The notes under the pieces were generated by a model, which saw only the letters and a list, made by a program, of their open reading frames with translations, did not search any database and had not been told where the DNA came from. 32,000 nt of DNA from Nitrososphaera viennensis EN76 (GTDB lineage Archaea; Thermoproteota; Nitrososphaeria; Nitrososphaerales; Nitrososphaeraceae): positions 2,010,001 through 2,042,000 of the forward strand of contig NZ_CP007536.1 in the NCBI RefSeq assembly GCF_000698785.1. The letters are read 5' to 3'. Made by a program: the position numbers and the translations under genes. The first letter of the stretch is position 1; each line of letters starts with the position of its first letter. Shown piece by piece: positions 1 through 32,000 of this stretch.

Positions 1-555
1 ACGATAACGAGGGGCACGTCGGAAAAGGTCCTTGAGATGCTGCGCCACAAGATGCACGTGGTGCACGTACCCCACAGGTTCTACATCAACGAAAAGCACG
101 ACCACGGCGTGCGCCAGACCAGAGTCATCGGCGGCTGCGAGCCCTGCTGCATCGACAAGGCGCGCCAGTTCTACGGCGACCTCTTGGACATACCGCTCCA
201 CCCTGTAGAATCGGTGGAGGTGGCAGAGCTGTGCAAGATAGTGGAAAACTCGTACAGGTTCATGGAGATAGCTTTTGCGGAAGAGCTGAAGATGTTCTGC
301 GACCGCTCTGGCATCAATTTTGCCGATCTCCGCAGCGCGATAAACACGAAATGGAACATCAAGGTACTCGAGCCACGCGATGGCATAGGAGGCCACTGCC
401 TGCCAAAGGACAGCCAGATGTTCCTCAATTTGTCAAAGAGCCTTCTGGAGACAAGCATCATAGACGCGGCAAAGAAGGTGGATGAGGAGTACCGGTCGCA
501 CATCGGCCACCCTGTGCCTCCCGGTAAAGTCCCGTCAATGCAGCAGCTGCACTGA
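1..555 (+). CDS. Nucleotide-sugar dehydrogenase (UDP-glucose/GDP-mannose dehydrogenase family). This is the 3' part of a gene that begins upstream of the window (cassette copy 1).
   Basis: Frame 1 is open from nt 1 (TITRGTSEKVLEM...). It aligns colinearly with the C-terminal ~2/3 of the complete paralog at 3207..4118. It carries the GGHCLPKD catalytic-Cys motif. Confidence 0.85.
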   Translation, partial: TITRGTSEKVLEMLRHKMHVVHVPHRFYINEKHDHGVRQTRVIGGCEPCCIDKARQFYGDLLDIPLHPVESVEVAELCKIVENSYRFMEIAFAEELKMFCDRSGINFADLRSAINTKWNIKVLEPRDGIGGHCLPKDSQMFLNLSKSLLETSIIDAAKKVDEEYRSHIGHPVPPGKVPSMQQLH

Positions 556-568
556 GGAATACAAAAGC

Positions 569-1309
569 ATGAAGCTGGCGCACCTTGGGGCGATAGCCAC
601 GGCAGCAATAGTGGCGGTAGGTGTGGTCCTGGCCTTGGGCCCGGCTTACATGCACACGCTTGACCGCAACAAGCCCCCTCCTGTCATGCTGTCGTTTTCT
701 GTGGTAGACGGCCAGAACGTGCCGCAATGGTGCAAGGACCTTTCTTCCATACTCGCCAAGCACAACGTCAGGGCGACGGTGTTTGTCACCGGCAAGGTTG
801 CAGAGCAGAACCCTGGCTGCGTGACTGCCCTTGCGGCCTACTCGGGAATAGACATCGGGAGCCAGACGTACAGCTACGTCGCCCTGCCGTCCGTGGGAGA
901 CTATACAAAGGCACTCGACGAGGTCAAGCGCGGCAAGCTGGCAGTCGACGCGGCTGGCAACATAAACTCCAAGGTATTCAAGGCGCCCTACGGCGCAACC
1001 GACCAGAACATCTACTCGCTTCTTTCAAGCTCTGGCATTTCAGCCGACTTTTCCTATTCTTCGCAATACAACAAGTTCGAGGGCGGCCAGTTCGTCAAGT
1101 ACGACCTGGTGTCATGCGACAACTGCGGCGAGTCGCCGGACAGGGTGCGCCAGCTCATGGACATGCATTCGCCGGTGATGATAGACATCGACAACACGGC
1201 GCAGCCAAGCGAGATCGAAAGCCTGGTAGTCGCGCTCAAGAACGGCAACGTGAACCTTGTGAACGCGTCCGGGCTCACGGGCCTTGACCTGACGGTGAGA
1301 AACGCATAG
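569..1309 (+). CDS. Membrane-anchored NodB-homology (CE4 polysaccharide deacetylase-like) protein with degenerate catalytic motifs (cassette copy 1)
   Basis: The ATG at 569 gives MKLAHLGAIATAAIVAVGVV, an N-terminal TM helix that matches the start of paralog 4125..4919. CE4-like blocks are present: LSFSVVDG, IGSQTYSY and FKAPYG. The gene starts 13 nt after the upstream stop. Confidence 0.7.
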   Translation: MKLAHLGAIATAAIVAVGVVLALGPAYMHTLDRNKPPPVMLSFSVVDGQNVPQWCKDLSSILAKHNVRATVFVTGKVAEQNPGCVTALAAYSGIDIGSQTYSYVALPSVGDYTKALDEVKRGKLAVDAAGNINSKVFKAPYGATDQNIYSLLSSSGISADFSYSSQYNKFEGGQFVKYDLVSCDNCGESPDRVRQLMDMHSPVMIDIDNTAQPSEIESLVVALKNGNVNLVNASGLTGLDLTVRNA

Positions 1310-1311
1310 CC

Positions 1312-2793
1312 ATGATTGAGCAACCACCACCATCATCAGACCAGCAACAGCCTCCTCCTCCAGCACAGTCATCATCATCACTACCATCATCATCAACAAT
1401 AACAACCCCGGCGGCCATGTCCGGGCAGCAGATAGGAAAAAGCGGCCGTATTCACGTCAGCAAGAAAGCCTGGGTGGTCAGGTCGCTGACAATCCTTGCA
1501 GTGCTTGGGATAATCGCTTACACCATCGTCCTGAGCCTGCAGATGAACGACTGGTTCATCCTTGCAAGCGTGATATTCCCGCTCCATTCGCTTACCGCGC
1601 TCGTGGTCGGGTGGATATTCTTCAAGTCGCCGGCCACTGGCAAGGCCGGAGACGACCTGGTTACTGTCATCATACCCGTCTATAACCAGAACGTGATGAT
1701 CGAGTCTGTGATAGACGCCGTGTTCCAGTCCACGTACAAGAACCTGGAGGTGGTTGCAGTGGACGACGGAAGCAAGGACGGCACGCAGGAAATCCTCAAC
1801 AGGCTTGCGGCAAAGCACCCTGCGCTAAAGGTGGTCCACAAGAAGAACGAGGGCAAGCGCAAGGCAATCGCTTCTGCGTTCTACAATTCAAAGGGCAACT
1901 TTTTGATATTCATAGACTCTGACAGCATTGTCGACAGAAACGCAATCATGGAACTTTTGAAGGCGTTCAAGGGCGACCCCCGGGTCGGGGCGGTAGTCGG
2001 GCACGCCAAGGTGTGGAACGCCGACAAGAACGCCCTCACAAAGTGCCAGGATGTGTGGTACGATAATTCGTTCAACGTCCGCAAGTCCGCCGAGAGCTAC
2101 TTTGGAAGCGTCATGTGCTGCTCGGGCTGCCTTTCCGGCTACAGGCGCGAGGCGATTGCCGACTATTTGCCGTACTGGACCAAGGCCAAGACGCCGATAG
2201 CCGACGACAGGGAAATGACGTCGTTTGTCATCTCGCCAAACAAGGCAAAGGAGATGATGGCGCCGGCCACGAAAAACATGATGAGGTGGATGGCCCGCTA
2301 CGACGACGCCGAGGACCGCAGCCTGACGGGCCAGGCGCTCCTGGACTGGAAGGCAGTGTACGTCCCGACCGCCCTCGTGTACACCGAGGTGCCGGAGAAG
2401 ATGAGGATGTTTGTAAAGCAGCAAAAGCGCTGGAAGAGGGGCACCATGAGGGTGAACTTTTTCGTCAGCGCCTTTTTCTGGCGCAGAAACCCCGTCATGG
2501 CGTTTCTCATCTTTTACCTCGAATTCATGCACACGTTCATCAGCCCGCTTTTGATAACAACTGCGTTCATCTACGAGCCGCTGATGCTTGGCAACTACTG
2601 GGTGCCGTCTCTTCTGTTTGCCAGCCTGATGCTGATGGGGCTTGCACAGGGCGCCGACTACAAGTTCCGCGACCCAAGCTCAAAGCACTGGTACTACAAG
2701 CCGTTTGAGAACATGCTGGCCGCGTTCGTGCTGAGCTGGCTCATCTTCCCGGCTCTCTGGAGCCTGCGCAAGAACGACTGGGGGACGCGCTGA
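1312..2793 (+). CDS. Processive family-2 glycosyltransferase of the NodC / hyaluronan synthase / chitin synthase type (cassette copy 1)
   Basis: Motifs IPVYNQ, DDGSKDGT, NEGKRKA, IDSDS, CCSGCLSGYRREA, EDRSLT and QQKRWKRG (Q-x-x-R-W). Hydrophobic helices lie before and after the catalytic domain. The start is 2 nt after the upstream stop. Confidence 0.85.
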   Translation: MIEQPPPSSDQQQPPPPAQSSSSLPSSSTITTPAAMSGQQIGKSGRIHVSKKAWVVRSLTILAVLGIIAYTIVLSLQMNDWFILASVIFPLHSLTALVVGWIFFKSPATGKAGDDLVTVIIPVYNQNVMIESVIDAVFQSTYKNLEVVAVDDGSKDGTQEILNRLAAKHPALKVVHKKNEGKRKAIASAFYNSKGNFLIFIDSDSIVDRNAIMELLKAFKGDPRVGAVVGHAKVWNADKNALTKCQDVWYDNSFNVRKSAESYFGSVMCCSGCLSGYRREAIADYLPYWTKAKTPIADDREMTSFVISPNKAKEMMAPATKNMMRWMARYDDAEDRSLTGQALLDWKAVYVPTALVYTEVPEKMRMFVKQQKRWKRGTMRVNFFVSAFFWRRNPVMAFLIFYLEFMHTFISPLLITTAFIYEPLMLGNYWVPSLLFASLMLMGLAQGADYKFRDPSSKHWYYKPFENMLAAFVLSWLIFPALWSLRKNDWGTR

Positions 2794-2795
2794 CG

Positions 2796-2969
2796 ATGCA
2801 GGTCCTGCTGTCCGCAAAATGCCTCCGCTGCGACATACTGCTTGACGGCCGGGAGCAGTTCGTAGGCCACATGATCCACGGACACGAGATGTCCATAGTG
2901 CAGGCAGAGGCTATGTGGAAGTCGGTACACAGCTACGTTGGTGGCGGTGATGATAGAGGCGCCGGCTGA
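2796..2969 (+). CDS. Small C2H2-type zinc-finger protein, 57 aa, absent from the ORF track (cassette copy 1)
   Basis: ATG lies 2 nt after the GT2 stop (tgaCGatg). Translation is MQVLLSAKCLRCDILLDGREQFVGHMIHGHEMSIVQAEAMWKSVHSYVGGGDDRGAG. The C-x2-C-x12-H-x4-H block GREQF(V/I)GHMIHxH is conserved with the ORF after the second GT2 (6433..6714). Confidence 0.65.
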   Translation: MQVLLSAKCLRCDILLDGREQFVGHMIHGHEMSIVQAEAMWKSVHSYVGGGDDRGAG

Positions 2970-2989
2970 TCCGCGATTCCTGCAAATCT

Positions 2990-3026
2990 GAGACGTGCAG
3001 ACAGCAGTACCGCGTCTCATTTTTGT
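2990..3026 (+). terminator. Hairpin plus T-run at the end of cassette copy 1
   Basis: gagacg (2990-2995) pairs with cgtctc (3013-3018) and is followed by atttttgt. A second bulged GC hairpin lies at 3051-3076. Confidence 0.4.
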
Positions 3027-3177
3027 ATAAAACTAAACATGTGTGTGAGTATTGCCTGCCCGGGGCAGGCGGCAATATGTCGGTATATAGTCCCCATTAG
3101 TGGGTATAGATCATGTAAATCCCCAAAAACAGAGTACTGTTATATTATATTCCACCATAAAGTGATTGCATAATCGC

Positions 3178-3189
3178 TTTTAGTAATTT
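3178..3189 (+). promoter_or_regulatory. TATA-like box for the copy-2 operon (possibly a leaderless transcript)
   Basis: ttttagtaattt is centred ~25 nt upstream of the ATG at 3207 in an AT-rich spacer. Confidence 0.3.
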
Positions 3190-3206
3190 GAATAGCTTGC
3201 ATCAAG

Positions 3207-4118
3207 ATGAATAATAACAACAAGGTTTTGGTCATTGGCCTTGGTCAGATAGGCTACAGCAACGCAGAGTACATGACGATGAAAGGACTAAAAGTCGATG
3301 GCTATGACATCAGCGATAAAGCGGTTCAGCGCGCAATCGATGATCAGGTCATCAGGAAAAAGGCGACCAATTTTGCCGGGTATGACTATTACATTATCTG
3401 CATATCCACACACCAGCCAAGTGACATGTTCCAGCCGTACCTTGATGGGCTGTTCGAGATAGCAAGGCAGCTCTCGTACGAGGGCAAGCAGGGAGCGCTT
3501 GTCGGGATAGACAGCACGATAACGAGGGGCACGTCGGAAAAGGTCCTTGAGATGCTGCGCCACAAGATGCACGTGGTGCACGTACCCCACAGGTACTACG
3601 GCCCTGAAAAGCACGACCACGGCGTGAACCAGACACGCGTCATCGGCGGCTGCGAGCCCTGCTGCATCGACAAGGCGCGCCAGTTCTACGGTGACATGCT
3701 GGACATACCGCTCCACCCTGTAGAATCGGTGGAGGTGGCAGAGCTGTGCAAGATAGTGGAAAACTCGTACAGGTTCATGGAGATAGCTTTTGCAGAGGAA
3801 TTAAGGATGTTCTGCGACAGGTCTGGGATAGAGTTCCCGGAGTTGAGGGGAGCGATAAACACAAAGTGGAACATCAAGGTACTCGAGGCACGCGATGGCA
3901 TAGGAGGCCACTGCCTGCCAAAGGACAGCCAGATGTTCCTCAATTTGTCAAAGAACCTTCTGGAGACAAGCATCATAGACGCGGCAAAGAAGGTGGATGA
4001 GGAGTACAGGGCGCACATTACATGCGCAGTTGCTCTACAGCAGAAAGAACAACAGACAAAAAATAAACCACACCTGACGACTGCAAAACCCACGACCATT
4101 CCAATAGTACAGGAATGA
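3207..4118 (+). CDS. Short (303 aa) nucleotide-sugar dehydrogenase, UDP-glucose/GDP-mannose dehydrogenase family (cassette copy 2)
   Basis: N-terminal Rossmann motif VIGLGQIGYS and catalytic GGHCLPKD. The protein ends ~60 aa after the catalytic Cys in a Q/K/T/P-rich tail. Confidence 0.85.
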   Translation: MNNNNKVLVIGLGQIGYSNAEYMTMKGLKVDGYDISDKAVQRAIDDQVIRKKATNFAGYDYYIICISTHQPSDMFQPYLDGLFEIARQLSYEGKQGALVGIDSTITRGTSEKVLEMLRHKMHVVHVPHRYYGPEKHDHGVNQTRVIGGCEPCCIDKARQFYGDMLDIPLHPVESVEVAELCKIVENSYRFMEIAFAEELRMFCDRSGIEFPELRGAINTKWNIKVLEARDGIGGHCLPKDSQMFLNLSKNLLETSIIDAAKKVDEEYRAHITCAVALQQKEQQTKNKPHLTTAKPTTIPIVQE

Positions 4119-4124
4119 CTCGAA

Positions 4125-4919
4125 GTGAAGTTAGCACATGCAGGCATGATAGCTACGGGTGCAGTAATTGTGATTGGGGTTGCCATGATTGTCCCTGCTT
4201 TTACGCAGCATCAGGGTATCGATAACCGAGGAATGGTCATGTTGTCTTTTGACATTTCCCACGCGGGAGACAAGGCGGCCTCATGGTGCAAGGACCTAGC
4301 GTCAACGCTCGCCGCACACAAAGTTGTCAAGGCAACTGTCTTTGTAACCGGTGAGATAGCCGAGAAAAGTCCCGAGTGTGTAACGTCCTTTTCATCAAAT
4401 ACTGGTTTTGACGTAGGAAGTCAGGCGTACAGCTATGTCGACCTCGTCTCTCTAAATAACAACTATACTAGAACGCTTGAAGAGGTTCAGAAAGGTAAAG
4501 AGAGTGTAGATAATGCAGGAAACCTGAATTCACGGCTTTTTAAGGCTCCTTATGGCAAGACTGACGAAAACATTTACTCACTTTTGACCCAAGCAGGCAT
4601 TGTCGCTGACTTTTCCTATGTCAACCACTACAACAAGTACGAAGGGGGACAATTTATCAAATACGACCTCAAGGTCCTCCCCGGAACCGAGGATGGATTT
4701 GAACTCTTTACCATAGTTTCTAACGATGCCAACTTTGTACCAGCCTATCCACAGGAGCCGGTGCCACTAGAGATCACTTTTGACAACTCGATGGAAATAA
4801 AAGAGATAGACAAGTTCCTTTCAGAGCTTGGCACTTCTCCTTACAATAGCAAGATTCGTTTCGTGAGTGCTTCTGATATTGCAGGACTCGACCTCACCGC
4901 AGAAAGGAGGTTGCAATAA
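4125..4919 (+). CDS. Membrane-anchored NodB-homology (CE4-like) protein with degenerate motifs (cassette copy 2)
   Basis: GTG start gives MKLAHAGMIATGAVIVIGVAM (TM helix). Blocks LSFDISHAGD, VGSQAYSY and FKAPYG are present. It is roughly half identical to 569..1309 by eye. Confidence 0.7.
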   Translation: MKLAHAGMIATGAVIVIGVAMIVPAFTQHQGIDNRGMVMLSFDISHAGDKAASWCKDLASTLAAHKVVKATVFVTGEIAEKSPECVTSFSSNTGFDVGSQAYSYVDLVSLNNNYTRTLEEVQKGKESVDNAGNLNSRLFKAPYGKTDENIYSLLTQAGIVADFSYVNHYNKYEGGQFIKYDLKVLPGTEDGFELFTIVSNDANFVPAYPQEPVPLEITFDNSMEIKEIDKFLSELGTSPYNSKIRFVSASDIAGLDLTAERRLQ

Positions 4920-4925
4920 CACACA

Positions 4926-6431
4926 ATGACACGTCCTGGAAAGGCAGAGCGAAGCGTCGAGGAAGGGCTGACGAGCTCAGAATTGCCTTCTTCATTATCA
5001 TCACCATCGTCAGAGACGCCATCATCCTTGATTTCAACTCATAAATGCGAGCAAAAGGTGTCGTCAAGTGGCCGCATACTGGTGCCAAAACGCGCGTGGG
5101 TGATAAGGATACTGTCAATAGTTACCCTGAGCCTGGTAACAATCTACAACGTGTACCAGGGGATGCTGCTCAGCGACCCGCTCGTAGTGTATTCCACGCT
5201 GATGCCACTGCATGCGTTGCTGGTATTTGCATGCGGATGGGCTCTCTACAAGAATCCTGCGAAGGGCAGGATCAGAGACGAGCTTGTTTCAGTGGTGATA
5301 CCAGTATACAACCAGAAAGAGATGATCAGGATCGTAATCAACGCGGTTTTCCAGTCCACATACAAGAACATCGAGGTAGTTGCGGTAAATGACGGAAGCA
5401 AGGACGGCACGCGCGAGATACTGAACGAGCTGGCAAAAGATTACCCTGGTCTTAAAGTGATTCACAAAACCAACGAAGGCAAGCGCAAGGCAGTGGCGGC
5501 AGGATTTTCTGCGTCAAAAGGCAGGTATGTAATCCTGATAGATTCTGACAGCGTGATGGACAAAAATGCAATAACAGAATTCATGAAGGCGTTCAGCGCG
5601 GACACCCGAATCGGAGGAGTGGTGGGCTACGCCAAGGTCTGGAATGCAGACAAGAACGTCCTTACAAGGTGTCAGGATGCCTGGTATGACTATGCCTTTA
5701 ACATTCACAAGACATGCGAGAGCGCCTTTGGAAACGTGCTGTGCTGCTCCGGGTGCCTGGCTGGATACAGGCGCGAGGCTATAGTCGATTTTATACCGTA
5801 CTGGACGCGCGCAAAGATACACAACAGCGACGACAGGGACCTTACCTCCTTTGCCCTAGCAACCAAGTGGGCCAAGAAAGAGTTAGTGCCAACTCTTGGA
5901 GAAAAAATCACGACAAAACTGGCGAACGCAATGGCAGGCTACGATGATTCCGAAGACCGAGCCCTTACGTCGCATGCCATCGTGGAATGGAAGACCGTCT
6001 ATGTCTCTACTGCCATAGTGTACACCGATGTGCCAGAGAGGATGAAGGGATATCTGAAGCAGCAAAAGAGGTGGAAGAAGGGGTACATCCGGTCCAACTT
6101 TTACGTAAGTGCATTTTTCTGGCGCAAACCCCTCATAATGTCGCTGATATTCTACACAGAGTTCCTGGCGACATTCACCGCCCCATTGATAACCCTCATA
6201 GTATTCCTGTACGAGCCTTTGATACTTGGGCAGTTCTGGTTACCCGGAGTCTTCCTCCTGGGCTCTGTCTTGGTGGGGTTTATTCAGGGACTAGACTACA
6301 AGTTCCGCGATCCAGGCGCCAAGAACTGGAAGTACAAGCCGCTCATGAACCTTGTCACGACGTTCGTGTTATCGTGGATGATATTCTTCGCGCTGTGGAA
6401 CTACAGGAAGAACGAGTGGCTGACAAGGTGA
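4926..6431 (+). CDS. Processive GT2 synthase, NodC/hyaluronan-synthase-like (cassette copy 2)
   Basis: IPVYNQ, NDGSKDGT, NEGKRKA, IDSDS, CCSGCLAGYRREA, EDRALT and QQKRWKKG. The architecture matches 1312..2793. Confidence 0.85.
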   Translation: MTRPGKAERSVEEGLTSSELPSSLSSPSSETPSSLISTHKCEQKVSSSGRILVPKRAWVIRILSIVTLSLVTIYNVYQGMLLSDPLVVYSTLMPLHALLVFACGWALYKNPAKGRIRDELVSVVIPVYNQKEMIRIVINAVFQSTYKNIEVVAVNDGSKDGTREILNELAKDYPGLKVIHKTNEGKRKAVAAGFSASKGRYVILIDSDSVMDKNAITEFMKAFSADTRIGGVVGYAKVWNADKNVLTRCQDAWYDYAFNIHKTCESAFGNVLCCSGCLAGYRREAIVDFIPYWTRAKIHNSDDRDLTSFALATKWAKKELVPTLGEKITTKLANAMAGYDDSEDRALTSHAIVEWKTVYVSTAIVYTDVPERMKGYLKQQKRWKKGYIRSNFYVSAFFWRKPLIMSLIFYTEFLATFTAPLITLIVFLYEPLILGQFWLPGVFLLGSVLVGFIQGLDYKFRDPGAKNWKYKPLMNLVTTFVLSWMIFFALWNYRKNEWLTR

Positions 6432-6432
6432 G

Positions 6433-6714
6433 ATGGGGATGATGATGGAAGTAGAGACAGAGATGGAAAGTAGCATGGTGAAGCGGCGGGAAAATTACTC
6501 TGCAAACTGTGGATTCTGTGACCTCGTTCTCGTCGGAAGAGAGCAGTTCATAGGTCACATGATCCATAGCCACGACCTTCAATGCGAGCAAGCCGGCCGG
6601 CTGTGGAGAGCATTAGAGGAGCGCAGAGGCAGCATTTCTCAACAAAGAGGTTTTGTAAATCTTGTGCAATCTAGCAGTAGATGCCATTTCTCTGTAGACA
6701 ACAGCGGAGTGTGA
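6433..6714 (+). CDS. Small C2H2-type zinc-finger protein (cassette copy 2)
   Basis: It starts 1 nt after the GT2 stop. The CGFCDLVLVGREQFIGHMIHSH block is conserved with 2796..2969. The true start may be the internal ATG at 6475 (MVKRRENYSANCGFC). Confidence 0.6.
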   Translation: MGMMMEVETEMESSMVKRRENYSANCGFCDLVLVGREQFIGHMIHSHDLQCEQAGRLWRALEERRGSISQQRGFVNLVQSSSRCHFSVDNSGV

Positions 6715-6724
6715 CCTAATAACA

Positions 6725-8404
6725 TTGCAGAAAAAATATCTGGTTGGCGTTGTAGTGCTTGGCCTAGTCCTTGTTGGTGCATTTGTTACAATAGGAGCAG
6801 CGGCTCAGGCAGGAATTATTATTCAGAATAATGGTGACAGCGAAGGCACATGCGCAAATGAAAGTGTATTTGACAGGTTCAGCCGCGATTCGACCCTTGG
6901 AAATGATGAAGCTACGCGCAAGACTTCAAGCGCGTATCTGGACGGAAACGGAACCATAGCGTACCTATATGACGATTTCTCAACATATGCCGAAAACCAG
7001 CGCGTTATAGATAATTTTGATGATTCAGCAGCATGGTCTTCTTTTACGACAGCTGGAGGAGCAAGCGGCGCAGGCGAAAAATTCGAGCTTGTCGACGAGT
7101 ATTATAGTGGACCCAAGGCACTGTCCTACACCATACCATCTGGCATTAACAAAGAGGTTATACTCGGCAGGACTTGGGATGAGCCAAGGGACTTCAGCAG
7201 GTGGTCCCAGTCTGGCTACATCACCATGTGGATCAAGGTAGAAAATCCTGATGCCATAGATTCCGTCAATATCGCACTTGAAGACGTATCTGGCAGCAAG
7301 CGTACGTATGCGCTGCTGCAAAACGTCCATCTTCCTAGACAGAATAACACGTTTGCCGATGACCCTGCAATTCCCAACCTTGCATATCCAGAAGGCAATG
7401 AGACGGAAATGTGGACCGACTTTATGCTGGGCAAAGGGTGGAACTACTTCTTGTGGAGGGCCGACATGTACGATGACAAAGATGGCGCAGGGAAAAATAC
7501 AGTAGTAGACATGGCAAGAATCTCAAAAGTACATCTCGACATGCGGGTTAACGAAAAATCGGCAGGTCAGAAAGTAATCTTTGACGACCTGCGCATCCAG
7601 GACGGATTGCAAAAGTCGTCGAACCCGACAAAGGGGATGTGGTTCCCTCCGCACGGGAGACCACAGTTCGGCGTATACGATATTGACAAAGATGATCAGG
7701 GTCATTATCATCTGAGCCTGCTAAACGTAAGAAACACCCAGTACCCAAGCAACGGGGACCACGCGCGCATGATAAGTTCTGCCCCCGTTCCGGCAGATTT
7801 TGTAATGAGGGTGAAATTTACCCTGACTCAGCTTGGCCCGCAGGACCAAAGCCTGAGTATTCCTTCACCATTTCCTGAATGGACTCCCAAGGAGTTGCGA
7901 GAGGTGCCCCTCGTCGAAGGCATGCGCAACAACACCTACTTTAGGGTCACGTATGATTTTGAGCCAGACTGGGACCCCGGCCATGAATGGTTTGGGCCGT
8001 ACCTGTCTCTGCAATACAACAGGCTTGGCATACTGACTGTCTGGCCAATAGAAAGAAACGTGCTTCAGGACCAAGAGCCAAAGGCCGGGGAAAGGACAGC
8101 CACCACGGAATTTGCTCCAAAGGCAGGTGTTCCATATGAAATGCAATTGATCGTCAAAGGCCAGTTTGCTTCTGCAACGATCTATGAGGTAAAGCAGGGT
8201 GGAGATGATGGTAGCAATAATAATGGCGGATGCCTCGTGAGAAAGGCGACCATGTCATACACGTTTGAGCATCCCCGGCACGGAGCCGACAAGAGATACC
8301 CGCTGGCAATAGAGTCAACAGGTGACGTGAGGACAATAGTCCATGAAGTAGAGATGGTCTCGTTGGAAAACCCGCCGACGTGGGAAATCAATCGCATACA
8401 CTGA
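6725..8404 (+). CDS. Exported or membrane-anchored protein of unknown function, possibly glycan-binding (beta-sandwich-like regions)
   Basis: TTG start 10 nt after the upstream stop. The N-terminal hydrophobic segment is KKYLVGVVVLGLVLVGAFVTIGAAAQA. I recognise no catalytic motif. The operon context is with the GT2 cassette. Confidence 0.6.
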   Translation: MQKKYLVGVVVLGLVLVGAFVTIGAAAQAGIIIQNNGDSEGTCANESVFDRFSRDSTLGNDEATRKTSSAYLDGNGTIAYLYDDFSTYAENQRVIDNFDDSAAWSSFTTAGGASGAGEKFELVDEYYSGPKALSYTIPSGINKEVILGRTWDEPRDFSRWSQSGYITMWIKVENPDAIDSVNIALEDVSGSKRTYALLQNVHLPRQNNTFADDPAIPNLAYPEGNETEMWTDFMLGKGWNYFLWRADMYDDKDGAGKNTVVDMARISKVHLDMRVNEKSAGQKVIFDDLRIQDGLQKSSNPTKGMWFPPHGRPQFGVYDIDKDDQGHYHLSLLNVRNTQYPSNGDHARMISSAPVPADFVMRVKFTLTQLGPQDQSLSIPSPFPEWTPKELREVPLVEGMRNNTYFRVTYDFEPDWDPGHEWFGPYLSLQYNRLGILTVWPIERNVLQDQEPKAGERTATTEFAPKAGVPYEMQLIVKGQFASATIYEVKQGGDDGSNNNGGCLVRKATMSYTFEHPRHGADKRYPLAIESTGDVRTIVHEVEMVSLENPPTWEINRIH

Positions 8405-8406
8405 CG

Positions 8407-8706
8407 ATGCCACAGCGGATATCTGATTTCTCTGAATCCGGCTCGCTTGCCATCAGCTCTGCGACGCTGGAGGTTGCAGAATCTGCAAGCATCCAAAATG
8501 ACGGCACGATAAACAGCTCAAGCGTCATCAGAAACCACGGCACAATTGAAAATTCTGGAAACCTGAATAATTCAAACACCATTGACAACTTTGGCGCCAT
8601 AGAGAATTCCGGCCGCCTCGTAAACTCCGGCTACATCAACAGCAACAACCTTGGCGGCAAAATAACTGGCTCTGGCGCCATAGTCAACTCGGGTTACATA
8701 CGGTAG
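8407..8706 (+). CDS. 99-aa protein made almost entirely of [ILV]-x-N-x-G-x hexapeptide repeats
   Basis: ATG lies 2 nt after the upstream stop (tgaCGatg, the same junction as at 2791-2798). About 11 consecutive hexads can be read: IQNDGT INSSSV IRNHGT IENSGN LNNSNT IDNFGA IENSGR LVNSGY ... IVNSGY. Confidence 0.5.
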   Translation: MPQRISDFSESGSLAISSATLEVAESASIQNDGTINSSSVIRNHGTIENSGNLNNSNTIDNFGAIENSGRLVNSGYINSNNLGGKITGSGAIVNSGYIR

Positions 8707-8723
8707 CAGTAGCAGGACTTGCT

Positions 8724-8787
8724 TAAAAGAACTAAAACCTACAACTACGCTTGTATTTGTGGTTCACTGGAAACGCGCGCACATGTA
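8724..8787. repeat. Left copy (A) of a ~64-nt inverted repeat
   Basis: The reverse complement of 15588..15651 aligns here. Perfect blocks are 8739-8760 (22 nt) and 8766-8783 (18 nt). Confidence 0.85.
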
Positions 8788-8876
8788 CACATACGCCTGC
8801 ACGATGCTTGCCGCCGGCCATAACAATCAGAGCAGAGCAACATACATTAATTAAACAGAAATGCGGCCATTCCTGC

Positions 8877-9308
8877 ATGAGCGCCCAAAAGGCCGCCGAC
8901 TATGAAGCGCTGCTAAAGCGCCTGCAGGACAAGCTGGGAACCGGTGCCAGAAAGGCAACTTCCAGGCTGGAGATCCCGCAGCCCCAGATAATCTGGGTCG
9001 GCAAGAATACGATATTCCGCAACTTTATGGAATTCCCAAAGGCGCTCAGGCGCGACCCTGAAAAACTCTTGCTGTACCTGAACAAGGAGCTTGCCTCGGC
9101 CGGCTACATACAGGGCGACCGCGTACACTTCCTCGGCCGCAAGTCGCCTTCCTCGTTTGCGGCGCTCATCGACCGCTACGTCAAGGACTATGTGCTGTGC
9201 CCCGTGTGTGGAAGCCCGGATACGCGGACAGAAAAGAACAAGAAGCTTGGCTTTTTGATCTGCGAGGCGTGCGGCGCCAAGTCGTCGATCAAGGGCAACT
9301 ACGCCTAG
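8877..9308 (+). CDS. eif2b: Translation initiation factor aIF2 beta subunit
   Basis: MSAQKAADYEALLKRL...RLEIPQPQIIWVGKNTIFRNF...DPEKLLLYLNKELASAG, plus a C-terminal C4 zinc ribbon CPVCGSPDT...CEACGA. The 5' extension in the ORF track (from 8751) is not homologous and overlaps repeat A. Confidence 0.9.
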   Translation: MSAQKAADYEALLKRLQDKLGTGARKATSRLEIPQPQIIWVGKNTIFRNFMEFPKALRRDPEKLLLYLNKELASAGYIQGDRVHFLGRKSPSSFAALIDRYVKDYVLCPVCGSPDTRTEKNKKLGFLICEACGAKSSIKGNYA

Positions 9309-9604
9309 CTGGTGGCTCCAGACAAATAGTCGCGGACGTACAGGCCCCTTATCCATGCGTTGACAACGGACGTGTCGCTTTCATAGTTTCTCCTGCTGCT
9401 ACTGCTGCCACCTACCTGCGCGTTCATCTCGTTGAACTCGGCGACCTTTTTCTTGACTGCATGGTTCCTGCCGGTGACGTGCTGGCCCACGTCGGCCATC
9501 TCTATGATTTCGTTGCAGATGTTGCAGCGCAGCTTTTCTTCCATATATGCAAACAAAAAGCGCGCATCGATTATCTGTGCAGGCGCCAACCATGCTTGGC
9601 GCAT
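9305..9604 (-). CDS. Small C2H2-like zinc-finger protein
   Basis: CNICNEIIEMADVGQHVTGRNH (C-x2-C-x11-H-x5-H). It starts 7 nt downstream of the stop of 9612..10244. An alternative start at 9544 gives MEEKLRCNIC. Confidence 0.55.
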   Translation of the reverse strand: MRQAWLAPAQIIDARFLFAYMEEKLRCNICNEIIEMADVGQHVTGRNHAVKKKVAEFNEMNAQVGGSSSSRRNYESDTSVVNAWIRGLYVRDYLSGATS

Positions 9605-9611
9605 TCGTCAG

Positions 9612-10244
9612 CTATTTTTGATCAGCTTTTTCTTCTCCTTCTTTTTTCTGCGAGTCGTCCCGTATCGTGTCAAGCACGTACTTTAACTCCGGCTCGCTTG
9701 TCAGCTTGTCCAAAAAGCTGCGCACAATCTGCCTTGTGGTTCTTTCAGCCGTGCCCTCGCCGCGGTGCTGCACGTTCACCACGTATTCGTAGACAAACGG
9801 GCTGATGTATATCGAGCAGACGTCGGCAATCCAGCTGAAAAGTGTCTGCGTCGTCTGGTCGGCAAGCATCTGCTCGCGCTTTTCCTCAAACATCTTGCCG
9901 ATTACGCGCACATTGTAGAGGTACATCTTTTTGCCTGTCTTGCTGTCAGAGCCGGTGAAAAGGATATTGTCGCGCTGGTCGTATATGAGGCCAAATGAAA
10001 CATTCTTGGGCATCTTGACGTGCCTGCTCTTTTGCGCGTGCTCGAACAGTTCGTCCATGAGCGCCTTGAGGAGCGCGTAAAAGCGTTCGACTGCCTTTTG
10101 CTTCTCCTGCTTGTCCTCTTCCCTCTTCTTCAGTATGCCCAATACTTTCTCATTCCACGGGCTCGGATGATTAAAACGTTGGCTGCGCTTGCCTTGTTGA
10201 GGCGCCCGGAAATATTGCAAAATATATGAGGTAGACGCTCTCAT
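9612..10244 (-). CDS. Hypothetical protein (210 aa, K/E-rich termini)
   Basis: Long ORF with coding-like composition and no motif I recognise. It appears co-oriented and operonic with the zinc-finger ORF. Confidence 0.55.
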   Translation of the reverse strand: MRASTSYILQYFRAPQQGKRSQRFNHPSPWNEKVLGILKKREEDKQEKQKAVERFYALLKALMDELFEHAQKSRHVKMPKNVSFGLIYDQRDNILFTGSDSKTGKKMYLYNVRVIGKMFEEKREQMLADQTTQTLFSWIADVCSIYISPFVYEYVVNVQHRGEGTAERTTRQIVRSFLDKLTSEPELKYVLDTIRDDSQKKEGEEKADQK

Positions 10245-10344
10245 TAACTAAAATTTCCAAAAAAGCGCCTCAATCGCTACTATCATGTCAACCTTGTTTA
10301 CTTGATAATCGTCAAAAGTTGACTATTGGTTCTAAGTACCAACT

Positions 10345-10578
10345 ATGGACTATCTCATCATGACAGCCATAATGTCGCTTCACAATGAAGCAGCAGCAAG
10401 AAGCAACTTTACGACCGGACAGAGCTGGGGCGCACTGAGGAAGGCATGGAAGGGCTACAGGATCGCCAAGGTACAGGGCGATGCGAGCCGCATGAGGGAA
10501 TACGCAGGCAAGATCCGCAAGATCCAGGGCGAACTGGGCGTAAGCGTTGCATCCTTCCCGCACTTGGGAATAAACTAA
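10345..10578 (+). CDS. Small hypothetical protein (77 aa or shorter)
   Basis: An ORF with balanced composition, followed by a pyrimidine-tract terminator. Several in-frame Met start options exist. Confidence 0.4.
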   Translation: MDYLIMTAIMSLHNEAAARSNFTTGQSWGALRKAWKGYRIAKVQGDASRMREYAGKIRKIQGELGVSVASFPHLGIN

Positions 10579-10591
10579 AAAAGTGCGGACG

Positions 10592-10624
10592 TCCTCTTTT
10601 TCTTCTTCTCCTTCCTTTTTCTCT
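10592..10624 (+). terminator. 33-nt uninterrupted polypyrimidine (C/T) tract 3' of 10345..10578
   Basis: tcctctttttcttcttctccttcctttttctct begins 14 nt after the stop. It includes T5 runs typical of archaeal termination signals. Confidence 0.4.
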
Positions 10625-11027
10625 AGCCGTATATTGATGACGATGATGATCCGCTGCTGCCAAGGTGCTGTTTTAACTTCATCTCTATCTGCCCCTTTGG
10701 CATCGCGCCTATCATCACGTCGACCACCTTGCCGCCCTTGAACACCATCATGGTCGGTATGCTTGCAATCCCAAACGTGTTAGAGATTACGGGGTTTTCG
10801 TCGACGTTTACCTTGCCAAACACGACCTTGCCGGCATACTCTTTGGCCAGCTGGTCGATGACTGGGGCCACCATCCTGCATGGGCCGCACCAGGGCGCCC
10901 AAAAGTCCACGAGCAAGAGTGGGTACCTTGCCGTCTCGCTGGAAAAGTTAGAGTCTGTGAGGTGGACGGGCTGCGTTATCGCGGACAGTGCCTGCCTCTC
11001 GGCGGCTACCTTTTGCAGCTCTGCCAT
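10623..11027 (-). CDS. trx: Thioredoxin
   Basis: WCGPC active site within a canonical thioredoxin fold sequence (LLLVDFWAPWCGPCRMVAPVIDQLAKEY...). The ORF-track N-terminus (to 11309) overlaps grpE and is rejected. The start may instead be the GTG at 11078. Confidence 0.88.
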   Translation of the reverse strand: MAELQKVAAERQALSAITQPVHLTDSNFSSETARYPLLLVDFWAPWCGPCRMVAPVIDQLAKEYAGKVVFGKVNVDENPVISNTFGIASIPTMMVFKGGKVVDVMIGAMPKGQIEMKLKQHLGSSGSSSSSIYG

Positions 11028-11120
11028 CTTTTTCTGTCTTATCGCCTCTAGTTCGTCGTCGTCGCCTGCTGCTGACACGCCGCCTTCATTCCCAGATTGC
11101 GCTATTATTCCTTTGGGCGG

Positions 11121-11135
11121 AAAATAATTATTATT
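11121..11135. promoter_or_regulatory. A/T-rich TATA-like element between divergent trx and grpE
   Basis: aaaataattattatt is the only AT-rich patch in the 95-145 nt divergent spacer. It lies ~45-50 nt from either start. Confidence 0.3.
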
Positions 11136-11172
11136 CAACGGCACCGGTAATGGCCGGTGACATATACACCGT

Positions 11173-11748
11173 ATGGTGGCTACAGCAGCAACAGACGATG
11201 ATACTGAGGAAGCGCAACAGCAGATCGACGAGACCGAGGAGCTGAGAAAAGAGCTGGCGGCCGCAAAAGAGGCGGCAGAGGGCAACCTCAACAAGCTAAA
11301 GTACCTCATGGCCGACTTTGATAACTACCGCAAGCAGATGGAAAAGCACGCCGCTTCGAGGGTCGAGACGATAAAGGCAGAACTGCTGCTGAAATTCCTC
11401 AACATCCGCGACGACTACCAGCGCGCCATCGAGGGTGCAAGGCAGAAAAAGAGCGAGCCGGCGGTCATCGAGGGCCTCGAGGGCATACTCAAGAACATCG
11501 ACTCGCTCCTCTCGTCTGAGGGCGTGAGGCCTATTGAGGCGGTGGGGACGCCGTTTGACCCAAACGTGCACGACGCAATCGCGTTCTCGCCGAGGGAAGA
11601 CGCAGAAGAGAACACCGTCACCGCCGAGATCAGGCGCGGCTATATGCTAAACGGCAAGGTTCTCCGCCCGAGCATGGTGGAAATCGCAAGAAAGATAGTT
11701 AAAAATAGCGATAGCGCCAATAACGGTGGCGCAGGAGGAGAGGAATAA
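11173..11748 (+). CDS. grpE: Nucleotide exchange factor GrpE
   Basis: Coiled-coil N-terminus, LKYLMADFDNYRKQMEK, and a C-terminal beta domain (FDPNVHDAIA...RGYMLNGKVLRPSMVEI). It sits immediately upstream of dnaK. Confidence 0.9.
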   Translation: MVATAATDDDTEEAQQQIDETEELRKELAAAKEAAEGNLNKLKYLMADFDNYRKQMEKHAASRVETIKAELLLKFLNIRDDYQRAIEGARQKKSEPAVIEGLEGILKNIDSLLSSEGVRPIEAVGTPFDPNVHDAIAFSPREDAEENTVTAEIRRGYMLNGKVLRPSMVEIARKIVKNSDSANNGGAGGEE

Positions 11749-11751
11749 GAA

Positions 11752-13590
11752 TTGGGAAAAATCATAGGCATCGATCTTGGAACTAGCAACTCTGCCGCAG
11801 CTGCAATGATAGGCGGCAAGCCTACCATCATCCAGGCAGCAGAGGGCACATCCGTGGGCGGAAAGGCGTTTCCGTCCGTGGTGGCGTTTACAAAGGAAGG
11901 GCAGCTCATCGTGGGCGAGCCGGCGAGGCGCCAGATGATCTCAAACCCGGAAGGGACCGTGATTGCGGCAAAGCGCAGGATGGGCACTGACTTCAAGTTC
12001 CGCGTCTGGGGCAAGGAATACACGCCTCAGCAGGTGTCGTCGTTCATACTGCAAAAGATAAAGCGCGATGCCGAGGCGTTCCTTGGTGAGGCAGTCGACC
12101 GCGCAGTCATCACGGTCCCCGCGTATTTCAACGACAACCAGCGCCAGGCGACCAAGGACGCAGGCGAGATTGCTGGCCTGCAGGTGGTCAGGATAATCAA
12201 CGAGCCGACAGCCGCGTCGCTTGCCTACGGCCTTGACAAAGCCCACAAGGACCTGAAGATCATGGTCTTTGACCTTGGTGGAGGCACGCTCGACGTGACG
12301 ATAATGGAGATGGGAGGAGGCGTCTTCCAGGTCAAGAGCACTTCGGGCGACACCCAGCTTGGCGGGACGGACATGGACAATACCCTCGTCGAGTTTGTGG
12401 TGCAAGAGTTCCGCAAGCAGTCTGGAATCGACATCAAAAACGACAAGGCCGCCATGATGAGAGTGCGCGAGGCCGCAGAAAAGGCCAAGATAGAACTTTC
12501 AAACGTCGTCACCACGGAAATCAACCTGCCGTTCCTTGCGTACGACCAGCAGGCAGGGCCAAAGAACCTCGTCCTGCAGCTGACCAGGGCAAAGCTGGAG
12601 GAGCTCATGAGGCCGATTGTCGAGCGCTGCAGGCAGCCTATGCTCCAGGCGCTCCAGGACGCCAAGATGACCCCGCAGGAGGTCGACAAGATAATCCTCA
12701 TCGGCGGGCCGACAAGGATGCCGATGGTGAGGCAGTTTGTCGCAAGCGTGATGGGCAAGGAGCCAGAGCGCGGCATCGACCCGATGGAGGCAGTGGCAAT
12801 GGGCGCGGCTGTGCAGGGCGCAATCATCGCCGGCGACGTCTCGACGGACATTTTGCTGGTAGATGTCACGCCCCTGACCCTTGGGGTGGAGGTGCTTGGC
12901 GGGCTCAAGGAGCCCCTGATAGAGCGCAACACGACCATCCCTACCAAAAAGGGCAAGGTGTTCACGACGGCGGCAGACTATCAGACCGCGGTGACAATCC
13001 ACGTCGTGCAGGGCGAGCGCCCGATGGCGTCTGACTGCGTCTCGCTTGGAATGTTCAACCTCTCTGGCATACCGCCGGCGCCAAGGGGCGTGCCCCAGAT
13101 AGAGGTGACGTTTGACATTGACGCAAACGGCATCCTCAACGTGGCCGCAAAGGACCTTGCGACGCAAAAGGAGGCGAAAATCACCATCACCGCCAACAAC
13201 AAGCTCTCAAAGGACGACATTGAAAAGCTAAAGAGGGACTCGGAGCAGTTTGCCGAGGCGGACAGGAAGAAAAAGGACGAGGCCGAGGCAAGAAACGAGG
13301 CAGACAACCTTGTCTACGCAGCCGAAAAGCTGGTCAAGCAGGACCTCAAGGACACGATAAAGCCGGAGCAGGCCGAGCGCGTCAACAAGGCCGTGCAGGA
13401 GCTGCGCAATGCAATTTCAAGCAACAACTTTGAGGACCTCAAAGCCAAGGTGCAGGAACTGAAGAACATCCTTGCCGAGGTGAGCGCCGAAGCCTACCGG
13501 AACGCCGGCGCCCAGCAGCAGGCTACGGCAGCAGGTCCTTCTTCCGGCCCGCAACAGGCAAGTGGTGGTGCGGCAGGCGCGCAGCCATAA
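11752..13590 (+). CDS. dnaK: Hsp70 chaperone DnaK
   Basis: [32 protein letters not shown] and [14 protein letters not shown] start lies 3 nt after the grpE stop. Confidence 0.97.
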
Positions 13591-13640
13591 TGATTATGAT
13601 GATGGTGATGCGGCTCGGACGTCCCGGTGACCCTGCATGA
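13590..13640 (+). other. 16-codon Met-rich mini-ORF that exactly bridges the dnaK stop and the dnaJ start
   Basis: The ATG overlaps the dnaK TAA (taATG). Translation is [16 protein letters not shown]. Its TGA overlaps the dnaJ ATG (ATGA). The same atgattatgatgatggtgatg run gives four extra TGA codons in the dnaK frame. Confidence 0.3.
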
Positions 13641-14758
13641 GCAAAAGAAGGGACTATTACGAGGTCCTCGGCGTCCCAAAGGCGGCAAGCAAGGACGACA
13701 TCAAGAACGCCTACCGCAAGCTTGCCTTGCAGTACCACCCTGACCGCAACAAGGACGCAGGCGCGGAGGAAAGGTTCAAGGAGATCTCTGAAGCCTACGC
13801 GGTCCTTTCCGACGACGAAAAGCGCAAGCGCTACGACACGTACGGCCACGTGGGAGCTGACGAGGCGTTCCGCGGCTCGGAGGCCAACTTTGAGGAGGTT
13901 TTCCGCGACATGGGCTTTGGAGGATTCAGGGACATTTTCGAGCAGTTCTTTGGCCGGGGCGGCGGCTTTGGCTTTGGACCAGGAGGCGCAGCAGACATGT
14001 TTGGCTTTGGCAGGCGCAAGGGGCGCGACCTTGTCTATGACATGGAGCTTTCGCTTGAGGACGTGCTGCGGGGCAAAAAAGAGGAAGTGGAGGTTCCAAG
14101 GCTTGACAGGTGCAGCGAGTGCGGCGGCTCTGGCGCGGCGCCGGGGACAAAGGCGCGCAGGTGCACCGTCTGTGACGGCAGGGGGCAGGTACAGCGCGTG
14201 TACGGCCAGAACCGGTTTTTCACATCCGTGACGGTCGAGCCGTGCAGGACGTGCCAGGGCAGGGGCCAGATAATCGAGCGCCCGTGCAATGTGTGCAAGG
14301 GCTCTGGCAAGATGCAAAAAATGAAGAAATTGAAAATAGAGATACCACCGGGCGTCGAGGACGGCATGGCGATGCAGCTGAGGGGCGAAGGCGAAGCGTC
14401 CGAGTCGGGGATACCCGGCGACTTTGTGGTGCGCCTGCACGTCAAGCCGCACCAGCAGTTTGAGCGCCTGGAAGACGGCCACCTGCTCTACAGGCTGGAC
14501 GTCAAGTACACCGACCTTGCGCTTGGCACCGAGGTGCGGGTCCCGACTCTTGACGGCACGGAAAAACTGAAAATCCCGCAGGGAACGCAGCCTGAAGGGC
14601 TCTTGCGGCTAAAGGGCAAGGGGCTCCCGCGCTATGGCGCGTCGGGCAAGGGCGACATGGTGGTAAAGCTGAACGTCAAGGTGCCCACCAAATTGTCGGA
14701 CAGGCAAAAGTCGCTCCTGAAGGAGCTTGACAGGGCGCTTGACGACGGCGAAAAGTGA
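13637..14758 (+). CDS. dnaJ: Hsp40 co-chaperone DnaJ
   Basis: J-domain with HPD (YYEVLGV...QYHPDRN), a G/F-rich linker, and four CxxCxGxG zinc motifs. Confidence 0.96.
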
Positions 14759-14763
14759 AATGC

Positions 14764-14778
14764 TTTAATAGAAATTTT
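14764..14778 (+). promoter_or_regulatory. TATA-like box upstream of hsp20
   Basis: tttaatagaaatttt is centred ~35 nt upstream of the ATG at 14805. Confidence 0.3.
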
Positions 14779-14804
14779 GCTATCTTACCGGCGGATACAG
14801 AGAT

Positions 14805-15386
14805 ATGTCATCCCCCTTTGATGAATGGTTTTCCAAGCGGCGGAGAGCGTGGTTTCCGGATGTCGACGAGATGATGCGCGACATGGACAAGATGATGGCA
14901 GAAGCTTTCAAGAACTTTGAAAAGCAGGTCCCAAAGAACCTTGTCCGGGAGCGCAAGCTGGACGACGGCTCGACTGTCCGCGAGATGGGGCCCATAGTCT
15001 ACGGTTATTCTGTCAAGATAGGGCCGGACGGCAAGCCGCAGGTGCGCAAGTTCGGCAACATCGACGCGTTCCCGAACCTCCTTGGCGGCGGACTTGCGGT
15101 CAAGGAAGAGCGCGAGCCCCTTGTGGACGTGATAAAGGGCTCTGACGACGTGCGCGTCGTTGCGGAACTTCCAGGCGTCAACAAGGACGACCTGCGCCTG
15201 TCAGCCGACGAGAACTCGGTCACCATCGAGTCGTTGACGGGCGAGCCGCGCTACCGTAAGGTGGTGGACCTTCCAGAGCCGGTGGATCCCAAGACCGCCA
15301 AGTCGACGTACAAGAACGGCGTGCTTGAAGTCACGCTGAAACTTCGGAAAAAGTCAGGCTCGGGCGTCTCTATCCATATAGACTAG
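14805..15386 (+). CDS. hsp20: Small heat-shock protein, Hsp20/alpha-crystallin family
   Basis: Alpha-crystallin domain: PLVDVIKGSDDVRVVAELPGVNKDDLRL...YKNGVLEVTLKL. Confidence 0.9.
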   Translation: MSSPFDEWFSKRRRAWFPDVDEMMRDMDKMMAEAFKNFEKQVPKNLVRERKLDDGSTVREMGPIVYGYSVKIGPDGKPQVRKFGNIDAFPNLLGGGLAVKEEREPLVDVIKGSDDVRVVAELPGVNKDDLRLSADENSVTIESLTGEPRYRKVVDLPEPVDPKTAKSTYKNGVLEVTLKLRKKSGSGVSIHID

Positions 15387-15404
15387 AGCGCGCGCACACA
15401 CAAA

Positions 15405-15418
15405 AGGATATTATTCTA
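15405..15418 (+). promoter_or_regulatory. TATA-like box upstream of the tRNA
   Basis: aggatattattcta is centred ~30 nt upstream of tRNA position 1 (15443). Confidence 0.35.
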
Positions 15419-15442
15419 GTCGCTACGATACCCCGCGCACGG

Positions 15443-15576
15443 GCGGGGGTCGCCCAGCTTGGTCAAAGGCGTGAGACCGGATCAGAAAATTATCTGGCGC
15501 GATGCTCAGATGTTAGACCAACTGGGATACCTCATTCCTTAGGGATTCGTGGGTTCAAATCCCACCCCCCGCACCA
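15443..15576 (+). tRNA. Class II tRNA, most likely tRNA-Leu, with encoded CCA and ~46 nt of intervening sequence in the anticodon arm (anticodon tentatively CAG)
   Basis: The acceptor stem gcggggg (15443-49) pairs perfectly with cccccgc (15566-72), followed by A and CCA. The T-arm is gtggg-ttcaaat-cccac. The D-arm gcccagcttggtcaaaggc is typical of archaeal tRNA-Leu. A long variable arm is ttcc-tta-ggga. Length is 134 nt versus ~88 expected. Confidence 0.85.
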
Positions 15577-15587
15577 CTTCTTTTACA

Positions 15588-15651
15588 TATGTGTGCGCGC
15601 GTTTCCAGTGGACTACAAATACAAGCGTAGTTGTAGATGTAAGTTCTTTTA
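15588..15651. repeat. Right copy (B) of the ~64-nt inverted repeat, starting 12 nt after the tRNA 3' end
   Basis: 15615-15636 and 15592-15609 are perfect reverse complements of 8739-8760 and 8766-8783. In addition, tgtgtgcgcgcg (15590-15601) is the perfect inverse of cgcgcgcacaca (15389-15400) upstream of the tRNA. Confidence 0.85.
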
Positions 15652-16225
15652 TGGCGGGATTGCCGAGCAGCCTTGGCACACTGGAAAAAAATGGTGTTGG
15701 CCTTGATCCAGCAATTGGCTTTTTGCATGACTTGGCAGAGAGCAAGGAGCCACTAGTATGCGACTTGCAAGAATTATTTAGGTGGCTTGCGGCCTGTCAA
15801 TAATACAATTACTCGAAGAAAAGACGCTAAAGAAATCGGACTTTATGTAACCGAGAACTATCATATCCTGCTCAAAGAGCCGTCTACTGCAAATGCTTTG
15901 ATTGAAAAGCCAAAGTTGAACGTGAATGTAAAGGCGACCTTCAAAGGAAGAATTGCCAGTTATCAAACGATCCTGTACGGCAATGTACAGGTACTCGCAA
16001 AATATTTACTCAACAGAGCGAGCAGCGATGCTGTCTTTTGATATCCCGCCATTGGGCATTACTAGACCTGATACTGTTACTTTACAGCAGCGCATCCTTT
16101 CAATGTCGCCGCAAGAAAGGAAAAGGCGCAGGATCAACAAGTTAACGCTCTGGTACCAAAAGAAAAATCTTGGAGCTGGTAGGAAAATCAAAATCTACAA
16201 TAAAGTCGTCGCCAGGATGGAATGA
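15651..16225 (+). pseudogene. cas1: Cas1-family (CRISPR Cas1 or casposase) gene remnant: 5'-truncated with at least three frameshifts
   Basis: GVGLDPAIGFLHDLAESKEPLVCDLQELFRWLA matches the Cas1 catalytic His/Asp/Glu helix region. The reading then continues in other frames: SIIQLLEEKTLKKSDF (frame 3), YVTENYHILLKEP...SYQTILYGNVQVLAKYL (frame 2), and LSFDIPPLG...SPQERKRRRINKLTLWYQKKNL (frame 3, an HTH-like tail). The N-terminal ~half is absent. Confidence 0.75.
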
Positions 16226-16310
16226 AGGTTATGGCATTCTATCGTCTTGAGGTTGCTGTGCTAGCGGTAATACCCCATTTTACAAAATAATTTCAGGTTG
16301 GCTGCCACAG

Positions 16311-16454
16311 CTAATCGTTGTGCTCAATCCCCAGACTTTTGATGTACCTCGCGAACTCATCATGGTTCTCGATCCTGTAATAACCCATGACCTTTCTAAT
16401 CGTTGGTTCGTCAATACTGATCGAGCTTATTTTGATCTCGTTTTGTTCTGTCAT
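16311..16454 (-). CDS. 47-aa ORF translationally coupled (ATGA) to the oxidoreductase gene; below the ORF-track cutoff
   Basis: MTEQNEIKISSISIDEPTIRKVMGYYRIENHDEFARYIKSLGIEHND. Its ATG (16454-16452) overlaps the TGA of 16451..17500. Confidence 0.3.
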   Translation of the reverse strand: MTEQNEIKISSISIDEPTIRKVMGYYRIENHDEFARYIKSLGIEHND

Positions 16455-17500
16455 TTTGTGCCAACCTCAATTTCGCGCAGCGCAGGCGCGACATGCGTGC
16501 CTAACAATTCGATAGCTCGCATCAACTTTTCGTGAGATAATGACCCTGGATCCATCTGAAAAGTAACGCGGGATATGCCGCCAAGTGCCTTGCTGTGCTG
16601 GATTATCTTCTTGACCACCTCATCCGGATCACCGATTATCAGTGCACCCTTTGGCCCTAGCTGGGCATCAAAGCTAGCGCGCGTGACTGGACGCCAACCA
16701 CGCTCCTTGCCAAATTTGTTCATAGTCCGCACATAACCTGGATAAAAGTCATCGACTGCCTCTTGCGTCGTTTCCGCGACATAGCCCAGTGAATGCAAGC
16801 CTACCTTTAATTGATCAGGTGGATGTCCGGCTCTCCTGCCAGCTTCCCTGTAAAGGTCAATGAGTGGCCGGAATTGGTGAGTTTCGCCGCCTATGACTGC
16901 AACGGCCAATGGAAGTCCAAGCACTCCGGCACGGACGAATGATTCCGGCGTTCCACCAACGCCTACCCATATCGGCAATGGATTCTGCAAGGGCCTTGGA
17001 TAGACTCCCTGTCCAGTCAGGGGAGGCCGGTATTCTCCAGACCAGCGGACATGCTCGTTGTCACGTATCTTTAACAACAGGTCAAGCTTTTCTTCAAAAA
17101 GCGAGTCGTAATCTTCCAGTCGGAAGCCAAACAAGGGAAATGCCTCGATAGACGAGCCACGACCCACAACCATCTCTGCCCTACCCCGCGACAAAAGATC
17201 AAGGGTTGCAAATTCTTGAAACACTCGTACAGGGTCGGCTGCACTCAGTACCGTTACGGCACTGGTGAGCCTTATACTGTTTGTTCTTACGGCCGCCGCT
17301 GCTAGGATGACAGCAGGAGCCGAATCGAGGAATTCCCTGCGGTGGTGTTCACCAATACCAAATACGTCCAACCCAACCTGATCGGCATGTTCAATTAGTT
17401 TTACCAAGTTCTGCAAACGCTCTGATGGGCTAACCACCGCTTGGCTCGCCTCATCAAATGATGCAAAGCTGTCAATTCCAACTTCAATCTTTGAAACCAT
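16451..17500 (-). CDS. Luciferase-like (LLM class) flavin/F420-dependent oxidoreductase
   Basis: LIEHADQVGLDVFGIGEHH...LTSAVTVLSAADPVRVFQEFATLDLLSRGRAEMVVGRGS is typical of the bacterial luciferase-like monooxygenase family. Confidence 0.8.
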   Translation of the reverse strand: MVSKIEVGIDSFASFDEASQAVVSPSERLQNLVKLIEHADQVGLDVFGIGEHHRREFLDSAPAVILAAAAVRTNSIRLTSAVTVLSAADPVRVFQEFATLDLLSRGRAEMVVGRGSSIEAFPLFGFRLEDYDSLFEEKLDLLLKIRDNEHVRWSGEYRPPLTGQGVYPRPLQNPLPIWVGVGGTPESFVRAGVLGLPLAVAVIGGETHQFRPLIDLYREAGRRAGHPPDQLKVGLHSLGYVAETTQEAVDDFYPGYVRTMNKFGKERGWRPVTRASFDAQLGPKGALIIGDPDEVVKKIIQHSKALGGISRVTFQMDPGSLSHEKLMRAIELLGTHVAPALREIEVGTK

Positions 17501-17830
17501 TTCTTATTCTCTTGCCTCCGCCTTCCAACTTGCTTGCACTGAACGCTCTGTACTGGCAAGATTGCGATTTCTATAGCCAAACGAATTTTTTCCAGGCATA
17601 TTATCATAGTAGAGGCATTGATATTTAAGAGGAGTAGCAATATCTTACTAAGTAAGTATGTATTACCAAACATGGTAAGTCCGGAGCTACTACCAGATGC
17701 AACAACGCCGTGCTAGCTTCTTGTACGGAATAGCAAAAACACTCCCGTCTATCAACGTAAATTCAGCAGAATGTGGAGTCTTACCTATACCTCCTCATTA
17801 AGATGGGTCCAATCAAATTTGAATTCCTTT

Positions 17831-17958
17831 ACTAGAAGCCATCTCATAAATAGTCAAATAAGGCAATAGTCGAATAGTTGACCGCTTTGCCTATTAGATT
17901 CTGGCTGCATCTACTACTCAGTTTTTGGTAACGAGCCATTTATGAGATGAGTTCTAGT
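17831..17958. mobile_element. 128-bp MITE-like element or long hairpin with 21-bp terminal inverted repeats
   Basis: actagaagccatctcataaat (17831-17851) versus the reverse complement of 17938-17958 (actagaactcatctcataaat) match at 19/21. It lies in a 600-nt non-coding, AT-rich gap. Confidence 0.45.
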
Positions 17959-17992
17959 AAAAACAAGTGCAAATCCAATCCCTACACCATTA
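17957..17992 (+). repeat. Short direct repeat R1 (partner at 21651..21686)
   Basis: The core gtaaaaacaagNgNaaatccaatcc matches at 23/25, with weaker similarity for ~10 more nt. Confidence 0.6.
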
Positions 17993-18065
17993 TTTGCAAT
18001 GTCTGCGGTTGGTCACGATCGCCGAGCGTAATCAATCGAAGTAGATCAGACAGAACCATCATCAA

Positions 18066-18100
18066 TGAAAAAGAAAATGCGGAGACACAATAGAGTCTCC
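18066..18100 (-). terminator. Hairpin plus T-run 3' of the membrane-protein gene
   Basis: ggagac (18081-86) pairs with gtctcc (18095-100) and overlaps the stop codon. On the minus strand it is followed by gcattttctttttc. Confidence 0.4.
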
Positions 18101-18663
18101 TAGGGGATTGACCGGCTGTACAGCTTGCCTTCGAGTGCCAGTTTGTACATCTCCGCCACATGCGGGTTCCTTGCAGGCATCTCTGAGCCCAGTTCAACAA
18201 GCCTCGCATAGACCCTCACAAGGTATGCCAGCGACCCTATGAGTGCCAGGAATATTCCCATGTTGAAGATCCAGTGCGGAGGGACTGCGAATATCTCTTC
18301 TACGAACCAAAAGTGCCACAGTTCGTTCACTCCAATTGCAAACATCGACGCCGTGTACCCGATAATTGCCATCTTGAGACCTGTGTTCAGCGCGTTTCCC
18401 GGTCCCCTCATGATGGGAACCCGCCTGTCATATATCGCTATTATGCCCCATCCCAAGGGCAATGCTATCAAGGTGCTATACAGCCACCAGTTTGCAGGAG
18501 TGAATGCAGAGTCGCGAATAATCGTCTGGTTCAGAGAGGTGTCCACAAAATAGCCTAGTTCGGCGGAGGCCATCACAGAGATCATGACGATGATCATTAT
18601 GTAGATCCGCTTCAATCTCTGGATTTCAAGCTCTTTTGGTATCAGGGAAGGAATCTGAGCCAT
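18100..18663 (-). CDS. Integral membrane protein of unknown function (~5 predicted TM helices)
   Basis: Repeated hydrophobic ~20-aa stretches: IMIIVMISVMASAELGYFV, WWLYSTLIALPLGWGIIAIY, MAIIGYTASMFAIGV, IFNMGIFLALIGSLAYLV. Confidence 0.6.
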   Translation of the reverse strand: MAQIPSLIPKELEIQRLKRIYIMIIVMISVMASAELGYFVDTSLNQTIIRDSAFTPANWWLYSTLIALPLGWGIIAIYDRRVPIMRGPGNALNTGLKMAIIGYTASMFAIGVNELWHFWFVEEIFAVPPHWIFNMGIFLALIGSLAYLVRVYARLVELGSEMPARNPHVAEMYKLALEGKLYSRSIP

Positions 18664-18792
18664 CGGCTTCCATCATCTCTCATAGTCATTATTCTTGGTC
18701 AGAAATAATAAACTCTGATTAACCATGTAAATTAACAAGGTTATGCATATGACAATCCGCTGCACACCCGCTTTAATTTCGAGACAAATTGG

Positions 18793-18822
18793 CTGCACAG
18801 AAACCACAGATCACGCCGCTTC
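18793..18822 (+). repeat. 30-nt direct repeat (partner at 21850..21879)
   Basis: 26/30 identical, including the perfect 14-mer gatcacgccgcttc. Both copies lie 25-50 nt 3' of minus-strand stop codons. Confidence 0.65.
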
Positions 18823-18870
18823 ATCGGCGACCCTGTAGGCTACTTTTCGATTCCTCTCTCCCTGAAATTT

Positions 18871-19719
18871 CTACAGGTTTGCGGCATCATCGAAGGTATT
18901 GCAGGAATTGACGTCGCCAGATTCCAGTCCCTTCTGGAACCAGCTTACCCTCTGGGCCGAGCTTCCGTGCGTAAAAGAGTCGGGCGTTACCGTGCCCTGC
19001 GACTCCATCTGGAGCCGGTCATCTCCGATGCTGCTTGCAGCATTCAGGCCTTCCTCTATGTCGCCCTGCTCAAGGATGTTTGCCCTGTCGGCGTTGTGCG
19101 CCCAGACGCCCGCAAAGCAATCTGCCTGCAGCTCCAGCATGACGGAGAGCCTGTTCGCGTCGACTCCGCCCAGCCTCTGCTGCGCGCCCTGGACCTGCTC
19201 CATGATGCCGAGCTGGTTCTGCACGTGGTGCCCCACCTCGTGAGCGATGACGTATGCCTCGGCAAAGTCGCCTGGGGCGTTGAACCTCTCCTTGAGGTCC
19301 CTGTAAAAGCTCAGGTCTATGTACACCTTCTCGTCAATTGGGCAGTAAAAAGGCCCGATTGCGGATTGGGCGAACCCGCACGAGGATTCGACCGCCCCGG
19401 AGAACAAAACAAGCGTGGGCTCCCGGTAATCGCGGTTGTAAGCGGCAAATATCTCGTTCCACGTGTCTTCCGTATCTGCAAGCACGACAGACACGAAATC
19501 GCCAAGCTCCTTGTCTTCCTCAGAAAGAGGGGCGGGATTGACGCCTGTGGTAGTAGTAGCAGGCATGTTGTTAAAGACCGCGCCGGGGTCGGCGCCCAGC
19601 AGAAGTGCCATTACGAGTACTATGAGGCCGCCTATTCCTCCCCCGATGGCCTTCATGGGAAGCCCCATCCCTCTCCTGTCTTCGATATTTGAGCTCCTTC
19701 TGCCCTTTCTCCATCGCAT
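18871..19719 (-). CDS. Putative neutral zinc metallopeptidase (YpfJ-like), membrane-anchored
   Basis: N-terminal RRSSNIEDRRG plus a TM helix, then an HExxH site (AHEVGHHVQNQLG) and LQADCFAGVWA. This layout is characteristic of the bacterial YpfJ family. Confidence 0.8.
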   Translation of the reverse strand: MRWRKGRRSSNIEDRRGMGLPMKAIGGGIGGLIVLVMALLLGADPGAVFNNMPATTTTGVNPAPLSEEDKELGDFVSVVLADTEDTWNEIFAAYNRDYREPTLVLFSGAVESSCGFAQSAIGPFYCPIDEKVYIDLSFYRDLKERFNAPGDFAEAYVIAHEVGHHVQNQLGIMEQVQGAQQRLGGVDANRLSVMLELQADCFAGVWAHNADRANILEQGDIEEGLNAASSIGDDRLQMESQGTVTPDSFTHGSSAQRVSWFQKGLESGDVNSCNTFDDAANL

Positions 19720-19850
19720 TTGCCTGTTGTTCTCTTTGACTAGGCTTTTCGAGTATCTAAGCTAGCCAGTAACTTGTTATCTGTAGGAAATTCTAGCTTC
19801 AAAACGCAACTTGTGTGTTTCAAGCGGCAAACAACTTTGCAAAGTCATAC

Positions 19851-20254
19851 TCAAACACATTGCAGCTTTTCCGGTAGTTCTCCACCATGGTGATCATCAT
19901 CATCCCCATCTTCAGTATCTGGGCCCAAACACTTTACATAAGTCGCAATCGGCACATAGTCTGAATCAATAACCACTGTTATTTTCGCTCCGCGAGAATC
20001 CTCGCCAAAGTATGGGCTCTTTGTTATGACATGCTGAACTACTGCTTCAGCATCCAGATGCTTGAGCTTGTCAAGTGTCTCTGCATTTCTATCTAACACG
20101 CTGAAGCCATTCCCTGCATATTTGTCATAAGCCTCCTTTGCGATCGCAAGGTTGTGTGCAACACTCCACGGTCGGTCATTTCCCTAAACTCCTCTTCCGT
20201 GGTAGAATGGCCTGGCAGCAATTGCAGAGTCTGCTCCAGTGCCGGGTTTGTCAT
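19851..20254 (-). pseudogene. Hypothetical gene apparently split by a frameshift (53-codon 5' ORF plus 82-codon 3' ORF)
   Basis: The ATG at 20254 opens MTNPALEQTLQLLPGHSTTEEEFREM..., which stops at 20095-20093 (tag, minus strand), just inside the downstream ORF. The downstream ORF frame is open back to ~20186 (GNDRPWSVAHNLAIAKEAYDKYAGNGFS-VLDRNAE...) but has no start before the GTG at 20099. Confidence 0.35.
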
Positions 20255-20508
20255 GGTTTCTCCTGTCGGACGATGGGGCCAGGAGCCCTGAACTGTGTTA
20301 GAAGATGGTAGAGTAAAAAAATAGAATAATCATGAATGAAATGCTTGCAAGACCAGCTACGCCAGCAGCAATAGGCAGTCTATTTGGCACAGGTTAGCAA
20401 CGTTTTCTCTTGCTTTTGTGCCTTTGGTTATGCCGTCACAAGCACTCCGTCACACTGTTATGACGCTGCTGACTATATTCCGACAGCCATTAGAAAATAA
20501 GGCTCTAG

Positions 20509-20742
20509 TCAATCTCCTTTCTTCTTCTTTCGCCGGCGCTTTGCAAAAGCCCCTCCTACAATAACCCCTAATGCGCCATCAGGATTTATGAAGCTTGCAC
20601 AACCTGCATTGTTAGGATCGACATAAGCCATATCCCGGAACTTTTGATCTTTGTTGTTGTCGTGCACTCTTTTGTGCTTCTTCAGCCGTTCTTCTGTCGG
20701 TAATTTTGCTTGGCATATGTTGCACCTGTAAACCTTGTCCAT
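20509..20742 (-). CDS. Small classical C2H2 zinc-finger protein with a poly-basic C-terminal tail
   Basis: YRCNICQAKLPTEERLKKHKRVH is an exact (F/Y)-x-C-x2-C-x12-H-x3-H pattern. The C-terminus is KRRRKKKKGD. Confidence 0.65.
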   Translation of the reverse strand: MDKVYRCNICQAKLPTEERLKKHKRVHDNNKDQKFRDMAYVDPNNAGCASFINPDGALGVIVGGAFAKRRRKKKKGD

Positions 20743-20916
20743 CTAGACACGCGACCATTGTACGCGGTGGAAGATAAATGCCACCCAAATTCTAACATCA
20801 ATCGCGACACCCTCATCAGAAGGATCGCCAAAAGAAAAAAAATATTATTCGGCAATCCACGTAAAACTAAGAATTACTACATAATAGCCGCGACAGCGTC
20901 CGACTATTTCGGCCGT

Positions 20917-21549
20917 TTGGGTAAAAGCTCAAAAGAAGAGGCAGGTAGAGAAATTGGCATCGTGAGCCTTCTTTTGTCCGTTGGGACAGGACTCGCAGCC
21001 GGAGCCATCCTCATAGTACTTCTTTCTGCCACTATAAGCAATCAGGTCGTCGATATGAACCGCGATGATGTCAACTGGATGCCTCGCACCAGCCAGCAAT
21101 CCCTTCCAGCAGAATTCCGAATAATCTACCAACATGGAGTAGGGCTCGATTATACACTTGAAGTGGAAAACAACAATGGACAGGCACGGTTCTCTGCTAC
21201 AACATGCAACAGCCCGATAAACGTGCGCCACGCCACACTCGTATTGTCTCAGCAAGAACTGGAACGCATATGGCTGTCCATTCAAGAGAATGACTTTTTT
21301 GGCCTCACGGAGGACTTTACAAAAGAGTGTCCTGACTTTGGCGGCAAGTGCGTCATACGAGAACCTTCCAATAGAATAGTGCTAGAGGTGGCGGCGGACG
21401 GGAAGACAAAGAGGATAGGCTTTGATGAAAATTATGCATTAAATCATGATAATGCAGAGCTGGACAGGTTTATGCAAGTTGTAAATACGATCCAAGGTGT
21501 CCTAGATGATTATGAGAACCTGCCAGAATCTGGCTGTGCTTATGTGTAA
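20917..21549 (+). CDS. Membrane-anchored or exported hypothetical protein
   Basis: The ORF-track start (20710) overlaps the opposite-strand zinc-finger gene. In-frame TTG 20917 or GTG 20962 precede the TM segment VSLLLSVGTGLAAGAILIVLLSA. The domain has four Cys and no recognised motif. Confidence 0.5.
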   Translation: MGKSSKEEAGREIGIVSLLLSVGTGLAAGAILIVLLSATISNQVVDMNRDDVNWMPRTSQQSLPAEFRIIYQHGVGLDYTLEVENNNGQARFSATTCNSPINVRHATLVLSQQELERIWLSIQENDFFGLTEDFTKECPDFGGKCVIREPSNRIVLEVAADGKTKRIGFDENYALNHDNAELDRFMQVVNTIQGVLDDYENLPESGCAYV

Positions 21550-21650
21550 GGAGCGTCAAACTCCTCCCCGTCAATCAACATAAAACGTCAAAATCTTTCC
21601 GCTATCTGTACCTCATTTCCATAATGGTGCCGGCTGAATTTGAACTGCTT

Positions 21651-21686
21651 GTAAAAACAAGCGTAAATCCAATCCTGCATCATTTA
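21651..21686 (+). repeat. Short direct repeat R2 (partner at 17957..17992)
   Basis: See R1. It contains the small palindrome cttgtaaaaacaag. Confidence 0.6.
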
Positions 21687-21705
21687 ATTATAAAACCTCT
21701 ATTGT

Positions 21706-21758
21706 CAAAAAGAGAAAAAACCCGCCAAGCTTGCAGGGCTGGCATGGAGCTTGGCGGG
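21706..21758 (-). terminator. Strong GC hairpin followed by a T-run on the minus strand (bacterial-style intrinsic terminator shape)
   Basis: cccgccaagct (21721-31) pairs with agcttggcggg (21748-58), a perfect 11-bp stem. The minus strand continues ttttttctcttttt. It lies ~150 nt 3' of the 21904 stop. Confidence 0.5.
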
Positions 21759-21849
21759 CAGTGTCTGGTTGGTATATGCACCTGCATTTGAGCTTGAAAA
21801 CGATATAACGCAATTCAAACACGCATCCTTGCCAAGAACTGCGAATTAT

Positions 21850-21879
21850 CTGCGCACAAACCGCGGATCACGCCGCTTC
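21850..21879 (+). repeat. 30-nt direct repeat (partner at 18793..18822)
   Basis: 26/30 identical, with a perfect 14-mer gatcacgccgcttc. Confidence 0.65.
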
Positions 21880-21903
21880 GCCCAAAACCGGCGGCAGTGT
21901 TTG

Positions 21904-22098
21904 TCAGACAACAACGCTGCTGCTGTCTGCAGAAGGAGGGTGGACGTGGGTCGAGTCGTCAACGCTGCCGCAATTCCTGCAGTGCCATCTGAAAGGCTCC
22001 TGACAAAACCTGCAGGTCCGAGTCACCGAAAAAGCATGGCCGCACGCCCTGCAGCTGGCCTTGTTGTAGCTTGTAGTCGTTATCATTGCTGTTGTCAT
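21904..22098 (-). CDS. Cys-rich mini-protein (three CxxC pairs plus HxH), zinc-ribbon-like
   Basis: SCRACGHAFSVTRTCRFCQEPFRWHCRNCGSVDDSTHVH. Its ATG overlaps the upstream stop (ATGA at 22095-22098). The opposite-strand 140-aa ORF is Arg/Ala-rich and typical of an antisense artefact. Confidence 0.5.
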   Translation of the reverse strand: MTTAMITTTSYNKASCRACGHAFSVTRTCRFCQEPFRWHCRNCGSVDDSTHVHPPSADSSSVVV

Positions 22099-22391
22099 GC
22101 TGCGTGGCCGGCGCGGCTTTTCGCCCTGCCTTCAGGCGTGAATTCCAGCACCACTCCACTGTTGGCACTGTAGTCAAACGTGTATCTCTCGTTGGGCGAT
22201 ATTGGCATGCCTTCCACCGCTGCTGCGTTGCACGACGGGCAGCTGCCTGCCGCAAAGCCGGGATCGAGGCAGGACGCGCACCAAAAGCATTCGTTGCAGA
22301 TCAGAAATCGCGCTTGCCTTGTTGCACTCCTTTCCGGTTTTGCCAATAGATCAAGCATGGCATTTTTTTTGCATTCAAGGGATTTATTCAC
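22095..22391 (-). CDS. Cys-rich small protein (C-x2-C-x2-C-x2-C ... C-x2-C) of unknown function
   Basis: FLICNECFWCASCLDPGFAAGSCPSC is followed by a beta-rich segment ERYTFDYSANSGVVLEF. It starts 53 nt downstream of the comA-like gene on the same strand. Confidence 0.5.
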   Translation of the reverse strand: MNKSLECKKNAMLDLLAKPERSATRQARFLICNECFWCASCLDPGFAAGSCPSCNAAAVEGMPISPNERYTFDYSANSGVVLEFTPEGRAKSRAGHAA

Positions 22392-22444
22392 CCCTGAATG
22401 TGCCAGTCAGGCATGAAATGCGCAATTATGGCGCAATGCCTCCG

Positions 22445-23431
22445 CTATAGCCACACCGACTGCACCGGCGCGTACATCTTTTTCCTTGCGTCGTCAAGGC
22501 TGCTGCGCTCTATTATCAAGCCCTGGCTCTTGAGGTCCTCGACCGCGCTCTGGACAGTCCTCCTTGGCAGGCGGCTCATCTCCATCAGCTCCACCTGGTC
22601 TATCGGGTGCTTTGACTTTATTATGAAATAGACGAATTTGGCCGCCGGCCCTCCCTCCGGGTCCTTGCGCAGGTACGACACGCCAAACGACGCCTTGGAT
22701 GGAAAGCCCCTCCTCTGCGACTCTATCGACGACACCGCGTCGATGTGGATCTCGGCAAGGTTGACGCGCTGGCCAAACTCTGCCAGGAGCGCCGACTGCT
22801 GGTGCTCAAGGGGAGCCTCGAAGATGAACGTGGTCGGCGGGTACTTGGCCGTGAGCGCCCCGACGGAATTCCATCTCACCGCGCCCTTTTCGTCGTATAT
22901 GCCGACGCTGACGCCCTCGTTTGCCTCAAGCACCACCTTGTCAGAGCCCAGCTTGACTGCATCCTCCACCTTGGCTATGGTCGCGTCGATGGAGAGCTGG
23001 TGCCGGGGGTCCTTCTTGCCCACCTTCCACTGGAAATCAAGGTTCCTTGCCAGGATCGTGTCGGTCAGCTTTTTCTTTTGCTCAAACGTCAAGTCGATGC
23101 CGTTTTCGCCTATCTCGATGATGTCAAATCCGACCCTTGCCGCGTCGCCCACAAACTTGTCAAACGCGTTTTCAGACACCATGTACTCGGAGATGGTGCT
23201 CCCGGTAGACACCTTGACGCCGAGGTCCTGGTAGAATTTTATCTTTTTTTGCAGCACGGGCTCGGAAAGCAGGAGCGGCAGGACGCCATAGATCTTGACT
23301 GCGTCGATAAACGGCGCAAGCGCCTCAAAGTTCTCCTTGTCGAGCCCTTGCAGCTTGTCTATCACGTACGTCCTGCCCTCCTTGCGGGGCTTTTTGACGT
23401 CGACCCTGTTCTTTACATAGCTCTCTAGCAA
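22445..23431 (-). CDS. comA: Phosphosulfolactate synthase (ComA) family domain fused to a C-terminal winged-helix DNA-binding domain
   Basis: ComA-like blocks: KPRKEGRTYVIDK, IDAVKIYG, GFDIIEIGENGIDL, VVLEANEGVSVGIYDEKG, FIFEAPLEHQQSALLAEFGQRVNLAEI. Then ~80 extra aa follow: IDQVELMEMSRLPRRTVQSAVEDLKSQGLIIERS..DDARKKMYAP (MarR/ArsR-style wHTH). TTG start. Confidence 0.75.
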   Translation of the reverse strand: MLESYVKNRVDVKKPRKEGRTYVIDKLQGLDKENFEALAPFIDAVKIYGVLPLLLSEPVLQKKIKFYQDLGVKVSTGSTISEYMVSENAFDKFVGDAARVGFDIIEIGENGIDLTFEQKKKLTDTILARNLDFQWKVGKKDPRHQLSIDATIAKVEDAVKLGSDKVVLEANEGVSVGIYDEKGAVRWNSVGALTAKYPPTTFIFEAPLEHQQSALLAEFGQRVNLAEIHIDAVSSIESQRRGFPSKASFGVSYLRKDPEGGPAAKFVYFIIKSKHPIDQVELMEMSRLPRRTVQSAVEDLKSQGLIIERSSLDDARKKMYAPVQSVWL

Positions 23432-23587
23432 TTCCGATAATGTATATGCAAGATGTGCGCCTATTTTGAACTTGTGAACTGTGCGGATCCTGCACTTTTT
23501 CCCCGGATTCTACCGTGAACCTGCGCCTTTCTTGCATTTTTTGCATCGTTGCCAGCAGTATTAACCCGTCCGGGACAGGGAAAAGGC

Positions 23588-24682
23588 ATGAACAACAAGA
23601 TCAAGTTCGGAATAGCTGCGGCCATAATAGTCGCAGTCATTGCCACTTCCGTACCCCTTGTTCTGGGATCGCAAGCGGCCAAGTCTGATTCAGCTCAAGG
23701 TCAGGCGGCAGCTTCTCAGCAACAACAGCAGCAGGAATCAAAGGTGCTCAGGATCGGGTACTTTCCAAACATCAACCACGCGCAGGCGGTGATAGGGCTT
23801 GGAAATGGCGACTTTCAAAAGGCGCTTGGGAGCAACGTCGAGGTCAAGACGCAGGTGTTCAACGCCGGGCCGTCTGCCATAGAGGCCCTCTTTGCAAAGC
23901 AGGTCGACATAACCTACATCGGGCCAAACCCGGCGATAAACGGGTACGTCAAGTCTGACGGGCAGGGGCTGCGGATCGTGTCCGGGGCCGCTAGCGGGGG
24001 CGCGGTGTTTGTGGTGCGGAACGACTCTGGCATAAACTCGCCGGCGGATTTTGCAGGCAAAAAGTTTGCGTCGCCGCAGCTTGGCAACACGCAGGACGTG
24101 GCGCTGCGCAAGTACCTGCTTGAAAACGGCTACAAGACGAAGGAAAACGGCGGAAACGTCGAGGTCATTCCTGCTGCAAACGCAGACATCCTCGCGCTCT
24201 TTTTGAAAAAAGAGATTGACGGCGCATGGGTGCCTGAGCCCTGGGGAGCCAAGCTTGTCAAGGAGGGCGGCGGACGCATATTCCTTGACGAGCGGGACCG
24301 GTGGCCCGGCGGCCAGTTCGTCACGGCGCACATCATCGTCAGCACCGACTATCTGAAGAACAACCCTGATGTCGTCAAGAAGGTGATTGCGGCCAACGTG
24401 GACGAGACAAAGTGGATTAACGATCACCCTGATGAGGCGCTCAAGGTGTACAACGCGGAGCTGAAAAAGCTGACCGGCAAGACCATACCTGAAGACGAGT
24501 ACAAGGCCGGCACCTCAAGGCTGACGCTCACGTACGACCCTGTGAAGGACTCGCTCTTCCAGTCTGCAAGCGACGCGCACGACATCGGCTTTTTGAAGGA
24601 AAACCCGGACCTTTCCGGAATATACGACCTGACGCTGCTGAACGAGGTGCTCGGGGAGAAGGGGCTGCAGCAGATAAGCTGA
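23588..24682 (+). CDS. ABC transporter substrate-binding protein, NitT/TauT (aliphatic sulfonate/nitrate/taurine, NMT1-like) family
   Basis: The ATG at 23588 gives MNNKIKFGIAAAIIVAVIATSV (signal anchor) and a Q-rich linker. Then LRIGYFPNINHAQAVIG...IEALFAKQVDITYIGPNPAING...SPQLGNTQDVALRKYL, which is SsuA/TauA-like. Confidence 0.8.
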   Translation: MNNKIKFGIAAAIIVAVIATSVPLVLGSQAAKSDSAQGQAAASQQQQQQESKVLRIGYFPNINHAQAVIGLGNGDFQKALGSNVEVKTQVFNAGPSAIEALFAKQVDITYIGPNPAINGYVKSDGQGLRIVSGAASGGAVFVVRNDSGINSPADFAGKKFASPQLGNTQDVALRKYLLENGYKTKENGGNVEVIPAANADILALFLKKEIDGAWVPEPWGAKLVKEGGGRIFLDERDRWPGGQFVTAHIIVSTDYLKNNPDVVKKVIAANVDETKWINDHPDEALKVYNAELKKLTGKTIPEDEYKAGTSRLTLTYDPVKDSLFQSASDAHDIGFLKENPDLSGIYDLTLLNEVLGEKGLQQIS

Positions 24683-24700
24683 CTGATTCTCTACGGCCAC

Positions 24701-24750
24701 TCTCTCTCCCCCTCCCTCTCCCTCCTCTTCTTTTTTCCTCCCTTTTTCTT
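24701..24750 (+). repeat. 50-nt uninterrupted polypyrimidine (C/T only) tract, a possible terminator or attenuator inside the ABC transporter cluster
   Basis: tctctctccccctccctctccctcctcttcttttttcctccctttttctt begins 19 nt after the SBP stop. It sits within a 214-nt gap before the ATPase gene. Confidence 0.6.
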
Positions 24751-24896
24751 ATTTATTCCCACCATGAAATTCCAGCATCTGACGCCAGACTGCCCTTGAA
24801 ATGTATGCAATGATCATGCCAAAACTGCATAAATGATGCCACAGTTGCACCTTTGAAGTGGGTTATATCCGATGCATCCATGTCTCTGTTCCATAT

Positions 24897-25751
24897 ATGT
24901 CTCTGAACGAACAACCACCGCAGGAGCAGAAAGAAGAAGACCATCATCATCGCCACAACAATGTTGTCCTGGAACTGAGGGACGTCTCCAAGGCATTCTC
25001 GCATGAAGGCAGGGCGGACCGGCACAGGGTGCTTGACAGGATCAACCTTGACGTGAAACAAGGGGAATTTGTCACGATAGTGGGGCCGTCTGGATGCGGC
25101 AAGAGCACGCTTTTGAGCATCGTGGCCGGCCTTGACGCGCCCGACTCGGGCCTGGTTTCAGTCAGGGGAGAAAGCAGCAGCGGCGGAGGAAGAAAGGCGC
25201 AGAGGGTCGTGATATTCCAGGAAGGCGCGCTGTTCCCGTGGCTCACCGTTTCTGACAACGTCGAGTTCGGGCTGAAGGTGGCCGGCGTCCCAAAGGAGTC
25301 AAGAAAGGCGGCGGCAAGCCGCTTTATCGAGATGGTGCAGCTGACAAAGTTTGCGGGCTCGTACGTCTACCAGCTGTCCGGCGGCATGAAGCAGCGCGTG
25401 GCAATAGCGCGCGCCCTTGCGCTTGACCCGCAGGTCCTGCTCATGGACGAGCCCTTTGCCGCGCTCGACGTGCAGACCCGGGACATACTGCACGAGCAGC
25501 TGTTGCAGATCCACCAGTCGACCGGCAAGACCGTACTGTTCGTCACGCACAACATCAATGAAGCGGTGCTGCTGGGCGACAGGATAATCGTGCTCTCGCC
25601 AAGGACGGGAAACATCAAGAAAGAGATCGTAGTCGACCGCCCGAGGCCCCGGGACATCGAGAGCCACGAAATAAGCGCGATCCGCAGGGAGCTTTTGCGG
25701 GAGCTGGAGGAGGACTTTCAAATTGCAAGAAGCCACAGTCGGCAAGGCTAG
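24897..25751 (+). CDS. ABC transporter ATP-binding protein (SsuB/TauB/NrtD-like)
   Basis: Walker A GPSGCGKST, signature LSGGMKQR, Walker B LLMDEPFAALD. The start is uncertain: ATG 24897 is chosen, and GTG 24858 is in the ORF track. Confidence 0.9.
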   Translation: MSLNEQPPQEQKEEDHHHRHNNVVLELRDVSKAFSHEGRADRHRVLDRINLDVKQGEFVTIVGPSGCGKSTLLSIVAGLDAPDSGLVSVRGESSSGGGRKAQRVVIFQEGALFPWLTVSDNVEFGLKVAGVPKESRKAAASRFIEMVQLTKFAGSYVYQLSGGMKQRVAIARALALDPQVLLMDEPFAALDVQTRDILHEQLLQIHQSTGKTVLFVTHNINEAVLLGDRIIVLSPRTGNIKKEIVVDRPRPRDIESHEISAIRRELLRELEEDFQIARSHSRQG

Positions 25752-26556
25752 CAACAGCATTATCAAGAAGACAAAAAGCCGGTTCGACACCACGGACGCG
25801 GCAAACGCCTTTCTGTTCATTGCCGCGTTCATCGGCGTCTGGCAGCTTGTCTTTTCGCTAGGGATATGGCCCAAGGTCCTGATGCCCTCGCCGGCAATGG
25901 TGGCGCAGACTATAGCCGGCCTGGTGGCAGACTCTTCCCTGACGGTGGGAATGGGAGTCACGATGTGGAGGCTGTTTGCAGGGTTTGCGATATCTGTGGG
26001 CATCGGCGGGGCGGTGGGGCTTGCGATGGTCAAGTTCCCAAGCTTTGGCAAGACCCTCAGCTCGTTTGCAGTGGGCCTGCTCACCTTTCCAAGCATTGCC
26101 TGGGTGCCGTTTTCGATACTGCTCATCGGCTTTAACGACTTTGGCATACTCTTTGTGCTTGTCATGGCCTCGGTGTTTTCGGTGATGATATCCACCTACA
26201 GCTCGATCCGCAACATCCCTCCCCTCTACATCAGGGCCGCAAAAAACATGGGCGCAAGCGGCTTTTCGCTGTTCAGGTATGTCATGATACCGGCCGCCAC
26301 TCCTTCATTGATGATCGGGCTCAGGCAGGCATGGTCGTTTGCGTGGCACGCCCTGATAGGCGCCGAGATACTGATAACTACCCTGTACGGGCTTGGCCAT
26401 GTGCTCCACATAGGCAGGGAGTTCCAGGACATGGGGCAGATAATCGCCGTCATGATCGCGATCTTTGCCATCGGCCTGCTCTTTGACCGGCTGGTGTTCA
26501 TGAAGCTGGAAGAGAAGGTCCGGGCAAGGTGGGGCCTGGACCAGCACAGCCAGTGA
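25723..26556 (+). CDS. ABC transporter permease (SsuC/TauC-like)
   Basis: Six hydrophobic segments in a BPD-transporter-type layout. The TTG start overlaps the ATPase gene by 29 nt, so the start is uncertain. Confidence 0.8.
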   Translation: MQEATVGKASNSIIKKTKSRFDTTDAANAFLFIAAFIGVWQLVFSLGIWPKVLMPSPAMVAQTIAGLVADSSLTVGMGVTMWRLFAGFAISVGIGGAVGLAMVKFPSFGKTLSSFAVGLLTFPSIAWVPFSILLIGFNDFGILFVLVMASVFSVMISTYSSIRNIPPLYIRAAKNMGASGFSLFRYVMIPAATPSLMIGLRQAWSFAWHALIGAEILITTLYGLGHVLHIGREFQDMGQIIAVMIAIFAIGLLFDRLVFMKLEEKVRARWGLDQHSQ

Positions 26557-26607
26557 TAATAATAGCGCCGCGATCTCCTTAATTATTCTGGCCGCGTTAT
26601 CTCATCC

Positions 26608-27447
26608 ATGAATTCCAAGTCCGCTGCCAAGATAGGCGGCATAGCGGCCATAGCGGCCGCAGTCGCCGTCGCGGTATGGATTGGCACGCAACAGAGCGAC
26701 AGCGCGCAAAGCAACGTCAGCATGCTTGGAACCGGTACAGATGTATCAAAAGTCGAGACTTCTACGGTCGAATATTACAACAACACGTCGGGATTTCTTG
26801 CCAAGCCGGCAGGCGATGGCAGGTACCCCGGCATCGTCATGATCCACGAGTGGTGGGGGCTGAACGACAACATCAAGGACATGGCCCGGCAGATGGCGTC
26901 GGAAGGGTACGTCGTGCTTGCGGCAGACCTGTACAAGGGGCAGGTGGCAACGGAGAGCTCGCAGGCGCAGCCGCTTGCCGCAGGCGTTCGGAACAACCCT
27001 GGCGAGGCGGTAAAGAACGTGCAGGCCGCGGTCAGCTACCTGCGCAACAGCGACTCTGTCGGAGGCAACAAGGTGGGATCGCTTGGGTGGTGCTTTGGCG
27101 GCGACTGGTCGCTCCAGCTTGCGCTGAACGAAAAGATGGACGCGACCGGAATATACTACGGCAGGCTCGTCACCGATCCAGAGGCGCTGTCCGTGATAAA
27201 GTGGCCGGTGCTCGGCGTCTTTGGAAGCGCGGACCAGTCGATACCTGTGGAGCAGGTAAACGCGTTCAAGCAGGCGCTTGACAAGAACGGCATAGAAAAC
27301 GAGGTCTACATATACGAGGGCGTGGGGCACGCGTTTGCAAACCCGTCAGGGGCCAACTATGCGCCGGAGGAGACAAAGGACGCGTGGCAAAAGACGCTTG
27401 CGTTCTTTGACAAGCACCTGAAGGGCGAAGAAGTAACAGCAGCCTAG
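26608..27447 (+). CDS. Dienelactone hydrolase family protein with an N-terminal signal anchor
   Basis: PGIVMIHEWWGLNDNIKDMARQMASEGYVVLAADLY, a nucleophile motif GWCFGG, and a C-terminal GVGHAF. Confidence 0.85.
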   Translation: MNSKSAAKIGGIAAIAAAVAVAVWIGTQQSDSAQSNVSMLGTGTDVSKVETSTVEYYNNTSGFLAKPAGDGRYPGIVMIHEWWGLNDNIKDMARQMASEGYVVLAADLYKGQVATESSQAQPLAAGVRNNPGEAVKNVQAAVSYLRNSDSVGGNKVGSLGWCFGGDWSLQLALNEKMDATGIYYGRLVTDPEALSVIKWPVLGVFGSADQSIPVEQVNAFKQALDKNGIENEVYIYEGVGHAFANPSGANYAPEETKDAWQKTLAFFDKHLKGEEVTAA

Positions 27448-28295
27448 GGCACTACTACTATTATCGTGCCCTTCATCCCCTCCTCTGAGTGGATGGTGCA
27501 GTGGTACTCAAACACGCCCTTTTCGGCAAACTTGTACTGGAACGACTCGTTGCGGCTGAAAAACCCGCTGTCTATGTTATTGATGGTCTGCCCTGACTCT
27601 GTCTTGTACGTGCCCACCACGTTGTGGGGGATGTTCGACTCGTTTATCCACTTTACCGTCGAGCCGGCCTGCGTTATCGCAGCGTCGGGCATGTACATGT
27701 TCATACCGCCGTACACGATGTCCTTGCGCAGGGTGTTCGACATCACCCGCTCGTTTTCGTTTGCTATGCTGTTTACCTTTTGCCTGTCCATGTCGACAAA
27801 CACGTTCCATATCTGCTGGCGCGACTCGCCCTGCTTGCCTGCAATCGCGGTAAAACTTTCGGCGTCTGTATAGGGCCTGCCGCCGACAAGCTGCCAGTTT
27901 GCGGTGATCATCACCTGCCCTGCGCCGCTGTGCGTCACCTTGCCGCCAGGGTCGACAAACGCTGTAGGCTGCACTGCTGCAATCGTGACTGCGCTGCCCC
28001 TTGTCTGCGCAAGTATGTCCTGGACCCTGGAATCCTTCTCGGCTATCTCCCACGCCTGCTTGGCCACGTCGTTTATGGCATAGATGTACGTGTTGTCGCC
28101 TGTGGTAGGCTCCTTGATGACTATGTTTTCGGTCTTGAGCGTTATGTTGGAAAGCGCGTTGAAATCCTTGGCCTTTTCTTCCGGCAAGAGGCCGGATGAC
28201 ATGAGTATTACGCCACCGGTTACAAAAACCGCCACGACGCTGGCCATTATCAGGAGCTCCTTTTTCACGCCGCAATTACTGTTGCCATAATTCAT
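27444..28295 (-). CDS. Membrane-anchored blue (type 1) copper protein, plastocyanin/cupredoxin-like C-terminal domain
   Basis: The C-terminal TVKWINESNIPHNV...YHCTIHSEEGMKGTIIVV supplies His...Cys-x2-His-x4-Met ligands. There is an N-terminal TM helix. Confidence 0.8.
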   Translation of the reverse strand: MNYGNSNCGVKKELLIMASVVAVFVTGGVILMSSGLLPEEKAKDFNALSNITLKTENIVIKEPTTGDNTYIYAINDVAKQAWEIAEKDSRVQDILAQTRGSAVTIAAVQPTAFVDPGGKVTHSGAGQVMITANWQLVGGRPYTDAESFTAIAGKQGESRQQIWNVFVDMDRQKVNSIANENERVMSNTLRKDIVYGGMNMYMPDAAITQAGSTVKWINESNIPHNVVGTYKTESGQTINNIDSGFFSRNESFQYKFAEKGVFEYHCTIHSEEGMKGTIIVVVP

Positions 28296-28358
28296 TATAT
28301 GTCATGCGGTACAAGTCCCGAAAATGGGTTTTAATACCGTCCATGCGCACAACCTTGC

Positions 28359-28616
28359 ATGAGCGCAACAGCAACAGCAGTAGAATATTACAACAGAAAG
28401 TTTGGCGACAGCGCCCAGGCCGCGTTCATACACCTGGTACGCGAGATAGGCGAGATCGCTTTTGCTATGGAAAAGCAGAACGCCGAGCACGCCAAACTAG
28501 AGATAACCGAGTCGATAGCACTCCTCCACTACCTTGCGGCAAAATACAACCTTGACGTCCCGGCAAGCATGCAGGCTCTCTACTCCAAAAAGCTGGAAGC
28601 TCTCAAGGCCAAATGA
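28359..28616 (+). CDS. Small MazG-like nucleotide pyrophosphohydrolase-fold protein
   Basis: HLVREIGEIAFAMEK...EITESIALLHYLAAKYNLDV resembles the MazG E-x2-E/helix pattern. The assignment is tentative. Confidence 0.5.
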   Translation: MSATATAVEYYNRKFGDSAQAAFIHLVREIGEIAFAMEKQNAEHAKLEITESIALLHYLAAKYNLDVPASMQALYSKKLEALKAK

Positions 28617-28918
28617 CAGCAATAACTCTAAGGCAGGACCTCGACGCCATTTCAGACATCCTGCAGCAGACGTTTGCGATAGAGCCGTTCAAGCGCGACT
28701 ATGACATGGCGTTCTCCGCGATTGCAGAGATACTGTACCGCTACGGGATGGCGGAAAACCCGCGCAACCTGCGCTTCCGGTTCATACTGTGCATGCAGGA
28801 GTTCTTTGACGGGATACCGCAGGACCAGTGGCGGGTGAAGGACCCCGCGTTCGTAAAGCAGTCAGAAGAGTTTGCGGTTGCAAAATTCCGCGAGTGGATT
28901 CTGGAACAGATCACTTAG
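28613..28918 (+). CDS. Hypothetical protein (101 aa), translationally coupled (ATGA) to the MazG-like gene
   Basis: The ATG at 28613 overlaps the upstream TGA. No motif recognised. Confidence 0.5.
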   Translation: MTAITLRQDLDAISDILQQTFAIEPFKRDYDMAFSAIAEILYRYGMAENPRNLRFRFILCMQEFFDGIPQDQWRVKDPAFVKQSEEFAVAKFREWILEQIT

Positions 28919-29153
28919 CCTCTTTGTTCTTGGCAATCCACTGCTCGTACATTTTCACGAGGTCGTCGACGTCGTCGCCTTTTTCAGAATAAGTGACAAT
29001 GACTGCAAACCTGCCCTTGCCGTCGTGGCCCCTTGCGTAATATCCCCAGAACGTGTCCGGGAGCTTTTCAAAGTTCGACTTGTTCATCGCCACACCTGCA
29101 AGGTTCTTTGCAAGCGTGTCAACGACCCTTGCCGCGTCGCCTGACTCTATCAT
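28911..29153 (-). CDS. Hypothetical protein (80 aa)
   Basis: ORF with coding-like composition, convergent with 28613..28918 (8-nt overlap). No motif recognised. Confidence 0.45.
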   Translation of the reverse strand: MIESGDAARVVDTLAKNLAGVAMNKSNFEKLPDTFWGYYARGHDGKGRFAVIVTYSEKGDDVDDLVKMYEQWIAKNKEAK

Positions 29154-29190
29154 CGTTTTTTCTCTTGCAGGGCAGGTGATTTAGAGCTAG

Positions 29191-30225
29191 CTACTGGATG
29201 CGCTCTATGAGCTCAAACACGCTGCTCATGGCCGGAGGCTCGCCTGACGGCTCCCTCACGTACAGCGACGAGGCCGCGTTTGCAAACAGCAGGCGCTCAC
29301 GCGAGTCAAGCCCTGCGATGTAGCCCAGGATGTCGGCAGCGTCCCACACGTCGCCGGCGCCGGTCAGTATCTTTGGCTCCACCTTTATTGCGTGCACAAA
29401 CTCGGCCTCCTTGCCGTTTGACCACGCCGAGCCTATGCGGGTGTGCAGGTCGGTGGTGATGCCGACGCTTTCTGCTATCTTGGCCGCCGCCTTTTTCACG
29501 TCGTCAGGCCCATAGTTCGTGCCAAGGGGCGCGTCAAGCCCGAGCGCGGACGCCAGGTGGTCGCACTCGTTTTCATTGATGCTGAGATAATCGGTGACAG
29601 GGCCAAGCTTGAACAGCGCGTCGCGGAACTCTAGCTTTCTCGTGGCAATGTCTGCAGGGTCGATGAAATGCAGCGCGCTTGGCGAGCTCTTGAAGACATG
29701 CTCTGCCAGCTCTGTGCCTTTCTGGTTGCTTGCCCAGTTGACCACCATCACCGCGTCGGCGTTCTTTAGCGCCGCCTGGTCATCGTTTGAGCTGAGCTTG
29801 TCCGGGCCAAAGCTTGCATTGTCCCCGATGTCGCTTACCATCACGTTAACCCTGCTGTCGCCGTGCGGGAACTCAAACGCGGTGGTGCATCCGTGCCTCC
29901 CCTGCGCGATTCGAAGCGCCGCCCTGTCGCCAAACTGCGAAAACGACTGCCTTATCATGGCCGCGCCCATCTCGTCTGCGACCGTAAACAGCGTCACCTT
30001 GGCGCCAAGCTTGGCAAGCGCGTACGCGACGTTGACTGCGTTTCCGCCCCTGATGTCTATCGTGGGGACGCCCCGGACGCTTCCGCCGCCGTTCCTTGCT
30101 TTTTCCTCAAGCGCGCCGGTCAGCTTTTCCCTCGCGTCAAGCCTGATTATCCTGTCAACGAAAAAGTCCGGCATCACCACTATCGAGCCGAGGATGCGCA
30201 GCTGCTTCAGCTTGTCTATTATCAC
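29191..30225 (-). CDS. Carbohydrate/nucleoside kinase, PfkB (ribokinase-like) family
   Basis: N-terminal GGNAVNVAYALAKLGAKVTL and a C-terminal TGAGDVWDAADILG (PfkB signature 2-like). Confidence 0.8.
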   Translation of the reverse strand: MIIDKLKQLRILGSIVVMPDFFVDRIIRLDAREKLTGALEEKARNGGGSVRGVPTIDIRGGNAVNVAYALAKLGAKVTLFTVADEMGAAMIRQSFSQFGDRAALRIAQGRHGCTTAFEFPHGDSRVNVMVSDIGDNASFGPDKLSSNDDQAALKNADAVMVVNWASNQKGTELAEHVFKSSPSALHFIDPADIATRKLEFRDALFKLGPVTDYLSINENECDHLASALGLDAPLGTNYGPDDVKKAAAKIAESVGITTDLHTRIGSAWSNGKEAEFVHAIKVEPKILTGAGDVWDAADILGYIAGLDSRERLLFANAASSLYVREPSGEPPAMSSVFELIERIQ

Positions 30226-30276
30226 TTTTTCTTCTTGCGAGCGTTAACACTCTGCGGTATTTGTTGTTTGTTGAAT

Positions 30277-30315
30277 AAAAGAAAGAGAAGAAAGGAAAAA
30301 GAGAGAAGGAAGAGA
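30277..30315 (-). terminator. 39-nt polypyrimidine tract (minus strand) 3' of the thermosome gene
   Basis: The plus strand is pure purine (aaaagaaagagaagaaaggaaaaagagagaaggaagaga). The tract starts 22 nt beyond the thermosome stop on the minus strand. Confidence 0.4.
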
Positions 30316-30337
30316 CGGGAGCTTGCTTTGTTTCTTA

Positions 30338-31981
30338 TTATTCCATTCCCATGCCGCCCATTCCGCCCATGCCGCCACCCATACCTCCACCGCCCGGCGG
30401 CATTGCTGGCATCTTGGACTTGCTTGCGGCAATCACGTCGTCGATCCTGAGGATCATCGACGCGACCTCTGTTGCAGACTTGATTATCTGCTGCTTTACT
30501 ACCAGTGGCTCCAGCACGTTCTGCTTGTACATGTCGGCGACCACGGTGTTCCTTGCGTCGACTCCTGTCCATTTGCTTCCCTTGCTCTGCTTGGCGCGAA
30601 GTTCCGTCATTGTGTCTATCGGGTCCATGCCGGCGTTCTCGGCCAGGTTGAGCGGGATCGCGTCAAGGGCGTCTGCAAACTTCTGCACTGCAAGCTGGGC
30701 GCGGCCTTCCTGGCTTGAAGACCACTGGCGCAGCTCGTTTGCGATGTAGGCTTCCGGGGCACCTCCGCCTGCCACGATGGCCGGCTTTTCAAGGACGTCC
30801 TTCATGACCATGAGAGCGTCATGCAATGATCTATCTGCTTCGTCCACGACCCTCTGCGAGCCTCCGCGGATGAGGATGGTGACTGCCTTGGGGTTCTTGC
30901 ACCCTTCGATGAACACCCACTTGTCCGTCTCTACCTTGCGCTCCTCCACAAGCTCGGCAGAGCCAAGGTCCTTTGACGTCAGGTCGTCAAGGTTGTTGAC
31001 GATCCTTGCGCCTGTCGCGCGGGACATTTTCGTCATGTCGCTTTCCTTGACCCTGCGCACCGCAAGCACTCCTGCCTTTGCAAGGTAGTGCTGGGCGATG
31101 TCGTCAATGCCTTTCTGGCAGAGCACGACGTTTGCGCCGGAGCTCTTGACCTTGTCAACCATCGCCTTTAGCATCCTGTTCTCCTCTTCGAGGAACATCT
31201 GCATCTGGTGCGGGTCGGAGATGCGTATCTCTGCGCTCATCTCTGTCTTTTCGATTTCAAGGGCCGAGTTGACGAGCGCAATCTTGGCTCCCTCTATGCG
31301 CTTTGGCATGCCTGCGTGCACGACTTCCTTGTCAAGGACTATGCCCTTGATGAGTTTCGTGTCGCGCATCGAGCCTCCTGCCTTCTTTTCCACCTTGATG
31401 TTGTCAAGGTCGACTCTCAGGCTGCCGTTTTCTGCCTTCTCTGCGACCTGCTTTGCCGCGTCGGCCACTATCGCCCCAAGGAGCGGGCTGTCGTCGGACA
31501 CAAGCTTTGAGTCCATGCTGGTCCTTGCAATCTTTAGGAGCATGTCCTTGTCAGAGATGTCTACCTGCACTGCCATCTTTTCCAAAAGCTTTAGCGCCTG
31601 TTCTGCTGCCGCGTTGTAGCCATCTACGATTACGGACGGGTGCACGTCCTTGTTCAGGAGGTCCTCTGCCTTTTCAAGCAGTGCGCCGGCAAACACCACC
31701 GAAGACGTGGTGCCGTCGCCGACCTCGTTGTCGACCGACTTGGCAACTTCGACCATCATCTTGGCCGCCGGATGCTGCACGTCTATTTCCTTCAAGATGG
31801 TGGCGCCGTCGTTTGTTATGGTCACGTCGCCAAGGTTGTCCACCAGCATCTTGTCCATGCCGCGCGGGCCAAGGCTCGTCTTCACTATCTCTGCGATCAG
31901 CTTTGCCGCTGTCAGGTTGTTCTTCTGCGCTTCGCGTCCCTTGCTTTCCTTAGTCCCTTCCTTCAGGATTAAGACTGGCAT
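30338..31981 (-). CDS. ths: Thermosome subunit (group II chaperonin)
   Basis: LGPRGMDKMLVD, ITNDGATILKEIDVQHPAAKMMVE, VAGGGAPE, and a C-terminal GGM repeat tail. Confidence 0.97.
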   Translation of the reverse strand: MPVLILKEGTKESKGREAQKNNLTAAKLIAEIVKTSLGPRGMDKMLVDNLGDVTITNDGATILKEIDVQHPAAKMMVEVAKSVDNEVGDGTTSSVVFAGALLEKAEDLLNKDVHPSVIVDGYNAAAEQALKLLEKMAVQVDISDKDMLLKIARTSMDSKLVSDDSPLLGAIVADAAKQVAEKAENGSLRVDLDNIKVEKKAGGSMRDTKLIKGIVLDKEVVHAGMPKRIEGAKIALVNSALEIEKTEMSAEIRISDPHQMQMFLEEENRMLKAMVDKVKSSGANVVLCQKGIDDIAQHYLAKAGVLAVRRVKESDMTKMSRATGARIVNNLDDLTSKDLGSAELVEERKVETDKWVFIEGCKNPKAVTILIRGGSQRVVDEADRSLHDALMVMKDVLEKPAIVAGGGAPEAYIANELRQWSSSQEGRAQLAVQKFADALDAIPLNLAENAGMDPIDTMTELRAKQSKGSKWTGVDARNTVVADMYKQNVLEPLVVKQQIIKSATEVASMILRIDDVIAASKSKMPAMPPGGGGMGGGMGGMGGMGME

Positions 31982-32000
31982 ACCGCCAGGCGTTGTTTGA

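Follow-up and report, generated by a model that had tools for sequence, protein, structure and literature searches.

Probable remains of a family-2-type casposon beside a tRNA-Leu gene of Nitrososphaera viennensis

The window analysed here, a stretch of 32,000 nucleotides from the Nitrososphaera viennensis EN76 chromosome, contains a broken gene of the Cas1 family just behind a tRNA-Leu gene. The question is what kind of Cas1 this was and how it came to lie there. NCBI gives a 50-aa piece of it (15651-15803, WP_084790797.1) the product name 'CRISPR-associated endonuclease Cas1'. Casposons, on the other side of the question, are self-synthesizing transposons that integrate by means of a casposase, a Cas1 homolog to which an HTH domain has been added at the C-terminus. 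The original prediction, made from the letters of the sequence, proposed either a casposon relic at a tRNA target or a stranded cas1 fragment. The analysis points strongly to the first: the locus is very probably a dead casposon of the family-2 type, left over from an insertion at the 3' end of tRNA-Leu(CAG) in the N. viennensis lineage.

The recognisable gene fragment lies at 15690..16225 on the forward strand, with its stop codon at 16223-16225, and covers approximately residues 234-414 of a protein of about 414 residues. The signature GLDPAIGFLH...DLQELFRW can be read directly in the sequence, and a 198-aa frame-corrected translation matches Pfam Cas_Cas1 with E 1.3e-13 over profile positions 208-273 of 283, which bears out the Cas1 catalytic-helix signature noticed originally. 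The whole window was scanned with a family profile HMM of 59 members, which found four collinear pieces in frames 0, 2, 1 and 2, all on the forward strand: 15690-15788 (HMM 234-266), 15794-15847 (HMM 269-286), 15820-16020 (HMM 278-344) and 16010-16216 (HMM 340-408). HMM positions 1-233, the N-terminal half that had been reported missing, have no match anywhere in the window. The original prediction started the homolog at 15651, but homology can be recognised only from about 15690. The spacer between (15652..15689, forward strand), which separates a 60-nt element described below from the first alignable casposase codon, matches neither the casposase HMM nor the 60-nt repeat, and the deletion breakpoint falls here. 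In a related relic from another species (L060), its counterpart is diverged and 20 nt shorter.

Lesions in the fragment were placed by DNA alignment with the L060 relic. One nucleotide is lost at 15789/15790, another is lost at 15846/15847, and there is a net gain of one at about 16016-16030, in agreement with the three frame switches predicted near 15795, 15846 and 16030. Four assemblies carry the fragment with the same sequence, one an NCBI genome, one an ENA metagenome assembly and two from Logan. Around 15637, L004 (SRR33649888) shows an alternative junction. Since identical lesions appear in independent assemblies, they are not sequencing errors, as had been allowed for. The catalytic His (GFLH) and the DxxE Asp/Glu region are retained, and the N-terminal domain with the catalytic Glu (the NYGYAILESE Glu region) is missing. 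The fragment is a pseudogene that does not have the full active site (Glu, His, Asp, Asp). It probably has no function now, because the N-terminal domain and the catalytic Glu are gone and what is left cannot be translated as one protein. Partition of the gene by its own integration, as in SSV-type integrases, was considered and rejected: there is no N-terminal half in the window, and the intact relatives are transposons bounded by terminal inverted repeats (TIRs) and target-site duplications (TSDs).

The best match of the fragment in the PDB is 6opm, the M. mazei casposase, at 87 bits (E 1e-23), and the alignment spans both the catalytic helices and the C-terminal HTH. The part coding for the HTH, a casposase-specific domain, lies at 16079..16222 on the forward strand (TLQQRILSMSPQERKRRRINKLTLWYQKKNLGAGRKIKIYNKVVARME) and aligns with the HTH domain in the C-terminal region of 6opm (ILSISYVDWKKLGFSKGTLHYMKQN), so the C-terminal tail was rightly read as an extra HTH of the casposase type. 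Identity to the M. mazei casposase is 34% over the shared region. CRISPR Cas1 structures match with E 4e-6 or worse, the best of them at 29.8 bits, which gives the casposase a lead of about 57 bits over any of them. NCBIfam models of CRISPR subtypes score 16-39 bits against cut-offs of 300-560. In a neighbour-joining tree, the fragment groups with homologs from the Nitrososphaera clade (P0001-P0006), to which it is 57-63% identical, and homologs it clusters with occur in elements that bear PolB. The casposase HTH, residues 342-406, is essential (PMC6977970); a C-terminal HTH of casposases is also defined in PMC4046053, and CRISPR Cas1 is without such an HTH. A PolB-family HMM also cross-matches the HTH region of the fragment (E 3.5e-4), because PolB has a homologous C-terminal HTH. 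No Pfam HTH family matches this region. An AF2 model of the homolog P0005 shows three short helices at the HTH with low confidence (pLDDT 52 overall), and was judged too poor for a fold search. On these alignments the fragment is assigned to the casposases and not to CRISPR Cas1.

The fragment and CRISPR-associated Cas1 share the alpha-helical catalytic domain, the GFLH His and the DxxE motif, but the relic has an HTH and no cas2 or array nearby, and the similarity is much weaker than that to the casposase. To our knowledge, CRISPR-associated Cas1 is always linked to cas2 and an array. Array scans found no CRISPR-like array in the window, and no cas2, other cas gene, polB or integrase is among its annotated genes. 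PolB is also absent from the window by tblastn and profile search, and profile search found no trace of p164 or p170 there. The reported absence of array, cas2 and polB therefore held up under each of these searches.

The neighbour of the fragment is a genuine tRNA-Leu(CAG) gene at 15443..15576 on the forward strand, with an encoded CCA and two introns at 15476-15503 (28 nt) and 15512-15529 (18 nt). ARAGORN with default settings and Rfam at its gathering thresholds do not detect it. With introns allowed, ARAGORN reports a class II tRNA in this position with a mis-assigned anticodon; once both introns are excised, the sequence folds into a clean tRNA-Leu(CAG) cloverleaf. The exons and the CTCAGAT anticodon loop are conserved at five orthologous loci, where both introns vary in length and sequence. 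The casposase fragment begins 113 nt downstream of this gene.

In M. mazei, the casposase joins the element ends 14 bp apart, so that 14 bp of the target are duplicated, the final 4 bp of the tRNA among them; the duplicated sequence is CGCA, the end of tRNA-Leu, plus an AT-rich stretch (PMC6977970). The window has a candidate copy of such a target site at 15570..15583 on the forward strand (proximal site CGCACCACTTCTTT). It consists of CGCA, the last 4 nt of the tRNA body, and ten T-rich bases (CCACTTCTTT), and conforms to the M. mazei rule for family 2. With the tRNA-Leu confirmed as well, the suggested integration site at a tRNA 3' end finds good support. No second copy of the TSD was found in the window, where six distal matches at up to 3 mismatches compare with 3.4 expected and none stands above chance, nor is there a direct repeat of the tRNA 3' end.

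Five orthologous Hsp20-tRNA-Leu loci in other Nitrososphaera have neither the fragment nor the 60-nt element and are therefore empty sites, which answers the check proposed for the tRNA-Leu locus in relatives. In loci L071-L077, the order Trx-GrpE-DnaK-DnaJ-Hsp20-tRNA-Leu(CAG) is kept, with neither sequence present. The DNA downstream of tRNA-Leu(CAG) is rearranged in every genome compared.

A total of 56 genome loci with relatives of the casposase were collected, and about 25 of them carry PolB, p164, p170 and the casposase. The nearest full-length relatives sit in elements of 5-14 kb with a family-B polymerase, bounded by TIRs of about 50 nt that begin GGGGTATATA and by perfect TSDs of 14-16 nt that overlap the last 4-5 nt of tRNA genes. 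The PolB of the relatives has the motifs YMDTDS and KIIANTASYG, and p164 has two weak HNH matches. Such elements occur in several copies within single genomes. Three relatives bounded by TIRs and TSDs have no PolB and carry damaged casposases: L042 (5.6 kb), L053 (5.3 kb) and L080 (7.1 kb). Truncation of the 5' part just upstream of GLDP recurs in many relics, and this is partly an artefact: the genome scan picked up only sequences with motifs at residues ~258-279, and the conserved GLDPxxGFLH block is where alignments anchor. Residual homology is found farther upstream of GLDP in L053 and L061.

Between the target site and the fragment lies a conserved 60-nt element. Its copy B, at 15592..15651 on the forward strand, is composed of a hairpin (CTACAAATAC/GTAGTTGTAG), a core (TTTCCAGTGGAC) and an end (TTCTTTTATGG); it follows the predicted 14-nt target site at a distance of about 10 nt, and 39 nt separate its end from the first casposase codon that can be aligned. 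Copy A, at 8724..8783 on the reverse strand, is inverted relative to copy B and 91.7% identical to it over 60 nt (E 3e-18). Copy A, the only repeat partner of copy B in the window, lies 6.8 kb away on the upstream side of the tRNA and faces away from it. It is flanked by a 99-aa ORF and the eIF-2beta gene and is not accompanied by any casposase sequence. A search with a 20-mer from the core returned one JGI metagenome contig (L070), in which copy A is conserved at the orthologous site; IMG/VR contained neither the 20-mer core nor the casposase clade. The 60-nt element belongs to the inserted DNA.

This element was evaluated as the left TIR of the casposon, an attractive possibility in view of its short distance from the target site and its inverted copy, and was set aside as the leading idea. 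The stretch 15585-15651, where a left TIR would be expected, is unrelated to the TIR of L080, an element of the same clade (GGGGTATATACAAG...), and no such motif occurs in the window; the inverted copy faces the wrong way and has no matching TSD. No inverted repeat brackets the fragment, and no terminus of the clade type (GGGrTATA...) is present anywhere in the window. The original prediction had noted that the break in the gene coincides with the inverted-repeat copy B. That copy is real; since it is unlike the terminal inverted repeat of the clade, the break beside it is no evidence of a casposon end.

The L060 relic has an identical truncation and also adjoins the 60-nt element, here beside tRNA-Leu(UAG). 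The two relics are about 72% identical in DNA and 52% in protein, and the core of the element is identical at 36 of 36 positions. Their flanks are unrelated on both sides, and their lesions differ, which indicates independent decay.

Altogether, the casposase with its HTH, the CGCA target at tRNA-Leu, the casposon relatives and the empty sites favour a casposon relic at a tRNA target, the first of the two options raised originally. The casposon is inferred from one gene fragment and its position, as PolB, p164 and p170 have left no trace in the window. In the proposed sequence of events, a family-2-type casposon would have integrated at the 3' end of tRNA-Leu(CAG). One or more later deletions would have removed the polymerase, the accessory genes and the N-terminal ~233 codons of the casposase, and with them the canonical inverted repeats of both ends and the far copy of the target duplication. 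What remained of the casposase gene would then have gained two 1-nt deletions and one +1 insertion. Several observations count against this account. A TIR of the clade type and a second TSD copy are absent from the window, the sequence in the place of a left TIR is unrelated to that of L080, and the same truncated architecture stands beside another tRNA-Leu isoacceptor in L060, for which a single decay in situ is insufficient.

The L060 observation can be accommodated if one ancestral insertion decayed and recombination between tRNA-Leu isoacceptors then swapped the downstream flanks, which is possible though on the unlikely side. Over their 44-nt 3' halves the two tRNAs are identical except for 1 position, which offers ample homology for recombination, the region downstream of the tRNA is rearranged in every genome compared, and the differing lesions fit a long independent decay from one truncated ancestor. 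The discriminator base is followed by CCA in the window and its orthologs but by CTA in L060, so any crossover would lie outside the tRNA body, and the account depends on the other tRNA-Leu loci of both genomes.

The relic may instead be a non-autonomous deletion derivative: a unit of the 60-nt element plus the casposase 3' half, truncated before its arrival, would have been mobilised in trans by an intact casposase elsewhere and inserted separately at two tRNA-Leu genes. The junction of the 60-nt element with codon ~233 is found at tRNA-Leu(CAG) in the window and at tRNA-Leu(UAG) in L060, with unrelated flanks and different lesions. Truncated or frameshifted casposases are known from PolB-less relatives with TIRs and TSDs (L042, L053, L080), and artificial mini-casposons move in trans in M. 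mazei (PMC10359463). This reading is doubtful all the same: the right side of the unit shows no inverted repeat or TSD in either the window or L060, the 60-nt element is unlike the TIRs of the clade, and relics that are ~72% identical in DNA and 52% in protein, set against a core identical at 36/36, fit poorly with a recent common mobile source.

It is very unlikely that the fragment came as cargo of a larger tRNA-targeting island (15.6-28.4 kb) moved by a tyrosine integrase. The distance from the tRNA to the PfkB-thermosome block is 12.8 kb in the window and 1.7 kb in L075, the G+C is lower (0.45-0.53) over 15.5-22 kb, an orphan amoC and an LLM oxidoreductase with a paralog at least 90% identical elsewhere in the genome lie there, and at a different locus of N. 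viennensis the att site of a conjugative element is tRNA-Leu-like (PMC6563490). Against this, an integrase gene and a direct repeat of the tRNA 3' end are both missing from the window, Krupovic et al. record no integrated element here (PMC6563490), and the relic abuts the tRNA in the exact geometry of a casposon target.

N. viennensis has CRISPR-Cas systems elsewhere in its genome (PMC6563490). A stranded CRISPR-associated cas1 fragment from a lost CRISPR-Cas locus, the other option of the original prediction and the one implied by the NCBI name, is nevertheless effectively refuted by the bit-score lead of the casposase, the HTH, the NCBIfam scores below cut-off, a window free of array and cas2 or other cas genes, and homologs linked to PolB, TIRs and TSDs.

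Among known elements, the remnant most resembles the M. mazei family 2 casposons (MetMaz-C1 and MetMaz1FA1A3-C2; 6opm), which have the same Cas1 fold with a C-terminal HTH and the same target, the tRNA-Leu 3' end with CGCA and AT-rich sequence. Its intact relatives are also like them, with TSDs of 14-16 nt on the last 4-5 nt of the tRNA, TIRs starting GGG(G)TATA (that of MetMaz-C1 begins GGGATATAGG), a PolB with C-terminal HTH and a probable HNH protein. The relic differs in its 34% identity, in its soil ammonia-oxidising thaumarchaeal host and in having lost polymerase, TIRs, second TSD and N-terminal half; this comparison is by homology and position. NitNCS1-C1, compared by description, likewise has a thaumarchaeal host, a tRNA target (tRNA-Pro) and a family-2-type gene set, with a fragmented PolB and signs of decay, although decay has gone much further in the relic in the window. 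Family 1 casposons, represented in Nitrosopumilus by NitAR1-C1 and relatives, also live in thaumarchaea and encode an integrase of the Cas1 family. Their usual target is the EF-2 gene, their PolB is protein-primed, and PMC8464041 and PMC4046053 describe their casposases as having no HTH, whereas the relic has one and adjoins a tRNA.

A 2019 survey of thaumarchaeal mobile elements reported no casposon in N. viennensis, and across the phylum it counted a single one of family 2 (PMC6563490). With the remnant, N. viennensis, the model ammonia oxidiser of soils, joins the hosts of family-2-type casposons, and the public name 'CRISPR-associated endonuclease Cas1', which here marks a casposon fossil, is due for correction. 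By the related loci collected here, casposons that target tRNAs and bear the HTH, many of them decayed, are common in genomes of Nitrosopumilus, Nitrosotalea, Nitrososphaera and DPANN archaea, and their distribution bears on the spread of the transposon lineage ancestral to CRISPR adaptation. The relic is real yet ordinary for such elements, and as it probably has no present function, its biological importance is modest.

The 60-nt element might have a function in cis, either moving together with casposon-derived DNA or having been recruited from it. We hold this only tentatively, as a rather improbable reading suggested by the core that is 36/36 identical while the adjacent relics are ~72% identical, by the lone inverted copy and by the absence of the element from the empty sites. 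It could possibly be the recognition end of an unrecognised non-autonomous casposon derivative that targets tRNA-Leu, or possibly a putative protein-binding site maintained by the host, the latter because of its ORB-like TTCCAGTGGA core. A role as host terminator or processing signal of the tRNA was rejected: the element is absent from the five orthologous tRNA loci, shuffled sequence folds as well as it does (z 0.4 to -0.4), and the terminator scan was negative. It was also rejected as an origin recognition box (ORB). In archaeal replication origins, copies of the full consensus (CTTCCAGTGGAAACGAAAGGGGT) form pairs around an AT-rich stretch, no more than a few hundred bp apart and mostly next to orc1/cdc6; the element shares only TTCCAGTGGA, with the G-string missing and 10 of 23 consensus positions contiguous, its copies are 6.8 kb apart, and the window has no orc1/cdc6. 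The cumulative GC skew of the window peaks at ~15.5-16 kb, where it coincides with a switch in gene orientation.

The casposase relic lies on the + strand at 15690-16225, beside tRNA-Leu(CAG). Its Cas1 signature, GLDPAIGFLH...DLQELFRW, is in one forward frame of 15560-16320, as first noticed, and continues in the other two. The frame-corrected 198-aa translation matches Pfam Cas_Cas1 (E 1.3e-13, profile positions 208-273 of 283) and TIGR00287 cas1 (E 3e-12, under the model cut-off, as expected of a fragment). Across the whole window, a profile HMM of the casposase family, built from 59 members, matched four collinear + strand pieces in frames 0/2/1/2: 15690-15788 (HMM 234-266), 15794-15847 (269-286), 15820-16020 (278-344) and 16010-16216 (340-408). 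HMM positions 1-233 matched nowhere in the window, so the N-terminal half is indeed missing. The original prediction placed the gene at 15651-16225, and only the start has to be moved, since homology begins at about 15690. Alignment with a related relic shows 1 nt lost at 15789/90, 1 nt lost at 15846/47 and a net +1 at ~16016-16030, where the frame switches had been predicted. The frameshifts are not sequencing errors, as was once allowed for, because NCBI, ENA and two Logan assemblies all have the same DNA across the first two. In the family alignment the relic keeps the catalytic His and DxxE motif, and the Glu-bearing NYGYAILESE segment and entire N-terminal domain are gone.

A piece of the relic carries the NCBI name "CRISPR-associated endonuclease Cas1", and a stranded cas1 fragment was the other reading initially proposed. 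Of all PDB sequences, the Methanosarcina mazei casposase 6opm matches best (E 1.1e-23, 87 bits), aligned from the GLD/GFLH helix through chain residue 405, whereas the top-scoring CRISPR Cas1 reached 29.8 bits. The final ~65 aligned residues, ILSMSPQERKRRRINKLTLWYQKKN in the relic and ILSISYVDWKKLGFSKGTLHYMKQN in 6opm, correspond to the C-terminal HTH domain that had been suspected here. This domain is described as specific to family 2 casposases (Krupovic et al., PMC4046053), comprises residues 342-406 and is needed for integration (Hickman et al., PMC6977970). The family 1 thaumarchaeal casposases, as described in PMC4046053 and PMC8464041, lack the HTH domain, in contrast to the relic. The relic is what remains of a family-2-type casposase gene: its 3' half, as a pseudogene. 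As originally stated, the window has no CRISPR array, cas2 or polB, and none of its genes encodes a Cas protein, an integrase or Orc1/Cdc6.

A large protein database held 23 homologs at 49-65% identity, many of them truncated ORFs on long contigs. A genome-collection scan gave 56 loci, multi-copy in some genomes, in Nitrosopumilus, Nitrosotalea, Nitrosarchaeum, Nitrosotenuis, Nitrososphaera, Micrarchaeota, Nanoarchaeota and one Methanocellaceae MAG. The full-length casposase of these relatives has ~414 aa, and about 25 loci share a core of PolB, a ~164-aa protein (p164), a ~170-aa protein (p170) and casposase. The PolB (929 aa, family B; motifs LDCTSTYPT, KIIANTASYG and YMDTDS) has a C-terminal HTH similar to that of the casposase, and p164 has two independent HNH matches, both sub-threshold. 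At eleven loci, perfect 14-16-nt direct repeats, 5.3-13.7 kb apart, take in the 3'-terminal 4-5 nt of a tRNA gene for Glu, Pro, Arg or Ser, and just within them are ~50-nt inverted repeats starting GGGGTTATATATA, GGGATAATGC or GGAATATAG. MetMaz-C1, a family-2 casposon of M. mazei, has a terminal inverted repeat (TIR) starting GGGATATAGG (PMC10359463) and a 14-nt target-site duplication (TSD) in which the final 4 bp of tRNA-Leu are used again (PMC6977970). Given these TIRs and TSDs at tRNA ends and the likeness to MetMaz-C1, the clade behaves as family-2-type casposons, which together with the PDB scores supports the casposon-relic interpretation of the original prediction. Three loci (L042, L053 and L080) are bounded by TIR/TSD and have no PolB, and their casposases are truncated or frameshifted. 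In an NJ tree, the relic of the window groups with six homologs, P0001-P0006 (57-63% identity), in a Nitrososphaera clade.

Family-2-like casposons seem to be common, and present in several copies, in MAGs of Nitrosopumilus, Nitrosotalea and Nitrosarchaeum and in Micrarchaeota and Nanoarchaeota (loci L014-L069; for example L020:4820-11050, L031:4168-12672 and L038), with an HTH-bearing casposase, PolB and TIRs starting GGGGTATATA. Archaeal DPANN and Nitrosarchaeum examples have tRNA-end TSDs; no adjoining tRNA was found for the Nitrosopumilus copies. A single family-2 casposon was known from Thaumarchaeota by 2019, and in that year's survey of integrated elements of thaumarchaea, N. viennensis has neither a casposon nor an element at this locus (PMC6563490). 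The relic is a newly recognised example of an already known element type, and its biological interest is modest. The independent casposase relics of the window and of L009, L050, L055, L058 and L060 (residues ~224-240) have apparent starts at most ~15 codons upstream of GLDPxxGFLH, and two of these relics are intact ORFs: P0012 (185 aa) and P0014 (182 aa). This clustering of starts is in part ascertainment and alignment anchoring, and may also mean that breaks are favoured there or that the C-terminal half is retained.

The relic follows Trx, GrpE, DnaK, DnaJ, Hsp20 and the tRNA. Hsp20 (14805-15386) is identical to AIC16665.1/WP_075055383.1 of Nitrososphaera viennensis, and the window's DNA is also in NCBI assembly GCA_024760425.1 (CP103305.1, ~2.01-2.03 Mb) and several metagenome assemblies. 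Default ARAGORN and Rfam gathering thresholds gave no tRNA in the window. ARAGORN with introns allowed gave a class II tRNA at 15443-15576 with an implausible anticodon, and removing two introns (15476-15503 and 15512-15529) leaves a clean tRNA-Leu(CAG) with A73 and encoded CCA, so the predicted tRNA-Leu is real. In five orthologous loci all exons are conserved, the CTCAGAT anticodon loop among them, and neither intron is constant in length or sequence; this comparison strongly supports the two-intron model. In Nitrososphaera (window, L071-L076) the introns are at non-canonical positions, about 30/31 and 38/39, with lengths of 17 to 30 nt across species. The gene ends ...CCCCCGCA-CCA, then CTTCTTT, so CGCACCACTTCTTT (15570-15583) matches the M. 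mazei target form: CGCA plus an AT-rich stretch, 14 bp. A perfect 12-nt inverted repeat surrounds the gene (15389-15400 / 15590-15601, GCGCGCGCACAC / GTGTGCGCGCGC-type, (CG)n(CA)n vs (TG)n(CG)n), so leader and trailer could pair. The arm on the trailer side forms the 5' edge of the 60-nt element region and varies between strains (CTCTTTTATACTCGCATGTGTGCGCG in contigs L005 and L006); insertion-free orthologous loci have no expanded leader tract.

For comparison, Hsp20 orthologs at 77-86% identity were retrieved with their contigs, all of which keep the order Trx-GrpE-DnaK-DnaJ-Hsp20-tRNA-Leu(CAG). Directly after the tRNA each has a different, unrelated sequence: the DNA downstream of tRNA-Leu(CAG) is a rearrangement hot spot. 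The five orthologous tRNA-Leu(CAG) loci, with neither casposase fragment nor 60-nt element, are the empty sites that the original prediction looked to. One contig, L075, returns to the window gene order at the PfkB-thermosome block, so that 12.8 kb of the window (15578-28360) equals 1.7 kb there. The window holds no trace of PolB, p164 or p170, no clade-type TIR, no inverted repeat on both sides of the relic, and no second tRNA end or target-site copy above chance. With PolB, TIR and second TSD absent, the casposon is known only from half a gene, rightly placed. At tRNA-Leu(CAG) the relic records an old integration of a casposon, one confined to the N. viennensis lineage.

The 60-nt element (15592-15651) lies between target site and relic and is missing from the empty sites, so it belongs to the inserted DNA. 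An inverted copy, with 91.7% identity to it, is at 8783-8724, between eIF-2beta and a 99-aa ORF, and a related metagenome contig has this copy conserved in the corresponding place. On contig L060, from a different species of Nitrososphaera, a tRNA-Leu(UAG) with one intron is followed by a CGCA+T-rich site, the 60-nt element and a casposase relic. The element core is identical (36/36) and the relic is truncated at the same point; its lesions differ (a His-to-Arg change, an in-frame stop and two other frameshifts), and neither flank is related to the window. Element and relic at two tRNA-Leu genes may be a non-autonomous derivative mobilised in trans, or may reflect flank exchange between tRNA-Leu genes. 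The element is conserved far above the adjoining pseudogene, does not resemble the TIR of the same-clade casposon L080, and has a predicted fold no more stable than shuffled sequence; it may also be an exapted or unrelated small repeat. Its likeness to archaeal origin recognition boxes (ORBs) is confined to TTCCAGTGGA (15603-15612 and 8763-8772), the core of the ORB consensus CTTCCAGTGGAAACGAAAGGGGT; the G-string is missing. The cumulative GC skew of the window has its maximum at ~15.5-16 kb, and the genes change orientation there too. Logan contig L004 (SRR33649888) carries the window's sequence unchanged across the tRNA and ~45 nt into the element, turns into unrelated sequence GGTTCTGTTGAATCTTCGGGTGTTGGAAT at window position 15637, and then ends (L004:5251-5319 vs window 15592-15665). 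This suggests a structural variant in that sample, and the junction could be an alternative one or a further copy of the element.

Near the relic, the opposite strand carries a luciferase-like (LLM) flavin oxidoreductase (16451-17500), an orphan amoC (Pfam AmoC, 18100-18663) and a Zn-peptidase, the first two in a lower-G+C stretch downstream of the relic. The amoC/LLM stretch is missing from the syntenic region of L075, and the LLM oxidoreductase has a paralog at least 90% identical elsewhere in the N. viennensis genome. Two intergenic direct-repeat pairs, each spaced about 3.1-3.7 kb, lie around the amoC/Zn-peptidase region (17954-17981 / 21648-21675, 28 nt, 89%; 18787-18822 / 21844-21879, 36 nt, 83%) and may be duplicated upstream regions.

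What the first reader, a model, noticed from the sequence alone, without database searches (positions are those of the whole stretch)
22445..23587. Phosphosulfolactate synthase domain fused to a winged-helix domain, divergent from a sulfonate-type ABC transporter: a possible enzyme-derived one-component regulator
The first ~245 aa match the ComA ((2R)-phospho-3-sulfolactate synthase) family, whose members are normally ~250 aa stand-alone enzymes. Here ~80 further residues form a MarR/ArsR-like wHTH: ELMEMSRLPRRTVQSAVEDLKSQGLIIERS. The gene is transcribed divergently, across a 156-nt spacer, from an SsuA/TauA-type binding protein, ATPase and permease. Both sides therefore relate to organosulfonate or sulfite chemistry. 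The fusion could be a bifunctional enzyme-repressor, or a ComA fold recruited as a ligand sensor controlling sulfonate uptake. The spacer contains three (T/G)TGAAC hexamers at 23467, 23474 and 23515 and the near-repeat ggatcctgcac/ggattctaccg. These are weak operator candidates.
Basis: partly seen in the sequence, partly recalled or inferred. Interest (0 to 1): 0.65.

Follow-up and report, generated by a model that had tools for sequence, protein, structure and literature searches.

The report
ComA-barrel winged-helix sulfur regulator candidate
A soil ammonia-oxidising archaeon carries a gene that joins a copy of a sulfite-using enzyme to a DNA-binding domain, beside a sulfonate-type uptake system and palindromic DNA sites, so it is probably an undescribed sulfur-related gene switch.

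Summary
Window 22445-23431 (-) encodes one 328-aa protein. It has a ComA-type (beta/alpha)8 barrel (residues 13-243, Pfam E 1e-63), a disordered linker, and a MarR-like winged helix (residues 262-322).

It is not a frameshift or mis-assembly. More than 1,000 homologues share the architecture across Nitrososphaerales, and about 18 clusters at 50% identity extend it to Thermoplasmata.

Among 80 genomic loci, 51 carry SsuA/B/C-type genes within 6 kb. In 35 they are adjacent, in several different arrangements. Distant family members sit beside cysH-sat, a YeeE-type sulfur transporter or a rhodanese.

The conserved element is the palindrome ATATGCA-N5-TGCATAT. It overlaps the gene's own TATA box, recurs twice more in the spacer, and is enriched 11.5-fold upstream of these genes.

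In this clade, residues near-invariant in stand-alone ComA are replaced (E133K, R170N, G75S, S105G, N227E). The replacements are themselves conserved.

The most likely reading is an enzyme-derived, ligand-sensing regulator that autoregulates and controls the divergent transporter. No paper describes it. Ligand, DNA binding and loss of catalysis are all inferred, not shown.

The parts
22445..23431 (-). Gene for the 328-aa ComA-barrel plus winged-helix fusion protein (TTG start, stop codon included)
   Evidence: ORF. Domains. Full-length homologues. AlphaFold2 model with mean pLDDT 87.
22703..23395 (-). ComA-type (beta/alpha)8 barrel, residues 13-243. Pocket signature: K46-x-Y-G-x-x-P, G77-S-T, E106-I-G-E-N, K136-V-G-K-K140, E169-A-N171-E-G, E205, E227, R240.
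   Evidence: Pfam PF02679 E 1.1e-63. Foldseek 1QWG target TM 0.86. NCBIfam equivalog TIGR03849 scores 159.9 bits, below its cut-off of 280. Residue comparison with 71 stand-alone ComA sequences. Conservation across 83 Nitrososphaerales copies.
22649..22702 (-). Linker, residues 244-261, predicted disordered around residues 247-255
   Evidence: pLDDT below 50 for residues 247-255. Length and sequence vary among relatives.
22466..22648 (-). Winged helix-turn-helix, residues 262-322. The recognition helix RRTVQSAVEDLKS is residues 290-302 (22526-22564). The wing hairpin is residues 306-322.
   Evidence: Secondary structure. Foldseek hits to MarR, SlyA, AdcR, ZitR and MepR DNA-binding domains, query TM about 0.8. 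Profile hits against the PDB. R291 and L300 are invariant, and L288 and T292 near-invariant, across the family.
23444..23462 (-). O1: palindromic site AGGCGCACATCTTGCATAT (strict core 23447-23459). It abuts the gene's own TATA box and lies 28 nt before the start codon.
   Evidence: The consensus of 24 distinct loci is aAATAT-aYGCA-aAttc-TGCATATATc.
23460..23473 (-). Putative BRE/TATA of the fusion gene (AAGTTCAAAATAGG).
   Evidence: Conserved block in orthologous spacers. Assignment as a TATA box is an inference from sequence and position.
23482..23494 (-). O2: TGCAGGATCCGCA, the central site of the spacer
   Evidence: Partly conserved in orthologues, for example TGCAGAATCCGCA in L003 and L005 and TGCAAGAACTGCA in L049.
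23522..23545 (+). O3 cluster: TGCG-N7-TGCA-N5-TGCA (strict core 23533-23545), about 22 nt upstream of the ssuA TATA centre. It is the inverted counterpart of O1.
   Evidence: Inverted repeats I1 and I4. ATGCA-N5-TGCA is conserved at a fixed distance from the ssuA TATA in 10 orthologous spacers.
23557..23565 (+). Putative TATA box of ssuA (AGTATTAAC). It lies about 23-31 nt before the ATG at 23588, so the transcript probably has little or no leader.
   Evidence: Conserved TTAATA(C/T) block. The promoter assignment is inferred.
23588..24682 (+). SsuA-family substrate-binding protein of a NitT/TauT-type ABC transporter
   Evidence: TIGR01728 at 210.5 bits against a cut-off of 163.5, and Pfam NMT1_2. 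The ATG at 23588 is supported by the conserved N-terminus MNNKIKFGIAAAII.
24858..25751 (+). ABC transporter ATPase. This is the ORF as listed; the real start is probably the ATG at 24897.
   Evidence: Pfam ABC_tran. The best NCBIfam hits are the SaoA and taurine ATPase models, both below their cut-offs.
25723..26556 (+). ABC transporter permease (SsuC/SaoP-like)
   Evidence: Pfam BPD_transp_1. NCBIfam SaoP and SsuC hits below their cut-offs.
22095..22391 (-). Possible partner: 98-aa Cys-rich ORF, 53 nt downstream on the same strand. Whether it belongs to the system is uncertain.
   Evidence: No family hit. tblastn homologues lie within 6 kb of the fusion gene in 17 of 80 loci.

Best explanation
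The gene encodes a one-component transcription factor made from an enzyme fold.

Sensor. The N-terminal ComA-type barrel serves as the ligand-sensing module. Its pocket still looks functional, but several residues that stand-alone phosphosulfolactate synthases keep are replaced. In this clade it probably binds a sulfur-related anion (sulfite, a sulfonate or a sulfolactate-like compound) rather than making phosphosulfolactate for coenzyme M.

DNA binding. The C-terminal MarR-like winged helix binds the palindrome ATATGCA-N5-TGCATAT.

Predicted regulation:
- One copy (O1) overlaps the gene's own TATA box and transcription start. Occupancy should therefore block TBP/TFB/RNA polymerase and autorepress the gene.
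- Two further copies (O2, O3) lie in the same 156-nt spacer. O3 sits at a conserved distance upstream of the TATA box of the divergent ssuABC-like operon. Occupancy of O3 should switch that transporter on or off according to ligand.

Status of each step:
- Shown here: the architecture, its conservation, the gene linkage, and the conserved palindromes with their positions.
- Inferred: DNA binding, the sign of regulation, the ligand, and loss of catalysis.
For: 1. Two-domain architecture. The ComA barrel and the MarR-like wHTH are both predicted with high confidence.
2. Selection. The architecture is kept in more than 1,000 proteins, in 80 loci, and in about 18 clusters at 50% identity. The wHTH is as conserved as the barrel, with mean column conservation 0.74 against 0.73. 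R291 is invariant in the recognition helix and T292 nearly so.
3. Linkage to sulfur acquisition.
- SsuA/B/C homologues lie within 6 kb in 51 of 80 loci and are adjacent in 35, in at least five different arrangements.
- Genomes with two paralogues have each one next to its own transporter: L001 and L041, L003 and L042.
- Distant Thermoplasmata members are divergent from cysH-sat (L088, and L083 with sat). Another lineage sits beside AhpC and a YeeE-type Sulf_transp gene (L081, L087). L076 has a rhodanese upstream.
4. Cis-element.
- YGCA-N5-YGCA occurs at three places within 100 bp of the spacer, against about 20 distinct places in all 32 kb.
- Only one other site in the window is intergenic.
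- Across loci its density is 3.68 per kb in the 160 nt upstream of these genes, against 0.32 per kb elsewhere.
- It sits at a fixed place, 23-31 nt before the start codon and fused to the TATA box, in 24 distinct promoter sequences (23 loci plus the window). Their proteins are only 55-88% identical to this one, and the flanking DNA cannot otherwise be aligned between clades.
- The ssuA-proximal site keeps its distance to the ssuA TATA in orthologues.
5. Pocket.
- Of about 36 positions that are at least 85% conserved in 71 stand-alone ComA sequences, this protein differs at G47V, G75S, S105G, G107N, E133K, R170N, N227E and R244P (M. jannaschii numbering).
- Most of these lie at or just after the C-terminal ends of barrel strands in the model.
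- The replacement residues S78, E109, K136, N171 and E227 are conserved in 73-83 of 83 clade members.
- The NCBIfam equivalog model for archaeal ComA scores 159.9 bits against a cut-off of 280.
6. No ComB or ComC gene was found among the 30 larger window ORFs scanned.
Against: - No experiment supports any step. DNA binding, the ligand and the regulatory sign are all inferred.
- For this particular sequence the wHTH scores below Pfam gathering thresholds.
- 29 of 80 loci show no ssu gene within the fetched flanks. Of these, 23 have more than 2.5 kb on at least one side, so linkage is frequent but not universal.
- Upstream of ssuA genes that are not divergent from the regulator, the strict motif is only 2.3-fold enriched, in 5 of 25 regions.
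- Many catalytic-looking residues are retained: D20, D40, K43, E79, E103, K137, E168, E205, Q212 and R240. Residual or altered catalysis therefore cannot be excluded.
- I could not read the ComA structure paper, so the roles of E133 and R170 are not verified.
- M. jannaschii ComA is a homotrimer (PMC13397543). A trimer fits awkwardly with a two-fold symmetric operator.
Confidence: 0.58

Rival explanations
1. Bifunctional enzyme-regulator, as in BirA, RbkR or PutA. The barrel still catalyses addition of sulfite to PEP, or a related sulfonate-forming or sulfonate-cleaving reaction. Its substrate or product acts as co-regulator for the winged helix, tying transporter expression to flux through the enzyme.
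For: Many residues conserved in ComA are retained, including K137, E103, E168, E205 and R240. The barrel is under purifying selection. Distant fusion members keep the canonical E133 and R170 (EVGKK, EGRE.G). Some of these lie divergent from cysH-sat, which supplies sulfite. [quoted passage not shown] That shows a metabolic reason for a ComA gene to lie beside sulfate-activation genes.
Against: In the Nitrososphaerales clade, five to eight near-invariant ComA positions are replaced. The archaeal ComA equivalog model fails its cut-off. No ComB or ComC gene lies nearby. No coenzyme M-dependent enzyme is known in ammonia-oxidising archaea (my own knowledge, not tested here).
Confidence: 0.22
2. 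An enzyme with a non-DNA-binding accessory winged helix. The C-terminal domain would mediate oligomerisation or protein contacts, as winged-helix domains do in RNA polymerase III subunit RPC6. The neighbouring transporter would simply supply the enzyme's substrate.
For: The best sequence-profile hit of the C-terminal domain is the RPC6/RPC39 winged-helix domain. The wHTH scores below Pfam cut-offs for this protein.
Against: A palindrome is conserved at a fixed promoter position upstream of these genes in many clades. This is hard to explain without a sequence-specific DNA binder encoded in cis. The best structural matches are DNA-binding MarR-family domains, some solved with DNA. The recognition-helix motif (P/K)RRTVQ is the most conserved part of the domain.
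Confidence: 0.08
3. A regulator, but not of sulfur uptake. The NitT/TauT-type transporter may carry a non-sulfur solute such as nitrate, bicarbonate, cyanate or a thiamine pyrimidine. The ComA-like pocket would then sense that solute or a central metabolite such as PEP.
For: NitT/TauT binding proteins cannot be assigned a substrate from sequence alone. The ATPase and permease fall below all NCBIfam equivalog cut-offs. Some family members have no sulfur gene nearby: L082, L085, L086 and L084, and the marine L090 beside an aminotransferase.
Against: The binding protein passes the SsuA_fam cut-off. Independent lineages of the fusion sit beside other sulfur genes: cysH-sat, YeeE-type Sulf_transp, and rhodanese.
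Confidence: 0.1

Closest known systems
Phosphosulfolactate synthase ComA (M. jannaschii MJ0255, PDB 1QWG; B. subtilis YitD, PDB 1U83)
   Same: Same Pfam family and the same predicted (beta/alpha)8 fold, about 33% identity over 230 residues. Many conserved pocket residues are kept.
   Different: It carries an extra linker of about 20 residues and a 66-residue winged helix. It fails the archaeal ComA equivalog cut-off. E133K, R170N, G75S, S105G and N227E replace near-invariant residues. There is no comB or comC context, and the host is an aerobic ammonia oxidiser not known to use coenzyme M (the host point is my own knowledge).
Archaeal enzyme-derived regulators ThiR (ThiN domain plus DNA-binding domain) and RbkR (riboflavin kinase plus wHTH); bacterial BirA, NadR, NrtR and PutA (all from my own knowledge)
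   Same: One polypeptide joins a metabolic-enzyme fold to a DNA-binding domain. The gene lies beside genes of the related pathway or transporter. Palindromic operators occur in its own or the target promoters.
   Different: The sensor fold here is a ComA TIM barrel, which I found described nowhere as a regulator. The DNA-binding domain is C-terminal. The parent enzyme is a homotrimer, unlike the dimeric parents of most such regulators.
MarR/SlyA/AdcR-type and TrmB-type winged-helix regulators
   Same: The same wHTH topology with the best structural matches (query TM about 0.8). Palindromic operators that overlap core promoter elements.
   Different: It lacks the N- and C-terminal helices that form the MarR dimer and its ligand site. 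It also lacks the TrmB sugar-binding domain. Oligomerisation and ligand sensing must come from the barrel.
Bacterial sulfur-starvation regulators CysB, Cbl and SsuR (LysR type), which control ssuEADCB and tauABCD (from my own knowledge)
   Same: A regulator gene associated with sulfonate-type ABC transporter genes. The expected logic is a response to sulfur status.
   Different: No homology. The DNA-binding and sensor folds are different, and it works on an archaeal TBP/TFB promoter.

Membership tests
ComA, phosphosulfolactate synthase (PF02679 / TIGR03849) | Sequence matches the Pfam family model above its gathering score | tested here: met
   215.4 bits against a cut-off of 25.2, residues 13-243.
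ComA, phosphosulfolactate synthase (PF02679 / TIGR03849) | Passes the NCBIfam equivalog model for archaeal ComA (same function) | tested here: not met
   159.9 bits against a cut-off of 280.
ComA, phosphosulfolactate synthase (PF02679 / TIGR03849) | (beta/alpha)8 barrel like 1QWG | tested here: met
   AlphaFold2 model with pLDDT above 90 over most of the barrel. Foldseek 1QWG E 9.5e-22, target TM 0.86. This is a prediction only.
ComA, phosphosulfolactate synthase (PF02679 / TIGR03849) | Full set of residues near-invariant in stand-alone enzymes (presumed active site) | tested here: not met
   Eight of about 36 positions differ, including E133K (99% E in stand-alone ComA), G75S (100% G), S105G (96% S), N227E (94% N) and R170N (89% R). 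The replacements are conserved within the clade.
ComA, phosphosulfolactate synthase (PF02679 / TIGR03849) | Catalyses addition of sulfite to PEP, Mg2+-dependent | not testable with these tools
   Needs an enzyme assay.
ComA, phosphosulfolactate synthase (PF02679 / TIGR03849) | Homotrimer with active sites at subunit interfaces | not tested
   The trimeric state of 1QWG is taken from PMC13397543. No multimer prediction was available.
ComA, phosphosulfolactate synthase (PF02679 / TIGR03849) | Pathway context (comB, comC, comDE) | tested here: not met
   None among the 30 window ORFs scanned. Whole genomes could not be searched.
MarR-family regulators | Winged helix-turn-helix DNA-binding fold | tested here: met
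   Predicted H262-274, H279-286, H290-302 and hairpin 306-322. Best Foldseek hits are SlyA, AdcR, ZitR, MarR and MepR.
MarR-family regulators | Pfam MarR or MarR_2 above the gathering score | tested here: not met
   MarR_2 scores 23.2 bits against 27 for this protein. 19 of 25 relatives match at E no greater than 0.01.
MarR-family regulators | Flanking N- and C-terminal helices that form the dimer interface and ligand pocket | tested here: not met
   The domain is only about 66 residues and ends at the wing. It is preceded by a disordered linker and the barrel.
Enzyme-derived one-component regulators (BirA, RbkR, ThiR kind) | Enzyme-family domain and DNA-binding domain in one conserved polypeptide | tested here: met
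Enzyme-derived one-component regulators (BirA, RbkR, ThiR kind) | Recurrent linkage to genes chemically related to the enzyme | tested here: met
   ssuABC-type genes in 51 of 80 loci. cysH-sat, YeeE-type and rhodanese genes in other lineages.
Enzyme-derived one-component regulators (BirA, RbkR, ThiR kind) | Conserved palindromic operator in its own or target promoters | tested here: met
   ATATGCA-N5-TGCATAT. 11.5-fold enrichment and a fixed position at the TATA box.
Enzyme-derived one-component regulators (BirA, RbkR, ThiR kind) | Ligand-dependent DNA binding | not testable with these tools
   Needs EMSA or footprinting with candidate ligands.

The most novel reading that the evidence does not exclude
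ComA-barrel/winged-helix proteins are the missing sulfur-status transcription factors of archaea, in Nitrososphaeria and Thermoplasmatota. Ancestral members would be BirA-like: they make phosphosulfolactate from sulfite and PEP and use it, or sulfite, as co-regulator of cysH-sat. The Nitrososphaerales clade would have turned into pseudoenzyme sensors, duplicated alongside individual sulfonate-type transporters. Because the parent fold is a trimer, the active form may be a trimer or a hexamer whose three or six winged helices bridge the three palindromes of the divergent promoter. That architecture is not known for any winged-helix regulator.
Probability: 0.25. Interest if true: 0.8.

Novelty: new variant of a known kind. 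Interest (0 to 1): 0.62.

Why it matters
How archaea sense sulfur supply and control sulfate or sulfonate acquisition is largely unknown. They have no counterpart of bacterial CysB, Cbl or SsuR (my own knowledge).

This family offers a concrete candidate that can be tested directly. It comes with a predicted operator, predicted target genes and a short list of candidate ligands. It occurs in soil ammonia oxidisers that matter for the nitrogen cycle.

It would add a TIM-barrel enzyme (ComA) to the set of folds recruited as sensor domains. It also raises a structural question: how can a trimeric scaffold read two-fold symmetric DNA?

On the practical side, more than a thousand database entries named 'phosphosulfolactate synthase' are probably misnamed. 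They could wrongly suggest coenzyme M or sulfolactate synthesis in these archaea.

Tried and rejected
1. TTGAAC at 23466-23471 is part of the conserved AAGTTCAAAATA promoter core. The other two hexamers and the near-repeat are not conserved in orthologous spacers.

2. Frameshift or mis-assembly. Rejected: the ORF is continuous, and homologues are 328 aa in many independent assemblies, including the complete N. gargensis genome.

3. A structured RNA or riboswitch in the spacer. No Rfam family reaches its gathering score anywhere in the window.

4. TGCA-N5-TGCA as a general promoter feature. Within the 32-kb window, only one other strict site is intergenic (17995-18007). The rest lie inside ORFs. 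The site at 8475, which matches the consensus well, lies inside a repeat-protein ORF and was treated as chance.

5. Extending the regulon to ssuA genes that are not divergent from the regulator. The strict motif is only weakly enriched there, at 0.75 against 0.32 per kb. My start-codon calls for those genes were unreliable.

6. An operator shared with Thermoplasmata relatives. L088 has a different perfect palindrome, TGCGTAAT-T-ATTACGCA, and L083 has ATGCGCAT. They are similar in flavour but cannot be aligned with the Nitrososphaera site.

7. Literature. Searches combining phosphosulfolactate or ComA with winged helix, Nitrososphaera, Thaumarchaeota, PF02679 or COG1809 found nothing on this fusion. 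The ComA structure paper (JBC 2003) is not held, so the roles of individual active-site residues are unverified. A search for ThiR was uninformative.

8. Loci without ssu genes were checked for other neighbours. Most were unrelated: lyase, NUDIX, cupin, Cdc6 and a transposase. L076 has a rhodanese.
Full report
**What is there**

The window comes from a Nitrososphaera-type ammonia-oxidising archaeon. The closest named homologues are from Nitrososphaera (N. gargensis 86% identity), and an amoC-like gene lies at 18100-18663.

The ORF at 22445-23431 (-) encodes 328 aa from a TTG start. Residues 13-243 match Pfam ComA at E 1.1e-63. The best solved relative is M. jannaschii phosphosulfolactate synthase 1QWG (phmmer E 1e-32).

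An AlphaFold2 model built on a 25-sequence alignment has mean pLDDT 87. It shows three parts:
- an eight-stranded barrel;
- a disordered stretch at residues 247-255;
- a compact C-terminal domain with helices 262-274, 279-286 and 290-302 and a beta-hairpin at 306-322.

The whole model matches 1QWG with target TM 0.86. The C-terminal domain modelled alone has pLDDT 93. Its best structural matches are the DNA-binding domains of SlyA, AdcR, ZitR, MarR and MepR, at query TM about 0.8 and rmsd 1.3-2 A.

By sequence, this protein's winged helix falls just under the Pfam cut-offs (MarR_2 23.2 bits against 27; TrmB 19.4 against 25.6). However, 19 of 25 diverse relatives hit TrmB and MarR_2. A profile of the domain finds RPC6 winged-helix, MarR, Lrp, AdcR and TrmB structures.

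- an SsuA_fam binding protein, which passes the TIGR01728 cut-off;
- an ABC ATPase;
- a permease.

The conserved N-terminus MNNKIKFG places the ssuA start at the ATG at 23588, so the spacer is 156 nt.

**Not an artefact, and widespread**

The word-indexed search found 1,219 relatives, and the best 120 are almost all exactly 328 aa. The species-representative genome collection gave 80 loci. All come from Nitrososphaerales lineages (Nitrososphaera, Nitrosocosmicus, Nitrosopolaris, Nitrosomirales), and nearly all cover the full length.

The C-terminal domain is intact in every complete copy, with the motif GGPxxKF(I/V)Y...LPRRTVQ...L..QGL(I/V)...D.RKK.Y. Several genomes hold two or more paralogues.

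An exhaustive HMMER search of 1.8 billion cluster representatives shows about 18 clusters at 50% identity with the same two-domain layout. These go down to 25-30% identity, alongside the usual 240-290-aa stand-alone ComA proteins.

A profile search names some of the distant fusions as Thermoplasmata, including Lutacidiplasmatales. One AT-rich member occurs in a Tara marine metagenome. All are annotated simply as 'phosphosulfolactate synthase'.

**Gene linkage**

By tblastn, SsuA/B/C homologues lie within the fetched 6-kb flanks in 51 of 80 loci. They are directly adjacent (less than 700 nt) in 35, and 20 share the window's divergent layout. The others are co-directional upstream or downstream. 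A linkage that survives rearrangement argues for function rather than inherited synteny.

In genomes with two paralogues, each sits beside its own transporter (L001 and L041; L003 and L042). Very divergent extra copies, at 38-40% identity, also sit among ssu genes (L058, L074, L078).

Linkage is not universal. 23 loci with usable flanks have no ssu gene. Their neighbours are mostly unrelated, apart from a rhodanese in L076.

Outside the order the sulfur theme returns:
- In L088 the fusion gene is divergent, across 119 nt, from PAPS reductase and ATP sulfurylase. L083 has the same sat neighbour.
- In L081 and L087 it lies between a divergent AhpC gene and a YeeE-type Sulf_transp gene.

Other Thermoplasmata loci (L082, L085, L086, L084) and the marine ones (L089-L091, beside an aminotransferase) show no clear sulfur gene.

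**Cis-elements**

I aligned the spacer with ten orthologous divergent spacers. This shows islands of conservation in otherwise variable DNA:
- a TATA-like block at each end (AAGTTCAAAATA for the fusion gene, TTAATA(C/T) for ssuA);
- repeated (C/T)GCA-N5-(C/T)GCA units between and next to them.

In the window the strict pattern occurs at 23447-23459, 23482-23494 and 23533-23545. A further TGCG half-site lies at 23522. The whole 32-kb window has about 20 distinct sites, and only one other is intergenic.

The tool for inverted repeats independently pairs 23446-23460 with 23523-23537.

Across the 80 loci the strict pattern is 11.5 times denser in the 160 nt upstream of the fusion genes than elsewhere (3.68 against 0.32 per kb). 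In 24 distinct promoter sequences (23 loci plus the window), from clades whose proteins are 55-88% identical to this one, it starts 23-31 nt before the start codon. The consensus there is aAATAT-aYGCA-aAttc-TGCATATATc. This is a 7+5+7 palindrome, ATATGCA-N5-TGCATAT, whose left arm is part of the TATA box.

A palindrome of this size suits a pair of winged helices. Its position over the TATA box and the start site is the classic place for archaeal repressors (established knowledge; not tested here).

The ssuA-proximal site keeps a fixed distance upstream of the ssuA TATA in orthologues. In archaea, sites upstream of BRE/TATA are often activating, as with TrmBL1 and SurR (my own knowledge). I therefore leave the sign of ssuABC control open.

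One is simply part of the promoter core, and the others are not conserved.

**Enzyme or sensor?**

I compared the protein with 71 stand-alone ComA sequences: 70 cluster representatives plus M. jannaschii ComA. About 36 positions are at least 85% conserved among them.

This protein keeps D20, D40, K43, E79, E103, K137, E168, E205, Q212 and R240 (M. jannaschii numbering). It differs at:
- G47V
- G75S (G in 100% of stand-alone sequences)
- S105G (96%)
- G107N
- E133K (99%)
- R170N (89%)
- N227E (94%)
- R244P

Most of these positions lie at or just after the C-terminal ends of barrel strands in the model, which is where TIM-barrel active sites sit.

The new residues are not drift. S78, E109, K136, N171 and E227 are present in 73-83 of 83 Nitrososphaerales copies. 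The barrel is as conserved as the winged helix. The pocket is therefore functional but different.

Further points:
- The archaeal ComA equivalog model fails, at 159.9 bits against a cut-off of 280.
- No ComB or ComC gene was found among the 30 larger window ORFs scanned.
- Distant fusion members mostly keep EVGKK and EGRE.G, so the ancestral fusion may have been catalytically competent.
- The 38-40% paralogues have lost still more of the pocket (DSK, KFNKK, EIDQK).

I could not obtain the 1QWG paper, so I cannot say which replaced residues bind Mg2+, PEP or sulfite.

**Most likely mechanism**

This is a one-component regulator. The ComA-derived barrel binds a sulfur-related anion. Through the flexible linker, that sets how well the winged helices occupy the ATATGCA-N5-TGCATAT sites.

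Occupancy of O1 should autorepress the gene. Occupancy of O3, possibly with O2, should control the divergent ssuABC-like operon.

M. jannaschii ComA is a homotrimer (PMC13397543). If the fusion keeps that state, three or six winged helices would be available for the three palindromes. This is speculation, but it can be tested.

The main rival is a BirA-like bifunctional protein. [quoted passage not shown] These operons include yitD, the B. subtilis ComA homologue (my own knowledge).

**Comparison with what is known, and novelty**

In working principle it resembles ThiR, RbkR, BirA, NadR and NrtR, where an enzyme fold is fused to a DNA-binding domain (my own knowledge). It is not a regular member of the MarR family, because the MarR dimerisation helices are absent. 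By NCBI's equivalog criterion and by residue conservation it is not a bona fide ComA either.

Full-text searches found no description of a ComA-wHTH protein or of its operator.

I rate it a new variant of a known kind. The architecture is visible in databases but uninterpreted. The link to sulfur acquisition, the operator and the pocket remodelling are new inferences.

**Limits**

- Everything functional is inferred.
- The structures are predictions.
- The motif statistics do not correct for shared ancestry among loci, although the flanking DNA cannot be aligned between clades.
- The transporter's substrate is unknown.
- Whole genomes could not be searched for pathway genes or for further operator sites.

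Noticed in passing
window 22095-22391 (-): A 98-aa Cys-rich ORF (CNECFWCASC...CPSCN) lies 53 nt downstream of the fusion gene on the same strand and has no family hit. tblastn homologues at 35-52% identity lie within 6 kb of the fusion gene in 17 of 80 loci, at varying positions. It may be a third partner of the system.
   Followed up: partly
window 21904-22098 (-): A second small zinc-ribbon-like ORF of 64 aa lies directly downstream of the 98-aa one. It scores below threshold for Zn_ribbon_6 and FYVE. Homologues were seen in only two loci (L003, L060).
   Followed up: no
L058 10981-11928, L074 10190-11137, L078 5070-6017: Extra paralogues of the fusion, at 38-40% identity, have a much more degenerate barrel pocket (DSK, KFNKK, EIDQK) but an intact LPRRT(V/I)Q winged helix. 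They lie among ssuA/B/C genes. This looks like stepwise conversion of an enzyme into a pseudoenzyme sensor.
   Followed up: partly
L088 4566-4683; L083 about 6900-7000: In Thermoplasmata relatives the spacer between the fusion gene and cysH-sat carries a perfect 17-bp palindrome, TGCGTAAT-T-ATTACGCA (L088). L083 has ATGCGCAT. These are different from the Nitrososphaera operator but reminiscent of it. In L083 the roughly 900-nt gap between sat and the fusion gene looks like coding sequence, so it may hold an uncalled cysH.
   Followed up: partly
L090 and L091 (marine metagenomes), L089: An AT-rich marine version of the fusion (P0156, P0312) lies divergent from a class I/II aminotransferase, next to an M20 peptidase. 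In L089 it is two genes from a cysteinyl-tRNA synthetase.
   Followed up: no
window 26608-27447 (+): A dienelactone-hydrolase / YghX-like protein with an N-terminal hydrophobic segment starts 52 nt after the permease stop, as if in the same operon. No homologue was found in the 80 related loci.
   Followed up: partly
window 18100-18663 (-) and 16451-17500 (-): An amoC-like gene is followed, after a 600-nt AT-rich gap containing one YGCA-N5-YGCA site (17995-18007), by an Atu2307/SP_0267-family luciferase-like monooxygenase that passes TIGR03858.
   Followed up: no
window 482-6431 (+): A polysaccharide deacetylase gene followed by a family-2 glycosyltransferase (chitin-synthase-like) gene occurs twice in tandem, with a UDP-glucose dehydrogenase-like ORF between the two pairs.
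   Followed up: no
window 6725-8706 (+): A 559-aa ORF and an overlapping 108-aa ORF have no family hit. The latter encodes short Asn/Gly/Ser-rich repeats (NSGN..NS.. units) and contains a consensus-like TGCAGAATCTGCA at 8475-8487, judged to be chance.
   Followed up: partly
Protein representatives P0162, P0173, P0191, P0193, P0196, P0376, P0378 (about 490-526 aa) and P0197, P0254, P0267 (661-966 aa): The ComA family has other fusions. P0376, P0378 and P0382 (487 aa) are ComA+ComB (PF04029). The other proteins of about 490-526 aa were not checked for domains. Some long proteins carry ComA at the C-terminus. None of the other domains were examined.
   Followed up: no
window 27444-28295 (-), 10623-11309 (-), 11752-15386 (+), 30338-31981 (-): Ordinary neighbours: a membrane-anchored plastocyanin-like protein, a thioredoxin-domain protein, a dnaK-dnaJ-hsp20 cluster and a thermosome subunit.
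   Followed up: no
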